DNA from: an uncultured Acidobacteriota bacterium
Lineage (GTDB): Bacteria; Acidobacteriota; Thermoanaerobaculia; Multivoradales; UBA5704
DNA: 64,000 nucleotides
Direction of reading: 5' to 3'
Assembly: GCA_963700145.1 (NCBI GenBank)
Contig: OY969474.1
Coordinates: 2,208,001-2,272,000, forward strand
Below are positions 1 through 64,000 of this stretch, one piece after another. The translations under genes and the position numbers were made by a program. How positions within the stretch are numbered: the first letter of the stretch is position 1; every line of letters begins with the position of its first letter. The notes beneath the pieces are model-generated. The model made no database searches. It saw only the letters and a list, made by a program, of their open reading frames with translations, and had not been told where the DNA came from.

Positions 1-247
1 TCTCTTCGCCGTCGCCGTCCTTCTTCTCCGCCGCCTTCTTCTCCGGCTCCGGCACCCGCTCGAGCCGCACGCTCCGCCCCTGCCACTGGAGCTCCACCGC
101 CCGCACGTCCTCCTCCTCGACGCGGAAGACCTTCTTCGCCAGCTCCGCGCGCTCGGTGCTCGACGGCAGCTCGCGCTCGTAGAACCAGATGAAGGCGCCG
201 AGCGAGGCGACGACGACGAGGAGCGCGAGGAGCGTGCGCGGCTTCAT
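1..247 (-). CDS. DUF4340-like membrane-anchored protein (partial, runs off window)
   Basis: ATG at 247; MKPRTLLALLVVVASLGAFIWFYERELPSS...; N-terminal TM; usual fourth gene of GldAFG-like operons. Confidence 0.7.
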   Translation of the reverse strand, partial: MKPRTLLALLVVVASLGAFIWFYERELPSSTERAELAKKVFRVEEEDVRAVELQWQGRSVRLERVPEPEKKAAEKKDGDGEE

Positions 248-256
248 GCGGGCGGC

Positions 257-1741
257 CTAGCGGCGGCGGCGCAGCGCGATCCAGATCCCGGTCGTCGCGG
301 CGAGGATCGGCAGCCCGAGGACGGCCAAGAGCACGACGCCGCGGAGCTGCGCGCCGGTCAGATTCAAGTGCACCTGCTCGGTCTTCTTGGGCGGGATGCC
401 CAGGAGCGCCTCGCGCTCGACCAGCCAGTTGAGGGCGTTGGTCAAGAGCACCGTGTTGCCGACGTTGGCCTGGAGGAGCTGGTTGGCGGCGAAGTCGGAG
501 TCGCCGAAGACGACGAGGCGCATCGTCTTCGCGCCGCCCGCAGTAGCGGCGGCCGCGGCGGCCTCGGCGCCGGCCGACTCGACCGCCACCCCGACCGGCA
601 CCGGCCCGGCGACGTCGGCCGCGTCCTTCGCCACCTGCTCGAGCGCCGCGAGGTTGGTCTCCCCCCAGCCGGCCTCGGTCGTCTCGAGGAGGTTGGTGAC
701 GGTGAAACCGGCGGCGGCCCCCTCCCCCACCGAGCGGGCGAGCGCGAAGAGCACCGGCAGGTTCCCCTCCGCCAGCGGGCGGACGATCGGCTGGTCGCCG
801 AAGCGGTTGGCGAAGAAGCTCTCGGCGCCGAAGAAGGGGAGCGTGTTGCCCGGATCGACGACGATGTCCTCCCCCACCTTCACCCCGAAGCCGGCGAGCC
901 AGGGGCCGAGGCCGGTGTCCACGAGGCCGGCACCGCCCAGCGTCGGGTCGAGGAGCACCAGCATGCGCCCGCCGCCGGCGAGGTAGCGGCCGAGGATGTC
1001 CAGCTCCGGCGGCACGAAGCTGCCGGTGGGGCCGGCGACGACCAGCAGGTCGGTTCCCGCCGGCACCGCCGGCTTGCCGAGCGGCGACCACTCCTCGATC
1101 TCGAAGTTGTCGCGGCCGAGGAGCTGCTGCGCCGTCGAGAGGCCGCGGGCGCCGACGTCGTCGAGGCGCGCCTCGCCGTGGCCGGTGGTGACCAGGACCT
1201 TCGGCTTCCGCCCCTCGGCGAGCTGGAGGACGGCGCTGGTCACCGCCTGCTCCCCCTTGAAGGCGCCGACCCGCGCCTCGCCCCCCATCTGCAGGGCCGA
1301 GAAGTCCATCTCCGCGAGCTCCGAGGCGTCGATCACCCGCTTGTCGCCGCCGCTCGCCACGACCACGCTGGCGCCGGTGATCTCGTACCTCTGGACCAGC
1401 TGCTGCGCCTCGACCGGGTTCTTCTCCGGGTCGATGACCCGCACGCGCACGCGGGGCGAGGCGGCTTCGTAGCGGCTGAGGAGCTCCCGCGTCGGCTCGT
1501 ACAGCTCGTCCTGGGGCGACAGGAACACCAGCACCTCGACGTCCTTGTCGAGGTCGGCGAGGACGTTCTTGCTCTTCTCCGACAGCGAGTAGAGCCGCGT
1601 CTCGGTCCAGTCGAAGCGCTTGTAGTACTTGCCGCCGAAGTAGTTGACGATGACGAGGAGGGCGGCGACGAGGAGCACGCCGGCGCCCAGGGTGCCGGTG
1701 CGCAGCAGGCCGCGGCGGGTCGACTCTTCCAGCCGGGCCAT
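257..1741 (-). CDS. GldG-family ABC transporter auxiliary component
   Basis: Start MARLEEST at 1741; N-terminal TM, RFDWTETRLYSLS, TTGHGE, VVFGDSDF motifs, C-terminal TM. Confidence 0.85.
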   Translation of the reverse strand: MARLEESTRRGLLRTGTLGAGVLLVAALLVIVNYFGGKYYKRFDWTETRLYSLSEKSKNVLADLDKDVEVLVFLSPQDELYEPTRELLSRYEAASPRVRVRVIDPEKNPVEAQQLVQRYEITGASVVVASGGDKRVIDASELAEMDFSALQMGGEARVGAFKGEQAVTSAVLQLAEGRKPKVLVTTGHGEARLDDVGARGLSTAQQLLGRDNFEIEEWSPLGKPAVPAGTDLLVVAGPTGSFVPPELDILGRYLAGGGRMLVLLDPTLGGAGLVDTGLGPWLAGFGVKVGEDIVVDPGNTLPFFGAESFFANRFGDQPIVRPLAEGNLPVLFALARSVGEGAAAGFTVTNLLETTEAGWGETNLAALEQVAKDAADVAGPVPVGVAVESAGAEAAAAAATAGGAKTMRLVVFGDSDFAANQLLQANVGNTVLLTNALNWLVEREALLGIPPKKTEQVHLNLTGAQLRGVVLLAVLGLPILAATTGIWIALRRRR

Positions 1742-1743
1742 GC

Positions 1744-2480
1744 CTACCTCCACTTCCGCGCTTCGAGGGCGCGGCTGGTCAGGAAGAGGAAGAAGAGGGT
1801 GGCCGACAGGTAGTAGATCAGCCGCCGGCTGTCGACGACGCCGCGCGCGAACTCGTCCATGTGGCTCCAGAGGTTCAAGTAGCCGAAGACCGTCTTGGCG
1901 GTCTCGCCGCTCAGCAGGTTCTCGAGCAGGCCGAAGCTGAAGAGCAGGATGAGGAGCGCGAAGGTGACGATCGCCGCCACGAGCTGGCTCCTGGTCATCG
2001 CCGAGGCGAACAGCCCGACCGCCAGGAAGAGCGCGCCGATCCCCAGGATCCCCAGGTAGCCGGCGGCGACCGGCCCCCAGTCCACCTCGCTGTGGTAGGC
2101 GATGATCCCGGCGTAGGCCAGGGTCGGAAGCCAGAGGAAGAGGTAGAAGGTGAGGGCCGCCAGGTACTTGCCAGCCACCACCTCGCCTTCGGTGACCGGC
2201 GCCGTCATCAGCACCTCGATCGAGCCGCTGCGCAGCTCCTCGGAAAGCAGGCGCATGGTCAGCACCGGCCCCAGGAAGAGGAGCGTCAGCCAGAAGAAGA
2301 GGGTGCCGCCGAAGAAGAGCTCGAGCGGCGGGCCGCCCGGGGCGCGCGGGTCGTTCAGGAACGAGACGATCATCGCGAAGATGAAGCCGTTGATGAGCAG
2401 GAAGAAGAAGAGGACCACCCACGCGAGCGGCGAGAAGAAGTAGGCCCGCAGCTCGCGCAGGTAGGTCGCCAGGACCGCCC

Positions 2481-2484
<4 letters not shown>
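1744..2484 (-). CDS. ABC-2 / GldF-like permease
   Basis: RELRAYFFSPLAW, TMRLLSEELRSGSIEVLMTAP; about 6 TM helices. Confidence 0.9.
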
Positions 2485-3491
<1,007 letters not shown>

Positions 3492-3617
3492 CGGGCTCCC
3501 CTAGAAAAACGGCTCTCGCGCAGTCGCAAGAGCGGCGAAGTTATACCCGGCCCGGGGCCGGGAGAGCAAACCCGGGAGTTTCTTGCTGCGGCCCGCTCGA
3601 TGATCTAGGATCGTGAC

Positions 3618-3848
3618 ATGTCACGGAAGCCTGCCCCTTCCTCACCGCTTCCCGATCGCACCCGCGCCAGAAGCTACCGGGAACGCATGCGCGCCGCGGG
3701 GCTGCGTCAGGTTCAGGTGTGGGTCCCGGATACGAAGGCCCCTTCCTTCGCCAAGAAACTGCGCCGCCAGATCGCCCTGCTCCAAGGGAAGCCCGAGGAG
3801 CGCGAAGCGCTCGATTTCATCGAGGCCGTTCAGGACTCGGCTGATTGA
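3618..3848 (+). CDS. Antitoxin, MazE-like (DUF3018 type)
   Basis: YRERMRAAGLRQVQVWVPD motif; overlaps the downstream PemK/MazF toxin. Confidence 0.8.
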   Translation: MSRKPAPSSPLPDRTRARSYRERMRAAGLRQVQVWVPDTKAPSFAKKLRRQIALLQGKPEEREALDFIEAVQDSAD

Positions 3849-4180
3849 GGCTCCGCCGCGGCGACATCGTCACGGTGGCCGCACCGGGCGACTACGGCAA
3901 GCCGCGTCCCGCCGTCGTGATCCAAACAGACGCGCTGAACGAAGCGGAAAGTGAAGGCGTGGTGCTGGCGCTGATGACGGGCACGCTACGCGCCGCCCCG
4001 CTTCTGCGCCTGACCGTGGAACCGCTGCCAGAGACCGGACTGAGCAAGCCCACGCAAGTCATGGTCGACAAACTGACCACCGTCCGGCTGGAGAGGATCG
4101 GCAACGTCATCGGCCGTCTGCCTGAGCGAGACTTGGTGGCGCTCAACCGCCTCCTCGCGTTCGTGATCGGGCTCACCTGA
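3845..4180 (+). CDS. PemK/MazF family toxin
   Basis: RRGDIVTV...GDYGKPRPAVVIQ, QVMVDKLTTV. Confidence 0.9.
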   Translation: MRLRRGDIVTVAAPGDYGKPRPAVVIQTDALNEAESEGVVLALMTGTLRAAPLLRLTVEPLPETGLSKPTQVMVDKLTTVRLERIGNVIGRLPERDLVALNRLLAFVIGLT

Positions 4181-4194
4181 GCTTGCCGTCCCTG

Positions 4195-4672
4195 CCGCGC
4201 GGGGCGGATAGTGCCGCGTGAGATGCCGGGCCACCCGGCCCGCGAAGAGGCGCGCCCGCTGCGCGGGTCCTGGTTGGGACGGGCGGTGGCTGGTTAGCGG
4301 ATGGGGGCTTCGGCGCTAACGCACGGTGGCCCCTTCACCCGAACGCGCCGCTTCGCGGGCCTCTGGCCCGGCACATCACGCGGCGCCATGACTCGAATCT
4401 CTGAAGTAACGTCGCCCCACCCGGATGCCTCGCTGCGCTCGGCAAGAGCACCGCAGTGGCTCCACCAGCGGTGCTAGGGCCCGCAGGTCTCCGGAGCGCC
4501 GGGCGCTCCGTCCGCTCCCCCTCGCAGGCCACCGTGCGAGGCGACGAAGGAAAGACCGTGTTTGCCGGCAACGCCCCTCTGTACCAGCACGCGCAGCGCG
4601 GACACCAAGGAGCGCCCGGCGCGGAGGAGAGCCTGCGGGACCCCACACCGGAACGGCCGCAGCAAGCCTCTT
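4195..4672. repeat. ~480-bp dispersed structured repeat, copy 1
   Basis: Co-linear with 9016-9510; two long imperfect hairpins (4213-4384 and ~4480-4639). Confidence 0.9.
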
Positions 4673-4696
4673 GGGCGGGGGCTGTATGCTCCCGCC

Positions 4697-4999
4697 ATGG
4701 CGGAGAAGGACAAGGCATCGGGGATGAAGTCGGCCTACGAGCTGGCGCTCGAGCGGATGGAGAGCCAGGGGATCGAGCGGCCGCGCGAGGAGGCGCTGTC
4801 GGAGGACGTGCGGGCGCGGATGGGGGAAGCGCGGCGGCAGGCCGAGGCCAAGCTCGCGGAGCTCGAGATCCTGCACCAGAACCGCCTCAAGACCGTCTGG
4901 GAACCGGACAAGCGGCAGGAGGCGGAGGAGGAGTACGTGCGCGAGCGGCGGCGGATCGAGGCCGAGCGCGACAAGAAGATCGAGAAGCTCAGGAAGTAG
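4697..4999 (+). CDS. Hypothetical coiled-coil protein (100 aa)
   Basis: MAEKDKASGMKSAYELALERM...; charged helical protein, high-GC3 codon usage. Confidence 0.75.
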   Translation: MAEKDKASGMKSAYELALERMESQGIERPREEALSEDVRARMGEARRQAEAKLAELEILHQNRLKTVWEPDKRQEAEEEYVRERRRIEAERDKKIEKLRK

Positions 5000-6971
5000 C
5001 CGCCTCCGCCCCGCGCTCCAGCACGCCGAAGGCGCTCTCCACCTCGGCGTGGCTCCCCACCAGCACCAGGACGTCCCCCGGCTCCAGCACCACCTCGGCG
5101 GGCGGGTTGGTCTGCGACCGCTCGCCGCGCACCACGGCGATGACCGTCGCGCCGCTCCGCCGCCGCAGGTCGAGGTCGAGGAGCGACTTCCCCGCCGCCG
5201 CGCTCGTCGCCGTCACCCGGAAGAGGTCGGTCGTCCCCGCGGCCAGCAGCTCCAGGACCGCCTGCGAGACGTCGCCGGCGGCGCTCGGAGAGCGCAGCAT
5301 GGCGTAGCGCTCGCCGCGCAGCGCCCGGGTCTCGGCGCGGATGACGTTGGCCGGCACGTGGTAGCGCGCCAGGACGCGGGTGAAGATCTCGATCGAGGTC
5401 TCGAACTCCTCGGCGATCACCTCGTCGGCGCCGGCGCGGTGGAGGGCGTCGATCTCGGAGACCATCCGGGTGCGCACGATGATGTGGACCGCCGGGGAGA
5501 GCTGGCGGGCGAGGGTCACGGCGCGCAGCACGGCGAGGAGGTCGGAGATGGCGAAGACCACGACGCTCGCCCGCTCGACGCCGGCGCGCTCCAGGATGTC
5601 GCGGCGGGTGGCGTCGCCGAAGAGGACCGGATCGCCCGCCGCCCGCGCCCGCCGCAGCCCTTCGGCGGCGAGCTCCAGCACGACGAACGGGATCCCCGCG
5701 GCGCGCAGGACGCGCGCCAGGTTGCGGCCGGAGAGGCCGTAACCGACGACGACGACGTGCCCGCTCGGGCCGTCGGGCGCCAGGCCCTCGCCCGCCGCGG
5801 CCGTCCCGCGCCCGCGGCCCCACGCCGCCCAGCGCGGCGCCAGCGCGATCAGCACCGGCGTCGCCACCATGGTCAGGATCGAGGCGGCGATGAAGGTCTG
5901 GTAGACGCCGGGGTCGACCAGGCCGTGCTCCTGCCCGACGCGCAGCAGCACGAAGGAGAACTCCCCCACCTGCGCCAGCGCCGCGGCCACGAGGACGACG
6001 ATCCGCCAGGCGTAGCCGAGGAGCGCCACCGCCGCCCCGGTCGCCACCGCCTTGAGCGCCAGGACCGCCGCCGCGATCCCCAGCACCTGCCAGGGGTGGG
6101 ACAGAGCGTAGCCGAGGTCGAGCAGCATGCCGATCGAGATGAAGAAGAGGCTGTTGAAGACGTCGCGGAAGGGGACGATCTCGGCCTCGACCTGCGGGCT
6201 GTAGTGCGACTCCGAGATGATGATGCCGGCGATGAAGGCGCCGAGGGCGAGCGAGAACTCCAGCCGCTCGGTCAGGAGCGCGAAGCCCAGGCAGGCGAAG
6301 AGGGCGCCGAGCACCAGGACCTCGCGGATGCCGGTACGCACCATGACCTCGAGGAGGCGCGGCATGAGATACCGCGCCACCCAGAAGACGGCGCCGACGG
6401 CGAGGAGCGCCAGGGTGAAGCGGAGGGCGATCGCCGCCGGCGAGGCCTGCACCGAGCCGGCCAGGATCGGCGTCAGCACGATCATCGGCACCAGCAGGAA
6501 GTCCTGGAAGAGGAGGATGCCGAGCACCAGCTTCCCCTGCGGCGCGTCGAGCTCCCGCCGCTCGGCGTAAAGCTTCAGGACGATCGCCGTGCTGCTGAGC
6601 GCCGCGAGGAAGCCGAGGAAGAGGGCGCGCGGCGGGCCGGTGCCGGCGAGGACGGCGATCAGGGTGACGGCGCCGATGGTCAAGAACGACTGCAGCGAGC
6701 CGCCGAGGAAGAAGGCGCGGCGGATCTGGCGCAGGCGGTCGAGCGAGAACTCGAGGCCGACGGCGAAGAGGAGGAAGATGACGCCGATCTCGGCGAAGAG
6801 CTCGACGCGGCGCAGGTCGGAGACCAGCGCGAGCCCCGAAGGGCCGATGAGGACGCCGGTCAGCAGGAAGCCGACGACCGGCGGGATGCGCAGGCGGTGG
6901 CTCGCCAGCAGGACGGCGACGGCCGCCCCGAGGATGGCGACCGCCTCCTGCAGGAACTCGTGGACTTCCAC
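4989..6971 (-). CDS. CPA2 cation:proton antiporter (KefB/KefC-like) with TrkA-N and TrkA-C domains
   Basis: AEIGVIFLLFAVGLEFS, LSSTAIV, LLFQD; Rossmann VVGYG; C-terminal TrkA-C. Confidence 0.92.
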   Translation of the reverse strand: MEVHEFLQEAVAILGAAVAVLLASHRLRIPPVVGFLLTGVLIGPSGLALVSDLRRVELFAEIGVIFLLFAVGLEFSLDRLRQIRRAFFLGGSLQSFLTIGAVTLIAVLAGTGPPRALFLGFLAALSSTAIVLKLYAERRELDAPQGKLVLGILLFQDFLLVPMIVLTPILAGSVQASPAAIALRFTLALLAVGAVFWVARYLMPRLLEVMVRTGIREVLVLGALFACLGFALLTERLEFSLALGAFIAGIIISESHYSPQVEAEIVPFRDVFNSLFFISIGMLLDLGYALSHPWQVLGIAAAVLALKAVATGAAVALLGYAWRIVVLVAAALAQVGEFSFVLLRVGQEHGLVDPGVYQTFIAASILTMVATPVLIALAPRWAAWGRGRGTAAAGEGLAPDGPSGHVVVVGYGLSGRNLARVLRAAGIPFVVLELAAEGLRRARAAGDPVLFGDATRRDILERAGVERASVVVFAISDLLAVLRAVTLARQLSPAVHIIVRTRMVSEIDALHRAGADEVIAEEFETSIEIFTRVLARYHVPANVIRAETRALRGERYAMLRSPSAAGDVSQAVLELLAAGTTDLFRVTATSAAAGKSLLDLDLRRRSGATVIAVVRGERSQTNPPAEVVLEPGDVLVLVGSHAEVESAFGVLERGAEAATS

Positions 6972-6980
6972 CCGGGCCGC

Positions 6981-7346
6981 CTAGTAGGGCATCTCGTCTT
7001 CGTCGAGCCCGAAGTGGTGCCCCAGCTCGTGGATGACGGTGTCGCGCACCTCGCGGATCACCTCGCGGCGGGAGGTGCAGGCGCGCAGGATCGGACCGCG
7101 GTAGATGGCGATGCGGTCGGGGAGGGCGGAGTATGCGGTGTCGCGCTCGGCGAGCGAGACGCCCTGGTAGAGGCCGAAGAGCTCCTCCTCGTCGGGGTCG
7201 AGCCCCATCGCCTCGAGGTCCTCCGGGTCGACCTCCTCCTCGACGACGACGGCGACGTTCTCGAGCAGCTCGGCGAACTCCTCCGGCAGGCCGTCGATGG
7301 CCTTCGCCACCAGCTCCTCGAACTCCTCGGGCGGCACCCGCATCAT
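6981..7346 (-). CDS. Zincin-like metallopeptidase family protein
   Basis: Start MMRVPPEEF; LFGLYQG, PDRIAIYRGPI, HELGHHFG (HExxH). Confidence 0.88.
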   Translation of the reverse strand: MMRVPPEEFEELVAKAIDGLPEEFAELLENVAVVVEEEVDPEDLEAMGLDPDEEELFGLYQGVSLAERDTAYSALPDRIAIYRGPILRACTSRREVIREVRDTVIHELGHHFGLDEDEMPY

Positions 7347-7351
7347 CGCGG

Positions 7352-8983
7352 TCAGTCGCCGCCCGTCTCGCGGTGCTCGCCGAACACCCGCCGCAGGCCG
7401 TCGGCGATCTCGCCTAACGTCACCTCGGCGCGCACGCAGTCGAGGATCGGCGGCAGGAGGTTCGCGTCCTCGCCGGCCGCGCGCTCGAGGGCCGCCACGG
7501 TCGCCGCCGCGCGGGCGCCGTCGCGCCGCGCGCGCAGGGCGACGAGGCGCGCCACCTGCTCGCGTTCCATCGCCGGGTCGACCACCAGCATCTCCGCCGG
7601 CGCCCCGTCGTCCTCGGTGAAGTCGTTGACGCCGACGACCTTGGCGCGCCCCTCCTCGACCGCGAGCTGGTGGGCGTAGGCCGCGTCGGCGATCTCGCGC
7701 TGCGGGAAGCCGCGCTCGAGGGCGGCGAGCGCGCCGCCCATCTCGTCGATCCGCCGGATGTAGTCGCGGGCGCGGGCGGCGATCTCGTCGGTCCAGGCCT
7801 CGATCACCCAGCTGCCGCCGAGCGGGTCGGCGGTCTGCGCGACGCCGCTCTCGTGGGCGATCACCTGCTGGGTGCGCAGGGCGAGGCGCGCCGCCCCCTC
7901 GGTGGGCAGCCCCAGCGCCTCGTCGAGGGCGTTGGTGTGGAGCGACTGGGTGCCGCCACAGACCGCGGCGAGCGCCTGGATCGCCACCCGCACGACGTTG
8001 TTCTGCGGCTGTTGCGCGGTCAGGGTCGAGCCGGCCGTCTGGGTGTGGAAGCGGAGCCAGCAGGAGCGCGGGTCCTTGGGGGCGAAGCGCTCGCGCACCA
8101 GCTCGGCCCACAGCCGCCGGGCGGCGCGGAACTTCGCCACCTCCTCGAGGAAGTTGTTGTGGGCGTTGAAGAAGAAGGAGACGCGCGGAGCGAAGGCGTC
8201 GATGTCGAGGCCGCGGGCGAGCGCCGCCTCGACGTAGGCCAGGCCGTGCGCCAGGGTGAAGGCGACCTCTTGGGCCGCGGTCGAGCCGGCCTCGCGCATG
8301 TGGTAGCCGGAGACCGAGATCGGGTTCCAGCGCGGCACGCGCTCGGCGCTGAAGGCGATCAGGTCGGTGACCAGCTTGAGCGACGGCCCCGGCGGGTAGA
8401 TGTAGGTGCCGCGCGCGACGAACTCCTTGAAGATGTCGTTCTGCACCGTGCCGCCGACCTTCTCCCAGGGCACGCCCTGCTCCTCGGCGACGACGAGGTA
8501 GAGGCCGAGGAGGATGGAGGCGGTGGCGTTGATGGTCATCGAGGTGGTGACGCGGTCGAGGGGGATGCCGTCGAAGAGGCGCCGCATGTCGTCGATCGAG
8601 TCGATCGCCACACCGACGCGGCCGACCTCGCCCTTCGCCAGCGGGTGGTCGGAGTCGTAGCCGATCTGGGTCGGCAGGTCGAAGGCGACGGAGAGGCCGG
8701 TGGTGCCCTGCGCCAGGAGGTAGCGGTAGCGGCGGTTGGACTCGGCGGCGTCGGCGTAGCCGGCGTACTGGCGCATGGTCCAGGGGCGCCGGCGGTACAT
8801 CTCCGGATGGATGCCGCGCGTGTAGGGGAAGCGGCCGGGGTCGGCGATCTCCGTGTCGTAGTCGATGCCGGCGACGTCGGCCGGGCGGTAGGTGGGTTGG
8901 ATCGGGATGCCGGAGGTGGTCGAGAGGTCGGCTGTCGATTCCGGCGCGGTGGGCGCCGTGGCCGGCTTCGTCTCCGCAGCCAT
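7352..8983 (-). CDS. Methylmalonyl-CoA mutase, large (N-terminal) subunit
   Basis: [36 protein letters not shown]; no B12-binding domain (split form). Confidence 0.93.
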
Positions 8984-9015
8984 GTTGGCATTATAAGAGT
9001 CCCCCACCCTCCCTC

Positions 9016-9510
9016 CCGCGCGGGGCGGATAGTGCCGCGTGAGATGCCGCGCCACCGGCCCGCGAAGAGGCGCGCCCGCTGCGCGGGTCCTGGTTGAGGG
9101 GGATAGTGGCTGGGTTAGCGGGCGCCGGCTTCGGCGCTAACGCATGGTGGCCCCTTCACCCGAACGCGCCGCTTCGCGGGCCTCTGGCCCGGCACATCAC
9201 GCGGCGCCATGACTCGAACCTCTGAAGTGACGTCCTGCTGAGGAAACACCCTCTCCTGTCATCCTGAGCGAGAGCTCGGGATGACATGGGCAGGGGCTCC
9301 ACCGGCGGTTCTAGGGCCCGCAGGTCTCTGGAGCGCCGGGCGCTCCGTCCGCTCCCCCATGGCAGGCCACCGTGCGAGGCGGCGAAGGCACGAGCGTGCT
9401 TGCCAGCAAGAGCGGTCTGTACCAGCACGCGAAGCGCGGACACCAAGGAGCGCCCGGCGCGGAGGAGAGCCTGCGGGACCCCACACCGGAACGGCCGCAG
9501 CAAGCCTCTT
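9016..9510. repeat. ~490-bp dispersed structured repeat, copy 2
   Basis: Same orientation as 4195-4672; conserved stems, divergent loops; central TGTCATCCTGAGC...GCTCGGGATGACA palindrome at 9257-9286. Confidence 0.9.
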
Positions 9511-9533
9511 TTTCTTGGGGTTGCGCCAGCCGC

Positions 9534-12359
<2,826 letters not shown>

Positions 12360-12448
12360 GGGTCACGCGCCTCCAAGTCTTGATCAGGACAGGGGATTTT
12401 TCCGGGTGTCAAGCGTAGCGCCGCGCGCGGCCGGGGTCAAGGCCGAAA

Positions 12449-12464
12449 CCACAAGATGTAGCGG
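12449..12464. promoter_or_regulatory. NrdR box 1
   Basis: CCACAAGATGTAGCGG matches acaCwAtATaTwGtgt, upstream of nrdJ. Confidence 0.8.
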
Positions 12465-12480
12465 TGACCCCAGTCATCGC

Positions 12481-12496
12481 TCACTATATGTGGTTT
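12481..12496. promoter_or_regulatory. NrdR box 2
   Basis: TCACTATATGTGGTTT, 32 bp from box 1 (typical tandem spacing). Confidence 0.8.
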
Positions 12497-12611
12497 TCCT
12501 TCTTACAGCTCCACACGTTCTCCACACCATTTCCGCGGACGGATTTACAGCCCCCCCGGGACCGCCCGCGTTGCAACGACGACACGGAGCCGTCACGACA
12601 TTGCCGGCCGG

Positions 12612-13655
12612 CTACTGCTTCGCGGGCTTGGCGGCGAGCGGCGAAAACGCCATGCCGTCGGGCTCCTTGCCGGCGGCGAAGGTGGCCGTGACCTTCCAGG
12701 TCGCGAGGTCGAGGACGGCGATCTTGTCGGCGTTGGCGTGGGCGACGTAGGCGTGGCGGCCGTCGGGATCGACGACGATGCCGATCGGCACCGAGCTCGT
12801 GCCGAAGGCGCCGAGGAGGCGCCCTTCGGCGGCGACGGCCCGCAGGCCGAAGTCGACGCGGCGCTCGAGCTTGCGGTCGGCGGTCGAGACGACCGCCAGG
12901 TCCCCCGTCCGCGCGGCGCTCACCAGCACGCGCTTGCCGTCCGGCGTCGCCTTGGCGCGGATCGGGAACCCCGGCACCTCGACGGCGGCGACCACCGCGA
13001 GCGTCGCGGCGTCGACCACCGTCACCGTCCCCGCCTCCCGGTTCGTCACCCACACCCAGCGCCCGTCCGGCGAGACCTCGACCCCCTCCGCCCCCTCCCC
13101 GGTCTTCACGTCCGCCAGCTTCTTGCCGGCCGCGAGGTCGATGGCCGTCACCGTCCCCGAGCCGATGTTGGCGACGAAGGCGCGGTTGCCGCCGGGCTGG
13201 ACCGCCACCATGTGCGAGACCTCCTGGCCGGTCGCGATCTCGCGCTCGACCGTCCCCGCCTTCACGTCCACCACCAGCAGCGCTCCGCTCGCCTCCGCCG
13301 TCACCAGCGCCCGCCGGCCGTCCAGCCAGGCAAGGCCGTGCGGCCGCCGCGGGGCGCCGAGATCGATCGTCTTCTCGACCTTGGCGGCGGCGACGTCGAT
13401 CACCGTCAGCGTCCGCCCCGGGCGCGGGCCGGTGCCGTAGTCGGCGACGAGCGCGGTGCGGCCGTCCGGCGAGACCGCCAGCTCGTGCGGCCCTTCGCCG
13501 GTCGGGAGCGTCGCGACGACCTTGCCGGACGGCAGGTCGATCAGCGAGACCGTGGCCTCGGCCTTGTTGCCGACGAGGAGCGTCGCGGCATGGGCGGGCA
13601 GGGAAAGGAGGAGCGCGGCGGCGAGCGCCGCGGCGGCACGGGCGGCTGGTGTCAT
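12612..13655 (-). CDS. Secreted YVTN/YncE-type beta-propeller protein
   Basis: Signal peptide MTPAARAAA...AHA; repeated GPHELAVSPDG, GAEGVEVSPDGRWVWVTN, PDGMAFS. Confidence 0.85.
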   Translation of the reverse strand: MTPAARAAAALAAALLLSLPAHAATLLVGNKAEATVSLIDLPSGKVVATLPTGEGPHELAVSPDGRTALVADYGTGPRPGRTLTVIDVAAAKVEKTIDLGAPRRPHGLAWLDGRRALVTAEASGALLVVDVKAGTVEREIATGQEVSHMVAVQPGGNRAFVANIGSGTVTAIDLAAGKKLADVKTGEGAEGVEVSPDGRWVWVTNREAGTVTVVDAATLAVVAAVEVPGFPIRAKATPDGKRVLVSAARTGDLAVVSTADRKLERRVDFGLRAVAAEGRLLGAFGTSSVPIGIVVDPDGRHAYVAHANADKIAVLDLATWKVTATFAAGKEPDGMAFSPLAAKPAKQ

Positions 13656-13742
13656 GGGCGCAACTCTAAGGGAATAGGCCGGCACCCGCCGGGGTTGCCC
13701 TGGGCGCCGCTCCCTCGTTCTAAGATCCGCGCGGCCTCGAGG

Positions 13743-14273
13743 ATGCCCATGACCTTCCGTCCGACCCGCCCGTCCCGCACCGCCGCGCTGGCCCTGGCGC
13801 TCGCCACGACCCTCTTCTTCGGCTGCGGCGGCGGCGCCTCGGCGGGCTCGCCGGGGAAGGTCGGCTCCGCCGTCCCCAAGCTCGCCTTCCGCACCCTGGA
13901 CGGCAAGCCCTTCTCCTTCGACGACCACAAGGGCCAAGTCGTGCTGGTCGACTTCTGGGCCACCTGGTGCACACCCTGCCACCTGCAGACCCGCATCCTC
14001 GAGCCGATCCACCGCGACTACACGGCGAAGGGGGTGAAGTTCTTCTCGGTCGACCTCGGCGAGTCGCCCGAGGCGGTCAAGAAGTTCCTCGCCAAGCACC
14101 CGCTCCCCTACCCGACTCTCCTCGACCCCCAGGACTCCGCCGCCGAGCGCCTGGAGGTCTACGCCCTGCCGACGGTGATGGTCCTCGACAAGAAGGGCAA
14201 GATCGCCTTCCTGCAGAACAGCCTCGTCGACGGGCCCACGCTCCGGCGCATTCTTCAGAAGGCCGGCGCCTAG
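13743..14273 (+). CDS. TlpA-family thiol-disulfide oxidoreductase lipoprotein
   Basis: Lipobox FFGC; VLVDFWATWCTPC; LPT. Confidence 0.9.
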   Translation: MPMTFRPTRPSRTAALALALATTLFFGCGGGASAGSPGKVGSAVPKLAFRTLDGKPFSFDDHKGQVVLVDFWATWCTPCHLQTRILEPIHRDYTAKGVKFFSVDLGESPEAVKKFLAKHPLPYPTLLDPQDSAAERLEVYALPTVMVLDKKGKIAFLQNSLVDGPTLRRILQKAGA

Positions 14274-14278
14274 CCGCT

Positions 14279-14400
14279 AACTCCGCCCGGACGCCTCGGG
14301 TCGAGTTATCGAGGCCTCGGAACTCCGCCCGAACGCTCTGGGTCGAGTTACCGGCGCCTCGGAACTCCGCCCGGACGCTCCGGGCGGAGTTTCCGCCGCC
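14279..14400. repeat. 42-bp tandem repeat (~3 copies), each unit self-complementary
   Basis: Units start at 14279, 14321, 14363 with AACTCCGCCCG...GGGYSGAGTT. Confidence 0.85.
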
Positions 14401-14459
14401 CCAGGATTCCCCGCCGGGGGGCCGGCCGAAACCCGGCCGTCCCCGCAGATCACTCCCCC

Positions 14460-15062
14460 CTAGCTCAACACCACCAGCGCCACCCGCCGGTTCTGCGCCC
14501 GGCCTTCGCGGCTGTCGTTGTCGGCGACCGGGGCGCTCTCGCCGTAGGAGATGATGTTGATGCGGTGGAGCGGGAACTTGTGCTGCTGCGACAGGTACCG
14601 CCGCACGGCCTCGGCGCGCTCCAGGCCGAGGTGCTCGTTGTAGGACTCCCCGCCGATGCCGTCGGTATGGCCCTGGATCTCGATGTAGACACCCTTCCCC
14701 GCCGAGACGAGCCCGTTGGCGAACTCGTCGAGCGCCGCCTTGGCTTCCGGCGAGAGCTCCGCGACGTCGAAGCCGAACTTGACCTTCTCGTCGGTGAGCA
14801 CGGTCTCGTAGAGGAGCTTGCCCTCGGCGAGCTTGCCGGCTTCGGTGGCCCGCTGCAGGGCGTCCTGGGCGGTGCGCGAGGCCTCGCCGATCGCCTGCTC
14901 GTTGCGGCCGATGCGGGTCTGGGCCTCCTCGACCTGCCCCTCGACGTCATCGACGCGGGTGTGGACTGCCTGGGTCTCGCCGCGGACGTACTTCTTCGTC
15001 GCGCAGCCGGCGCTGCCGACCAGCGCCAGCACGAGCGTGAGACAGAGTGTGATCGCTCTCAT
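14460..15062 (-). CDS. OmpA-family lipoprotein
   Basis: Lipobox SAGC; F..D..L, IQGHTD, N..LG..RAEAV, GES.P, NRRV. Confidence 0.92.
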   Translation of the reverse strand: MRAITLCLTLVLALVGSAGCATKKYVRGETQAVHTRVDDVEGQVEEAQTRIGRNEQAIGEASRTAQDALQRATEAGKLAEGKLLYETVLTDEKVKFGFDVAELSPEAKAALDEFANGLVSAGKGVYIEIQGHTDGIGGESYNEHLGLERAEAVRRYLSQQHKFPLHRINIISYGESAPVADNDSREGRAQNRRVALVVLS

Positions 15063-15125
15063 CGTTCTGATCTCCTTTGTGCCTCCAGTGGACTTCGATT
15101 GAATGAAGCGGGAGGCCTCCCCTCC

Positions 15126-16130
15126 CTATCCCCCCGTGGTGTCCCCCGCCGGCGCAGGGGCCGGCGGCGGACCGGTATAGCCGCGGCGGAAAGCCACGGC
15201 GCGGCGGCCGTCCCCCTCGACCGCCACCTTGAGCTGGCGGAAGCGGGAGCGGCCGTCTCCCGTCGAAAACCCGAGAACGTACTGGTGGCGCAGGTCGTCT
15301 TCGATCGCGGCCACGGCTTCCTTCAGATCGTCGGGGCCGTCGACCGGCAGGTAGCGCCCGCCGGTCATGTGCGCCAGCAGGTTCAGCACGTCCGCATAAC
15401 GGTAGACCTTCTCGCCCTGCGGCGTCACCTCATACGGGTTCCCGGCACGGAGCCCCAGGACGTAGACCGGGAGCTGGGCCTGGCGCACGATCCGCCGCGC
15501 CTCCTCGGGCCGGATGCGGCTGGCGTTGTCGAGGCCGTCGGTGACGAGCAGGATGAAGCGCTTGGCGTTGTGGCCGGCGGCCGAGATCCGGGGCAGCGCG
15601 GCCACCGCGTCGTGCAGAGCGGTGGTGCCGTAGGCCTTCCAGGAGTCGACCGACTGCCGCAGCGCCGCGACGTCGCCGGTGAACGGCACCTCGACCCGGC
15701 TCTCGTCGCCGGAGAAGCTGGCGAGCGCGAACTCGTCGCCGTCCTTGGCGCGGTCGAGGAAGTAGCGCACCACCTCCTGGCTGGCGGCGAGCTTGCCCGA
15801 GGTCTCCATGCTGCCGGAGAGGTCCTGGAGGAAGACCAGCGAGGCCGGGGCGTCGGCGCGCGGCTCGAAGCTCTCGATCGCCACCCGCCGCCCCTCGACC
15901 TCCAGCCGGAAATCGTCCGCCTCGAGGCCGCGGGCGTAGCCGCTGCCGGCCCGCACCACGACCGGCACCAAGACGTACCCCACCGAGAAGGTCTCGCCGA
16001 AGCTGCCCGCGGGCGGCTCGCCGGGGGCCTGCCCCGAGGACGGCGCCGGCGGCACCCCCAGGGCGAGGCCGACGGCGGCGGCCGCCGAGAGGAGCGCGCG
16101 GGCTCCACGGCGCGGGGCGGTGCGTGTCAT
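15126..16130 (-). CDS. VWA domain protein (Acidobacteria VWFA type)
   Basis: MIDAS DLSGSM, GTTALHDA, LLVTDGLDNAS, DLRHQYVLGF; start uncertain. Confidence 0.85.
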   Translation of the reverse strand: MTRTAPRRGARALLSAAAAVGLALGVPPAPSSGQAPGEPPAGSFGETFSVGYVLVPVVVRAGSGYARGLEADDFRLEVEGRRVAIESFEPRADAPASLVFLQDLSGSMETSGKLAASQEVVRYFLDRAKDGDEFALASFSGDESRVEVPFTGDVAALRQSVDSWKAYGTTALHDAVAALPRISAAGHNAKRFILLVTDGLDNASRIRPEEARRIVRQAQLPVYVLGLRAGNPYEVTPQGEKVYRYADVLNLLAHMTGGRYLPVDGPDDLKEAVAAIEDDLRHQYVLGFSTGDGRSRFRQLKVAVEGDGRRAVAFRRGYTGPPPAPAPAGDTTGG

Positions 16131-16231
16131 GGCGGCGGGGTGGCGGTGCAAACCGCGGGCCACCTTATGCAGCGTCAGCTAACTATGAGTCGCAGCGCTA
16201 AGCTGGCGCCGCGAGGAGGCCACCCCACCCC

Positions 16232-16483
16232 ATGAACGACCCCGTCGACATCCGCGACCTCTCGGTCAAGTGCGGCAACTGCAACACTTACCAGACCCTC
16301 GCCGGGTTCTCACGGCGCGACGAGTGGAACGTCTACACCTACGAGTGCGAGAACGAGATCTGCGACCCGGCGGTGACCCGCACCCACGTCGAGGTGCCGC
16401 GCGAGCTCGACACCTTCGCGCGCCGCGACCCGGAGTGGCGCGGCGGGCGGCGGCACGCCGGCGCCGAGCCCGAGGCCGGCTGA
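16232..16483 (+). CDS. Small putative zinc-ribbon protein
   Basis: GGAGG RBS; CGNC and CENEIC cysteine pairs. Confidence 0.7.
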   Translation: MNDPVDIRDLSVKCGNCNTYQTLAGFSRRDEWNVYTYECENEICDPAVTRTHVEVPRELDTFARRDPEWRGGRRHAGAEPEAG

Positions 16484-16568
16484 GCCGGGGGGCTGTGCTA
16501 CGCTTTCGCCGGGGCCGTCGCTCGCGCCCCAACCCCCGAACCAACCGTCCACCCGAGACGAGGAGCCG

Positions 16569-17636
16569 ATGACGAACATCGTCCACATCGTGGGCACCGG
16601 CACGATCGGCGAGCCGCTGATCGGCCTCTTCACCGACTTCCGCGACAAGATGGGGATCGACGAGGTCACCTTCCACAAGCGCACCCCGCTGGCCTCCGAC
16701 CGCGCCAAGCTGGCGCACCTGATGAGCCGCGGGGTGAAGCTGGCGGTGGACGACGCGGTGCGGAAGGACTTCGAGAAGCTGGGCCACGAGGTCAGCTACT
16801 CGGCGGAGGAGGCGCTCGAGCGGGCCACCGTCGTCATCGACTGCACCCCGGCCGGCAACGAGAACAAGGAGAAGTGGTACAAGCACCTCTCCGGCGCCAA
16901 GGGCTTCCTCGCCCAGGGGAGCGAGTTCGGCTTCGGCAAGCCCTACGCCCGCGGCGTCAACGACGAGGTGCTGGTGCCCGGCGAGGACCGCTACGTCCAG
17001 ATCGTCTCCTGCAACACCCACAACATCACCACCCTCATCAAGACGGTCTGCGACGACGAGGACGGCAGCGAGTACAACCTGCGCAAGGGGACCTTCGTCT
17101 GCATGCGGCGGGCGAACGACATCAGCCAGTCCGACAGCTACGTGCCGGCCCCCAACGTCGGCAAGCACGACGACCCGCTCTTCGGCACCCATCACGCGCA
17201 CGACGCCCACCACCTCTTCGAGACGATGGGCAAGGACCTGAACCTCTTCTCGAGCGCGGTGAAGCTCAACACCCAGTACATGCACTCGATCTGGTTCAAC
17301 CTCGACCTCGACCGGAAGATGGAGCTCGACGAGGTCAAGCGGCGGCTGCTCGAGAACCCGCGCGTGGCGGTCACCGACAAGCGCTACGCCAACCTGATCT
17401 TCAGCTTCGGCCGCGACCACGGCTACTACGGGCGGATCCTGTCGCAGACGGTGGTCGTCATGCCGACCCTCATGCTGCGCAACGGCTGCGAGCTCTACGG
17501 CTTCTGCTTCACCCCCCAGGACGGCAACTCGCTCCTCTCCTCGATCGCCGCCGCCCTCTGGCTGATCGACCCGGACCCGGACAGCGTCGCACAGCGGCTG
17601 GCGCCCATGCGGCGCTGGCTGTACCGAGAGATCTAG
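16569..17636 (+). CDS. Archaeal-type (class II) glyceraldehyde-3-phosphate dehydrogenase homologue
   Basis: GTGTIG, VIDCTP, QGSE, IVSCNT, RRAND, THH, MH motifs; AGGAG RBS. Confidence 0.75.
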   Translation: MTNIVHIVGTGTIGEPLIGLFTDFRDKMGIDEVTFHKRTPLASDRAKLAHLMSRGVKLAVDDAVRKDFEKLGHEVSYSAEEALERATVVIDCTPAGNENKEKWYKHLSGAKGFLAQGSEFGFGKPYARGVNDEVLVPGEDRYVQIVSCNTHNITTLIKTVCDDEDGSEYNLRKGTFVCMRRANDISQSDSYVPAPNVGKHDDPLFGTHHAHDAHHLFETMGKDLNLFSSAVKLNTQYMHSIWFNLDLDRKMELDEVKRRLLENPRVAVTDKRYANLIFSFGRDHGYYGRILSQTVVVMPTLMLRNGCELYGFCFTPQDGNSLLSSIAAALWLIDPDPDSVAQRLAPMRRWLYREI

Positions 17637-17644
17637 ACCGCCCG

Positions 17645-18475
17645 ATGCGGCCGGTCGAGCTCCAGCTCCCGGGGCTCCGCCTCGAGGGGTGGTCGCGGGC
17701 CGGCGACGAGACCTGGTTCCGTGTCCATCCGCCCGGCTTGGCGATCGACGTCGGGCGCGGGGCGCTCCAGCTCGGCGGCGCCGCCGACGTCTTCATCAGC
17801 CACGGCCACCTCGACCACGCCCTCGGGCTGCCGTTCGTCCTCTCGCAGCGCTCGCTCCACCGCGGCCTCTCGACCCGCGTCTTCTGCCCGCAGGAGATCG
17901 CCGAGCCGCTGGCGGCGCTGGTGGCCGCCGCCGAAGGGCTGGAGCAGGCGCGCTACCGCTGGGAGCTCGTGCCGCTCGCCCCCGGCGACCGCGCCGAGCT
18001 GTCGCGCGACCTCCTGCTCGAGGCCTTCTCGACCGACCACGTGGTGCCGACCCTGGGGCTCCACCTGATCCGCAAGAAGCGCCGGCTCGACCAGCGCCTG
18101 GCCGGGGCGTCGCGCGAGGAGCTGGCGGCGCGGCGCGAGCGCGGCGAGGAGACGACGGAGGTCGTCGAGGAGCTGGCCTTCGCCTACTGCGGCGATACCG
18201 GCCCGGCGGTCTTCGAGCGCCAGCCGCGGCTCTTCACGACCGACGTGCTGATGCTCGAGTGCACCTTCCTGGGCGAAGGGCACCGCCAGCGCGGCGGGCG
18301 CTACAAGCACATCCACATCGAGGACCTGGCGGAGCGCGCCGAGCGCTTCGCGAACCGGGCGATCGTCCTCCACCACCTGTCGCGGCGGCACAGCGTCGGC
18401 GAGCTGCGCGCGGCGGTGGCCCGGCACCTGCCGGGGCTGGCGGAGCGGGTGCACCTGCTGGTGGAGGGGACGTGA
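17645..18475 (+). CDS. MBL-fold hydrolase, short RNase Z-like
   Basis: EGWSRAG, SHGHLDHA, HVVP, YCGDT, LECTF, KHIH, HLSRR. Confidence 0.8.
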   Translation: MRPVELQLPGLRLEGWSRAGDETWFRVHPPGLAIDVGRGALQLGGAADVFISHGHLDHALGLPFVLSQRSLHRGLSTRVFCPQEIAEPLAALVAAAEGLEQARYRWELVPLAPGDRAELSRDLLLEAFSTDHVVPTLGLHLIRKKRRLDQRLAGASREELAARRERGEETTEVVEELAFAYCGDTGPAVFERQPRLFTTDVLMLECTFLGEGHRQRGGRYKHIHIEDLAERAERFANRAIVLHHLSRRHSVGELRAAVARHLPGLAERVHLLVEGT

Positions 18476-19911
18476 GGGGGGCCAGACCGCCGGGACGGAG
18501 GCCGCCGGGCGGCAGGAAGCCGCCGGGGAGGCCGCCGGGGCGACCGCCGCGCGGGCCGGAGCGCGGGCCGCGCGAGCCGGCGCGGGGGCCGCGCCGCGGC
18601 CCGCCTCGGGGCCCGGAGCGCGGGCCGCGCCCTCCCGACCGGCGTGAAGGCGCGCGCCCGGTCGAGCCGCGGCGCGAGCGCCGCCCCCTGCCGTCGCGGC
18701 AGCCGCGCCGCCCCGCGCCGCCGGTCGGCGCGCGGCTCGCCGGCGTCGAGGAGCTGGAGGTTTCGATCGAGAAGCTGGTGGCCGGCGGCGAGGGGCTGGC
18801 GCGCTACGAAGGGGTGCCGATCTTCGTCCGCCGCGCCGCCCCCGGCGACCGGCTGCGCATCCGACTCGTCGAGCGGCGCCCCGACTACGGCCGCGCCGAG
18901 ATCGTCGAGATCCTCGCCCCCGGCCCCGACCGCCGCCCCGACCCGGTGCCGTCGCTGGCCGAGTGGGGCGGCTGCGACCTCCAGCACATCGAGGACGCCG
19001 CCCAGGCGCGGCACAAGGCGGCGGCGGCGCGCGAGACCCTGGAGCGGCTCGGCGGCGTGCGCCTGCCGGAGGCGCCGGCGCTGGTCACCGGCGACCCCTG
19101 GCACTACCGCCTGCGCACGCAGCTCCACACCGAGCCGGTTCGATCGGAGCCTGGGGGCGACGGCGTCCTGGTCGGCTACCACGCGCGCGGCACGCACCGG
19201 CTGATCCCGGTCGTCGAGTGCCCCATCCTGGTGCCCGAGCTGGAGCGCTTCGTCCTCGGCCTCTCGCGCGAGCTGCCGGCCGACGCGCCGCGGCGGCTGG
19301 ACGTCGCCTGCGGCGACGGCGGCGCGATCTCCATGGCGCCGCTCGTCGCCGGCCAGCCGCACGGCGAAGTGGCGGTCGAGGCCGCCGGCTCCGTCTACGC
19401 CTACGACGCCCGCTGCTTCTTCCAGGCCCACCGCGGCCTCCTGCCGCGGCTCATCGAGACCGCCGTCGGTCCCTGGGACGGGGGCGAGGCCTACGACCTC
19501 TACTGCGGGGTCGGCCTCTTCACCCTGGCGCTCGCCCGCCGCTACGGCCGGGTCGTGGGCGTCGAAGGCGACCGCATCGCCGCCCGCTACGCGCGCAACA
19601 ACGCGCGCAAGAACCACCTCCCCAACGTCGAGGTCGAGTCGAGCGCCGTCGAAGGCTGGATCGACGCCCTCCCCGCGGCCCCCGACCGCGTGATCGTCGA
19701 TCCCCCGCGCACCGGCCTCACTCCGCGCGTCCGCCGCGCCCTCCTCGAGCGCCCCGCCGGGCGTCTCACCTACGTCTCCTGCGACCCCGCCACCTTGGCC
19801 CGCGACCTCGCGATCCTCCGCCGCCTCTATGCGGTCGAGAGCGTCACCTTCCTCGACCTCTTCCCCCAGACCGGGCACCTCGAGACCGTGGTGCAGATGG
19901 TGCGGGCGTGA
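18472..19911 (+). CDS. rlmD: 23S rRNA (uracil-5)-methyltransferase RlmD family
   Basis: GTG overlapping upstream TGA; TRAM domain, FFQA, DLYCGVG, VDPPRTG, YVSCDPATLARD, DLFPQTGHLE. Confidence 0.88.
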   Translation: MRGARPPGRRPPGGRKPPGRPPGRPPRGPERGPREPARGPRRGPPRGPERGPRPPDRREGARPVEPRRERRPLPSRQPRRPAPPVGARLAGVEELEVSIEKLVAGGEGLARYEGVPIFVRRAAPGDRLRIRLVERRPDYGRAEIVEILAPGPDRRPDPVPSLAEWGGCDLQHIEDAAQARHKAAAARETLERLGGVRLPEAPALVTGDPWHYRLRTQLHTEPVRSEPGGDGVLVGYHARGTHRLIPVVECPILVPELERFVLGLSRELPADAPRRLDVACGDGGAISMAPLVAGQPHGEVAVEAAGSVYAYDARCFFQAHRGLLPRLIETAVGPWDGGEAYDLYCGVGLFTLALARRYGRVVGVEGDRIAARYARNNARKNHLPNVEVESSAVEGWIDALPAAPDRVIVDPPRTGLTPRVRRALLERPAGRLTYVSCDPATLARDLAILRRLYAVESVTFLDLFPQTGHLETVVQMVRA

Positions 19912-19971
19912 GCCAGCAGGAGAACGGCGGCGGCGCCGCCCCTCCACTGCGCCTCGCTCGTGCAGATAGGA

Positions 19972-21723
19972 TCACTCTGTCTGACTCTCACCGATCGCTG
20001 TCCAATACAATGCCGACCGGTACGTTCCAAGCAGAGCAACGAAAACCGTCTGTGCTATTGCGAGGAAGATCTGTTGGTCCTTTGCCAGCTGGTCGGCGAC
20101 AGAATGTAGTTGTATTCCGGTAGCATCCGAGGTGATCATCCCCGGTACGTAGGTTGCCAGATTCCATATTTGATACTGAAGAGACACCGCTTCGCTCGAA
20201 TCGCCTCTGCGACTTGCCTCAAGCATCTGATCTGTTAGAATTTGCCTTTGCGCCGCCACTTCCTCAGTCTGTATTCCAGGCGGCATGTAGAGCGGTATTC
20301 GATGCGCGGCGGGATCACGAAGCCTCTTGACTTCGCGGTTCCAGTCTGCGTGCTTCTGAAGTCGAGCCGCCAAATCACTCCCCTTCGGTTCGAGTGCTGC
20401 TAGAAACGGCCTACTGAAGAGCCTAGAGAAGTTGCGATGGTCTCTTGAACCTTCGTCAATGTCATTCTTGAGCTCCAACTCATAGGCAAGCAGCCAAGCA
20501 AGATTGTCGAGCGCTCCACTGAGATTGAGGTAGTAGGCATTCAGATGGATGCTCAACTCAACCGTCATGTCCGGATTGAGAAGGTTCTCTCGGTTATATG
20601 TCTCATCGTAAAGGCGCTTACGCGAGGCTACCATCATCAAGTGTCGCTGCAGAAAACCCTCTCGCAGGTGGCGCCGGGATTGCACATTATGGAGACAATC
20701 GGTCCGTATTATTATCCACTCGGTAAGTCGTTTCTCAAGGATCGTCAGGCGGTGATGCACTGCTGCAACTGATTGAAGCCACTCCCGCTCCCGCTCCGCT
20801 GCTTCGGAGAGTACAGATATCCGCCAGAGGCGCAGCACTTTGTCATTCTCCCCGAGGGTGGCGATAATAGGCTCACGCGGATGAAAGGCCAAACTCGGTG
20901 GCCACCGCCTCGAGGTCGGCTCTTGAAGAACCGAGACCAAGTCCCCCGTGTCGAGTCGCCAAAGCCGGACGGTATCGTCTGCCGCTTTTGAGGCAAGAAG
21001 AGTTCCATCAGCGGAGAACGACACCGCCTTCAGGTCGCCTTGATGTCCCTCAAGGCGGCGAGAAAAGCGACCGGTGTCGGCGTTCCATACGAACACGACA
21101 GGATCTCCAAAGAAACCACCGGCTATTAGGCTTGCGTCGCGAGACCAGGCCAGCCCGATCAGCTCACGGTCCGGTCTTCCCGAGACTGCGCGCACATCTC
21201 CCGTGCCTACATCGTGTAACCAACCGCTCCCTTTCTTACCGCAGATTGCCAGCTGTCTGCCGACAGAGGACCATGCGACGAACGAAACCCCGACACCCAC
21301 CTGTATCTCCTGGATCAGCTCTCCGGTTGCGGAGTCCCACAGCCGGACCACCTCTCCTTCAGCTGTCGCGATCGTGGTGCCATCCGCTGAGCAACTCGCC
21401 TCACGCACACCCCTTCCAATCTCTAGCCGAGTCTTGCGACCGGCTAAAGGATGAACGCGCAGGGTGGCACTTTGCGCCTCGCCCCAAAGCAGCAATTCCT
21501 CTTCTCCTGCCCAGGCAAAGGCAACGGGGCTCCGAGGGCCTGCCGTGAACGTCCGAACGAGATGACCGTTCTCGGTATCCCAAACGCGTACTGTGCCGTT
21601 TGAGCAGCCGGCGGCGATCCTCGTACCATTGGGCGACCACGCGACGCGTCCTAGCCAGCCGCGCCGACTACGGAGAACAAAGAGCAACCGGAAACCCGGC
21701 GGAGGGGCTTCAATCTTGCTCAT
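19972..21723 (-). CDS. WD40 repeat protein fused to a C-terminal HEPN-like domain
   Basis: Repeats such as GHQGDLKAVSFSADG..VRLW; C-terminal helical domain with RDPAAH (R-x4-H); visibly lower GC than flanks. Confidence 0.8.
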   Translation of the reverse strand: MSKIEAPPPGFRLLFVLRSRRGWLGRVAWSPNGTRIAAGCSNGTVRVWDTENGHLVRTFTAGPRSPVAFAWAGEEELLLWGEAQSATLRVHPLAGRKTRLEIGRGVREASCSADGTTIATAEGEVVRLWDSATGELIQEIQVGVGVSFVAWSSVGRQLAICGKKGSGWLHDVGTGDVRAVSGRPDRELIGLAWSRDASLIAGGFFGDPVVFVWNADTGRFSRRLEGHQGDLKAVSFSADGTLLASKAADDTVRLWRLDTGDLVSVLQEPTSRRWPPSLAFHPREPIIATLGENDKVLRLWRISVLSEAAEREREWLQSVAAVHHRLTILEKRLTEWIIIRTDCLHNVQSRRHLREGFLQRHLMMVASRKRLYDETYNRENLLNPDMTVELSIHLNAYYLNLSGALDNLAWLLAYELELKNDIDEGSRDHRNFSRLFSRPFLAALEPKGSDLAARLQKHADWNREVKRLRDPAAHRIPLYMPPGIQTEEVAAQRQILTDQMLEASRRGDSSEAVSLQYQIWNLATYVPGMITSDATGIQLHSVADQLAKDQQIFLAIAQTVFVALLGTYRSALYWTAIGESQTE

Positions 21724-21909
21724 GCTTCAAAGACTAGCTGGGGCGCTGCCCCCCGGCCATGGATATGCCCGGCTTGGCGAGCCGGATGCTTGGCATCGGG
21801 CTGCAAGCCAAAGGAGTCTATGGTCCACCCCTCCCTTTGGGGAACTATTGGCAGTCGGAGCTCGGCGCTCACCGCCCCAGGCGCCCGCCGTTCGGCCATC
21901 AGCCGCCCC

Positions 21910-22209
21910 CCGTGTCTAAGTCTTCAGGATGGACACGACAACACCGCAGTGTTCCCGGGTCTCAGGGTGGAGCGGCCACGAGGAGGGCGGGGCCAACAAG
22001 CGGCGGCAGCTGGCGGAGCTGGCGGCCGGGACCAACGCGCGGCAGAAGTCGTGGTGGAACGGACCTACTGCGGCGTCTACGCTTTCCTCCAACGCCTCAC
22101 CGCCGATCCCGAGCTAGCCGCCGAGGTGACGCAGGAGACCTACCGCCGGGCCTGGGCAGCGTTCTCGTCGTTCGACGGGCGCGCCCGCTTTTCGACCGGG
22201 CTCTGCCGC
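21910..22209 (+). pseudogene. Decayed 5' duplicate of the ECF sigma gene at 24323
   Basis: Aligns with 24304-24607 with indels; homology stops after CTCTGCCGC. Confidence 0.88.
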
Positions 22210-22347
22210 GATGCTCCTCTCCGGTCGGAAGAGCACGTGGATCGCTGGTGTCGGCAGTGGAGCATGGCGTGCGGCGCACTGCTCTCGCCGCAGGCGGCCC
22301 GATCGCTGGGCGGCGGTACCGCCGCCCAGCCCGGCCGTAGAAGCTGT

Positions 22348-24198
22348 CTAGCGCCGCGAGCCGCCGCCCGGCGGCGGCACCGGCGGCGGCGGGATCTCGA
22401 ACGAGCGCTGCGTATCGGCTCCGGCGCCCCGCTGGCCGCCGAGGAGCACGAAGCTGAACGAGTACCCCTTCACCTCCGCCACGCCATGGCACCCCATGCA
22501 GCCGCCCATCGTGTAGCCGGCGCCGAAGAACGCGAGGTTCGGCTTGTCTCGCTGGAATGCCGTTGTGCCGTTCGCGGGGATCAGGCTCTGGAAGTTCTGG
22601 ATCGGCGTCAGCTGCGGCGGCTGGCCCTGGAAGTGCTGGAGCCCTTCGTTCGTCTCGATCACCAGGTTGGACAGGTAGAGCGGCTGGCCGATGCCCGTGG
22701 GGTCGTTCGGACCCACCGGGAACGCCGTCTCAGGAGGCGGCGGAGCGTTCACGTCGACGGGCTGGAACTGCACTCCGACGAGGTGGTAGTTGAGCCACAC
22801 CGACTGGGAATCGACCGAGCGGATGGCGGTATGGACGGCCTCGTTGACGCGCCGCGTGTTGTCGAGGATCGGGAACTTGCGCCGCACCGGCAGAGCGGCC
22901 GACCGGTCCGGGTAAAAGCCTTCGTCGGGTGGCGGCTCCAACCCATTGTTGCCGGGCTTGTAGTCGTTGGCGTAGGTGAAGCCGGCCCGGTTGTTGTCGA
23001 CGTGCTCCCAGGTGGCGAAGACGTAGGTGCCGCCGAGCGCGCTCGCGTTGGTATCCGCCGGCGACGCCTGATGGATGCGCTGGATGATGTGAAGACCGAC
23101 GAGCCCGAACTTGCCGTAGCTCATGCAGGTCTTGCCCTTCTCGGTCTTGAAGAAGGCGGCCTCGGCGGTGTGGTACTTCGCCGGGTCTTCGTCCTCGAGC
23201 TTGATCCACGCCGCCTTGAGGTGGACGGAGCCGATCGGGCAGGGCGTGAGGTTGCCGGAGGGTGTGATCTGGCTGTAGTAGGCGTCGATGCAGGCCTTCG
23301 CGTCGTAGCTGGTGACGGAGTTCGACTTCGCGGCCGCAGGTGCCGGCTGGCCATTGGCCTGCAACGGCGGCTGCTGCGCGCTCGTCCGGTAGGGAAGCAG
23401 GATCGCGGCCGCCGTGGCGGCCGCCGCGGCCTTCGGATCCAGGTAGTACTGGCGGCTGTCGTCGGTGACGTAGTTGTAGAAGTCGTAGTTGACTTTCACC
23501 TCGTAGAGGACCGGCTGCGGGCGCGGCTTCGTCGGGCTCCCCTTCCACACCCGCGGGCCGACCGCTTTGCCATGCACGGAGCAACAGGGCGCCTGCTGGG
23601 GCGTGCCGCACTTGGGGTCTTTCACGTGGCCGGCGCACAGCGCATCTCCCGGCTCCAGGGCCTCGGAGGCGACCTCGACCGTCTCGTCGAGACTGTCGAA
23701 GACGATTTTCTGGCCTTGGCCGAAATACCGCCGCGGCGAGGCGTCGCCGTCCTGGTTGTCCGAGCACAGGGGGATGGACGGATCGACCGGCCCGTAGGTC
23801 GGCTCCTGGTTCCAGGGCCCCGGGCTCGCGGTGCTCCCCTGGATGAAGACCTCCCGCTTCTCCTTGAAGGTCTCCCAGACGAGCAGCGAGTCGTGGGCGG
23901 CGGTCGCGAAGCTCCGCTCGAGGTCCGGGAACCCGCGCTGCTCGTGGTTGTCCTTGGGCACGACCGCCGGCCAGTTGGCGGCGACGAAGCTGTTCCAGGC
24001 GAAGTAGTCCCACTCCGGCTGCGCCTTGGGCGAGGTGTTCGGGAACGACGGGCAGCCGAGCTGTAGCTTGCCGCCGTCGTTCTCGCAGGCGGCCTTGGGA
24101 GCGGGCCGCGGGCAGCTCGCCGCGGCGACGGTGAGAAGGACGGCGGTGAGGAGGACGGCGGTGAGGCAGACACGCGCCAACGCACTCGGGACGGCCAT
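22348..24198 (-). CDS. Secreted/lipoprotein with C-terminal CxxCH (putative c-type cytochrome)
   Basis: Signal MAVPSALARVCLTAVLL...AASC; WNSFVAANWP, ATWEHVDN, LSNLVIET, CMGCH..YSFSF. Confidence 0.75.
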   Translation of the reverse strand: MAVPSALARVCLTAVLLTAVLLTVAAASCPRPAPKAACENDGGKLQLGCPSFPNTSPKAQPEWDYFAWNSFVAANWPAVVPKDNHEQRGFPDLERSFATAAHDSLLVWETFKEKREVFIQGSTASPGPWNQEPTYGPVDPSIPLCSDNQDGDASPRRYFGQGQKIVFDSLDETVEVASEALEPGDALCAGHVKDPKCGTPQQAPCCSVHGKAVGPRVWKGSPTKPRPQPVLYEVKVNYDFYNYVTDDSRQYYLDPKAAAAATAAAILLPYRTSAQQPPLQANGQPAPAAAKSNSVTSYDAKACIDAYYSQITPSGNLTPCPIGSVHLKAAWIKLEDEDPAKYHTAEAAFFKTEKGKTCMSYGKFGLVGLHIIQRIHQASPADTNASALGGTYVFATWEHVDNNRAGFTYANDYKPGNNGLEPPPDEGFYPDRSAALPVRRKFPILDNTRRVNEAVHTAIRSVDSQSVWLNYHLVGVQFQPVDVNAPPPPETAFPVGPNDPTGIGQPLYLSNLVIETNEGLQHFQGQPPQLTPIQNFQSLIPANGTTAFQRDKPNLAFFGAGYTMGGCMGCHGVAEVKGYSFSFVLLGGQRGAGADTQRSFEIPPPPVPPPGGGSRR

Positions 24199-24322
24199 GG
24201 TGGTCCCCTCCGCGTAACTGAATGGATTGTGCAAATAGCTTAACAGAAAGACCGGAGTAGACTCCCTCCATCCCCCGCGTCCAGGTTTCCTCCCCCGCCC
24301 CCTCCGTGTCTAAGCCTTCAGG

Positions 24323-24931
24323 ATGGACACCACACGCACCGCAGTGTTCCCGGGTCTCAGGGTGAGCGGCCTCGACACGAGCGAGGCCGGCGACGAGCGG
24401 CGGCTGCTGGCGGAGCTGGCGGCCGGGGACCGGCGCGCGGCGGAGGTCCTGGTGGAACGGACCTACCGCGGCGTCTACGCCTTCCTTCACCGCCTCGCCG
24501 CCGATCCCGAGCTGGCCGCCGACCTGACGCAGGAGACCTACCGCCGGGCCTGGGCGGCGCTCTCGTCGTTCGACGGGCGCGCCCGCTTCTCGACCTGGCT
24601 CTGCCGCATCGCCTACACCACGTTCCTCAACCACCTGCGCCGGCCGCGCCGTCTGGTGCCGCTCGACGAGCGGTACGAGGAGACGGCCGCCGACCCCGCG
24701 CCCGCCGCCGACGACCAGGTCGGCGGGGCGATGGCCGGCGAGCGGCTGCGGCGGGCGGTGCTCGCCCTGCCCGAGGAGCTGCGCTACACGGTGACGGCGC
24801 TTTTCTGGGGCGAGCGGTCGGTGGCGGAAGTGGCCAAACACGAAGGGGTGACGCCGGTCGCCATCCGCAAGCGCCTGAAGCGGGCGCTGGCGGCCCTGGC
24901 GGCGGCGCTCGAAGAGGAGGAAGTCCGATGA
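24323..24931 (+). CDS. ECF RNA polymerase sigma factor
   Basis: LAADLTQETY, FSTWLCRIAY, sigma4 LPEELR...SVAEVA; start may be further downstream. Confidence 0.9.
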   Translation: MDTTRTAVFPGLRVSGLDTSEAGDERRLLAELAAGDRRAAEVLVERTYRGVYAFLHRLAADPELAADLTQETYRRAWAALSSFDGRARFSTWLCRIAYTTFLNHLRRPRRLVPLDERYEETAADPAPAADDQVGGAMAGERLRRAVLALPEELRYTVTALFWGERSVAEVAKHEGVTPVAIRKRLKRALAALAAALEEEEVR

Positions 24932-27009
24932 GCAGGTCGAGCGAGCGCGAGGTCGCCCGGCGGCTGTCCGAGCGCGGCCCCGAGCCGGAGCCGCCGGCGG
25001 AGCTGCTGGCGCGGCTCAAGGCCGAGATCCCCGCCGAGCTGGGCGGCCGGCTGCGGCTGGTCGAAGCGGCGGCCGCCGAGGAGCGGCGGCCGGCGTGGGG
25101 CGAGCGGCGATGGCTGCTGGCGGCGTCGATCGCGGCGGCGCTGGCGGGCGGGTTCCTGGCCCTCGAGGTGCGGGAGCGGGCGACGGCGCCGGTCGAAGAG
25201 GTGGAAGCGACCCCGGAGGTCGCGGCGCGCGCCGAGAGCGAGCCGGAGCCCTTCGCGGTGCGGCGGGCCGGGCCGCCTCCGCCCGCCGCCCGGGCCGTGC
25301 CGCCGCCGGCGTCCGCCGGCGACGAGTCCGTGCAGATGGACTCCGAGGGTCCCCTCGTCGATCTGGGCTACGCCGCAGCGGCGCCGAAGCCCGAGCTGCG
25401 GGCGTCCGGGCGCCTCGCGGCGCCGGCGCAGCCGGTCGAGGTGCCCGAGGAGATCCTGGAAGGGGTCGAGGGCGGTGTCGTCGGCGGGGTGCCCGGCGGC
25501 GTCCACGGCGGGGTCCCCGGCGGCGTCATGTCCGGCGAAACCTCGCCGCTGCGCGTCGGCGGGGCCACGGCGCGGCGTATCGGCGGGGCCATGCCGCCCA
25601 CGACCGGCGGCAACGCCGAGCCCAACGACGAGCCGTACGGCGACGTCTTCTTCAAGACCTACGGCGTCAACCCGTTCGTCGACACCGAGGACGACCGCCT
25701 CTCGACCTTCGGGCTGGACGTCGACACCGCCTCCTACACGGTGGCGCGCCGCTACCTCACCGACGGCCACCTGCCGCCGGCCGAGGCGGTGCGCGTCGAG
25801 GAGATGGTCAACGCCTTCGACTACGCCGACCCGGCGCCGCGCGACCGCGACTTCACGGTGCGCGCCGAAGGCTCGCCCACGCCCTTCGCCGAGGGCGGCC
25901 GCTACCGCCTCCTGCGCTTCGGCATCCGGGCGCGCGAGGTGCACGCCGCCGAGCGCAAGCCGGCCGTCCTCACCTTCGTCGTCGATGTCTCCGGCTCGAT
26001 GGACTACGAGAACCGGCTCGGCCTGGTCAAGCAGGCCCTGGGGATGCTGCTCGACGAGCTGCGGCCGGAGGACCGGGTGGGGCTCGTCGTCTACGGCGAC
26101 GAGGGGCAGGTGCTCCTCAGCCACACCAGCGACAAGGGGGCGATCCGCCGGGCCATCGACCGGCTGGTCCCCGGCGGCTCGACGAACGCCGAGGAGGGGC
26201 TCCTCCTGGGCTACCAGCTCGCCGAGCAGGGGCTGCGCCAGGGCGCCATCAACCGGGTGATCCTCTGCTCGGACGGCGTCGCCAACGTCGGCGCCACCGG
26301 CCCGGAGAGCATCCTGGCGCGCATCGGCCGCGACGCCGAGCGCGGCATCGAGCTCACCACCGTCGGCTTCGGCATGGGCAACTACAACGACGTGCTGATG
26401 GAGCAGCTCGCCGACAAGGGCGACGGCCGCTACGCCTACGTCGACACGCTGGAGGAGGCGCGGCGGGTCTTCGTCGAGGACCTGACGGGGACGCTGCAGA
26501 CCGTCGCCTCGCAGGCGCGGGCGCAGGTCGAGTTCAACCCGGCGGTCGTGGCGCGCTGGCGCCTGCTGGGCTACGAGAACCGCGACATCGCAGATCACCG
26601 CTTCCGCGACGACACGGTGGACGCCGGCGAGATCGGCGCCGGCCACGGCGTCACCGCCCTCTACGAGATCAAGCTCGCCGAGGACGCCCCCGCCTACCTG
26701 CCGGCCGCCACCCTCCGCCTGCGCTGGCGCTCCGACGAGAGCGAGCAGTTCGAGGAGATCGCGCGCACCCTCCGCGTCACCGACTTCGCGCGCAGCTGGG
26801 ACAGCGCGCCGCGCGCCCTGCGGCTGGCGTCGGTGGTGGCCGAGCTCGCCGAGATCCTGCGCGGCTCCTACTGGGCCAAGGACGGCGACCTCGAGGCCCT
26901 CGCCCGCCGGGCGCGGCGCCTGGCCATGTCGGGCGACCCGCGCCTGATCGAGCTGGCGGAGCTGATCGAGAAGGCGTCGGAATTGAAAGGGGAAGTGGAA
27001 GAGGACTGA
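24928..27009 (+). CDS. Anti-sigma-like N-terminus + TM + YfbK-type VWA/DUF3520 protein
   Basis: STFGLDVDTASY, VRVEEMVNAFDY, DVSGSM, SDGVANVG, LLGYENR, DAGEIGAGH. Confidence 0.88.
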   Translation: MSRSSEREVARRLSERGPEPEPPAELLARLKAEIPAELGGRLRLVEAAAAEERRPAWGERRWLLAASIAAALAGGFLALEVRERATAPVEEVEATPEVAARAESEPEPFAVRRAGPPPPAARAVPPPASAGDESVQMDSEGPLVDLGYAAAAPKPELRASGRLAAPAQPVEVPEEILEGVEGGVVGGVPGGVHGGVPGGVMSGETSPLRVGGATARRIGGAMPPTTGGNAEPNDEPYGDVFFKTYGVNPFVDTEDDRLSTFGLDVDTASYTVARRYLTDGHLPPAEAVRVEEMVNAFDYADPAPRDRDFTVRAEGSPTPFAEGGRYRLLRFGIRAREVHAAERKPAVLTFVVDVSGSMDYENRLGLVKQALGMLLDELRPEDRVGLVVYGDEGQVLLSHTSDKGAIRRAIDRLVPGGSTNAEEGLLLGYQLAEQGLRQGAINRVILCSDGVANVGATGPESILARIGRDAERGIELTTVGFGMGNYNDVLMEQLADKGDGRYAYVDTLEEARRVFVEDLTGTLQTVASQARAQVEFNPAVVARWRLLGYENRDIADHRFRDDTVDAGEIGAGHGVTALYEIKLAEDAPAYLPAATLRLRWRSDESEQFEEIARTLRVTDFARSWDSAPRALRLASVVAELAEILRGSYWAKDGDLEALARRARRLAMSGDPRLIELAELIEKASELKGEVEED

Positions 27010-27013
27010 CCTG

Positions 27014-27106
27014 TCTGTCATTCCGAGCGCAGCGAGGAATCTGGGGGCGGGAGCGCTCGCCAAGGTGCCCCCGCCCAGATCCCTCGCTGCCGCTCGGGAT
27101 GACAGA
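27014..27106. repeat. REP-like palindromic element (GTCATTCCGAGC..GAGGAATCT family)
   Basis: TCTGTCATTCCGAGCGCAGCGAGGAATCTGGG ... CCCAGATCCCTCGCTGCCGCTCGGGATGACAGA inverted repeat. Confidence 0.85.
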
Positions 27107-27114
27107 ATCTCCCT

Positions 27115-27624
27115 GTGTTCCGCCTCGTCCTGGCGAAGGAGGACTTCAAGTTCTCCTCCGCCCACTTCACCATCTTCGGCGCCGGGCGGGCGGAGCTCTT
27201 CCACGGCCACAACTACCACGTCGCGGTCGAGCTGGCCGGCGACGCGCTGGACGAGTGGGGGCTCCTCGCCGACATCGCGTCCTTGAAGCAGGCGATCCGC
27301 GCCGCCTGCGCCCGCCTCGACAGCCGCACCCTGATCCCGGTCGACAGCGGCGAGATCGCCTGGTCGCAGGAGGGCGACGCCGTCGAGGTCCGCTTCGACG
27401 AGCGCCTCTACCGCTTCCCGGCCGCCGACGTCCTCCTCCTGCCGCTCGCCAACACTTCGATGGAGCTGCTGGCGCGGATGCTCTGGGAGGAGATCGCGCC
27501 GCGCCTGGCGGGCTCGCGCGTCGAGGTGCTGGCGCTCTCGGTCGAGGAGTCGGCCGGCCAGCGCTGCGTCTACGAGAGCCGCATCTCCCGCCCCTTCCAG
27601 GACGAGAGCCTCCCCCGCCGGTAG
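27115..27624 (+). CDS. 6-pyruvoyl-tetrahydropterin / 6-carboxy-tetrahydropterin synthase (QueD family)
   Basis: FSSAHFT, HGHNYHV, NTSMELLA, VEES. Confidence 0.85.
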   Translation: MFRLVLAKEDFKFSSAHFTIFGAGRAELFHGHNYHVAVELAGDALDEWGLLADIASLKQAIRAACARLDSRTLIPVDSGEIAWSQEGDAVEVRFDERLYRFPAADVLLLPLANTSMELLARMLWEEIAPRLAGSRVEVLALSVEESAGQRCVYESRISRPFQDESLPRR

Positions 27625-28682
27625 TCCGCCGCGCCAAGCGCGACGCCGGCCGCCAGGAGCAGCGCGTCTGCCGGCCAGAGGAGCCCCCAGGCAGGGGCGT
27701 GGCCGGAGCCGGTGCGGAGGAGCGCCGAGGCCGCCGCGCCAGCCGTCCACAGGAGCGCCGCCTCGACCCAGCGCCCGGCGGCGAGGGCGGCGAAGAGACC
27801 GGCGGCGGGGAGGAGCGTCGCCGCGAGCGCCGCGGCCAGCACCTTCGGCCGCCCGCCGAAGAGCCCGCCCAGGTTGCGCCGCCAGCCGCGCAGCGCCTCG
27901 CCGAGCCCGCGGTACATGCGCACCGTGAGGCCGCCGCTGCGGAAGAAGCCGGTGCGGGCGCCGCCGGCGCGCAGCAGGCGCGCCAGGGCAACGTCGTCGA
28001 TCGCCGCACCGCGGATCGGTGCGAGGCCGCCGGCGGCGGCGAGGGCGTCGCGCCGCAGCAGGATGAACTGACCGTTGGCGAGCGCCGGCCCCTCCCCCAC
28101 GGCAGCGGCCTCCCAGTCGCCCAAGAGGGCATCGAGGAGGGCGAAGACCGGGGGCACGAGGAGGTTCTCCCAGCCGCGCGCCTCCTGCCGGCCGGCGACC
28201 GAGACGGCGTCGAGCCGCCGCTCGGCGGCGGCGGCGAGGGCGCGGGCCAGGAGGTCGGGGGCGTGGCGGGTGTCGGCGTCGGTGAGCAGCACCCACGGGG
28301 TCTCGACCCCCGACAGCCCGGCGGCGAGGGCGTGGAGCTTGCCGCGCCAGCCGGCCGGGAGCGGGCCGGCCGCGCGCAGGGCGAGGCGCGGCTCGGCCGC
28401 GGCGCGCGCGGCGACCAGGGCGGCGGTGCCGTCGGTCGAGCCGTCGTCCACCACCAGGACGCGCGGGCGGACCGTCTGGGCGAGAAGGGAGTCGAGACAG
28501 GGGCCGACGTTGCCGGCCTCGTCGCGGACGGGCAGAAGGACGGTGGCCGGCTCGCTAGCTTGGTCGGGAGGGAGCGGCGGCGGCAGGGCCGGGGCCCGGC
28601 GGCGCCGCTCATCGATCGCCGCCGCCCCGCCCAGGAGCGCGGCGGCGGCGAGGACGGCGAGCGCCAGCCCCGGAGCGATCAA
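27570..28682 (-). CDS. GT2 glycosyltransferase (CrtQ-like)
   Basis: PVRDEA, VVDDGSTDGT, GWRGKLHA, TDAD, ANGQFIL, DDVAL, WKGR; TTG start overlapping upstream stop. Confidence 0.85.
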   Translation of the reverse strand: MIAPGLALAVLAAAALLGGAAAIDERRRRAPALPPPLPPDQASEPATVLLPVRDEAGNVGPCLDSLLAQTVRPRVLVVDDGSTDGTAALVAARAAAEPRLALRAAGPLPAGWRGKLHALAAGLSGVETPWVLLTDADTRHAPDLLARALAAAAERRLDAVSVAGRQEARGWENLLVPPVFALLDALLGDWEAAAVGEGPALANGQFILLRRDALAAAGGLAPIRGAAIDDVALARLLRAGGARTGFFRSGGLTVRMYRGLGEALRGWRRNLGGLFGGRPKVLAAALAATLLPAAGLFAALAAGRWVEAALLWTAGAAASALLRTGSGHAPAWGLLWPADALLLAAGVALGAADYRRGRLSSWKGREMRLS

Positions 28683-28945
28683 GCGACGGTGAAGGGGCCT
28701 TCCTTGACCTCGGCGCCCAGCCGCAGCTCGAGCTCGCGCTCCACCTCACCGGGCTGCGGGAAGCGCCCTTCCTTCTTCTTGGAGAAGACGACCTCGTTCT
28801 CGTAGGTCACTTCGAACACCCCGCCCTTCCCCTTGACCAGGTTGGGACGGACGCTGAAGCGCTTCTCGATCTCGGCCGCCAGACCGGCGGCGCGGGGGTA
28901 GTAGTTTCAGACGACGCAGTACTCGATCGTGACAGAGCTCGCCAT
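28679..28945 (-). CDS. SelW/Rdx-family selenoprotein (CxxU), absent from ORF track
   Basis: AAGGAGG RBS; MASSVTIEYCVV-U(TGA 28909-28907)-NYYPRAAGLAAEI...GGVFEV...FSKK.EGRFP; 88 aa. Confidence 0.9.
28875..28891 (-). promoter_or_regulatory. Putative bacterial SECIS hairpin
   Basis: GCCGCC-GGUCU-GGCGGC starting 16 nt after the UGA; apical GGUCUG as in E. coli fdhF SECIS. Confidence 0.7.
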
Positions 28946-29179
28946 CGGGCACCCTCCTTGGCCCGGATTATAGGCACGCTCCATGCCTGCGCATGGGGGC
29001 CTATCGCAGTTAGACTCTGCTTACTGAGAGGGTGAAATTTGGGCGGAGGTATGTTATAAGGTGCAGCCGACCAGGAGGACCGGGACAACTAGGACAAAGA
29101 TTTTTGGCCGCTCATCCCTCCGGGTCGGTCTCGGAGGGGTTGAACGAGTTCAATTGCCTAACCTCAACGGAGGAACGGA

Positions 29180-29527
29180 ATGAAAGGCGAGGCGCCCACG
29201 ATGACCCAGAAGGAGATGGCCCAGATGCGCGCGCAGCTGGAAGGCACGCCGGACATCGAGGAGGCCGCGGAGCTGATGAACCTGGCCGGGAACTCCACCC
29301 GGCTCAAGCTCCTCTACCTGCTCGAGAACATGAAGGAGCTGTGCGTCTGCGACCTGGCCGAGATGCTGGGGGTGTCGGTGTCGGCCGTGTCGCAGCACCT
29401 GGCCAAGCTCAAGGCCTACGGTCTCGTCGCGCCGCGGCGCGACGCCCAGACCATCTACTACCGCTTGACCGACCATCAGTTCAACCAGAAGCTCCGCGAG
29501 AACTTCCTGCGCCAGTTCAACGTCTGA
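29180..29527 (+). CDS. ArsR/SmtB family metalloregulator
   Basis: TRLKLL, ELCVCDLA, SAVSQHL, IYYRL. Confidence 0.92.
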   Translation: MKGEAPTMTQKEMAQMRAQLEGTPDIEEAAELMNLAGNSTRLKLLYLLENMKELCVCDLAEMLGVSVSAVSQHLAKLKAYGLVAPRRDAQTIYYRLTDHQFNQKLRENFLRQFNV

Positions 29528-29552
29528 CCTTCACGCAGGCGTAAGTAGGGCT

Positions 29553-29586
29553 CGACGGCCGGGGCGACCCGGCCGTCGCTGTCTTT
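29553..29586 (+). terminator. Putative intrinsic terminator
   Basis: CGACGGCCGGG-GCGA-CCCGGCCGTCG followed by CTGTCTTT. Confidence 0.55.
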
Positions 29587-29607
29587 CGGCGCTAGAATCG
29601 CCGGCCC

Positions 29608-30324
29608 ATGAATCAGCACCCGCGACCGAAGTTCACCTGGCTCGGCCACGCCACCGTCTACTGCGAGCTGCCGGGCGGCGAAGGCCTGCTCATCGATCCC
29701 TGGGTGGGCGGCAACCCGGCCTGCCCCGAGGAGTGGAAGCGGCTCCCCCGCCTCGACGCCGTCCTCGTCACCCACGCCCACTTCGACCACGTCGGCGACG
29801 CCGTCGAGCTCTGCCGGGAGCACCACCCGCGGCTCGTGGTGGCCAACTTCGAGACCTGCGGCTGGCTCGCCGCCAAGGGGGTCGAAGGCTGCTCGGGCAT
29901 GAACCTCGGCGGCACCCAGGAGGTGCTGGGGCTCCAGGTGACGATGGTGCGCGCCGACCACTCCTGCGGCATCCAGGACGGCGACCAGATCCTCTACGGC
30001 GGCCAGGCGGCGGGCTACGTCGTGCGCCTGCCCGGCGGCTACACCTTCTACCACTCCGGCGACACCGCGCTCTTCTCCGACATGCAGCTCATCGCCGAGC
30101 TCTACCGCCCGGAGCTGGCCTTCCTGCCGATCGGCGACCTCTTCACCATGGACCCCAACCAGGCGGCGCGCGCCTGCCGCTACCTCGGCGTGCGCAAGGT
30201 GGTGCCGATCCACTGGGGGACCTTCCCGCTCTTGACCGGCACGCCCGAGCAGCTCGAGAAGGACCTCGAGACTCTCGGCGTGCGCTGCGAAGTGATCGCC
30301 CTGAAGCCTGGGGAAACTTACTAG
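29608..30324 (+). CDS. UPF0173 metal-dependent hydrolase (MBL fold)
   Basis: WLGHA, IDPW, THAHFDH, YHSGDT, LPIGD, PIHWGTF. Confidence 0.92.
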   Translation: MNQHPRPKFTWLGHATVYCELPGGEGLLIDPWVGGNPACPEEWKRLPRLDAVLVTHAHFDHVGDAVELCREHHPRLVVANFETCGWLAAKGVEGCSGMNLGGTQEVLGLQVTMVRADHSCGIQDGDQILYGGQAAGYVVRLPGGYTFYHSGDTALFSDMQLIAELYRPELAFLPIGDLFTMDPNQAARACRYLGVRKVVPIHWGTFPLLTGTPEQLEKDLETLGVRCEVIALKPGETY

Positions 30325-31085
30325 AACCGCGCCCCGAACCCCGCGCCCACGAACCACTCCGGCTCGCTGTCGCCCAGGCCGGTCCCCACGCGCACGTCGA
30401 GCTGCAGGTCGTCCGAGAGCAGCCAGGTCAAGCCGCTGTTGGCGAAGCTCGAGCTGCCCTCGAACGGCTCCTCGCCGTCGAAGCCGTAGACCTCGAAGTA
30501 GGAGCCGAGCCGGTCGTTCCAGGTCAGGCCGAGCGACAGGCTCCCGGAGAGCCGGTCGAAGCGCTCGTCGAAGGCGGCGGCGCGGGCCCAGCCGGCGTTG
30601 CCGGAGAGAGCGGCGCGCTCGGTCAGCGTGGTGGCGGCGGCGAGCTTCACCTCCGGCTCCCAGGCGTCGCTCGTGAAGTCGTTGTCGCCGCTCGGTGCGC
30701 TCGTGCCGGCGAGCAGCGCGAGGTCGAGGCCGCCGCGCCCGCCGCTCCCGGCCGGTAGCGCGGCGAGCTTCCACTTGAGGCCGAGCGAGCCGTCGGTCCA
30801 GCCGGAGAGGCTGTCGCCCGCGAACTCCACCCGCCCGAAGGAGGGGAGCCCCACGCGCAGCTCGAGCCGCTCGGCGACGCCGATGCGGAGCAGGGCCTCG
30901 CCGAAGGTCGTCAGATCGACGTCGCCCTCTCCCACCCGCTCGTGCGTGACGCCGGCCTCGAGCTGGAAGCGGCCGGGCGGGACGGTCTCGGCGCTCTCGG
31001 TGAAATCCGGCCGGTCGGTGACCAGCGGCTCCTGCGCCCGCGCCGCGGCGGCGAGCAGGAACAGCAGGGCCGCCGCTCGCCTCAC
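30321..31085 (-). CDS. Putative outer-membrane beta-barrel (MetA-pathway/transporter family)
   Basis: GTG start overlapping upstream TGA; signal peptide, TDRPDFTES, C-terminal GFGARF. Confidence 0.8.
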   Translation of the reverse strand: MRRAAALLFLLAAAARAQEPLVTDRPDFTESAETVPPGRFQLEAGVTHERVGEGDVDLTTFGEALLRIGVAERLELRVGLPSFGRVEFAGDSLSGWTDGSLGLKWKLAALPAGSGGRGGLDLALLAGTSAPSGDNDFTSDAWEPEVKLAAATTLTERAALSGNAGWARAAAFDERFDRLSGSLSLGLTWNDRLGSYFEVYGFDGEEPFEGSSSFANSGLTWLLSDDLQLDVRVGTGLGDSEPEWFVGAGFGARF

Positions 31086-31534
31086 CGCACTTCCAGGACG
31101 CCGCGCATCATCCGCGAGTGGGCGGTGCAGACGTACTCGTAGTCGCCCGCCGCGGCGGGAGCGCGGAAGGTGAGGTCCGCCGACTCGCCGGCGGCGCGCA
31201 GCAGGCGGGTGGCCTTGAGGTCGCCGTCCTCGTCCGGGACCGCCACGTCGTGCGGGATGCCCTGGTCCTCGTTGCGCAGCACGAGCCGCACCGCCTCGCC
31301 GCGGTCGACGACCAGCCGCGGGTTGGGCGTCGGGTCGCCGGGCAGGTAGAAGGCCATGCCGCGGGCAGCGAGCGCGACGGTGCGCGGCTCCGGGCCACCG
31401 GTGGCCGCCTGCACCGCGATCGCCACGCCGCCGCAAACCAGGACAAGGGCGACCAGCGGCACGAGCAGAGCGCGCGGCCGCGCGGCCCGAGCCGGGCTGA
31501 ACGCGTCGAGGGTGGCTGCCAGGAGCTGCGACAT
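31082..31534 (-). CDS. Cupredoxin / plastocyanin-like protein
   Basis: PHD, YEYVCTAHSRMMRG type-1 copper ligands. Confidence 0.85.
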   Translation of the reverse strand: MSQLLAATLDAFSPARAARPRALLVPLVALVLVCGGVAIAVQAATGGPEPRTVALAARGMAFYLPGDPTPNPRLVVDRGEAVRLVLRNEDQGIPHDVAVPDEDGDLKATRLLRAAGESADLTFRAPAAAGDYEYVCTAHSRMMRGVLEVR

Positions 31535-31620
31535 TTGAGGTCCTCTCTCTCCAACGGCCCGAACGGATCGGAGCCGTTATTTCGAGTCCTCAAAGAGTCT
31601 AGCTACTAGGAGTCAAAATG

Positions 31621-32559
31621 TCAAGGCAAGAGGGGGAGCCAGCGCGCCCGCGCCAGGAGGGAGAGCCGGGCGACGAGGCCGAGCCGTGGCGGCGCGGCCA
31701 AGAGCTTCTCGTCCGCCTCCTCGACGCGCGCCAGGAGCGCCAGCCCGGCGAGCAGGGCAAAGGCCGCCGCCCGCCGCACCTCGGGCGGCAGCGCGGCCAC
31801 CGCGCGCGAGGCGGCGAGGAGGCGCGGCCGCAGCCGCTCGGCCTCGCGCCGCGCCGCCGCCAGCACCGCCGCCGGCGGCTGCGCCGACGCCTCGCGGTCG
31901 GCCGCCGGCAGCTCGCTCGCCGCGAGCGGCCAGCGGTTGGCCGCGACCGCCTCCCCGAGGTGCTGCAGGGCGTGCAGCCGGAGGAGCGCGCCGCCGAAGG
32001 CCGCCGCCTCCGCCGGCGGCGGCGCGCCCAGGAGCGCCTCCCCCACCGCCGCCGCGAGCCGCTCCGCCTGCCGCTCCGCCGCCTCGACCGTCGCCGGCCG
32101 CGGCTGCGTCACCCGCCGGCGGGCGGCCGTCGCGATCTCGTCGAGCGCCTCCTCCGGCCAGGCGCGCCGGACGTGCTCGCGCGCCATCGCCACGTCCACC
32201 GGCTGGCCGATCCGCTCGCCGCCCAGCGCGCTCTCCAGGGCGAACTGCCAGCGGTTGATCTGCGCCAGCCGCTCCCCCTCGACCCCCGGGTCGCCGGCGA
32301 AGTCGAAGAGGGTGCGGGCGTAGGCGACGACGGCCTGGAGCCGCGCGCGCTCGGGCGCGGCGAGGAGGAGGAGCGCCGGCGCGAAGTCGCCGAGCGCCTC
32401 GCGGCAGACGGCGGCGCAGAGGGCGGCGGCGCGCTCGGGGTCGAAGTCGGCGAGCGGCTCGGGGACGCCGTCGAGGCGGGCGTGGCGGCTGCGGGCGAGG
32501 GCGTCGGCCCGCTCGTCGCGCGCGCCGGCAGCGGCCGGCGGGCGCTCCTCGCCGCTCAC
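31621..32559 (-). CDS. Squalene/phytoene synthase-like protein (degenerate Asp motifs)
   Basis: DFAPALLLL, YARTLFDFAGD, FGGALLRLHALQHL..NRWPL follow the CrtB/HpnC fold pattern. Confidence 0.65.
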   Translation of the reverse strand: MSGEERPPAAAGARDERADALARSRHARLDGVPEPLADFDPERAAALCAAVCREALGDFAPALLLLAAPERARLQAVVAYARTLFDFAGDPGVEGERLAQINRWQFALESALGGERIGQPVDVAMAREHVRRAWPEEALDEIATAARRRVTQPRPATVEAAERQAERLAAAVGEALLGAPPPAEAAAFGGALLRLHALQHLGEAVAANRWPLAASELPAADREASAQPPAAVLAAARREAERLRPRLLAASRAVAALPPEVRRAAAFALLAGLALLARVEEADEKLLAAPPRLGLVARLSLLARARWLPLLP

Positions 32560-33740
32560 CCCAGGAGGCGCAGCAGCTCGCGCTGCGGCTCGCCGCCGGT
32601 GATCTCCGCGGCCGCCGGCGTCAGCGCGACGTTGATCTCGCTGCGCACGCCGAAGTCGCCGGTCAGGTAGACGCCGGGCTCGATCGAGAAGCCGGTCATC
32701 GGCAGGAGCTGGCGGGTGTCGTGGGTCTCGAGGTTGTCCATGTTGGCGCCCTGGCCGTGGTCGGAGGTGCCGATCGAGTGGCCGGTGCGGTGGATGAAGC
32801 GCTCGCCGTACCCCGCGGCGCGGATCGTCTCGCGCGCCGCGTCGTCCACCTCGAAGCCGCGCACGGTCTCACGCGGATATCGGTCCCGTACCAGTTCCCA
32901 GGCGGCATCGCGCGCCGCGGCGACGACGGCGAAGACCTCCGCCTGCCGCGCGGTCGGCGCCCCGGAGCAGACACCGCACCAGGTGATGTCGGCGTAGACG
33001 CTGGCCGGCCGCTTCTCCTTGGCCCACAGGTCGATGAGCAGGAAGTCCCCTTCGCGGATCGGGTCGGACCCCTCCGGCCCCGGCTGGTAGTGCGGGTCGG
33101 CGCTGTGCGCGTTGACGGCGACGATCGGATCGGCCTCGCTCCACAGGCCGGCGCGCTCGAAGGCCTCGACGATGAAGCGCTGGAGGGTGTACTCGTCGAG
33201 CAGGTCGCGGCGGCGCAGCGCGGCGCCGGCGCGGTCGAAGGCCGCGAGCACGATGCGGTGGAGCTCCGTGCAGGCGCGGCGGTGGCCGGCGAGCTGCTCC
33301 TCGCTCCAGGTGGCGGCGAAGCGCTGCACCAGGTCGGCCGCGGAGAGCAGCTCGGCGCCCGCTTCGCGCAACAGCTCGGCGGTGCCGGCGTCGAGGCGCG
33401 ACACCGAGGGGAGCTGGTTTCCCGGGCTGTACTGCGCGGCCAGCCGCCGGCGGCCGGCGACCAGCGCCGCGACCGCCGCGCGGTGCTCCTGCCAGGTCAA
33501 GTACGAGGCCTTCTCCCCGGGCAGGTGGTCGAGCATCGCCGGCTCGAGGGCGTGGACCAGCTTCTTCGGTTCGCCCTGCCGCGGCACCAGGTAGTAACAG
33601 CGCCGGGTGACCAGGCGGTCGCCGAGCCCGAGCAGGTCGAGGCTCACCGGGTCGTTCTGCTGGAAACAGGCGAAGAGCCAGGCGTCGGCGCCGGCTTCTT
33701 CCAGGGCCTCTTGGATGGCGGGGATGCGGTCGGCGAGCAT
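32556..33740 (-). CDS. M24 family (Xaa-Pro) aminopeptidase
   Basis: ADPHY, LIDLW, YADITW, HRTGHSIG, SIEPGVY, GVRSE. Confidence 0.9.
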   Translation of the reverse strand: MLADRIPAIQEALEEAGADAWLFACFQQNDPVSLDLLGLGDRLVTRRCYYLVPRQGEPKKLVHALEPAMLDHLPGEKASYLTWQEHRAAVAALVAGRRRLAAQYSPGNQLPSVSRLDAGTAELLREAGAELLSAADLVQRFAATWSEEQLAGHRRACTELHRIVLAAFDRAGAALRRRDLLDEYTLQRFIVEAFERAGLWSEADPIVAVNAHSADPHYQPGPEGSDPIREGDFLLIDLWAKEKRPASVYADITWCGVCSGAPTARQAEVFAVVAAARDAAWELVRDRYPRETVRGFEVDDAARETIRAAGYGERFIHRTGHSIGTSDHGQGANMDNLETHDTRQLLPMTGFSIEPGVYLTGDFGVRSEINVALTPAAAEITGGEPQRELLRLLG

Positions 33741-33849
33741 GGGGTCGGGATCTTACCGCGCAACGACAGCTTCGCCGTGCGCGGTGTCGCGAGCCGCGCG
33801 TGCGTTCCTAGTGCGGTGATCTGCGCTTGGAAAGGTTCGAACGCTGGAT

Positions 33850-34221
33850 CTAGTAGCGGTCTCGGCCGCCCCCTTCGCCGTACCCGCCACGCCCCCCGCC
33901 GCCGCCGCCGTAGCCACCCCGCCCACCGCCCCCGCCGCCGCCGTAGCCGCCGCGGCCACCGCCCCCGCCGCCGCCGCCCTCGCGCGGACGCGCCTCGTTG
34001 ACGTTGAGCTTGCGCCCCTTGAACTCCCGGCCGTTGAGGTTCTGCATCGCGTTCTCGGCCTCGGCTTTGTCCGGCATCTCGAGGAAGCCGAAGCCCTTCG
34101 ACTCGCCGGTGGCGCGGTCCTTGATGATGGTGCAGGACGATACTTGGCCGTACTCCTCGAATGCCTGCCGCAATTCATCTTCGGAGAGACGGTACGGCAG
34201 GTTCCCAACGTACAGATTCAT
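33850..34221 (-). CDS. RRM RNA-binding protein with Gly-rich tail
   Basis: MNLYVGNL (RNP2), KGFGFLEM (RNP1), VNEARPR, GGRGGY repeats. Confidence 0.95.
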   Translation of the reverse strand: MNLYVGNLPYRLSEDELRQAFEEYGQVSSCTIIKDRATGESKGFGFLEMPDKAEAENAMQNLNGREFKGRKLNVNEARPREGGGGGGGGRGGYGGGGGGGRGGYGGGGGGRGGYGEGGGRDRY

Positions 34222-34372
34222 GTGCCTTTCTCCTTGGTCATAGTCCTGGTCTGGGTTGCGCCGAATCAACTGCAAAACCGCTGCCCGCTTGGGCGGAGGT
34301 CCGCGGGCGGGCTCGGAGATTGCTAGGCCACCGGGCAGGCGGGCGGTCCAGCCCGAGCGAGGAGGGGCAGCG

Positions 34373-35215
34373 ATGATTCCAACAGGATCGCGACCGGCGG
34401 GACGGCGCTTCGGCGGGGGGCGGCTGATCATCGCCGCGATCGTCGCCATCGTCTCCATCATTACCTATTACAGCCAGCGTTCGTCCAACCCGGTGACCGG
34501 CGAGGTGCAGCACGTGGACCTCTCGCCCCAGCAGGAGGTGGCGCTCGGCCTCCAGGCGGCGCCCGAGATGGCGCAGCAGCACGGCGGCCTCCACCCCGAC
34601 GCCGAGGCGCAAGCCGTGGTGGACCGCGTCGGGCGGCGGATCGTCGAGCGCAGCGCGGCGCGCGACTCCCCCTACCAGTACGAGTTCCACGTCCTCGCCG
34701 ACGAGGACATGATCAACGCCTTCGCGCTGCCCGGCGGGCAGGTCTTCATCACCGCCGGGCTGCTCAAGCGGATGCAGACCGAGGGGCAGCTCGCCGGCGT
34801 CCTCGGGCACGAGATCGGGCACGTCGTGGCCCGCCACGGCGCCGAGCACCTGGCCAAGGCGCGCCTGACTCAAGGCCTGACTGGCGCCGCGGTGCTCGCC
34901 ACCTACGACCCCGACAACCCCGCGAGCCGCAACAGCGCGGCGGTGGCGGCCCTCATCGGCAACCTCGTCAACATGCGCTTCGGGCGCAACGACGAGCTGG
35001 AGTCCGACAAGCTCGGGGTGCGCTTCACCGCCGAGGCCGACTACGACCCGCGCGCCATGCTCGAGGTGATGCGGGTCCTCGCCGAGTCGGCGAGCGGCCC
35101 GCGCCCGCCGGAGTTCTTCAGCACCCACCCCAACCCGGAGCGGCGGGTGGAGCGCATCCAGGCGGCCATCGCCGAGGTCTTCCCCAACGGCGTGCCGGAG
35201 GAGCTGGAGGACTAG
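34373..35215 (+). CDS. M48 family metalloprotease
   Basis: GGAGG RBS; INAFALPGG, GHEIGHV, ELESD, FFSTHP. Confidence 0.92.
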   Translation: MIPTGSRPAGRRFGGGRLIIAAIVAIVSIITYYSQRSSNPVTGEVQHVDLSPQQEVALGLQAAPEMAQQHGGLHPDAEAQAVVDRVGRRIVERSAARDSPYQYEFHVLADEDMINAFALPGGQVFITAGLLKRMQTEGQLAGVLGHEIGHVVARHGAEHLAKARLTQGLTGAAVLATYDPDNPASRNSAAVAALIGNLVNMRFGRNDELESDKLGVRFTAEADYDPRAMLEVMRVLAESASGPRPPEFFSTHPNPERRVERIQAAIAEVFPNGVPEELED

Positions 35216-35251
35216 CGCCGGCGCGCTGCGGCCAGGTGCTACCCTGGCGCC

Positions 35252-36691
35252 GTGCGCGGCCGCGGCGCCTCTCTCCTCCTCGCCCATCTCCTCGTCGCCG
35301 CCGCCCTCGGCGCGGCGTGCCGCGCGCGCGACGCGGCCGGCGGTCCGGCGCTCGCCCTCACCCACGTGACGCTGGTCGACGTCGAGGCCGGCACGCTCCT
35401 GCCGGAGCGCACCGTCGTCGTCGAAGGCGACCGCCTCCTCGCCGCCGGCCCCGGCCGCTCGACCGCCGTGCCCGCCGGCGCGCGCGTCGTCGACGGCCGC
35501 GGGCGCTACCTGGTCCCCGGCCTCTGGGACCACCACGTCCACATCAGCGCCCCGGACCGCGTCCTGCCCCTCTTCCTCGCCCACGGCGTCACCGGCGTCC
35601 GCGACATGGGCAACGCGCCGCTCGTCTTCCGCTGGCGCGAGGAGGTCGATCGGGGGCGGCGCCTCGGGCCGCGGATCGTGGCCTGCGGGCCGATCGTCGA
35701 CGGGCCGCAGCCGTCGGCCGCGGCCTACACCTTCGTGGTGGCGAGCCCGGAGGACGGGCGGCGGGCGGTCGTGCGGCTCGCCCGGCTCGGCGCCGACTGC
35801 GTCAAGGTCTACGACGAGGTGCCGCGCGCGGCCTACCACGCGGTGGCCGAGGAGGCGCGGCGGCGCGGGCTGCCGCTCGTCGGCCACGTCCCCAACGCCG
35901 TGACGCTCGAGGAGGCCGCCGCCGCCGGGCAGGCCACGAACGAGCACCTGGGCGGGCTCCTCGAGGCCGGCTCGCGCGAGGCGGGGGCGCTGCGGCGCGC
36001 GCTGCTCCACGCGCCGCCGCCGGCGCGGTGGGAGGACATCCCCGACCGCATCGCCGCGCGCGGCGAGCGCGCCCTCGCCACCTGGGACGCCGCGACCGCG
36101 GCGCGCCTCTTCCGCGCTCTAAGGTCCGGCGGCCTGGCGCAGGTGCCGACCCTGGTCACCAAGCGCGTGCAGTCGCGCATCGACGAGATCGCCGCCGCGC
36201 CCGATCCGCGCCTCCGTTGGGTCTCCCAATACGATCAATCCTGGTGGCGGCCGGCGCGCAACTACCTCTTCCGCTTCCGCACGCCCGCCTACCTGGCCTA
36301 TCGCCACCGCGCCTACGCCCGCGAGCTGGCGCTGGTCGGCGAGCTGCACCGCGCCGGCGTCCGGGTCCTCGCCGGCACCGACCTCGGCACCCCTTGGATC
36401 TACCCCGGGGCGAGCCTCCACGACGAGCTGGAGCTGCTGGTCGAGGCGGGGCTGCCGCCGCGGGCGGCGCTGGCCGCGGCGACGACGCCGCCGGCAGGGA
36501 TCGAGGTGCCGTCCGGCGACTGGGTCCTCCTCGCCGCCGATCCGCTGGCCGACATCCGCAACGTGCGGCAGATCGAAGGGGTGGTGGTGCGCGGGCGGTG
36601 GCTGGACCGGGCGGCGCTCGACCGCCTGCTGGCGGCCGCCGCTCAGACGGTGACGAGCGGCATCGCCGAGCCCGCGGGGCGGGAGCGGTAG
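35252..36691 (+). CDS. Amidohydrolase family protein
   Basis: PGLWDHHVH, GVTGVRDMG, LAGTD, ADPLADIRN. Confidence 0.88.
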   Translation: MRGRGASLLLAHLLVAAALGAACRARDAAGGPALALTHVTLVDVEAGTLLPERTVVVEGDRLLAAGPGRSTAVPAGARVVDGRGRYLVPGLWDHHVHISAPDRVLPLFLAHGVTGVRDMGNAPLVFRWREEVDRGRRLGPRIVACGPIVDGPQPSAAAYTFVVASPEDGRRAVVRLARLGADCVKVYDEVPRAAYHAVAEEARRRGLPLVGHVPNAVTLEEAAAAGQATNEHLGGLLEAGSREAGALRRALLHAPPPARWEDIPDRIAARGERALATWDAATAARLFRALRSGGLAQVPTLVTKRVQSRIDEIAAAPDPRLRWVSQYDQSWWRPARNYLFRFRTPAYLAYRHRAYARELALVGELHRAGVRVLAGTDLGTPWIYPGASLHDELELLVEAGLPPRAALAAATTPPAGIEVPSGDWVLLAADPLADIRNVRQIEGVVVRGRWLDRAALDRLLAAAAQTVTSGIAEPAGRER

Positions 36692-37152
36692 CCGCCGGCG
36701 AGGAGCGGGCGGCGGAGCTGCTCCTGGCCGAAAAGGCGCTTCAGGAACTTCATCGCCTCCTCCTCGACCAGGCGCGGGGTGACCTGCTGGAGGTCGACCT
36801 GCCGCGCCAGGAGCGAGAAGCCGATCCCCTCGTGGGTGACCTTGACGACGCGCGAGGCGTGGTCGCCGAAGAAGAGGAGCGAGCGCTCGTAGTCCTCCCA
36901 GCGGTCGAGCTTGACCCGCATGCCGGCGGCGGTGAGGCGGTGGAAGATGGAAGCCGACTCCACCTTCCCCACCATGATGTCCTTGATCTCCTCGAGCACC
37001 GGCACGATGGTGGCGCGCACTACCTCGCTGAAGGCGTCGCGGAAGTCCTCGTTGAGCCGCTGCAGCCCCTCGGGGTTCTGCCGCTTCTCCTCGGAAAGCT
37101 CCTCGTGCCCTTTCAGCAGCTGCCGCAGCCGCTCGATGTTGTGCTTCTCCAT
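36643..37152 (-). CDS. Hypothetical protein
   Basis: GGAGG RBS, normal amino-acid composition; no recognised motif. Confidence 0.7.
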   Translation of the reverse strand: MEKHNIERLRQLLKGHEELSEEKRQNPEGLQRLNEDFRDAFSEVVRATIVPVLEEIKDIMVGKVESASIFHRLTAAGMRVKLDRWEDYERSLLFFGDHASRVVKVTHEGIGFSLLARQVDLQQVTPRLVEEEAMKFLKRLFGQEQLRRPLLAGGYRSRPAGSAMPLVTV

Positions 37153-37180
37153 GGCGCTCGCCTCCCCGCGCCGAGCGCTT

Positions 37181-37978
37181 TCAAGTTCTCTGCCAGAGGG
37201 TGCCTTCGAGCGCCAGGAAAGCCTCCACTACACGCGGGTCGAACTGCGCCCCGCGCTCCCGTTCGAGCTCGGCGCGGGCCGCCGCCGGCGGGCGCGGCCG
37301 GCGATACGGCCGGGCGTGAGTCATGACGTCCCAGGCGTCGGCCACCGCCACCAGGCGCCCGGCCAGGGGGATGGCCTCGCCGCACAGCCCCTGCGGGTAG
37401 CCGCCGCCGTCCCAGCGCTCGTGATGGGTCAAGGCGATGTCGGAGGCGATGCGCGCCAGGGGCGAGTGGCCGCGCGCCAGGATGTCGGCGCCGATCCGCG
37501 GGTGGCGTCGCATGATCGCCAGCTCGCGCGCGGTCAGCCGCCCGGGCTTGCGCAGGATGGCGTCCGGGATCCCCACCTTGCCGACGTCGTGGAGGACGGC
37601 GGCGCGCCCGATGAGCTCCGCTTCCGGCGCCGCGATCCCGAGCGCGGCGGCGAGGCGGGCGGCGAGCCGCCCCACCCGGCGGTTGTGCTCGCCCACGCCG
37701 TCGTCCCGCAACTGGGTGACCAGCGCGAGCTGCTCCAGCACCTCCAGGCGGGCCGCCTCGAGCTGGCGCGTGCGCCGCTCCACCCGGCGCTCGAGCAGCC
37801 GGTTGAGGCGCGCCAGCCGGCGCATGTCGTCACAGAGCGCGAGGACGCCTTCGACATCCTGCGGTGACGCCGGCGGCTCGCCGCCGGCCCGTTCCAGCGC
37901 CTCGAAGAGCAGCACCCGCTCGTCGCCGCCGCGCCCCTCCCCACCCGTCAACACCTCTAGGAGCTCTGCCTGGTTCAA
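37181..37978 (-). CDS. HD-GYP domain phosphodiesterase
   Basis: HDVGKVG, HHERWDGGGYP, AVADAWD, QFDP; start uncertain. Confidence 0.85.
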   Translation of the reverse strand: MNQAELLEVLTGGEGRGGDERVLLFEALERAGGEPPASPQDVEGVLALCDDMRRLARLNRLLERRVERRTRQLEAARLEVLEQLALVTQLRDDGVGEHNRRVGRLAARLAAALGIAAPEAELIGRAAVLHDVGKVGIPDAILRKPGRLTARELAIMRRHPRIGADILARGHSPLARIASDIALTHHERWDGGGYPQGLCGEAIPLAGRLVAVADAWDVMTHARPYRRPRPPAAARAELERERGAQFDPRVVEAFLALEGTLWQRT

Positions 37979-38086
37979 TCTTTTTCACCCGTGTCCCTCC
38001 ACGAGTGACGACATGTCTAAAAGAATGCAGGAAGGGCGCGGACACTCAAGATCCGTGCCATCCCCCAGCGGGTAGACTCGCGCCCG

Positions 38087-41308
<3,222 letters not shown>

Positions 41309-41319
41309 TCGAGAGACCC

Positions 41320-41793
41320 CTACCAGAAGGCGATCACCGCAACCAGGACGTGGGCGACGACGCCCGCGAGAACGGCGAGCGCGAAGGTCGAGGGCGGCAG
41401 CGCGCGGCGGCCGGTGGCGAGGCCATAGACGCCGAGAGGCAGATACAGCAGGGTGCCGGTGATGACACCGGGAGAGTGGGAGCCTGTGGCGAGGCTGCCG
41501 AGGGCGTGCAGGACGCCATTCACCAGGACGATGCTGCTGAACGCCGTAGGGAACCAGGCGAGGGCCGGCTTCCTGAGGGCCGCCGCGGTGAGGACCGCGA
41601 AGAGCGGCCAGACGACGCCGTTGAGGAGCAGGAAGCGGAAAGGGCTGACCTCCCTGCCGTAGGCGCGGGCCATCCAGGAGCCGAACCCCTCGCCGCCCCA
41701 CCACTCCTCGGCGAGATGGAGCAGGTAGGCGCAGGGCAGCAGCAGCGGCCACCACTCGCGAACGCGGCGACGCAGTGTGGTCTCTGAAGGCAT
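41320..41793 (-). CDS. HXXEE domain membrane protein
   Basis: HLAEE, NGVLH, SPGVITG; hydrophobic. Confidence 0.82.
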   Translation of the reverse strand: MPSETTLRRRVREWWPLLLPCAYLLHLAEEWWGGEGFGSWMARAYGREVSPFRFLLLNGVVWPLFAVLTAAALRKPALAWFPTAFSSIVLVNGVLHALGSLATGSHSPGVITGTLLYLPLGVYGLATGRRALPPSTFALAVLAGVVAHVLVAVIAFW

Positions 41794-41927
41794 TCCGTTA
41801 GCCTCCGCCGGCACGGGTTTTGCACCGTTTTCTAAAACGCGGTTACCGCCAATTCCGAGAACACCTTCGCCTACTCTGGGCTGACCGATCGGGGTTTGCT
41901 CGTGTGACTGCGACCAGGAGAACCAAC

Positions 41928-42299
41928 ATGACTACCACCACCGTAGAGACCCACCCCAACGTCCTTTCGGCCACCGCGGTCCTCGGCGACAGCGTCGTCA
42001 ACCGCGCTGGGGAAAAATTCGGCAAGATCGAGGAGCTCATGCTCGACCTGGAGAAGGGTCGCGTCGCCTACGCCGTCCTCTCCTTCGGCGGCTTCATGGG
42101 GATGGGCGAGAAGCTGTTCGCCGTCCCGTTCGAGGCCCTCAAGCTCGACGCCAGTCGTGAGCACTTCACGCTCGACGTCGACAAGGACAAGCTGAAGAAC
42201 GCCCCCAGCTTCGACCGGAACAACCCCCCGCAGGCTTCGAACCGCACCTGGGGCACCGAGGTCTACAACTTCTACGGGTACACGCCCTACTGGCAGTAA
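41928..42299 (+). CDS. PRC-barrel domain protein
   Basis: AGGAG RBS; VAYAVLSFGGFMGMGEKLFAVP. Confidence 0.9.
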   Translation: MTTTTVETHPNVLSATAVLGDSVVNRAGEKFGKIEELMLDLEKGRVAYAVLSFGGFMGMGEKLFAVPFEALKLDASREHFTLDVDKDKLKNAPSFDRNNPPQASNRTWGTEVYNFYGYTPYWQ

Positions 42300-42327
42300 G
42301 GCCCGTACAGCATCGGGACTAGGACCG

Positions 42328-42353
42328 AGGGCGGCCGCACGGCCGCCCTTCTT
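42328..42353 (+). terminator. Hairpin/terminator between convergent genes
   Basis: AGGGCGGCC-GCAC-GGCCGCCCT then TCTT. Confidence 0.55.
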
Positions 42354-42798
42354 ACATGTAGGAACTACCAAAGGCGGCTAGAGCCTCCTGCTCGCCGAGT
42401 GTCTCAGCGCGCGCTGCAACGTCCGGCGGCACCCATTGCGGGAACGGAACCGCGTGGCTCACGTGGCGACCGGAAGGCGTGTGCTCCTGGCGCACTTGGG
42501 CCAGCTGCTCGGGCGCGAAGCGGTCGGCGAGCCGAACCAGCGCCGGCCAGAGCCGGCGATGCACCAGGGTGATCTTGCCGCCGACGAGCCGGCAGACAAG
42601 GACTTCCTCCGACTCGGTGACCGCTTCGAGGATGGCCCAGATGTGATGGCTCTGCGCGTGGGCCCACCAACTGCCCTTGATGGGCTCGCCGACGATGGCC
42701 TCGGTGAGGCGCGGCGCAGCTCCCTTGGCCGACGCGAGGACGACGCCGTGCTCGCGGATGAAGGCCAACGCCTCCTCAGCCGTTGTGCACTTGGTCAT
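42352..42798 (-). CDS. Conserved hypothetical protein
   Basis: ATGA overlap with upstream gene; GEPIKGSWWAH, LVGGKITLVHRRLWP. Confidence 0.75.
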   Translation of the reverse strand: MTKCTTAEEALAFIREHGVVLASAKGAAPRLTEAIVGEPIKGSWWAHAQSHHIWAILEAVTESEEVLVCRLVGGKITLVHRRLWPALVRLADRFAPEQLAQVRQEHTPSGRHVSHAVPFPQWVPPDVAARAETLGEQEALAAFGSSYM

Positions 42799-43757
42799 GA
42801 CGCCGCGAGCCACTGCTGCATCTGCTCGACGGTGACGTTCCCGCCGCTCAGGACCGCGCCGACGAGCTGACCCTCGAAGCGCCGGCGATGGGCCAGCAGG
42901 GCCGCCAGGCTCGCGGCGCCGGAGGGCTCGAGGACGAGGCCGAGCTCCCGGTGCGCACGCCGCATCGCCTCCACGATGGTCTCGTCCTCCACCAGGAGGA
43001 TGTCGTCCAGGAGGCCGGCGAGGTCGGCGAGCGCCTCCGGGTACGGGCTGGTCACGGCGATCCCGTCGGCGATGGTGTCCGCGCGCTCCGTCTCCTGCAG
43101 TCGCCCCGACCGCCACGACTGCTCAAAGGCCGGGGCGCCGCTGGCGCAGACGCCGATCATCCGCGTGGCCGGTTGGTGCGCCTTCACCCAGCGGGCGATC
43201 CCGGCGAGCAGCGAGCCGTCGCCCAGCGGCACCACGATCGCGTCGATAGGCTCGGGCCAGCGGAGCAGCTCGACCCCGATCGTGCCGGCGCCCTCGCCGA
43301 TGGCCGTCTCGCGGCCGTCTTCCACCAGCCGCGCGCCGATCTCGGCGGCGAAGCGCTTGGCCACCTCGTGGGCGGCGTCGAAGTCCTCGCCGGCCAGTCG
43401 CACCTCGGCACCGAGGGCGCGCATGCGCTCCACCTTCAGCGGGTTGGCGTGGAGGGAGGAGAAGATGGTGATCGGCAGCCCGCGCTTCCGCGCCGCGTAG
43501 GCCAGCCCCTGGCCGAAGTTGCCGGCCGTCGTGCAGACCAGATGGGGCCGGCCCTCCAGCGACGCGGCGAACCACTCCGCGCCGCGCCCCTTGAACGAGC
43601 GGATCGGGTTGAGCGTCTCGACCTTGACGACCAGGCGGCACCCGAGATCCTCGCTCAGCGTCTCCGCTTGGAACTGCGGCGAGTCGAGAAACACCCGGTC
43701 GATCACGCCGGCGGCCTGCGCGATCCGCTCGAGCGAGAGACGATGGGGCTCGGTCAC
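42795..43757 (-). CDS. PLP-dependent threonine/serine dehydratase family
   Basis: GTG start; KVETLNPIRSFKGRG, AGNFGQG, TIADGI, EPSGA, SGGN. Confidence 0.9.
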   Translation of the reverse strand: MTEPHRLSLERIAQAAGVIDRVFLDSPQFQAETLSEDLGCRLVVKVETLNPIRSFKGRGAEWFAASLEGRPHLVCTTAGNFGQGLAYAARKRGLPITIFSSLHANPLKVERMRALGAEVRLAGEDFDAAHEVAKRFAAEIGARLVEDGRETAIGEGAGTIGVELLRWPEPIDAIVVPLGDGSLLAGIARWVKAHQPATRMIGVCASGAPAFEQSWRSGRLQETERADTIADGIAVTSPYPEALADLAGLLDDILLVEDETIVEAMRRAHRELGLVLEPSGAASLAALLAHRRRFEGQLVGAVLSGGNVTVEQMQQWLAAS

Positions 43758-44119
43758 GCCAGGTCGACGATCGTCTTGAAGCCTCCGTAGACCATGCGCT
43801 TGGCGTCGAAGGGCATCGCGTTCGGACCCATCATCGCCGCGAGCCGCGGGTCCTTCATCACCTTGGCGTTGACCCGGTCGCGGTGGGCGCGCGACTTGAA
43901 GACGATCCACGAGAACACGGCCGTCTCGCCGCGCTTGAGCTTCAGCAGGCGCGTGAACGACACTCCGAACTTCGTCTGGAGGTCGTCGCCGGCGCACTCC
44001 CGGTACTCCAGCGCACCGTGCTCCCGCCAGACCTTGCCGGCCTTGAGCGACATGCGGCGGTAGGCATCGAGGTTCTTCTTCGGGACAGGCACGACGTAGC
44101 CATCGGCATAATGGGGCAT
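43754..44119 (-). CDS. DUF1428 family protein
   Basis: VPVPKKN..AY, VFSWI, MPFDAKRMVYGGF. Confidence 0.92.
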   Translation of the reverse strand: MPHYADGYVVPVPKKNLDAYRRMSLKAGKVWREHGALEYRECAGDDLQTKFGVSFTRLLKLKRGETAVFSWIVFKSRAHRDRVNAKVMKDPRLAAMMGPNAMPFDAKRMVYGGFKTIVDLA

Positions 44120-44152
44120 GCGAGGTCTCCTCGGTTGCGTTCGTTGAGATTC

Positions 44153-44398
44153 CTACTCGGGGACCTTCTCCAAAGGAATGCCTCGGCCGGCGCGAATGCT
44201 CTGGCGAGCCGCTTCGATCCGCGCCAGGAAACGCGGGTCGGACTGCAGGCGATACTCGAACCAGTCGTCCTCGGACTTGAAGCCGACGAGGACACCGGCG
44301 GGCTTGCCGTGGCGCGTGATGACGATCTCTTCCCCCTCGGCCAAGCGCAAGTAGCGGGAGAGGTCGCCCTTGACGTCGGACAGCGCAACTTTCTTCAT
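44153..44398 (-). CDS. Phd/YefM family antitoxin (no adjacent toxin)
   Basis: MKKVALSDVKGDLSRYL...IVITRHGKPAGVL. Confidence 0.88.
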   Translation of the reverse strand: MKKVALSDVKGDLSRYLRLAEGEEIVITRHGKPAGVLVGFKSEDDWFEYRLQSDPRFLARIEAARQSIRAGRGIPLEKVPE

Positions 44399-44591
44399 TC
44401 TGATTCTCCCAGCTCCGCGAGCCAAACTGACGCTTGCGACTTGGGCACGGTAGGCGGCAAATCCAAGCCGTTTGACCGGCGAAGCTGCCTGCTCGGCCGG
44501 CGGACCGCTCAGGCAAACCCGCGAGAGAGCGGTTTCCCGGGCGGACCCCGCTGGCCGGCGGGCGGATGGACGGCATTTTCGCCGAAATGGA

Positions 44592-44784
44592 GCAGGTACG
44601 CGGACGATTGGGCTGGGTACGCCGCGGACCTGGCCCATTCGTCGGAGTATGGAGCCCATCGTCCGCGTACCCAGCCTAATCGCCGCCATACCCGGGCCAA
44701 TCGCCAGCGTATCCTGCCCAATCGCCGCCGTACCCAGCCCATTCGTCCGCGTACCCTGCCCAATCGCCGCCGTACCTGTCCCAT
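44592..44784. repeat. 21-bp tandem repeat (~7 units, 44634-44784) with an inverted copy at 44592-44621
   Basis: Consensus CCCAATCGYCGCCGTACCCAG; GCAGGTACGCGGACGATTGGGCTGGGTACG is its reverse complement. Confidence 0.85.
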
Positions 44785-44787
44785 CCA

Positions 44788-45423
44788 CTACCAGGCGACT
44801 CCCGGGCTCCGCCGCAGATACGCGTCGCTCGTCACCTGGTCGAGCATGAAGGCCGCGACGTCGGCGCGTGCGATCCGCACCGTCCAGAGCCAGTTGCCGA
44901 CCTTCGGCCCGTGCTTGTACTTCCCGCGCGCCGGGCGGTTCCTGAGCACGCCGGGGCGCACGATGACCCAGTCGAGGGCGCTGCCGCGGATCACGCGCTC
45001 CTGGCGGACCTTGTCGTAGAAGTAGAAGGGCAGGATGAAGACCCCGATGAAGAGCGTGTAGTAGAGGCCCATCCGCCCGAAGCTGTCGCCGACGCCGAGC
45101 GCGGTCTCGCAGACCAGCCGGCGCACCCCTTCCCGCTCCATCGCGCGGACCAGGTTGCGGGTCCCCTCGGAAAGGATGCGCGTCGGATAGAACCACCGCT
45201 TGTGCCCGAGGGCGGAGAGGACGGCGTCCTGCCCGCGCACGGCGGCCTCGACCGACGCCGGGTCCAGCACGTCGCCGCGCGTAACGGTCAGGCGCTCGTG
45301 CTGGACGTCGAGCTTGGCGGGCCGCCGCGCGAAGGCCGTCACCTCATGTCCCCGCTCCAGCGCCTGGCGCACCAGCTCGCGGCCCGTCCCGCCGGTCGCC
45401 CCGACGATCAGAAGCTTCGCCAT
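44788..45423 (-). CDS. NAD(P)-binding oxidoreductase (flavin reductase/BVR-B-like SDR)
   Basis: IVGATGGTG, GDVLD, DWVIVRP, IARADVA. Confidence 0.9.
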   Translation of the reverse strand: MAKLLIVGATGGTGRELVRQALERGHEVTAFARRPAKLDVQHERLTVTRGDVLDPASVEAAVRGQDAVLSALGHKRWFYPTRILSEGTRNLVRAMEREGVRRLVCETALGVGDSFGRMGLYYTLFIGVFILPFYFYDKVRQERVIRGSALDWVIVRPGVLRNRPARGKYKHGPKVGNWLWTVRIARADVAAFMLDQVTSDAYLRRSPGVAW

Positions 45424-45487
45424 TGAGAATGCCCTCGCAGCTCGTAGATTAGCCCGTTGATAGAGTCCGCGCGCGGATTTCCCCCTC

Positions 45488-46072
45488 GTGGACGAACCAT
45501 CGCCAGGCAGCGTCACGCGCTTCCTCGTCGCATGGCGCGGCGGAGACGAGCAAGCGCTCGAGCGGTTGCTGCCGCTGGTCTACGGCGAGCTGCGCCGGCT
45601 GGCCGGCCGCTACCTGAACCGGGAGCGGGAGGGCCACACCCTCGAGACCCACGACCTCATCCACGAAGCCTTCCTGCGCCTGGTCGACCAGCGGCAGGTG
45701 GACTGGCGCAATCGTGCCCATTTCTTCGCCATCGCCGCGCAAATGATGCGGCGCATCCTGGTCGATCACGCCCGCCGGCGCGGCTACCGCAAGCACGGCG
45801 GCGACGTGCGGCGGCTGATGCTCGACGACGTGCTCGACGTCGCCGCCGAGCGCGACATGGATCTGGTGGCGCTCGACGACGCGCTGACCGAGCTGGCCCG
45901 GGTCGACCCGGAGCTGGCGAAGGTCGTCGACCTGCGCTTTTTCGGCGGCCTCGACCACGACGAGATCGCCGTCGCGCTCGGCGTCTCCAATCCCACCGTC
46001 CGGCGGCGCTGGCGGGTGGCCAAGGCCTGGCTCTACCGCCGGCTCGCGGGCGAGGAGCCGGATGGCGACTGA
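45488..46072 (+). CDS. ECF sigma factor, Ser/Thr-kinase-associated type (TIGR02999-like)
   Basis: VYGELRRLA, HTLETHDLIHEAFLRL, RAHFFAIAAQMMRRILVDHAR, LRFFGGL, AKAWL. Confidence 0.92.
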   Translation: MDEPSPGSVTRFLVAWRGGDEQALERLLPLVYGELRRLAGRYLNREREGHTLETHDLIHEAFLRLVDQRQVDWRNRAHFFAIAAQMMRRILVDHARRRGYRKHGGDVRRLMLDDVLDVAAERDMDLVALDDALTELARVDPELAKVVDLRFFGGLDHDEIAVALGVSNPTVRRRWRVAKAWLYRRLAGEEPDGD

Positions 46073-48574
46073 GCGCTGGCGCGAGATCGAAGCGCTCTTC
46101 GCCGAGGTCGCGGCGCTGCCGGCCGCGGAGCGCACGCCCCACCTGACGCGCCGCTGCGGCGGCGACGAGGACCTGCGGCGGGAGGTCGAGTCCCTCCTCG
46201 CCGCCGACGCCGCGGCCGGCGACTTCCTCGAGCAGCCGGCGGTGCCGCCCGCCGACGTCTCGCCGCCGCCCTCGGCGGTCGGACGCCGGATCGGTCCCTA
46301 CGCCGTCGAGCGCCTCCTCGGCGCGGGCGGCATGAGCACCGTCTACCTCGCCGTGCGCGCCGACGAGGAGTACCGCCAGCAGGTCGCCATCAAGGTCTTC
46401 GGCTACGGCGCCGACCGCGCCGACTTGGTCGAGCGCTTCCGCGCCGAGCGGCAGATTCTGGCCTCCCTCGACCACCCCAACATCGCCCGCCTGCTCGACG
46501 GCGGCACCACCGAGGACGGGCTGCCGTACCTGGTCATGGAGTACGTCGAGGGCCTCCCCATCGACCGCTACTGCGACGAGCGCGGCCTAGGCCTCGACGC
46601 GCGCATCGACCTCTTCCGCCAGGTCTGCGCGGCGGTGCAGTACGCGCACCAGAAACCTGGTGGTCCATCGCGACATCAAGCCGTCGAACATTCTGGTGAC
46701 CGCCGACGGCGTGCCGCATCTCCTCGACTTCGGGATCGCCAAGCTCCTGGCCGGCAGCTCCCTGCCGCCGGCGGCCGCGGCCACGACGACTGGCCAGCGG
46801 CTGATGACGCCGCACTACGCGAGCCCCGAGCAGGTCGAAGGCCGGCCGGTCAACACCGCGAGCGACGTCTACTCCCTGGGCGTCCTGCTCTACGTGCTGC
46901 TGACCGGCCGCCTGCCCTACCGCTTGGAGGCCGAGCGCGTGGACGCGGTCGAGCGCGCGGTCGTCGAGCAGGAGCCGGAGCGGCCGAGCGCGGCGGTCGC
47001 CGCGCGGACGCTCGCCCGCCGGCTCGCCGGCGACCTCGACAACATCGTGCTGACGGCGCTGCGCAAGGAGCCGGCGCGGCGCTACGCCTCGGTCGAGCTG
47101 CTGGCCGAGGACCTGCGGCGCCACCGCACGGGCCTGCCGGTCCTGGCGCGCCCGGCGACCGTCGGCTACCGGGTGGGCAAGTTCGTGGGCCGCCATCGCC
47201 TGGGGGTCGGCGCCGGTTCTGGACCGGGGCGCGGCCCAGATCACCAACGAGCTCGCGGAGCAGCCGGACGTTCAGGCGGCGCTCGCCGTCACCATTGCCC
47301 GGGCCTACGGCGGCCTCGGCCTCTACGATCGCGCCCAGCCCCTCCTCGAGCGCTCGCTCGCCTTGCGGCGCCGGGTCTTCGGCGCCGCGCACCCGGAGGT
47401 GGCCGAGACGCTCCACGAGCTCGGCGTCCTGCATTGGGCGCGCGGCGAGCTGGACCTCGCCGAGGCCACCCTCCGCCAGGCGCTCGCGATGCGCCGGGCG
47501 CTTCTGGACGCCAGCGACCCCGCGGTGGCCGAAACTCTCAACGCGCTGGGCTTGGTGCTCGTCTTCAAGGCGCGGTTCGACGCCGCCGAGCCGTTGCTCC
47601 GCGAAGCCCTCGCCCTCAATCGCGCGCGGTACGGCGACGACCATGAGGAGGTGGGGAGCAACCTGGTCAATCTCGGCCTCCTGACGAAGCAAAAGGGAGA
47701 CCTCGCCGCGGCCGAAGCCCTCTACCGCGAGGGCCTGGCGATCTTCCGCCGGCTCTTGGGCGGGGCACACCCCCAGGTCGTCATCCAGCTCAACAACCTG
47801 GCGGTGCTGCAATACGAGCGCGGGGACTACGCCGCCGCCGAGGCGAGCTACCGCGAGATGCTGCCCGTGGCGCATCGAGTCTACGGCCGGGAGCACCCCC
47901 AGGTCGCCCTCTACCTCCACAACCTCGCGGCCGTGCTCTCCTGGCGCGGCAAGAACGACGAGGCCGAGCGCCTGGAGCGCGAGTCGCTGGCGATGCGGCG
48001 CAAGCTCCTGGGCGGTGAGCACGAGCAGGTCGGGATGGGCCTCAACATGCTCGCCAAGATCCTGGAGGAGAAGGGCGAGCTCGGCCGCAGCCGGCCGATC
48101 TACGAAGAGTCGCTGCGCATCCAACGCCAGGCCCTCGGCGAGGAGCATCCGCGAGTGGCTGCCGTGCTGGCCAATCTCGCCGGCCTGCTCGCCCAGCAGG
48201 GAGATCCCGCGGCCGCCGAGCCCCTGGCCCGACAGGCCCTCGCCATCCGCCGCCGGGCGCTCGGCGAGGCGCACCCGGACGTCGGGTCCTCGCTCGCGCT
48301 GGTCGGATCGCTCCGGCTCGCCCGCGGCGCACCGGCGGAGGCTGAGCCCCTGCTGCGCCAGGGCCTGGGAGTGCTCCGGGCGGCGCTCTCGGACTCCCAC
48401 TGGCGGACCGCCGAGGCGCAGAGCCTGCTCGGGGAGTGCCTGGCGGCGCGAGGGAAGACGGCGGAGGCCGAGCGGCTCATGACCGCCGGCTACGAGACCC
48501 TGGTGAAGACCCGGGGAGTGGAAAACCCCAAGACCGTGGCCGCGCGTCAACGGCTCGCCAAGCTGAACGGTTGA
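46062..48574 (+). pseudogene. Ser/Thr kinase-TPR receptor, disrupted (frameshift plus internal deletion)
   Basis: GAGGM, VAIK in one frame; extra A at 46653-46655; HRDIKPSN, DFG, YASPEQ in second frame; jump at ~47215 into TPR frame (VLDRGAAQI..., HPxVA..LNNLA repeats). Confidence 0.85.
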
Positions 48575-48622
48575 TCACTTTCGCCGCGGTTTCCCGCGTT
48601 AGGGGCGAAAGGAGACCGATCC

Positions 48623-48679
48623 ATGAAGACCAAGACCCACGTCAAGGCCGGCGGTATCACGGCGTCCGGCGCCGACTAG
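48623..48679 (+). CDS. Double-glycine micro-peptide precursor MKTKTHVKAGG-ITASGAD
   Basis: AAAGGAGA RBS; leader homologous to the four opposing peptides; TAG at 48677-48679. Confidence 0.82.
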   Translation: MKTKTHVKAGGITASGAD

Positions 48680-48755
48680 GCTCCCGAGAGCCGGCAGGAA
48701 GGTTTCGAGGAGGGGCGGAGGCGCGCTCGCGCCGCCGCGCTCGCCCATCGGACAG

Positions 48756-48806
48756 TCAGTCGGTGAGCAGCCTGCCGCCGGCCTTGACGGTCGTCTTGAC
48801 ACGCAT
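48756..48806 (-). CDS. Double-glycine micro-peptide precursor MRVKTTVKAGG-RLLTD
   Basis: GGAGGTGA RBS; 16 codons plus TGA; array unit 4. Confidence 0.88.
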   Translation of the reverse strand: MRVKTTVKAGGRLLTD

Positions 48807-48855
48807 CGCGATCACCTCCCTTCGCTTGGATTCCAGGCAGCGTTCCGCCGCCGGG

Positions 48856-48906
48856 TCAGTCGCTGAGCAGCACGCCTCCGGCCTTGACGGTCGTCTTGAC
48901 ACGCAT
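48856..48906 (-). CDS. Double-glycine micro-peptide precursor MRVKTTVKAGG-VLLSD
   Basis: GGAGGTGA RBS; 16 codons plus TGA; array unit 3. Confidence 0.88.
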   Translation of the reverse strand: MRVKTTVKAGGVLLSD

Positions 48907-48958
48907 CGTGATCACCTCCCTTCGCCAGGTTTTTCCTCACAACGTCTTTCGCCGCGGA

Positions 48959-49009
48959 TCAGTCGCCGAAGATGATGCCTCCGGCCTTGACGGTCGTCTT
49001 GACACGCAT
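48959..49009 (-). CDS. Double-glycine micro-peptide precursor MRVKTTVKAGG-IIFGD
   Basis: GGAGGT RBS; 16 codons plus TGA; array unit 2. Confidence 0.88.
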   Translation of the reverse strand: MRVKTTVKAGGIIFGD

Positions 49010-49058
49010 CGCATTTACCTCCCTTCGCAAGGACTCCAGGCAGCGTTTCGCCGCCGGA

Positions 49059-49109
49059 TCAGTCGCCGATGAGCACGCCTCCGGCCTTGACGGTCGTCTT
49101 GACACGCAT
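49059..49109 (-). CDS. Double-glycine micro-peptide precursor MRVKTTVKAGG-VLIGD
   Basis: GGAGGTGA RBS; 16 codons plus TGA; array unit 1, 82 bp after the ABC exporter stop. Confidence 0.88.
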   Translation of the reverse strand: MRVKTTVKAGGVLIGD

Positions 49110-49191
49110 CGCGGATCACCTCCCCTCCGCCCAGATTTTTCGATCGCTGATCCCTGAGTCCCCGCGGGACCGGAATCCGTTCAATCCGGCC

Positions 49192-51321
49192 CTACGGGTG
49201 GGCGATGACGAGGAGCGTCGGCGCGCGCCGCAGGACGCAGGAGAGCGCCTGCCGCAGGCTCTCCGGGTCGAGGGCGGCGAAGCTCTCGTCGAGGACGACC
49301 AGCTCGGCCTTCTGGAGCAGCGCGCGGGCGATGTAGAGCCGGCTCTTCTCGCCGTGCGAGAGCTGCCAGCCCGACTCGCCGACCATCTGCAGCAGGCCGG
49401 CGGGCATGCGGTCGAGGACGTCGCCGAGCCCCAGCTCGCGGCAGACCGCCTCGGCCTCCTCGACGTCGCCCGGCCGCGGCGGCCAAGCGCGGCCCATCAG
49501 CAGGTTGAAGGCGAAGGTGTCGGTCAGGACGTGGTTCTCCTGGAACTGCGGCGCCGCCACCGCCCGCCGCCGCCACCCCTCGGCGCCGAGCGAGTGCCGG
49601 TCCAGGCCGTCGAGCAGCAGCAGCCCCGACTGCGGCAGGCGCAGGCCGGTGAGCAGCGCGGCGAGCGTCGATTTGCCGCCGCCCGAAGGCCCTTCGAGCA
49701 GCAGCCGCTCGCCCTGCCGCACCGCCAGCGAGGCGCCGGCAACGGCGAGGTCGGCGCGCTCGCCGTAGCGGAAGCCGAGGTCGTGCGCCTCGAGGACGAC
49801 CCGCGAGCCGCCGGCGCCTGCCTGCGCCATCGGGATCAAGGCCGCTCCCGGCGCCGACGCCTCGGAGCGCGCGGCGGCGCGGAAGATCGGCGCCACCTGG
49901 TCCCACGCCACCGCCGCCTCCGACAGGTCGGCCAGCCCGCGGACCATCTTCCACAGCGCCCAGTACGCGAAGAGGGCGCCGCCCAAGGCGACGGCGAGGC
50001 TCCCCGACGACGCCGTGCCGGCGACGAACGGCCGGGCGAGCGCGAGGAGGCTCACCAGCAGCCAGCCGCGCGGCACCAGCACCCGCAGCAGCGCCGCCCG
50101 CCGGTCGAGTTCCGCCGAGAGGTCGAGGTAGCGCTCCAGCTCGCCGTCCTCGCGCTCGTGCCAGCGCTCGGCGCTCTGCTGCGCCAGGCGCGTGCGGTGC
50201 CCGACCATCTGCTCGACCAGGTCGTGCGTCATCTCCAGCCGGGCCGCGGTCCAGACGCGCCTTTGCTCGAGGTACCGCCAGCCGAGCCAGAGCGCGAAGG
50301 CGACCCAGGCGAGGAGCGAGAGGGCGTGCGGCCAGCCCCCGGCGCCGGCGGCGAGGACCGGCAGCGCGAGGAGGACCTCGGCGAAGGTGATCACGCCGAC
50401 GTGCGCCCCGGTCAGCGCCAGGAACTCCAGGGCCTCGGCGTTCAGGATGCGGCCGAGGAGCTGGCCGGCGCCCTGGTGGCGCGTCTCCTCGGGCGCCATG
50501 CGCAGGGCGCCCACCAGCAACCGGCGCTTGAAGAGCCGCCCGGCGCGCGCCATCAGCACGCCCGCCGACCAGAGCTCCAGGGCGCGGAACGGGATGACGG
50601 TCAGCTGCAGCAGCACCCAGGCGGTGACCCAGGCGGGATCGAGCCGCCCCCGGAGGACGCCGAGGCCTAGCACCCACCACGACAGGAGGAGCAGCGCGTG
50701 CTGCGCCATGTGCGCGCCGACCAGGACGGCGGCGCGCCCCGGCAGCCCTGCCCGCCGCGCCGCCGCCCAGAAGCTGCCGCCGGGCGGCAGGTCGAGGAGC
50801 CAACAGCCGCCGATCCGCCGCTCGGCGAGCCGCTCGGCGAGGAGCGCCTCGCGCGCCCGCTCCCGCCGGCGCGGCGGCACCGCCGCCTCGTCGAGCAGGC
50901 GGTCCACCTCGGGGCCGAGGCCGGCGTCGAGATCGCCGCGCAGCGCATCGCGCAGCGCGGCCACCGAGACCCGCCGCGGGCGATGATCGCGGCCGAGCAC
51001 GCGGACCTGCCGGCGGCCGCCGGCGAGGAGGGCGAGGAAGCCGCCCGCGGCCCCCGGCAGGCGGAGCAGCGCCGGCGCGGCGTGGCCGACCAGCGCCGCT
51101 ACCTCGCCGTAGGCGGCCTCGACGGGCTCGGCCTCGAGCCCCATCGCCGCCGCCGCGGCGCCGATCCAGCGGTCCAGCTCCTCGACCGAGACCTCCGGGG
51201 GCGGCTCCGGCAGGTCGAGCTTGCCGGGTGCGAGCCCGGCGGCGCGGGCCAGGGCGGAGAGCGCCTCGCCGAGCCGATCGGCCGGCCAGACGAGCGCGTC
51301 GAGGTCGGGCCGCGCCTTCAC
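49192..51321 (-). CDS. ABC exporter with degenerate C39-like N-terminal domain
   Basis: GTG overlapping upstream TGA; GLEAEPV..PALL.L without catalytic Cys/His; GPSGGGKST, LSHGEKSR, LDES. Confidence 0.88.
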   Translation of the reverse strand: MKARPDLDALVWPADRLGEALSALARAAGLAPGKLDLPEPPPEVSVEELDRWIGAAAAAMGLEAEPVEAAYGEVAALVGHAAPALLRLPGAAGGFLALLAGGRRQVRVLGRDHRPRRVSVAALRDALRGDLDAGLGPEVDRLLDEAAVPPRRRERAREALLAERLAERRIGGCWLLDLPPGGSFWAAARRAGLPGRAAVLVGAHMAQHALLLLSWWVLGLGVLRGRLDPAWVTAWVLLQLTVIPFRALELWSAGVLMARAGRLFKRRLLVGALRMAPEETRHQGAGQLLGRILNAEALEFLALTGAHVGVITFAEVLLALPVLAAGAGGWPHALSLLAWVAFALWLGWRYLEQRRVWTAARLEMTHDLVEQMVGHRTRLAQQSAERWHEREDGELERYLDLSAELDRRAALLRVLVPRGWLLVSLLALARPFVAGTASSGSLAVALGGALFAYWALWKMVRGLADLSEAAVAWDQVAPIFRAAARSEASAPGAALIPMAQAGAGGSRVVLEAHDLGFRYGERADLAVAGASLAVRQGERLLLEGPSGGGKSTLAALLTGLRLPQSGLLLLDGLDRHSLGAEGWRRRAVAAPQFQENHVLTDTFAFNLLMGRAWPPRPGDVEEAEAVCRELGLGDVLDRMPAGLLQMVGESGWQLSHGEKSRLYIARALLQKAELVVLDESFAALDPESLRQALSCVLRRAPTLLVIAHP

Positions 51322-54023
51322 CCTTCCTCCGCCTCGGTCAAGCGGCCGCGCTCCATCCGCAGCCGCCGCCAGACCGTGCTCTGCCAGAGCCCCGACCGCA
51401 CGTCGCCTTCGGCGGCCAGGAGCGCGGCGTAGCGCGACCCCGGTTGCGCGGCGAGGCGCTCGGGCGGGCCGTCCTCGACGATGCGGCCGTTCTCGACGAC
51501 GAGGGCGCGCGCGAAGCCCAGCGTCTCGCCGACGTCGTGGGTGACGCAGAGCAGCGTCGCGCCCTGCCAGAGACGGCGGGCCCGCGCCAGCAGCTCGCGC
51601 CGCTGCTCGCGGTCGAGACCGCGGAACGGCTCGTCGAGAAGGACCAGGCGCACCCCGGGCCGCAGCAGCGCGCGCGCCAGGCGCACTCGCTGGCCCTCGC
51701 CGCCGGAGACCAGGCCGCCGCCTTCGCCGAGCGGCGTCTGCAGGCCCTCCGGCAGCTTGCGCAGCACGGCCACCAGGTCGGCGGCGCCGATCGCCTGGTC
51801 GAGCGGCAGGCCGAGGCCCTCTGCCGCGCCGTAGCGGAGGTTTTCGAGCAGCGGCCGGTTCCAGAGCTGCACCGCCGGATCGACCCAGGCGGTCTCGCGG
51901 CGCAGCGCCTGCAGCCGCTCGCCGCCGAGCGGCTCGCCGTCCACCAGCACGCGGCCCGCGGCCGGCCGGTGCCAGCCGAGGAGAGTCCCGAGGAGGCTCG
52001 ACTTGCCGGCGCCGGAGGGGCCGACGATGGCGACGTGCTCGCCGGGCGCGATCGCGGCGCCGATGCCGGCGAGGATCGTGTGCCCGCCGGCGCGCACGCC
52101 GACGTCCTCCCAGACGATGCCGGCGGCGGGCGCGGGCGACGACGTCAGAGAAGACGGCGCGGCGGCGTGCGGTCCGGCCTCCTCGGCCTCCTCCGGCGCG
52201 CCGAGCGGCTCGAGCAGGCGCAGGGCGACGTTGCGGTGCGAGGGGTACTGGGTGGCGATCGCCAGGATCAGCATCTGCCCGAGGCTCAGGACCTTGAGCC
52301 CCCAGTAGACGAGCAGCAGGATGCCGCCGTCGAGCCCGCGGCGGGCGAGGTGATCGACGAGCAGGACGATCACCATCGAGACCATGGCGATCTGCACCGC
52401 CGTGTCCGCCGCCACCTCGGCGCGGCGCAGGTGGAGGTAAGAGCGCCCCCACTCGACGAGCAGCCCCTCGTGCTGCCGCCGCACCGCCGTCTGCGCGCCG
52501 TGGGTGCGGATCGGGAAGAGGCCGAGGAGCGCGTCGAGGTAGAAGCGCGACAGTGCGCCGGCGTGGTTGCGCACCCGCAGGTCCCACTCCTCGAGCCGCG
52601 GCAGCAGCACGAGCGGCACGCCGACCGCCAGCGCCGCAGCGACGGCGACGACCAGGAGGCTCCCCGGGTCGAGCCAGACGATGCCGGCCAGGGTGAAGAG
52701 CAGCTCGCAGGCGGTGCGCACGAACCACTCGCCGAGGTCGGGCACCAGGCGGAGGCGGTGGACGCCGTGGCTGCGGTCGGCCATGTCGGAGGTCAGGCGG
52801 CTCTGGAAGTAGCGGTCGCCCAAGCGCGGCACCTTGCGCAGGAAGGCCATCCGCAGCCGCGCCTCGAGGTGCCGCCCCAGACGCTGCGCGCCGCGCACGA
52901 TCGGCAGGTCGAGGAGGAGGAAGAGGGCGACGACGGCGAACAGCATGCCGAGCGCCGCGGCCCGCTGGGCGCCGAGCCCAAGCGCCCGCGGCAGGTCGAA
53001 GAAGGCGCGGAAGAGGAGCGCCTCGACGACGACCCCGAGGCCGGCGACCAGCAGCGCCAGCGCCAGCGCGCCCGGCGCGAAGCGGCCGCCGGCGGCGAGC
53101 AGGCGGAGCAGCTCGCGGCCCGGCCGCGCCGGCGGCTCGGCGAGGGCGGCCGCCAGCTCGGGCGAGAGCGGGCTCGGCGCGGCGGCTGCGGCATCGGACT
53201 CCGGTCCGCGGCGGCCGCGGACGCGCACCAGGACGGCGCCGCGCAAGAGCACCTGCTCCTCGCCGTCCGCGCCCGGCGGGCCGGGCCGCACGGACCACCA
53301 GGCCTCGGGCACGGCCTCTGTCGCCGTCTCTCCACCGTCGCGGCAGCGAGCGAGCAGTGAGCGCAGCAGTCGCCCGGCCTCGCCGCCTTTGGCGAGCCCG
53401 CCCGCGGCGACGAGTGAACGGGTCATGCGCACGCAAGCGTCGAGCGCGGCGAGCGCGCGCCAGCCGGGATCGGCCAGTGCCGCCGCCAGCAGCTCGCCGG
53501 CCTCGGCGTCCGAGATGCCGAGCTCGCCCAGGAACGCCCGCTGAACGTCGAGGAAGTCGGCCGAGCCGGCCCATTCGCGGAAGGCCGCCGCCGGCACCGC
53601 CTGCCGGTGGCGGTAGAGCTCGCCGAGGAGCCGGCGCGCCGTCGTCCAACGGCGCCCGGTGGCCGGGTCCATCACCTGGACGAGCGGGCCGTGGCGGCGC
53701 CAGACGACGATGAAGTGGGTCAGCCCGCTCGGGTGGCGGACGACGACGATCGCCGGCAGGTTGTGCGCCGCCGGCGCCAGCAGGTGGTCCGCCGGCACCA
53801 CGACCTGCTCGGCCTCCAGGCCGAGCTGCGCCGCGACCTCCTCCATGGTGTCGATCGAGGTGCCGTCGAGATCGATCTGGCAGGCCTCGCGCAGGCGGCC
53901 GTAGCTCACCGGGATGGCGAAGCCTTCGAGCAGCGACTTGAGGGTCGCCGGCCCGCAGTCCATGGCCGAGGTCTGGACGACCTCGGGGGCGAGGAAGGAG
54001 CGGCGGTCCGGCGGGCGGGACAT
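51318..54023 (-). CDS. Peptidase-containing ABC transporter (C39 peptidase + TMD + ATPase)
   Basis: Start MSRPPDRR; QTSAMDCGPA (Gln, Cys), THFIVV (His), VMDPATG (Asp); GPSGAGKSS, VSGGEGQR, LLDEP. Confidence 0.92.
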   Translation of the reverse strand: MSRPPDRRSFLAPEVVQTSAMDCGPATLKSLLEGFAIPVSYGRLREACQIDLDGTSIDTMEEVAAQLGLEAEQVVVPADHLLAPAAHNLPAIVVVRHPSGLTHFIVVWRRHGPLVQVMDPATGRRWTTARRLLGELYRHRQAVPAAAFREWAGSADFLDVQRAFLGELGISDAEAGELLAAALADPGWRALAALDACVRMTRSLVAAGGLAKGGEAGRLLRSLLARCRDGGETATEAVPEAWWSVRPGPPGADGEEQVLLRGAVLVRVRGRRGPESDAAAAAPSPLSPELAAALAEPPARPGRELLRLLAAGGRFAPGALALALLVAGLGVVVEALLFRAFFDLPRALGLGAQRAAALGMLFAVVALFLLLDLPIVRGAQRLGRHLEARLRMAFLRKVPRLGDRYFQSRLTSDMADRSHGVHRLRLVPDLGEWFVRTACELLFTLAGIVWLDPGSLLVVAVAAALAVGVPLVLLPRLEEWDLRVRNHAGALSRFYLDALLGLFPIRTHGAQTAVRRQHEGLLVEWGRSYLHLRRAEVAADTAVQIAMVSMVIVLLVDHLARRGLDGGILLLVYWGLKVLSLGQMLILAIATQYPSHRNVALRLLEPLGAPEEAEEAGPHAAAPSSLTSSPAPAAGIVWEDVGVRAGGHTILAGIGAAIAPGEHVAIVGPSGAGKSSLLGTLLGWHRPAAGRVLVDGEPLGGERLQALRRETAWVDPAVQLWNRPLLENLRYGAAEGLGLPLDQAIGAADLVAVLRKLPEGLQTPLGEGGGLVSGGEGQRVRLARALLRPGVRLVLLDEPFRGLDREQRRELLARARRLWQGATLLCVTHDVGETLGFARALVVENGRIVEDGPPERLAAQPGSRYAALLAAEGDVRSGLWQSTVWRRLRMERGRLTEAEEG

Positions 54024-54031
54024 GCGGGCGG

Positions 54032-55198
54032 CTAGTCGGCGGCGGCGGGGCGGTCGAAGACCTTGCCGACCGTGCGCAGGACGAGGACGGCGGGCGCCAC
54101 CCGCTCGACCTCCACCTCCGCCGTGCCCGGCAGGCCGTGCTGCAGCGGCAGCCGGGAGCGGCGGTCCGGCCGCAGGGCGAGCTCGACGCGGATGCGCCCG
54201 TCGCGCGGCTCGCTGGCGACGCGGGCGACGCGCGCGGCCAAGTGCCCGTACTGCGCCGAGGGGAAGCCACTCAGGACGATCCGCGCCGGCTGCCGCGGCC
54301 GGATCCGGCCGAGGGCGGAGGCGGGCGCGAACTCGGCGATCCCCTTGAGGTCGCCCGCCGGCACCACCATCCCGAGCTGCTCGCCGGCGGCGACGACCGA
54401 GCCGACCCGCACCGCCGCGATCTCCGCGACGCGGCCGGCGACTGGCGCTCGGATCGCGCGCAATCCGACGTCGCGCTCCAGGCGCCGGACGGCGGCGCCG
54501 GCGGCGGCGGCCTGCCCGGCGAGCAGCGCCAGCTCGCGCTCCAGCTCGTCGACGTCGCCGCGCCGCTCGCCCTCGGTGCTCCGCTCCTCGTAGCCGAGGC
54601 GGTCGAGGGTGCGGCGCAGGGCATCGGCGGCGGCGCGCCGCTGCTCGGCCGCCGAGCGCGCCCTCTCCGCCTCGGCCGCCGGCACCAGCCCCTGGGCGAG
54701 GAGGCGCTCCTGCCGGTCGGCCTCCTGCTGCGCCAGCCGCGCCGCGGCCTCCGCCTCCCGGGTCTTGGCGAGCGTCTCCTCGATGCCGGCGCGGGAGGCG
54801 CCGAGCCGGCCGGCCAGCGACCGCCCGCCGGCCGCGATCTGCTGGCGCAGAGCGGCGATCTGCCCGGCGAGAGCGTCCCGCCGCGCCCGCTCCTCGTCGA
54901 GCCGCGCCCGCGGCTCCTCCGCCTCCAGCTCGATCAGGACTTGGCCCTGGCGCACCCGCTGCCCGAGCGCCGCCCGCACCGCCGCCACCCGCCCCTCGAC
55001 CGGCGCCGCCAGCGGATGCGCCTCGCGCCCCACCGCCAGCCAGGCGCGGTCCGTGACCTCGTACACCGACACCCGCCCGCGCACGAACCACACCCCCCAG
55101 GCGCCGAGCAGCAACAGCGCCGGCACCAACCCGGCGATCCACCGCCGGTGGCCGTCAACCTCAAGGGCGCGCAACGTGCGCGAGAACGGGCTGGGCAT
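54032..55198 (-). CDS. HlyD family membrane-fusion (periplasmic adaptor) protein
   Basis: N-terminal TM, APVEGRV..GQ.V..GQVL, coiled coil, IRAPVAGRV, LQHGLPG. Confidence 0.9.
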   Translation of the reverse strand: MPSPFSRTLRALEVDGHRRWIAGLVPALLLLGAWGVWFVRGRVSVYEVTDRAWLAVGREAHPLAAPVEGRVAAVRAALGQRVRQGQVLIELEAEEPRARLDEERARRDALAGQIAALRQQIAAGGRSLAGRLGASRAGIEETLAKTREAEAAARLAQQEADRQERLLAQGLVPAAEAERARSAAEQRRAAADALRRTLDRLGYEERSTEGERRGDVDELERELALLAGQAAAAGAAVRRLERDVGLRAIRAPVAGRVAEIAAVRVGSVVAAGEQLGMVVPAGDLKGIAEFAPASALGRIRPRQPARIVLSGFPSAQYGHLAARVARVASEPRDGRIRVELALRPDRRSRLPLQHGLPGTAEVEVERVAPAVLVLRTVGKVFDRPAAAD

Positions 55199-55354
55199 GC
55201 GAGTGCGGCAGCGTAGCACCGGCCAAGGTCAGCCCTTCGAGTCACCGCTCGTCGTGGGACGGCTCCAGAGAAGAATTGACCGCTTCGACGCGCGAGAATA
55301 GACTTGGCTATCCGTTGTCGTCATCGTCGCGTGCGCACACGCCGGGAGGCTCAC

Positions 55355-57463
55355 ATGATCTTGGTCAAGACGTCGCATCGCCGCGGCCTGTTTGCGTCGG
55401 CATGTGTGATCGCGTGTTTCTCGCTTGGCGGCATCGCGCTCGCGGGCGAGATTGATGGCGACATCGCCAACACGAACCCGATCAGTTGCGGAAGCAACCC
55501 GGCCGCCTCGATCGTCAAGGTGTGCAACACCGTGAAGAAGGTCTTTTCCTCGATCACCTGTCCGAGCGATAAGAATTCGTGTGTCAAGCCAAAGCGGGAG
55601 ATCTTCACAGGCCTGACCGTCGAGGGCGCGACGCCCACCAATATCAAGCCGTGGAACGGACAAGGCGGCGGCGGCGAGGTTTTCCAACTGGTCGGCGTCT
55701 GCTTGATGCGCGACCTGGCCGTCACACCCATGAAGTCGCATGCGGAGGCGACCATTGAGGTCGGGCTGACAAGCGCGACGGTCTCTGCGGACGGCCTCGT
55801 CTCTTACGGGAGGTTCGACAAGACCGATCTGACCAAACTGCGCTTCGAGGGCTTCCACAGCTTGCGCGCGCATGCGCCGATCATCGGCGACATCGACATT
55901 TTCACGCAGCCCTTCTCGCTGCAGACGGTCTCGCAGTCCCTCCAGGGCCAAGGGTTGAAGGTCGGCGGCTACGACGTCTATGGCGCACAGGCGCTCGAGC
56001 TCGAAGCGGTGGGCGGAGCCCAGAGGTTCGACTTCGCCCTCGATGCCATCAAGATCGTGACGCCCTACGGGACGATCTCGCCCCAGCCCCATGTCGGATT
56101 CGCGCAGGTCCTCGGCTGGAGCATGTCGCCCTATGGCGGCGCCAGCACGATGCTGCTCAATCCGGGCGCGTACCAAGTCACCGACGTCTATGGCCGCCTG
56201 GGCGGACAGAAGGTCGCGAGCGGCCTCAACGTCGTCAAGACGACAAGCGGCCCTGGCGGGCCGGGCTGCATCCCCGTCCAAATCAGTCCCGACAAGATCT
56301 GCCCCAATCCGGTTGGTTGGGACAGCCAAGTTCTCCTCGGCTCGCGCAACGTCAACCTCGATACGTCCATTGCGGTGAACACGCCTTGGACAGCGCCGCC
56401 CGGCGTCGCCTTTCCGGATCGGCCGGACGCCCAACCGCAGCGCGCACGCGGCGATGCCGAGAAGACACCCGGCGGTGCTGCGTCGGCCGGTATCAAGATC
56501 GAATACACGCCGCCCATTCCGCTGCCGGAGATACCGGCCCCTGTCGCGTTGACGGCGAAGCTGAGCGTGTTCGTCGATCCCAATATCGTCGTGCTCTACG
56601 GAAGCCAGTACAATCTGTGGAACGGACAAGTCGGCACATGGCTGCCTGGAGGCGTGCCGTTCGGCGCGCCGACCTTGGGTACGCCGGTCGACGTGCAAAG
56701 CCTACAGAGCATGGCGATCTATGCCGCCTCGACGGTCTATGGCCGCTTCGCGCTCGATGCCGGGGTCGACATCGTGCTCCACGTGCACATCACGCTGCCC
56801 AAGGTGTGCAGCCCCTTCGACTCCGACGAGTGCTGGCCGGACGACATCGACTTCGACATTGTCGATCTCCATCCGCGTACGGCGTTTCTGGAGAGCAAAG
56901 CCGGTGACACGGAGCCTTCGGAGCAAGCCGCCTTTGCGCTCGTCGACTCGCAAAACTTCGTCAAGACCCAGAAACTCTTCAGTATCTTCACACCGCTGAA
57001 TGGCACGCCCACCGACGGCGTCGCCTACATCGAGCAGTGCCTGAAGCAGGATGCGCCGGCGGCGCAAGATCCGCCCGAGAATCCCTACGTTCCGGGCGAT
57101 CCCCAAGCCCTCGTTGAAGTGATCGAGATGCCCTGCAATGTCTGCCTCGGCATGCCGGACATCAAGTATCAATACCCTCTCGAGTGGGACCCGGTCACCG
57201 CCCACGTGACGAAGTCGGAGACCCGCACGCAGGAAGGCTTCGGCATCAAGCAGCTGCCAGAGGTGACAGACGGGCTTGAGCCGGGTGATCAATGGCTATG
57301 CGCCTGGGTCCCGCAACTCGAGCGGGTCGTGAACTTGGGCTGCTACGACCAATGCCGGGTCAACAAGGCGACCAACACGTTCACGGTGATCGCCTCCGCC
57401 AAGACACTTTGGGCAGAAGGCAAGTTCACCGGCGAATCGTTGCCGCCCCACGGCTGCCTCTAA
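55355..57463 (+). CDS. Large secreted Cys-rich protein of unknown function
   Basis: GGAGG RBS; signal MILVKTSHRRGLF...IALA; 18 Cys; lower GC than flanks. Confidence 0.8.
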   Translation: MILVKTSHRRGLFASACVIACFSLGGIALAGEIDGDIANTNPISCGSNPAASIVKVCNTVKKVFSSITCPSDKNSCVKPKREIFTGLTVEGATPTNIKPWNGQGGGGEVFQLVGVCLMRDLAVTPMKSHAEATIEVGLTSATVSADGLVSYGRFDKTDLTKLRFEGFHSLRAHAPIIGDIDIFTQPFSLQTVSQSLQGQGLKVGGYDVYGAQALELEAVGGAQRFDFALDAIKIVTPYGTISPQPHVGFAQVLGWSMSPYGGASTMLLNPGAYQVTDVYGRLGGQKVASGLNVVKTTSGPGGPGCIPVQISPDKICPNPVGWDSQVLLGSRNVNLDTSIAVNTPWTAPPGVAFPDRPDAQPQRARGDAEKTPGGAASAGIKIEYTPPIPLPEIPAPVALTAKLSVFVDPNIVVLYGSQYNLWNGQVGTWLPGGVPFGAPTLGTPVDVQSLQSMAIYAASTVYGRFALDAGVDIVLHVHITLPKVCSPFDSDECWPDDIDFDIVDLHPRTAFLESKAGDTEPSEQAAFALVDSQNFVKTQKLFSIFTPLNGTPTDGVAYIEQCLKQDAPAAQDPPENPYVPGDPQALVEVIEMPCNVCLGMPDIKYQYPLEWDPVTAHVTKSETRTQEGFGIKQLPEVTDGLEPGDQWLCAWVPQLERVVNLGCYDQCRVNKATNTFTVIASAKTLWAEGKFTGESLPPHGCL

Positions 57464-57639
57464 GTGATCGAAGGGCGACCTTCACCTAGAACTCTCTCGC
57501 CGTCCGCTCCGGGCTGACCCGCTCCGCCGGGTAGCGGCGAGAGGGCTCCGCGAGCCGCTGCGGGGAATCCCGCGGCCGCCGGGATCAGCGCCTCAGGAAA
57601 CGGCTCTGAAAGACGCTAAACGTCGAAACGGAAAGGGGG

Positions 57640-57996
57640 TTACCAAGCGCCAGACGACAGAGAGGGGTGGAGCTTGAGGAGCCTCTTGGGAGCCGTGTTC
57701 CGCCAAGCCATCACGAGGGCGTCGTAGACGGTCGCCGCATCGGCGTTCTCGAGTGTCACGAACGTGGCCCCGCGCCTGCCCCAGCCGCCGGGAACCGGCG
57801 CGAACACCTCCGGCCGGGCGCGAGTGAGCGCTTCTTGCTCCTCGTGGATCAGTTTGACCATGGCCCTGCCGCTGTCGGGGTAGCCCAGCGTGGCGAAGAT
57901 CTTTCCGCGCACCCGGAAGTCGGGATGATCCATGTGAGACTTCTCGGTGGCCTCCGGCAGCGACAACGCGAGGCTGCGAAACTCTTCAGCGGTCAT
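57640..57996 (-). CDS. MmcQ/YjbR family protein
   Basis: ALSLPEA, HPDFRVRGKIFATL, GWGRRGAT. Confidence 0.88.
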   Translation of the reverse strand: MTAEEFRSLALSLPEATEKSHMDHPDFRVRGKIFATLGYPDSGRAMVKLIHEEQEALTRARPEVFAPVPGGWGRRGATFVTLENADAATVYDALVMAWRNTAPKRLLKLHPSLSSGAW

Positions 57997-58813
57997 CGAA
58001 CATCCCGCTGATCTCCCGATAGCTCACGGCTTCGTCCGCGAACGCGAAAGTGCCGTGCTCGCGCATTTCGCGGGCGGCGCGGAGGAAGGCGCCGAGGGCG
58101 GCGCGGGAGAGGGCGCTGCCGACGCTGACGCGCTTGACGCCGATCGCCGCCAGCTCCGCCAGGCTCAGCCGGCTGCCTTGCAGGCCCATCACGACGTTGA
58201 CCGGGCGATCGACGGCACGGACCACGGCGGCGATGTCGTCCTGGCTCGTCAGCCCCGGCGCGTAGAGGACATCAGCGCCGGCCTCCTGATAGGCCTGCAG
58301 CCGCTCGATCGTGTCTTCGAGATCGGGCCTGCCGACCAGGTAGTTCTCCGCCCGTGCCGTCAGCGTGAACGGAAAGGGCAGCGAGCGCGCCGCCTCCGCC
58401 GCGGCGCGGACGCGCTCGGCCGCCAGCCCGCGCTCGTAGATCGGCTCGCCGCCCGGGCGATTGGTGGAGTCTTCGATCGAGCCGCCGACCGCCCCCGCCG
58501 CCGCGGCCAGCCGGATGGTCTCCGCGGCCGTCCCGGGATCGTCGCCATAGCCGTTCTCGAGGTCGGCGCTGACCGGCAGATCGGTGGCCGCGGCGATCGC
58601 GCGCACGTGCGCCAGCATCTCGTCGCGGCCGATCGTGTTGTCCCGCTGCCCGACGGAAAACGCATAGCCGGCGCTGGTGGTCGCCAGCGCCTCGAAGCCC
58701 AGGCCCGCGAGGAGCCGCGCCGTGCCGGCGTCCCAGGGATTGGGGATGAGGAACGCGCCGTCCCGTTCGTGGAGGGCGCGAAAGACGCCGGCCTTCTCCG
58801 CCTGGGCGCTCAC
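57986..58813 (-). CDS. Isocitrate lyase/PEP mutase family protein
   Basis: GTG start; PNPWDAG, ATTSAG, SADLENG, IED, ARAE, AGAD. Confidence 0.9.
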   Translation of the reverse strand: MSAQAEKAGVFRALHERDGAFLIPNPWDAGTARLLAGLGFEALATTSAGYAFSVGQRDNTIGRDEMLAHVRAIAAATDLPVSADLENGYGDDPGTAAETIRLAAAAGAVGGSIEDSTNRPGGEPIYERGLAAERVRAAAEAARSLPFPFTLTARAENYLVGRPDLEDTIERLQAYQEAGADVLYAPGLTSQDDIAAVVRAVDRPVNVVMGLQGSRLSLAELAAIGVKRVSVGSALSRAALGAFLRAAREMREHGTFAFADEAVSYREISGMFDDR

Positions 58814-59298
58814 CACGGCTCGTCGGCCGTCGGCCCGTAGATCGACGGCAGCGGCACGTCGAGGAGCCGGAGGTACACGGTGAGCTGGCCGCGGTGGTGG
58901 ACGAGGTGGTTGATGTGGGTGCGCACCACCGTCCCGCGCGGGGCGGTGAAGAGGACCTGGCCGCCGCGCTTGAGCGACCAGGGGACCGTGAAGTCGGCGT
59001 CCTGGACCTCCGCCAGCGCCTCGCGCGTCGCGCGGACGTTCTTGTCGAACTCGGCGAGCAGCGTCTCCGTCGTCTCGAAGCTGTAGCCCGCAGTCCCCGC
59101 CAGGTCGAGCTCGGTCCCGCGGAGCGTGTTGGCCACCCAGCCCGGCATCCAGGCGACGAGCTGGGCGAGGTGCCCGAGGGCGAACGACTTGGGATGCGGT
59201 TTCCAGCTCCCCTTGTCGCTCGGCACCCGCTCGAGCAGCCGCCGCGTCGTCGCCATCTCCTGATCGAACTCGGGCAGCAGGGTCTCGGCGATGGCCAT
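58810..59298 (-). CDS. DinB/YfiT family protein
   Basis: GGAGG RBS; LA.H, HLVHHRGQLTVYLRL, YGP.ADE. Confidence 0.9.
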   Translation of the reverse strand: MAIAETLLPEFDQEMATTRRLLERVPSDKGSWKPHPKSFALGHLAQLVAWMPGWVANTLRGTELDLAGTAGYSFETTETLLAEFDKNVRATREALAEVQDADFTVPWSLKRGGQVLFTAPRGTVVRTHINHLVHHRGQLTVYLRLLDVPLPSIYGPTADEPW

Positions 59299-59360
59299 GG
59301 CGTTGCCTCCGTCCGCTAGCATAGCCGGGGTCGCGAGGACCTCGAATCGCGGGAGGACGG

Positions 59361-60776
<1,416 letters not shown>

Positions 60777-60795
60777 GGCGCCAGCGCGGGATCCG

Positions 60796-61866
60796 ATGGC
60801 CGCCGACCGCCGCATCCTGCACTGCGACATGGACTGCTTCTACGCCGCGGTCCACGTGCGCGACGACCCGTCGCTGCGCGGCCGGCCGCTGGTCATCGGC
60901 GGCCTTCCCGAGAGCCGCGGCGTGGTGGCGGCGGCGAGCTACGAGGCCCGCCGCTACGGCATCCACTCGGCGATGCCTTCGGCACGCGCCGTCAAGCTCT
61001 GCCCCGACCTCCTCTTCCTGCCCCCCGACTTCCGCCGTTACCACCGCGAGTCGGAGCAGATCTTCGCCATCTACCGCGAGGTCACGCCGCTGGTGCAGGA
61101 GGTGTCGATCGACGAGGCCTACCTCGACGTCAGCGACCACCTCGGCGCGGCCGGCACCGCCACCGCCGTGGCGCGCGAGATCCGCCGGCGGGTGCGCGCC
61201 GAGCGCGGGCTCACCGTCTCGGTCGGCGTCGGCCCCAACCGCCTGGTCGCCAAGATCGCCTCCGATTTCCAGAAGCCGGACGGCCTGACGGTGGTGCCGC
61301 CGGCCAAGGTGCTCGACTTCCTGGCGCCGCTGCCGGTGCGGCGCCTCCACGGCGTCGGGCCGGCGACCGAGCGGGCGCTGGCCGAGCTCGGCGTGACGAC
61401 GGTCGCCGAGCTGCGGGCGCTCGACGCAGCGCTCCTGGCCGCCCGCTTCGGCCGGCACGGCGACACCCTCTGGGAGTTCGCGCGCGGCATCGACGACCGC
61501 CCGGTCGAGCTGGAGCGCGAGCGGAAGAGCCTCTCGACGGAGACGACCTACGCCGCCGACCTGGTGGGCCTCGCGGCCGTCGAGGCCGAGGTCGGGCGGC
61601 TGGCCGCCGGCCTCGCCGGCGACCTCCGCCGCCGCAGCCTCGGCGCCTGCACGCTGACCCTGAAGCTCCGCTACGGCGATTTCACGACGATCACCCGCTC
61701 GCGCACCCTTGACCTCCCGACCTGCGACGAGCGCGCGATCGCCGCCTGCGCCCAGGATCTCCTCTCCCGCACCGAGGCCGCCACCCGCCCGGTGCGTCTG
61801 CTCGGAGTCGGCGCCTCGAACCTCGTCCGCGGCGAGGTCTGGCAGCTGCCGCTCTTCCAGGGCTAA
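60796..61866 (+). CDS. dinB: DNA polymerase IV
   Basis: HCDMDCFYA, SYEAR, SIDEAYLD, AKIASD..KPDG, C-terminal QLPLF clamp motif. Confidence 0.95.
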   Translation: MAADRRILHCDMDCFYAAVHVRDDPSLRGRPLVIGGLPESRGVVAAASYEARRYGIHSAMPSARAVKLCPDLLFLPPDFRRYHRESEQIFAIYREVTPLVQEVSIDEAYLDVSDHLGAAGTATAVAREIRRRVRAERGLTVSVGVGPNRLVAKIASDFQKPDGLTVVPPAKVLDFLAPLPVRRLHGVGPATERALAELGVTTVAELRALDAALLAARFGRHGDTLWEFARGIDDRPVELERERKSLSTETTYAADLVGLAAVEAEVGRLAAGLAGDLRRRSLGACTLTLKLRYGDFTTITRSRTLDLPTCDERAIAACAQDLLSRTEAATRPVRLLGVGASNLVRGEVWQLPLFQG

Positions 61867-62033
61867 GGCGCGAAGGCCTTCGCGCCGGGCTCCGATCCGG
61901 TGGCACACCCCTTGCTCTCTTCCCCGGCCACACAGGGCGCGGAAGGTGCTGCCAGTCCTAGAGCGGTCGCCCTGATTTCTCCAGCCGCCAACCGCTCGGG
62001 AAGCCTTCCGGGCCTTTCATGGAGGAAGCCGCC

Positions 62034-62198
62034 GTGTTGAGATGGGCACTGATCTTCCTGGTCGTCGCACTGATCGCCGCGGTCCTCGGCTTCGGTGGCA
62101 TCGCCGGTGGCGCCGCCGAGATCGCCAAGATCCTCTTCTACCTCTTCCTCGTCGTCTTCGTGATCTCCCTGATCCTGGGGCTGGTGCGGAGAGCCTGA
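62034..62198 (+). CDS. DUF1328 (UPF0391) small membrane protein
   Basis: GGAGG RBS, GTG; [35 protein letters not shown]. Confidence 0.9.
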
Positions 62199-63274
62199 AC
62201 CCCAGCGGCGGCCGCCTGCGCGACGCTTCCACGGGGCCGTTCTCCGTCCGCTCGGCGGCGCTGAGCGGCCTCTTCGTCCTCGCCTCCCTCTACACCCTCT
62301 ACTTCGCGCGCTCCTTCATCCTGCCGGTGGTGCTGGCGCTGCTGCTGAGCCTGGTGCTCCAGCCGCTCGTCCGCGGCCTGAAGCGGCTGCGCATCCCGGC
62401 GGGGCTGGGCGCTCTCCTGGTGCTGCTGGCGCTGCTCGGCACGCTGGTGGCCGCGGGCTACTACCTGGCGGGGCCGGCCATCGAGTGGATGGACCGCGCG
62501 CCGGGGAGCATGCGGACGCTCGAGACCAAGCTGCGCGAGCTCAAGGCGCCGGTCGAGCGCATCGGCGAGGCGACGGCGCGGGTCGAGGAGATGACCCAGG
62601 TCGGCGAGGAGGGGCCGCGGCCGGTGGAGGTCGAGAGTCAGAGCCTCGGCCAGCGCCTCTTCCAGAACACCTGGAACTTCGTGGCCAACGCCTTCCTGGT
62701 GCTGGTGCTGCTCTACTTCCTGCTCGCCGCCGGAGACCTCTTCCTGCTCAAGGGGGTGCGCGTCCTGCCGACGCTGGCGGACAAGAAGCGCGCGGTCGAG
62801 ATCCTGCGCCAGGTCGAGAGCGAGGTCTCGGCCTACCTCTCGACCCTCACCCTGATCAACATCGGCCTCGGCGCCGCGGTCGGGCTCGCCTTCTGGCTCC
62901 TCGACATGCCCAACCCGGTGCTTTGGGCGGTGATGGTGGCGCTGCTCAACTACATCCCCTACATCGGCGCGATTGTCGGCGCCGCGGTCATGGCGGTCGT
63001 CGCCTTCCTGACCTTCAAGGAGACCGGGCACGCGATGCTCGTGCCGCTCGCCTACCTGGTGATCAACTTCGTCGAGAGCTACTTCGTGACGCCGATGGTG
63101 CTCGGCCGCCGCCTGACGCTCAACCCGGTGGTGATCTTCGTCGGTCTGACCTTCTGGGGCTGGATCTGGGGCGTGACCGGGGCGCTCATCGCGGTGCCGC
63201 TCATGGTGATCCTCAAGATCCTCTGCGACCACAGCGAGCGGCTGGCGCCGGTCGGCGAGTTCCTCGGCTCGTAG
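62195..63274 (+). CDS. AI-2E family transporter
   Basis: [39 protein letters not shown]; start inferred at CTG overlapping upstream TGA. Confidence 0.85.
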
Positions 63275-63309
63275 CGGAGACGCCCGCCGGCCGGTGCTAG
63301 TTTAGGGCC

Positions 63310-63834
63310 ATGACCGGCCCTTCCTCGATCTTCAACGACCAGTACCCCGATCCCCGGCGGGTCGAGACCACCCGGCTCGCCGACCAGCTCGAGCGCTCCT
63401 TCCGCGGCGGCGCCTGGCACGGGCCCGCCCTCGCCGAGGCGCTGGAGGGGGTCGACGCCGACGCCGCCGCGCACCGCAGCGCGGAGGGCGTCCACACGAT
63501 CGCCGAGATCGCCGGCCACGCGGCCTTCTGGATCGACGCCGCGCGCCGCCGGATGGAGGGCGAGAGCGTGACCGACGTGCCGCCGGAGGTCGACTTCCCC
63601 CGCGACGGCGCGGCCACCCCGGAGGCCTGGCGGCAAACCCTCGCCGGCCTCGAGCGGGCGCACCGCGGCCTCCACGCGGCGCTCTCGGCGCTCGACGACG
63701 AGCAGCTCGACGGCGCGGTGTCCGGCTCGGACCCCACGGTGCGCGGGCAGCTCCTGGGCATCCTGCAGCACAACGCCTACCACGCCGGCCAGATCATGGT
63801 GCTCAAGAAAGCGAGGGGCGGGAGCCCGCGATGA
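63310..63834 (+). CDS. DinB family protein
   Basis: GGAWHGP, HTIAEIAGH, HNAYHAGQI. Confidence 0.85.
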   Translation: MTGPSSIFNDQYPDPRRVETTRLADQLERSFRGGAWHGPALAEALEGVDADAAAHRSAEGVHTIAEIAGHAAFWIDAARRRMEGESVTDVPPEVDFPRDGAATPEAWRQTLAGLERAHRGLHAALSALDDEQLDGAVSGSDPTVRGQLLGILQHNAYHAGQIMVLKKARGGSPR

Positions 63835-64000
63835 CGCCCGTGGAGCAGCAGGTCGCCGAGCGGCTGCTGGCGCGGCGGCAGCAGCTCGCCGAGCTCGCCC
63901 AGGCGCGGCGGGAGCAGCGGCTCGTCGACCTGCTGCGCCGCGTCGACGGGGCGCTGGCGTCGCTCGAGATCGGCGACTGGGGGATCTGCGCCGTCTGCCA
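63831..64000 (+). CDS. DksA/TraR-type zinc-finger N-terminus (partial)
   Basis: ATGA overlap; ...VDGALASLEIGDWGICAVC truncated at window end. Confidence 0.65.
   Translation, partial: MTPVEQQVAERLLARRQQLAELAQARREQRLVDLLRRVDGALASLEIGDWGICAVC

Follow-up and report, generated by a model that had tools for sequence, protein, structure and literature searches.

Introduction

Peptidase-containing ABC transporters (PCATs), represented by the ComA/ComC, PCAT1/CtA, CvaAB/microcin V and LahT systems, have in common an N-terminal C39 peptidase domain with a Cys/His/Asp catalytic set and an ABC exporter. The canonical double-glycine leader of their substrates is 15-30 residues long, with hydrophobic residues at positions -4, -7 and -12 and Gly-Gly (or Gly-Ala or Gly-Ser) at -2/-1. 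Diderm microcin systems include an HlyD-type adaptor, and the NHLP/Nif11 cassettes (TIGR03794, TIGR03796, TIGR03797) comprise an HlyD-like protein, a C39-ABC transporter and a second ABC transporter without an active peptidase. In the RRNPP systems of the Firmicutes (Phr/Rap, PapR/PlcR, NprX/NprR), unmodified signals of 5-7 residues are derived from the C-terminus of a precursor and read by a TPR receptor; these receptors are cytoplasmic one-component regulators in which the TPRs are joined to an HTH or phosphatase domain, and the peptides exit by Sec and re-enter by Opp. PCAT-type exporters are also implicated in the transport of small regulatory peptides in diderms, namely PatS/HetN with HetC in Nostoc and RaxX with RaxABC in Xanthomonas. 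PatS is encoded by a micro-ORF and is active as its C-terminal pentapeptide, while RaxX is a longer, sulfated peptide. According to PMC10986499, HetC has been proposed to export PatS and HetN, its actual substrate has yet to be identified, and hetC has no adjoining gene with such a leader.

The hallmark of the ECF43 sigma factors, as set out in PMC13147305, is an adjacent gene for a Hanks-type Ser/Thr kinase, which activates the sigma factor by phosphorylation; the consensus of their region 2.2 is QTTA, which is uncharged and contains a conserved phospho-acceptor Thr. EcfK/PknS of Xanthomonas citri and EcfP/PknT of Vibrio parahaemolyticus both pair a PF07638/TIGR02999-type sigma factor with such a kinase. 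In PknS, an extension of about 80 N-terminal residues precedes the kinase domain, which is followed by a single membrane helix and, at the C-terminus, by TPRs that form a periplasmic region; the signal of PknS, like that of the other known ECF43/kinase pairs, is described as unknown in that source (PMC13147305).

Results

The window analyzed here is a 64,000-nucleotide stretch of DNA from an uncultured Acidobacteriota bacterium, and the locus within it has the following features.

45488..46072, plus strand: ECF sigma factor, ECF43-like, 194 aa, GTG start, intact (PF07638, TIGR02999)
46062..48574, plus strand: Ser/Thr kinase-TPR pseudogene in three reading frames, transmembrane helix lost
48623..48679, plus strand: class-B micro-ORF, 18 aa, MKTKTHVKAGGITASGAD (MKTKTHVKAGG + ITASGAD)
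48756..49109, minus strand: class-A array of four 16-aa micro-ORFs, period of about 100 nt
48756-48806, minus strand: class-A micro-ORF, 16 aa, MRVKTTVKAGG + RLLTD
48856-48906, minus strand: class-A micro-ORF, 16 aa, MRVKTTVKAGG + VLLSD
48959-49009, minus strand: class-A micro-ORF, 16 aa, MRVKTTVKAGG + IIFGD
49059-49109, minus strand: class-A micro-ORF, 16 aa, MRVKTTVKAGG + VLIGD
49155..49183, minus strand: candidate promoter TGAAC-N18-GACTCA, 45 nt upstream of the first class-A ATG
49192..51321, minus strand: second ABC half-transporter, 709 aa (PF00005)
51318..54023, minus strand: C39 peptidase-containing ABC transporter, 901 aa (PF03412, PF00005)
54032..55219, minus strand: HlyD-family periplasmic adaptor, 395 aa (PF13437, PF13533)

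The five micro-ORFs lie between the HlyD/C39-ABC/second-ABC operon and the ECF sigma and kinase-TPR genes, and the class-B ORF starts 49 nt 3' of the TPR stop codon. All five share the 11-residue leader M-[RK]-x-K-T-x-V-K-A-G-G and follow strong ribosome-binding sites, with a GGGAGGTGA-like Shine-Dalgarno site before each of the four class-A ORFs; no other KAGG-type ORF occurs in the 5.46-Mb genome. The number of class-A copies varies among related strains with the frame kept (contig joints), and is two in each of the related genomes G004 and G003, where class-B ORFs also occupy the position behind the kinase-TPR gene. At locus L066, class-A and class-B ORFs both lie behind this gene. The locus was found in no RNA run. 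A first-pass annotation of this DNA had described the four minus-strand ORFs and the plus-strand ORF with their shared leader, the hlyD, C39-ABC and second ABC genes on the minus strand, and the ECF sigma gene on the plus strand, and our analysis finds all of them in these places (PF03412, PF00005 and PF07638 for the proteins). The micro-ORFs match no Pfam or NCBIfam model, including precursor families and the TIGR01847-type signal, and we found no paper that prints the KAGG leader motif.

A pattern scan recovered at least 119 KAGG loci in the Acidobacteriota, Planctomycetota, Myxococcota, Chloroflexota, Pseudomonadota, Gemmatimonadota and other groups, which we examined as 8-kb blocks; these are arbitrary cuts, and many of the contigs are short. 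A stop codon falls within 20 codons in 112 of 167 closed leader-bearing ORFs from related loci, compared with 17.3% in a random-position control, and a Shine-Dalgarno-like motif precedes 159 of 171 leader-bearing ORFs (93%), compared with 14.9% of all ATGs. Since the leader, the Shine-Dalgarno sites and the short length are all strongly non-random, the micro-ORFs look like real, conserved genes under selection, and they are probably translated. It is scarcely credible that they are instead an untranslated, repeated non-coding or cis-regulatory element, as their very small size and their tandem, intergenic placement might suggest. The amino acids of the leader are kept across phyla in differing codons, and stops lie 5-7 codons past the leader far more often than expected by chance. 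Longer in-frame versions with multiple repeats, (KVKTxVKAGG-xxxNHNQT...)n, also exist, and no Rfam model matches at E-values up to 1; these observations likewise argue against a non-coding element.

The variable part of the peptides is diverse between lineages, with 111 distinct cores in 131 short ORFs, while the core classes VLIGD, VLLSD, ALLSD and xxxTGAD reappear in different families in differing codons. Cores ending in Asp, which the first-pass annotation had taken as the rule, make up only two of the many core classes. Some relatives have Cys-rich forms of 35 aa (...KAGLAPTCGCGA...). In the leaders of relatives A, S, L, P or V may stand behind KAG; the cleavage point is therefore ambiguous and may lie behind A-G instead of G-G. 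In the multi-repeat precursors each core would retain the leader of the next repeat if no second protease removed it.

The candidate promoter motif upstream of the class-A array is conserved in five loci (the window, L021, L158, L144 and L101), 41-46 nt away from the start codon of the first peptide gene, and its strict form occurs once in the genome. We infer that it represents a -35/-10 pair of the ECF type.

The exporter genes have the layout of the NHLP/Nif11 cassette. Models of that cassette are among the better-scoring peptide-export matches of the trio; however, the scores (157.6 against a cut-off of 853.3, 105.6 against 709.4 and 46.4 against 156.2) lie far under the cut-offs, and we do not assign the trio to this group. 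The HlyD adaptor scores 78 bits with TIGR01843, again under the cut-off of the model. The first-pass assignment of a peptidase-containing exporter is borne out by the C39 domain of the 901-aa protein, which scores 66.4-69.4 bits with PF03412 (cut-off 22) over residues 15-130. It contains Gln17, Cys23 (MDCGPA), His103 (THFIVV) and Asp119 (VMDP), which we take to be the oxyanion Gln and the catalytic set by their position in the C39 motif, and not by structural superposition. The membrane and ATPase domains of this protein align to PCAT1 (4ry2), and about 190 additional residues separate its peptidase from its membrane domain. The N-terminal 215 residues of the second ABC protein were modeled with a pLDDT of 89.6, and the model matches 3b79 (probability 1.00), the peptidase domain of PCAT1 and the C39-like domain of HlyB (3zua). 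The catalytic position has no Cys, and this N-terminus is a catalytically dead C39-like domain. The C39 catalytic residues, the C39-like domain in the second ABC protein and the intact ATPase motif sets of both ABC proteins make the exporter look functional. No outer-membrane component was found among the ORFs checked at the locus.

As in the PCAT systems, the putative substrate genes adjoin the exporter, the leader ends in G-G (A-G-G in all five window ORFs), and an HlyD-type adaptor is present as in the diderm microcin systems. In contrast to the PCAT systems, the exporter is made of two unlike halves, one of them with the dead C39-like domain and the other with the 190-residue insert; the cores have only 5-7 residues; and the leader is Lys-rich and short, where PCAT leaders are longer and amphipathic. 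This leader, of 11 residues, has Lys in position -4, Thr in position -7 and Val in positions -5 and -9; it departs from the canonical double-glycine leader, and its recognition by the C39 domain is thus proposed by analogy only.

The first-pass annotation had proposed testing whether such micro-ORFs occur together with the transporter in other genomes, and they do: parts of the exporter trio are present in 45 of the 119 blocks among the matches listed, from at least six phyla, and absent from the other 74. Of 14 loci retrieved from relatives by their exporter orthologs, 9 contain KAGG-type ORFs, in one case placed between hlyD and the C39-ABC gene. We estimate that an 8-kb block placed at random in this genome has a chance of about 0.3% of overlapping its single trio found by tblastn. 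Unbiased clustering of all ORFs from the 119 loci among the matches listed placed ABC transporters in 45, kinase/TPR proteins in 26, HlyD proteins in 23 and ECF sigma factors in 9 and 6 loci.

These neighborhoods also bear on whether the micro-ORFs encode RiPP precursors that are modified before export by enzymes whose genes lie in other parts of the genome. The short leader-core layout, the tandem variable cores and the multi-core precursors resemble RiPP precursors, the C39 exporter trio resembles the NHLP/Nif11 transport cassette, and the Cys-rich 35-aa forms of some relatives fit the same scheme. However, neither the ORFs checked at the window locus and in its flanks nor the recurrent neighbors of the 119 loci among the matches listed include a modifying enzyme, in agreement with the first-pass annotation, and an 11-residue leader leaves little space for a second recognition site. 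We therefore do not classify the locus as a RiPP cluster and regard precursor modification as very improbable. The locus also differs from NHLP/Nif11 systems in that its micro-peptides have neither an NHLP nor a Nif11 leader domain.

The ECF sigma factor scores 194.7 bits with PF07638 (cut-off 21.1) and 217.4 bits with TIGR02999 (cut-off 126.15), models that we understand as describing group ECF43, and is 99% identical to its ortholog in G004 and 96% identical to that in G003. Its region 2.2 reads ...TLETHDLIHEAFLRL; in a by-eye alignment, ETHD-LIHEAFLRL, it has ETHD in place of the ECF43 consensus QTTA, keeping one Thr and including one Asp (consensus from PMC13147305). The start of the kinase gene overlaps the stop of the sigma gene (46062 and 46072).

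The kinase-TPR gene is not the single open gene of the first-pass annotation. It runs in three frames, from 46062 to ~46654, to ~47214 and to 48574, which encode the N-lobe of the kinase domain, its C-lobe, and the TPR_10/TPR_12 repeats, respectively. Compared with the intact 898-aa gene from the same genus (G004), there is an extra A at 46653, and 191 nt are missing at 47215, which removes the transmembrane helix. The extra base is also present in a contig from run X2 that covers position 46653 and is identical to the window; it is missing from the contigs of relatives in X1, X3 and X4. The gene is intact in G003, G004, G012, G019 and L066, and the intact orthologs match the architecture of PknS as given in PMC13147305. 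They have a single 22-residue hydrophobic helix between the kinase and the TPRs, so the TPR part should be extracytoplasmic. The earlier proposal of an extracytoplasmic TPR kinase is thus upheld as a prediction for the orthologs, while in this genome both the helix and the frame are lost.

An improbable alternative is that the TPRs bind the leader or precursor in the cytoplasm, as a chaperone, adaptor or load sensor, and that the kinase signals how much precursor is present or how export is proceeding, and not an extracellular cue. Stand-alone TPR proteins lacking both signal peptide and membrane helix recur directly beside peptide genes; at five loci (L044, L057, L119, L129 and L136) their genes lie between the precursor gene and hlyD, and these proteins share about 31% identity with the TPR part of the kinase, which would fit this alternative. 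However, TPR_10/TPR_12 repeats are common, such identity is a weak sign of shared specificity, and the helix of the intact orthologs places the kinase TPRs outside the cytoplasm, as in PknS (PMC13147305).

ECF sigma and Ser/Thr kinase genes immediately adjoin peptide genes in several lineages. The order sigma, kinase-TPR, peptide gene(s) on one strand is found in this genome (G000) and in G003, G004, G019 and L066; in G019 this module and the exporter are on different contigs. The same gene types occur in other orders at L037, L072, L099, L110, L112, L128 and L136, and the Pirellulaceae loci have a different ECF sigma gene, divergent from the peptide arrays. G000 (5.46 Mb) has only four such sigma/kinase pairs, and kinases are enriched near KAGG loci by a rough estimate of 3-4-fold above background; many of the 8-kb blocks, which are arbitrary cuts from often short contigs, contain neither kinase nor sigma gene. 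In G012 the sigma/kinase ortholog is present, the peptides and exporter are absent, and a secreted Cys-rich protein takes the place of the peptide. The co-occurrence with kinase and sigma genes that the first-pass annotation had proposed to test is therefore frequent and not obligatory. The gene neighborhood supports a regulatory link of the peptides to the sigma/kinase pair.

The same arrangement could arise if the peptides were exported effectors, directed at competitors, binding metals or inhibiting enzymes, with the ECF/kinase pair sensing envelope stress, competitors or predators and merely triggering production. Microcins are the classical PCAT exports of diderms, the different secreted product in G012 would fit such a role, and the diversity of the cores is also compatible with an arms race. 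Linear unmodified peptides of 5-7 residues are, however, very short for antimicrobial action, no recurrent immunity-like gene emerged from the neighbor clustering of the 119 loci among the matches listed, and the VLIGD, VLLSD/ALLSD and xxxTGAD cores are identical or near-identical across families. We consider an effector role unlikely, while giving it some weight; it is amoeba predation, and not a peptide, to which the one TPR-kinase/ECF43 pair studied so far responds (PMC13147305).

Discussion

Taken together, our data make it moderately probable that the locus forms a cassette devoted to maturing and exporting peptides that it encodes itself, and that this cassette is coupled genetically to a sigma/kinase regulatory pair. 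The 16-18-aa ORFs would be translated into peptides with a near-invariant 11-residue leader and a variable core of 5-7 residues. The leader would be recognized by the heterodimeric ABC exporter, with its one active C39 half and one dead C39-like half, which may cut at the A-G-G site, and the HlyD adaptor would help to expel the short, unmodified cores from the diderm cell. The analogy to PCATs lends good support to export with cleavage of the leader; the site of the cut is a prediction. Expression would be tied to the ECF43-like sigma factor, partnered in intact relatives by the membrane Ser/Thr kinase with its predicted extracytoplasmic TPRs; the class-B gene would belong to the sigma/kinase operon and the class-A array would be under its own conserved promoter-like motif.

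Such a system would resemble EcfK/PknS and EcfP/PknT in its sigma/kinase pair and differ from them in adding micro-peptides, predicted to be exported, to the operon, in adjoining their exporter, and, in this genome, in having a kinase pseudogene. Its likeness to RRNPP systems lies in how it might work: short ribosomal signals would be taken from the C-terminal end of a small precursor and read by a TPR receptor. We do not place it among them, as its TPRs follow a kinase domain and a membrane helix in the protein, export would be by a PCAT, and neither an Opp nor an HTH-TPR gene was found among the ORFs checked at the locus. We found no sequence relation to PatS/HetN/HetC or RaxX/RaxABC.

As the kinase is a pseudogene here, the proposed sensor cannot work in this genome as drawn. 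The production arm looks intact; the cognate sensing arm has either been lost or has to come from one of the three sigma/kinase paralogs. In relatives with an intact kinase, its TPR domain may sense the peptides, whose likeliest role would be extracellular signaling or self-recognition, feeding back through the kinase/sigma pair. The KAGG micro-ORFs belong to a widespread family, as yet without a name, which possibly constitutes a peptide signaling system.

Organization of the locus

Genes in the window, which has a G+C content of 71.6% and belongs to a genome assembled as one contig of 5.46 Mb, were mapped by homology. Two convergent groups make up the locus (window positions):

45488-46072, plus strand: ECF sigma gene
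46062-48574, plus strand: Ser/Thr kinase-TPR region
48623-48679, plus strand: 18-codon ORF (class B) encoding MKTKTHVKAGGITASGAD, 49 nt past the kinase-TPR stop
49109, 49009, 48906 and 48806 (starts), minus strand: four 16-codon ORFs (class A), downstream of the second ABC gene with a period of about 100 nt
49192-51321, minus strand: second ABC half-transporter, 709 aa
51318-54023, minus strand: ABC transporter of 901 aa with an N-terminal C39 peptidase domain (C39-ABC)
54032-55219, minus strand: HlyD-type adaptor

The predicted class-A products consist of a leader, MRVKTTVKAGG, followed by a core of VLIGD, IIFGD, VLLSD or RLLTD, and each of the four ORFs is preceded by a ribosome-binding site of the GGGAGGTGA type. 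The tandem 16-aa ORFs and the 18-aa ORF with a common leader, as the first-pass annotation had described them, are all present; a whole-genome scan found no further KAGG ORFs of this type elsewhere in the genome. Among the ORFs checked at the locus, neither an outer-membrane channel gene nor a gene for a peptide-modifying enzyme was seen, and no known RNA family matched the locus up to E = 1.

The copy number of the class-A array (48744-49192) varies among close strains: G003 and the same-genus genome G004 carry two copies vs four here, and metagenome contigs skip 102-266 nt in this segment. In G004 a 19-aa ORF without a counterpart in the window, MRVKTHIKAGPEIINKGGS (L021:6917-6976), lies with a Shine-Dalgarno site 300 nt upstream of hlyD. 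The flanking genes, encoding an NAD-binding protein, a PLP enzyme, a PEP-mutase-like protein and a strain-specific, family-less secreted protein, were judged unrelated. The secreted protein is encoded by the ORF of about 700 aa (719 aa) at 55304-57463 on the plus strand, divergent from hlyD, with a signal-peptide-like start; neither a Pfam family nor, in the fetched loci including the same-genus genome, a relative was found for it, and we regard it as unrelated to the system. A Phd/YefM-type antitoxin domain match covers residues 267-307 of the ORF at 44153-45196 (minus strand); it lies shortly upstream of the gene for the NAD-binding protein next to the sigma gene.

A probable pairing of an active and an inactive peptidase half in the exporter

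The C39 domain of the 901-aa ABC protein keeps Gln17, Cys23, His103 and Asp119; ATPase motifs are intact, and the membrane and ATPase parts can be aligned to PCAT1, a peptidase-containing ABC transporter (PCAT). An insert of about 190 residues separates the C39 and membrane domains (residues 131-330; window 53034-53630, minus strand), and neither a Pfam family nor a counterpart in the PCAT1 alignment was found for it.

No Pfam match was obtained for residues 1-215 of the second ABC protein. An AlphaFold model of this N-terminus, built with 24 orthologs (pLDDT 89.6), has a predicted fold that matches C39-like and C39 domains; the C39-like domain 3b79 ranked first among the structural matches (probability 1.00, E 1.1e-3), ahead of the peptidase domains of PCAT1 and ComA and the C39-like domain of HlyB. 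The catalytic Cys is absent from this C39-like domain. Since one half carries an active peptidase and the other, on the evidence of the model, a dead one, the exporter is most likely a heterodimer.

The three-gene layout resembles the NHLP/Nif11 export cassette, but each of the proteins scores far below the cut-off of its family, and the exporter falls outside these equivalogs. In its expected mode of action the system is like PCAT/double-glycine peptide systems, and the exporter shows the PCAT features that we checked. Its neighbouring precursors fit neither the canonical double-glycine leader nor curated precursor families.

A widespread family of micro-precursors

Of 40 relatives from the same order, 13 have C39-ABC orthologs, and 14 ortholog loci, three of them short contigs, were fetched with flanks of about 8 kb on either side. 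At nine of these 14 loci the exporter is adjoined by small ORFs whose leader is of this type, and none were found at the remaining five. KAGG forms occur among these ORFs, in one case between hlyD and the C39-ABC gene; in other leaders KAG is followed by A, S, L, P or V, as in five tandem MTVQTHLQAGARAQIVIIG-like ORFs and in 35-aa Cys-rich forms. Upstream of hlyD, three relatives (L026:7191-7298, L028:12821-12928, L033:7525-7638) encode basic peptides of 35-37 aa that begin like the other leaders and share a conserved ...KAGLAPTCGCGA... core; they may represent a separate class of product for this exporter family.

A degenerate leader DNA pattern matched two of 401 sampled genomes of the phylum, the window genome among them, and a reversed-pattern control matched none of the 401. 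A stricter KAGG pattern, applied to one genome per species, returned at least 119 loci, of which about a dozen are by eye unrelated longer proteins (e.g. from Bathyarchaeota and Oscillospiraceae). Among the matches listed, the Acidobacteriota are represented by Blastocatellia, Pyrinomonadaceae, Thermoanaerobaculia, Bryobacterales, Holophagales and Terriglobales; the other groups are Planctomycetota (Pirellulaceae), Myxococcota and 'Deltaproteobacteria', Chloroflexota, Pseudomonadota (Pseudomonadales and others), Gemmatimonadota, Rhodothermales and Actinomycetota.

The 119 loci listed hold 171 leader matches. Of the 167 closed ORFs among them, 112 are of 20 aa or less, compared with 17.3% for random open positions; a Shine-Dalgarno-like motif accompanies 159 of the 171 matches, compared with 14.9% of all ATGs; and the core has 5-7 residues in 96 of 131 ORFs of 30 aa or less. 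Core classes are linked to lineage among the matches listed.

Table. Core classes among the matches listed.
[VIA][LIM][LIV][GSA]D and xxxTGAD: the two classes of the window; also Pyrinomonadaceae and other Thermoanaerobaculia
FSWSN-like: Pseudomonadales
GxxW/FxG: Pirellulaceae
GPIMDPNG and QITNI: further classes

Multi-repeat precursors of 40-206 aa occur in Blastocatellia, Bryobacterales and others (for example L099:1050-1376, L110:7452-7931, L119:2075-2695, L092:1185-1607); in these KVKTxVKAGG recurs between NHNQT-containing segments, as in a multi-core precursor. Outside the window, the same genome carries a second array (L154:8238-8496; genome positions 3,942,237-3,942,495) of three tandem 19-21-aa ORFs, MKV[QK]TNLKAGARHQIID(W/V/F)G..., with strong Shine-Dalgarno sites and a KAG-A leader variant. 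Divergent from this array is the gene of a phospho-Thr reader that combines FHA and OmpR-type winged-helix domains; fn3 and FG-GAP proteins are encoded downstream, and no exporter was found near the array.

The proposal that this family is undescribed stands within the sources searched. Pfam and NCBIfam models gave no meaningful match for the 35-206-aa relatives or for extended window ORFs, and the protein collection contains two family members, listed without a name or as 'hypothetical protein'. Searches of main texts returned nothing relevant for the leader motif VKAGG and no description of the family in the PCAT and C39-precursor literature on these phyla. We consider it highly probable that the micro-ORFs are genuine substrates of the exporter. 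What is new here is the micro-precursor family with its leader, the exporter of unlike halves, and the recurrent coupling to ECF, kinase and TPR genes.

Exporter and sigma/kinase genes recur beside the peptide genes

Neighbours were counted within arbitrary 8-kb blocks of the at least 119 loci. Parts of the exporter trio (HlyD, C39-ABC, second ABC) lie in 45 of the 119 loci listed, and the C39 N-terminus itself in 22; if 8-kb blocks were drawn at random from the window genome, by our calculation about 0.3% of them would touch its one trio. The association extends over several phyla among the matches listed and, together with the leader ORFs at the ortholog loci, bears out the predicted co-occurrence of peptides and exporter.

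A PF07638-type sigma at least 40% identical to that of the window is found in nine of the 119 loci listed and kinase-domain matches in 17. With an estimated background per 8-kb block of about 0.7% for the sigma and about 5% for kinases, taken from the window genome with its four such sigma/kinase pairs and about 22-26 kinase-domain matches, the enrichment is clear for the sigma and modest for the kinases, bearing in mind that MAGs of one study are not independent and that other genomes are richer in kinases. All ORFs of at least 90 aa in the loci listed were also clustered by similarity.

Table. ORF clusters among the matches listed (number of loci).
ABC: 45
Ser/Thr-kinase/TPR: 26
HlyD: 23
NHNQT precursors: 15
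PF07638 sigma: 9
Second ECF sigma family: 6

The other clusters among these matches are antisense shadows or sporadic genes. No cluster of radical-SAM, YcaO, lanthipeptide or similar enzymes was found among the matches listed, so that the claimed lack of a modifying enzyme applies both to the ORFs checked at the locus and to recurrent neighbours of the peptides.

Table. Gene orders linking sigma genes to peptide or exporter genes.
Sigma, kinase-TPR, peptide on one strand: L066, L072, L037, and the window genome (G000), G003 and G004
Sigma/kinase divergent from peptide, hlyD, C39-ABC: L112, L128, L136
Sigma directly upstream of hlyD: L110
Different ECF sigma divergent from peptide arrays, Pirellulaceae MAGs: L036, L046, L069, L108

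The most telling case of linkage between sigma/kinase and peptide genes is the relative G019. There, three class-A ORFs (MKIKANVKAGGVLIGD and two others) come after the sigma/kinase-TPR ortholog, which is 65-79% identical, and the exporter, on a separate contig from this module, is followed by a class-B ORF. The kinase operon of L066 carries one class-A and one class-B ORF. These arrangements imply that the peptide genes belong to both modules, interchangeably. A second relative, G012, speaks against an obligatory link: its sigma/kinase ortholog is 72-87% identical, and neither an exporter ortholog, with the query used, nor a true peptide ORF was found. In the peptide's place, behind the same conserved spacer, G012 encodes a secreted Cys-rich protein (L156:5700-6345). 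The association of peptides with ECF/kinase genes proposed in the first-pass annotation is thus recurrent, in several gene orders, but not obligatory.

Between the precursor gene and hlyD, several loci encode stand-alone TPR_10/12-type proteins of about 380 aa without a signal peptide or membrane helix (L136:5272-6447, L119:2794-3906, L057:788-1957, L044:2320-3285, L129:6571-7506). These could be cytoplasmic partners of the precursors.

The kinase-TPR gene is broken in the window genome

The kinase-TPR region had been read as one gene. In the window (46062-48574) each of its three parts, kinase N-lobe, kinase C-lobe and TPR repeats, has a reading frame of its own, whereas the counterpart in G004, our alignment reference, is a single frame of 898 aa. 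Relative to G004 the window has an extra A at 46653, between ...AHQ and NLVVHRD, and lacks 191 nt at 47215, a segment coding for a hydrophobic helix of 22 residues and the linker behind it. The extra base is present in a contig of metagenome run X2 that is identical to the window; X2 is perhaps the sample of origin, so this contig is not independent proof of the extra base, and related-strain contigs of runs X1, X3 and X4 do not have it. The alignments of two contigs (X1, X4) end at 47209 and 47215. The 191-nt deletion is not explicable as a sequencing slip.

Protein identity to G004 is 99% for the sigma, 97-98% for the three exporter proteins and 80% for the TPR part; at the DNA level it is 81-88% for the TPR part and 92-93% for the kinase part. 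The three frames, the two indels and the lower conservation of the TPR part than of the sigma and exporter make this gene a pseudogene in the window genome, which has three other sigma/kinase pairs of the same type. The gene is intact in G003, G004, G012, G019 and L066. The window genome thereby offers a natural loss-of-sensor variant, with a broken kinase beside an expanded peptide array, for comparison with intact relatives.

A candidate promoter signal upstream of the class-A array

Five loci share the motif TGAAC-N18-GAC(T/A)NA at a distance of 41-46 nt before the first class-A start codon: those of the window (49155-49183), G004 and G003, and two further loci of Thermoanaerobaculia. ECF promoters typically have an 'AAC' -35 element. 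The genome contains a single copy of the strict form; a search upstream of sigma genes, upstream of hlyD and genome-wide gave no second one, so that no regulon can be defined. The class-A array has its own conserved candidate promoter signal, and the motif does not indicate which sigma would read it. A scan of 48400-49400 found no sigma-70 promoter and one terminator-like site, no more than in shuffles; folding of the region between the convergent ORFs as a hairpin was no better than in shuffles (z = -0.41).

Discussion

If the system behaves as other PCATs do, the leader would be bound by the C39 or C39-like domains and cleaved at A-G-G, and the core of 5-7 residues, or a form with one more Gly, would be exported. 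The gene neighbourhood and the ECF43 pairs described in PMC13147305 suggest that the kinase may phosphorylate the sigma, which would in turn control the peptide genes, the exporter genes or both. Taken together, a peptide maturation and export cassette with its own substrates, coupled to a sigma/kinase pair, is the explanation that we favour and think probable.

We can further speculate that the exported peptide is bound by the extracytoplasmic TPR domain of the kinase. In a full autoinducer circuit, the PCAT heterodimer would free unmodified 5-7-residue peptides from 16-18-aa precursors, the peptides would be bound by the periplasmic TPR of a Hanks-type receptor kinase that phosphorylates an ECF43-type sigma, and the sigma would drive the peptide genes in a positive loop. 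Such quorum sensing or kin recognition in diderms, built from parts not known to cooperate, we regard as an unlikely though possible extension of the export cassette. Co-folding of a related pair, the stand-alone TPR protein of L136 with its 67-aa precursor, run without controls, scored 0.01 against a mark of 0.32, which speaks neither for nor against binding. In the pairing of its genes and the architecture of its kinase, the regulatory pair fits the ECF43/Hanks-kinase type; at the σ2.2 phospho-acceptor motif the window sigma reads ETHD against the QTTA consensus, which decides neither way. The likeness to RRNPP signalling is limited to peptide size and the use of TPRs, and among diderms the closest conceptual parallels are PatS/HetC and RaxX/RaxABC.

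Genes of 16-18 codons escape annotation, and their annotated relatives are called 'hypothetical protein'; the conserved 11-residue leader provides a simple search handle for thousands of genomes of poorly studied soil phyla. If export proceeds as predicted, the micro-precursors would be a new substrate class, with a new recognition mode, for C39 exporters. According to PMC13147305, no activating signal of the ECF43 kinase/sigma pathway is known. If the neighbouring receptor kinases sense the peptides, these would supply a testable ligand for that pathway and a case of linear-peptide signalling in diderms. Were the full autoinducer circuit true, the peptides would be the first natural ligands for ECF43-associated kinases, and members of a signalling micro-peptide family spanning Acidobacteriota, Planctomycetota, Myxococcota, Chloroflexota and Pseudomonadota, with lineage 'dialects' such as VLIGD, xxxTGAD, FSWSN, GxxWxG and QITNI.

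Follow-up and report, generated by a model that had tools for sequence, protein, structure and literature searches.

Four tandem ORFs and a fifth on the opposite strand, found in a 64,000-nt stretch of DNA from an uncultured Acidobacteriota bacterium (hereafter the window), are, on comparative sequence evidence, real small genes, and the peptides they are predicted to encode belong to a large, widespread, and unnamed family, here termed KAG-leader peptides. We give a probability of about one half to the reading that these peptides are minimal-leader substrates of a PCAT pair, in which the leader would be docked and then cut by one of two adjacent ABC exporters (ABC1) and the tail would be exported via an HlyD-coupled route. 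The preliminary description, in which the array was seen as a set of leader/core peptide precursors, is supported in its essentials.

Signalling between cells by means of peptides is textbook knowledge for Gram-positive bacteria and, to our knowledge, barely documented in Gram-negative phyla; likewise, we know of no cargo for most Gram-negative PCATs. At KAG loci, a candidate cargo family is directly visible, in genes that escape gene callers because they are only 14–20 codons long. The family is frequent in metagenomes, with 2816 representative clusters matched at E<=0.001 by a profile of its multi-core relatives alone, and it goes together with a highly conserved protease domain and, in two lineages, with two different kinase-to-transcription-factor wirings. 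It bears on minimal leader recognition by C39 peptidases and on ligand sensing by bacterial Hanks kinases. Acidobacteriota are a dominant and poorly understood soil phylum, and the system is simple enough to be testable (hexapeptides, one protease domain, and one promoter).

Peptide genes and exporter operon in the window

The array forms the last part of an operon in the order HlyD, ABC1, ABC2, peptide genes, and begins 82 nt past ABC2 on the same strand (Table 1). Its division into four tandem 16-codon genes, each with an SD, an ATG, and a TGA, is as the preliminary description gave it, with all four genes on the minus strand; that orientation had been missed, as had the fifth, plus-strand gene at 48623–48679 and the transporter and kinase context. 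Each array gene encodes MRVKTTVKAGG followed by VLIGD, IIFGD, VLLSD, or RLLTD over 16 sense codons, with GGAGG 8–9 nt 5' of the ATG and, in 4/4 copies, the GAC TGA end that had been reported as an invariant Asp-stop. The 33-nt leader was correctly described as the same DNA in the four copies save for one synonymous Gly codon, GGA>GGC at codon 10 of copy 4. The further statement that the next four codons differ in every copy holds for the peptide, which is distinct in each copy across codons 12–15, but not for every single codon, some of which are common to several copies (V12 in copies 1 and 3, L13 in copies 1, 3, and 4, and G15 in copies 1 and 2).

Table 1. Coordinates of the peptide genes, exporter operon, and regulatory genes in the window
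Feature	Position	Strand	Description
Peptide gene 1	49059..49109	-	16 codons + TGA, MRVKTTVKAGGVLIGD; SD GGAGGT at 49123-49118
Peptide gene 2	48959..49009	-	MRVKTTVKAGGIIFGD, tail ..IIFGD
Peptide gene 3	48856..48906	-	MRVKTTVKAGGVLLSD, tail ..VLLSD
Peptide gene 4	48756..48806	-	MRVKTTVKAGGRLLTD, tail ..RLLTD; codon 10 is GGC, not GGA
Fifth family member	48623..48679	+	18 codons + TAG, MKTKTHVKAGGITASGAD
ECF-type sigma factor	45488..46072	+	TIGR02999 217 bits (cut-off 126); PF07638; overlaps kinase start
Receptor Ser/Thr kinase with TPR domain	46062..48574	+	Pseudogene here; 899-932 aa intact in relatives
HlyD-family membrane fusion protein	54032..55219	-	395 aa; first in operon
ABC exporter 1 (ABC1)	51318..54023	-	901 aa; N-terminal C39 peptidase; Gln/Cys/His/Asp present
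ABC exporter 2 (ABC2)	49192..51321	-	709 aa; N-terminal C39-like fold without catalytic Cys, His

Tandem Repeats Finder returned periods of 100 nt (3.5 copies) and 203 nt (1.8 copies) for the array, from which we conclude that it is a duplicated pair. When units 2 and 4 are compared, 42/50 positions match in the spacer, 32/33 in the leader, and 5/12 in the four variable codons; on these small numbers, the leader changes more slowly, and the core faster, than the neutral-looking DNA alongside. For a 14-nt leader word, chance predicts 0.28 occurrences in the window; 5 are present, a count reached in 0/100 shuffles, and the whole 5.46-Mb genome holds just these 5 copies (control matches, 0). The fifth gene is convergent with the array and starts 48 nt past the kinase–TPR gene.

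Within the operon, the ABC1 ATG lies 8 nt past the HlyD stop, and the ABC2 GTG start overlaps the ABC1 stop (GTGA). ABC1 matches Pfam Peptidase_C39 at 1.8e-18, an alignment of its C39 domain to PCAT1 (4ry2) places the Gln, Cys, His, and Asp in register, and the corresponding residues Q11, C17, H97, and D113 are invariant among 49 sequences. The domain is unusually conserved, at 61–96% identity across phyla, which parallels the conservation of the peptide leader. For the ABC2 N-terminus there was no PDB match by sequence; the best fold matches of its model (pLDDT 91) were the PCAT1 peptidase domain and the C39-like structures 3b79 and 3zua, all weak (E 0.005–0.1, TM up to 0.59). Since the C39 residues are complete in ABC1 and the C39-like domain of ABC2 lacks the Cys and His, the exporter is probably a heterodimer in which only one of the two peptidase domains is active, the other being degenerate. 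A complex predicted for the C39 domain and a 46-residue multi-core relative had a score of 0.02 (mark, 0.32) and weighs neither for nor against binding, the window 16-mers being below the useful size for this method. Divergent from the HlyD operon lies a gene for a 719-residue predicted secreted protein (55304–57463, plus strand) that had no Pfam or NCBIfam match and is not conserved in related loci; the stretch that holds it is lower in G+C (0.60–0.66 vs about 0.75).

Conservation and distribution of the KAG-leader family

Relatives were fetched with the ABC2 protein out of 61 related genomes and 80 public contigs (loci), the latter labelled mostly Acidobacteriota along with Chloroflexota, Myxococcota, Desulfobacterota/Deltaproteobacteria, Thiotrichales, and Entotheonella. 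A strict search, which demanded M-x-x-[KRQ]-x3-[KRQ]-[AGSTC]-G together with an SD and a stop, found 65 ORFs in 32/80 transporter loci and 0 in reversed sequences. The motif [VIT][KR][TSA]x[VILT]KAG, sought in six-frame translations of the 80 loci and the window (1.29 Mb) with no demand on start, SD, or stop, gave 106 matches against 0 in the reversed-sequence control. A start codon lies exactly two codons 5' of the motif in most of these (ATG in 76/106, GTG or TTG in 9/106), and the other 21 are mostly internal repeats in longer relatives. Among the 76 ORFs that start with ATG, 71 carry an SD and 60 reach a stop 4–9 codons past KAG. A looser leader motif was dropped, having given 151 matches but 25 in the control.

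The family layout is a ten-residue leader, M-[KR]-V-K-[TS]-x-V-K-A-G, that is basic and has no acidic residue; the tail after it is short, 6 to 9 residues in most members. Across 69 distinct genes, conservation stops sharply at Lys8-Ala9-Gly10: K8 is present in 69/69 though the search admitted K, R, or Q, Ala9 is found in 66, and Gly10 is invariant, while V3, T5, and V7 are conserved despite having been free in the search. Residue 11 is Gly in only 39 of the 69, so that the family-wide motif is Ala-Gly; the alternatives at this position across the family are S, Q, D, P, T, L, and A, and all five window peptides have Gly10-Gly11. Codon entropy in the leader of these genes is 0.7–1.8 bits at the third position vs 0–0.8 bits at most first and second positions.

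The preliminary description had proposed comparing arrays among related genomes, both in copy number and in leader versus core substitution. In that comparison, SD, ATG, frame, and stop are retained, which runs against the non-coding repeat that their loss would have indicated, and copy number differs between close relatives (4+1 in the window genome, 2+2 in G004, and 2+1 in G003, with ABC2 proteins 96–98% identical). Among 21 genes from 10 sources, pN/pS is 0.30 in the leader and 0.90 in tail codons 12–15; taken together with the entropy values and the comparison of array units, this indicates that the leader is under purifying selection and that the centre of the tail is not. The earlier contrast between a conserved leader and a hypervariable core thus stands as to the leader, but “hypervariable” overstates the case for the core, because cores of the window class keep a hydrophobic-hydrophobic-hydrophobic-small-Asp pattern and the same ones turn up in different genomes (of the 21 genes, four have VLIGD and four have VLISD). 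From this codon-level conservation we infer that the peptide genes are translated.

Tail classes are lineage-specific. Thermoanaerobaculia tails have the forms G-h-h-h-s-D and G-I-x-x-[ST]-G-x-D, and tails ending W-G-G, W-G-S, or W-A-G occur in Terriglobales-type loci (L062, L073, L074, and L079) and also in L044 and L081. Tails of the form Q-S-T-x-G-I-L-E were found in L047 and L058, and x-T-E-F-K-F-[DE] in L112 and L114; in Chloroflexota loci, the tail is hydrophobic, conserved, and longer. Multi-core relatives of 40–240 residues carry a leader-like decapeptide ahead of each of 2–5 variable segments, which end in an N-H-N-Q-like motif; L076:4537–4674 and proteins P0003–P0227 are examples. 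The named multi-core relatives are all annotated as “hypothetical protein” and none has a Pfam domain. Pfam and NCBIfam held no model matching four longer members, and nothing for two 48-residue read-through ORFs across the array. No account of the family turned up in the main texts of the openly searchable literature, covered by leader strings and concepts, and one may already exist elsewhere.

Within the genus, peptide genes were found only in genomes that bear ABC2 (three in G003 and four in G004), with none in G001 and G002, which are without ABC2 and are only 81% and 91% complete. A strict DNA pattern was present in 4/401 genomes of an even sample of the phylum (control matches, 0), which makes the peptide system patchy in the phylum. 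A 122-nt contig from a metatranscriptomic library (run X1) aligns to 48621–48652 with 2 mismatches, after which a different eight-residue tail and a stop follow, and it therefore represents the peptide gene of a relative; because DNA can occur in such libraries, we do not count it as expression. The window organism's own sequence was essentially absent from the four sequencing runs aligned.

Proposed processing, export, and signalling

We propose that the leader would be recognised by both N-terminal domains (C39 and C39-like) of the heterodimeric PCAT, that ABC1 would cut it, most likely after Ala9-Gly10, and that the tail of 6–8 residues would then be pumped out via the HlyD-coupled channel; the predicted products are GVLIGD, GIIFGD, GVLLSD, GRLLTD, and GITASGAD. 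An array directly past an exporter with an intact C39 peptidase is what a leader/core precursor requires. Cleavage, its site, export, and sensing are steps that we infer, and we place the cut after Gly10 because family conservation goes no further than Ala-Gly and the next residue varies, with Pro, Asp, Gln, and Leu among those found at position 11. A cut after GG, as assumed in the preliminary description, fits less well given the frequency of Gly at residue 11, and the alternative that it mentioned, a cut at AG|G that would give Gly-initiated hexapeptides, fits better, with conservation ending at Lys-Ala-Gly. Several observations weigh on the other side. C39 peptidases prefer Gly at position -2, where Ala is atypical, and the leader, half as long as usual, lacks the double-glycine consensus, both of which count against C39 cleavage; that the strict search found peptides in only 32/80 transporter loci counts against these peptides being PCAT substrates; and the recurrence of the leader motif inside one multi-core polypeptide is not fully explained by a single cut after each KAG.

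Once outside, the tails would probably act as extracellular, cell-to-cell signals. Four features favour this role: the products would be tiny and unmodified, genes for tailoring and immunity are lacking, the receptor kinases have extracytoplasmic domains, and there are dedicated promoters. ORF clustering across the 80 loci and the window revealed no modifying enzyme common to the neighbourhoods: no radical SAM, YcaO, LanM or LanB, ATP-grasp, or other tailoring family is common to the 80 neighbourhoods, nor do they hold a conserved immunity-like gene. The families that they do have in common are ABC, HlyD, kinase/TPR/activator, SPFH, pentapeptide, and ParA-like. A family of ~373 residues, noted for Chloroflexota loci, lies near the cassette in 18 loci; the one member scanned (L097:11137–12252, on a contig labelled Anaerolineales MAG), located just past ABC2, is an SPFH/Band-7 protein.

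The same neighbourhoods bear on the possibility that the peptides are instead precursors of bioactive natural products, either RiPPs with remote tailoring enzymes or tiny unmodified bacteriocin- or microcin-like molecules, with the kinase and sigma factor only regulating production. We consider this unlikely, although tandem precursors with a fixed leader and diverging cores beside a C39-ABC exporter with HlyD are classic features of such loci. In L044, moreover, an S9 prolyl-oligopeptidase-family gene (63–2213, minus strand) lies directly 3' of a three-gene array with Trp-Ala-Gly tails, but no other locus showed it. Neither a common tailoring family nor a conserved immunity-like gene accompanies the peptides, and their tails lack Cys and have few of the residue patterns typical of tailoring-enzyme targets. 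Unmodified products of 5–8 residues would also be far below the size of any bacteriocin known to us. The three-gene architecture does equal that of the NHLP/Nif11 export cassette, whose precursors may, according to the part of the source used here, sit far from their modifying genes (PMC2887384). Between the two options named in the preliminary description, RiPP or pheromone precursor, an unmodified, pheromone-like peptide is favoured over a RiPP because no modifying enzyme is conserved near the loci.

If the tails are signals, their receptor would be a single-pass Ser/Thr kinase that senses them through a periplasmic TPR or beta-propeller domain and then switches the transcription factor that drives the peptide genes, namely an ECF sigma factor here and an FHA-sigma-54 activator in Terriglobales, which would close an autoinduction loop. 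In the window, the ECF sigma and kinase genes are convergent with the array. The pair is also found in L036, L039, and L056, and in L039 all four peptide genes lie directly 3' of the kinase. A single membrane segment follows the kinase domain in 5/5 kinases examined; in intact relatives it lies between the kinase and TPR domains, so that the TPR should face the periplasm. The window kinase gene, intact in G003 and G004, carries a one-base A insertion near 46655 that shifts the frame and a ~56-codon deletion near 47210 by which the membrane segment is lost. With its kinase a pseudogene, the window genome probably has an open signalling loop. Across the 80 loci, the kinase is present in 19, of which 8 have detected peptides and several of the rest are truncated by contig ends, and its sensor domain is either TPR or PD40. 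The kinase link is thus lineage-limited, and may reflect kinase-rich genomes.

Next after ABC2 in two Terriglobales-type loci, L062 and L079, comes a kinase that bears a PD40 beta-propeller region; a divergent FHA-GAF-sigma-54 activator, Pfam-confirmed in these two, lies beside the array. Consensus sigma-54 promoters stand ~80–95 nt 5' of the first peptide ATG in L062, L073, L074, and L079 (e.g. CTGGCACGGGTCTTGCT). The class of tail appears to go with the type of sensor, Asp-ending tails occurring with TPR and Trp-Gly-Gly/Ser tails with PD40, a correspondence seen in two lineages and confounded by phylogeny. Directly past ABC2 in L109, a single open frame (9616–14727) spans kinase, TPR, GAF, sigma-54 activator, and HTH, and could be a genuine fusion or simply an ORF that runs on through G+C-rich sequence. 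For the window array, a sigma-54 promoter was considered and rejected, none being present in 48.5–49.3 kb or before HlyD; loose matches in the whole window number 19 vs 14.8 expected, and scans for sigma-70 promoters and terminators gave nothing above chance. A perfect sigma-54 consensus, TGGCAC-N5-TTGCT, occurs elsewhere in the window at 61901–61916 (plus strand), ~125 nt 5' of an ORF at 62042–63274. The pseudogene kinase and the lack of a sigma-54 site near the array count against a signalling role here.

In its most complete form, the signalling proposal would describe pheromone communication among diderm bacteria of soil and sediment (Acidobacteriota, Chloroflexota, Myxococcota, Desulfobacterota, and Thiotrichales) based on genes of 14–20 codons. 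A 10-residue leader would be cut after Ala-Gly by a heterodimeric PCAT, and Hanks kinases would sense the unmodified products of 6–8 residues in the periplasm through their TPR or beta-propeller domains. These kinases would in turn switch an ECF sigma factor or FHA-sigma-54 activator to close autoinduction, with tails serving as strain “dialects” and multi-core precursors releasing several signals. We offer this full scheme only tentatively.

Export itself is dispensed with in another alternative, in which uncleaved 16-mers would act inside the cell, either as regulators of the transporter or kinase or through their translation, which would regulate neighbour genes. Such a role would agree with the N-terminus being the most conserved part of the peptide and resembling the start of the organism's own bL36 (MKVRSSVR.. 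vs MRVKTTVK..), and with the recurrence of the motif as a module in multi-core relatives. It seems improbable to us, more so than a natural-product role, because it leaves unexplained the ties to a transporter with invariant C39 catalytic residues, the retention of 2–5 copies with different tails, and the sharp stop of conservation at Gly10; furthermore, an array 3' of the operon cannot be an upstream attenuator. The bL36 likeness (L116:1501–1614) is position-for-position with the first eight leader residues, encoded at window positions 49109–49086, and could be due to chance, a shared translation-start preference, or common origin. Finally, a non-coding tandem repeat, acting as regulatory or structural DNA or RNA with accidental ORFs, is very unlikely. 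In its favour, ORFs as short as these turn up readily in 72% G+C DNA, and leader DNA within the array is more conserved than a typical coding region. Against it, at least four phyla retain the start, frame, SD, and stop, with third positions changing synonymously, the reversed-sequence control gave 0, the array has no Rfam family or tRNA, and the convergent inter-gene spacer folds no better than shuffles (z = 0.39).

Relation to known export and signalling systems

As candidate PCAT substrates, KAG-leader peptides are best compared with the double-glycine peptides, which include ComC/ComAB-type pheromones, class II bacteriocins, and class II microcins. In each, the N-terminal leader is short and ends in small residues (GG in the window), the genes lie next to that of an ABC exporter whose C39 domain is catalytically complete, and a variable exported part goes with a membrane fusion protein, as in Gram-negative systems, and with a nearby sensor kinase and transcription factor. 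Canonical double-glycine leaders have acidic and Leu/Ile positions before the GG and end in Gly-Gly, Gly-Ala, or Gly-Ser, whereas conservation in the KAG family ends in Ala-Gly and the exported part would be only 5–8 residues. The preliminary description rightly noted that the leader is shorter than the double-glycine norm and lacks the canonical motif: it has 10–11 residues (10 in the family layout) vs about 15–30, half the usual length, and its alternating Val/Lys/Thr residues show none of the canonical consensus described for TIGR01847 in the cited part of PMC2887384. The KAG exporter also consists of two different ABC proteins, and a Hanks-type Ser/Thr kinase takes the place of a histidine kinase as the putative sensor.

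The NHLP/Nif11 cassette (TIGR03794-TIGR03796-TIGR03797; Haft et al. 2010, PMC2887384) has the same set of an HlyD-like protein, an ABC-peptidase, and an ABC protein without active peptidase, and as described there it also serves multi-copy precursors whose similarity ends at the cleavage motif. In the section of that paper used here, the authors predict that the cassette serves further, undiscovered peptide families as well. The window proteins score far below the cut-offs of the three models (46.4 vs 156.2 bits for HlyD, 157.6 vs 853.3 for ABC1, and 105.4 vs 709.4 for ABC2), so that only the architecture is in common. The leader has 10 residues, against mean Gly-Gly positions of 83 and 70 reported in the same source, and the window precursors, at 16–18 residues in total, have no nitrile-hydratase-like or Nif11-like long leader. 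Unlike NHLP/Nif11 loci, the window locus has no linked cyclodehydratase or LanM. More generally, RiPP clusters place a leader-dependent modifying enzyme beside the precursors, and no such family is common to the KAG neighbourhoods (80 loci and the window).

On the sensing side, RRNPP systems of the Rap-Phr type combine a cytoplasmic TPR receptor, a re-imported oligopeptide, and a pro-peptide with a Sec signal, a layout unlike the one here; the window TPR follows a kinase domain and a single membrane segment, and the peptides have no signal peptide and are encoded beside a PCAT. The sigma factor and kinase genes resemble ECF43-type pairs (PknT/EcfP and PknS/EcfK; PMC13147305), in which, as in the window, the ECF gene precedes and overlaps that of a single-pass Hanks kinase with an extracytoplasmic domain; co-occurrence of the two is given there as a hallmark of ECF43-type regulation by sigma phosphorylation. 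The likeness is one of gene adjacency: the window sigma factor matches TIGR02999/PF07638, and by eye its sigma-2.2 region still has acidic residues, the ECF43 motif there being uncharged and Thr-containing. The part of PMC13147305 cited here describes neither a peptide ligand nor a linked exporter for the published pairs. As for PCATs proposed to process signalling peptides in Gram-negative bacteria, ABC1 can be set beside HetC of Nostoc PCC 7120, for which export of small regulatory peptides has been proposed, with very short ones suggested as cargo and the substrate unknown in the cited part of the source (PMC10986499). According to that source, hetC has no adjacent leader-bearing gene, whereas at KAG loci candidate substrates are adjacent and numerous. 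Overall, the KAG system as predicted from these genes is a new and widespread variation on the double-glycine/PCAT theme, set apart by its unusually short and different leader and by its link to a Ser/Thr kinase.
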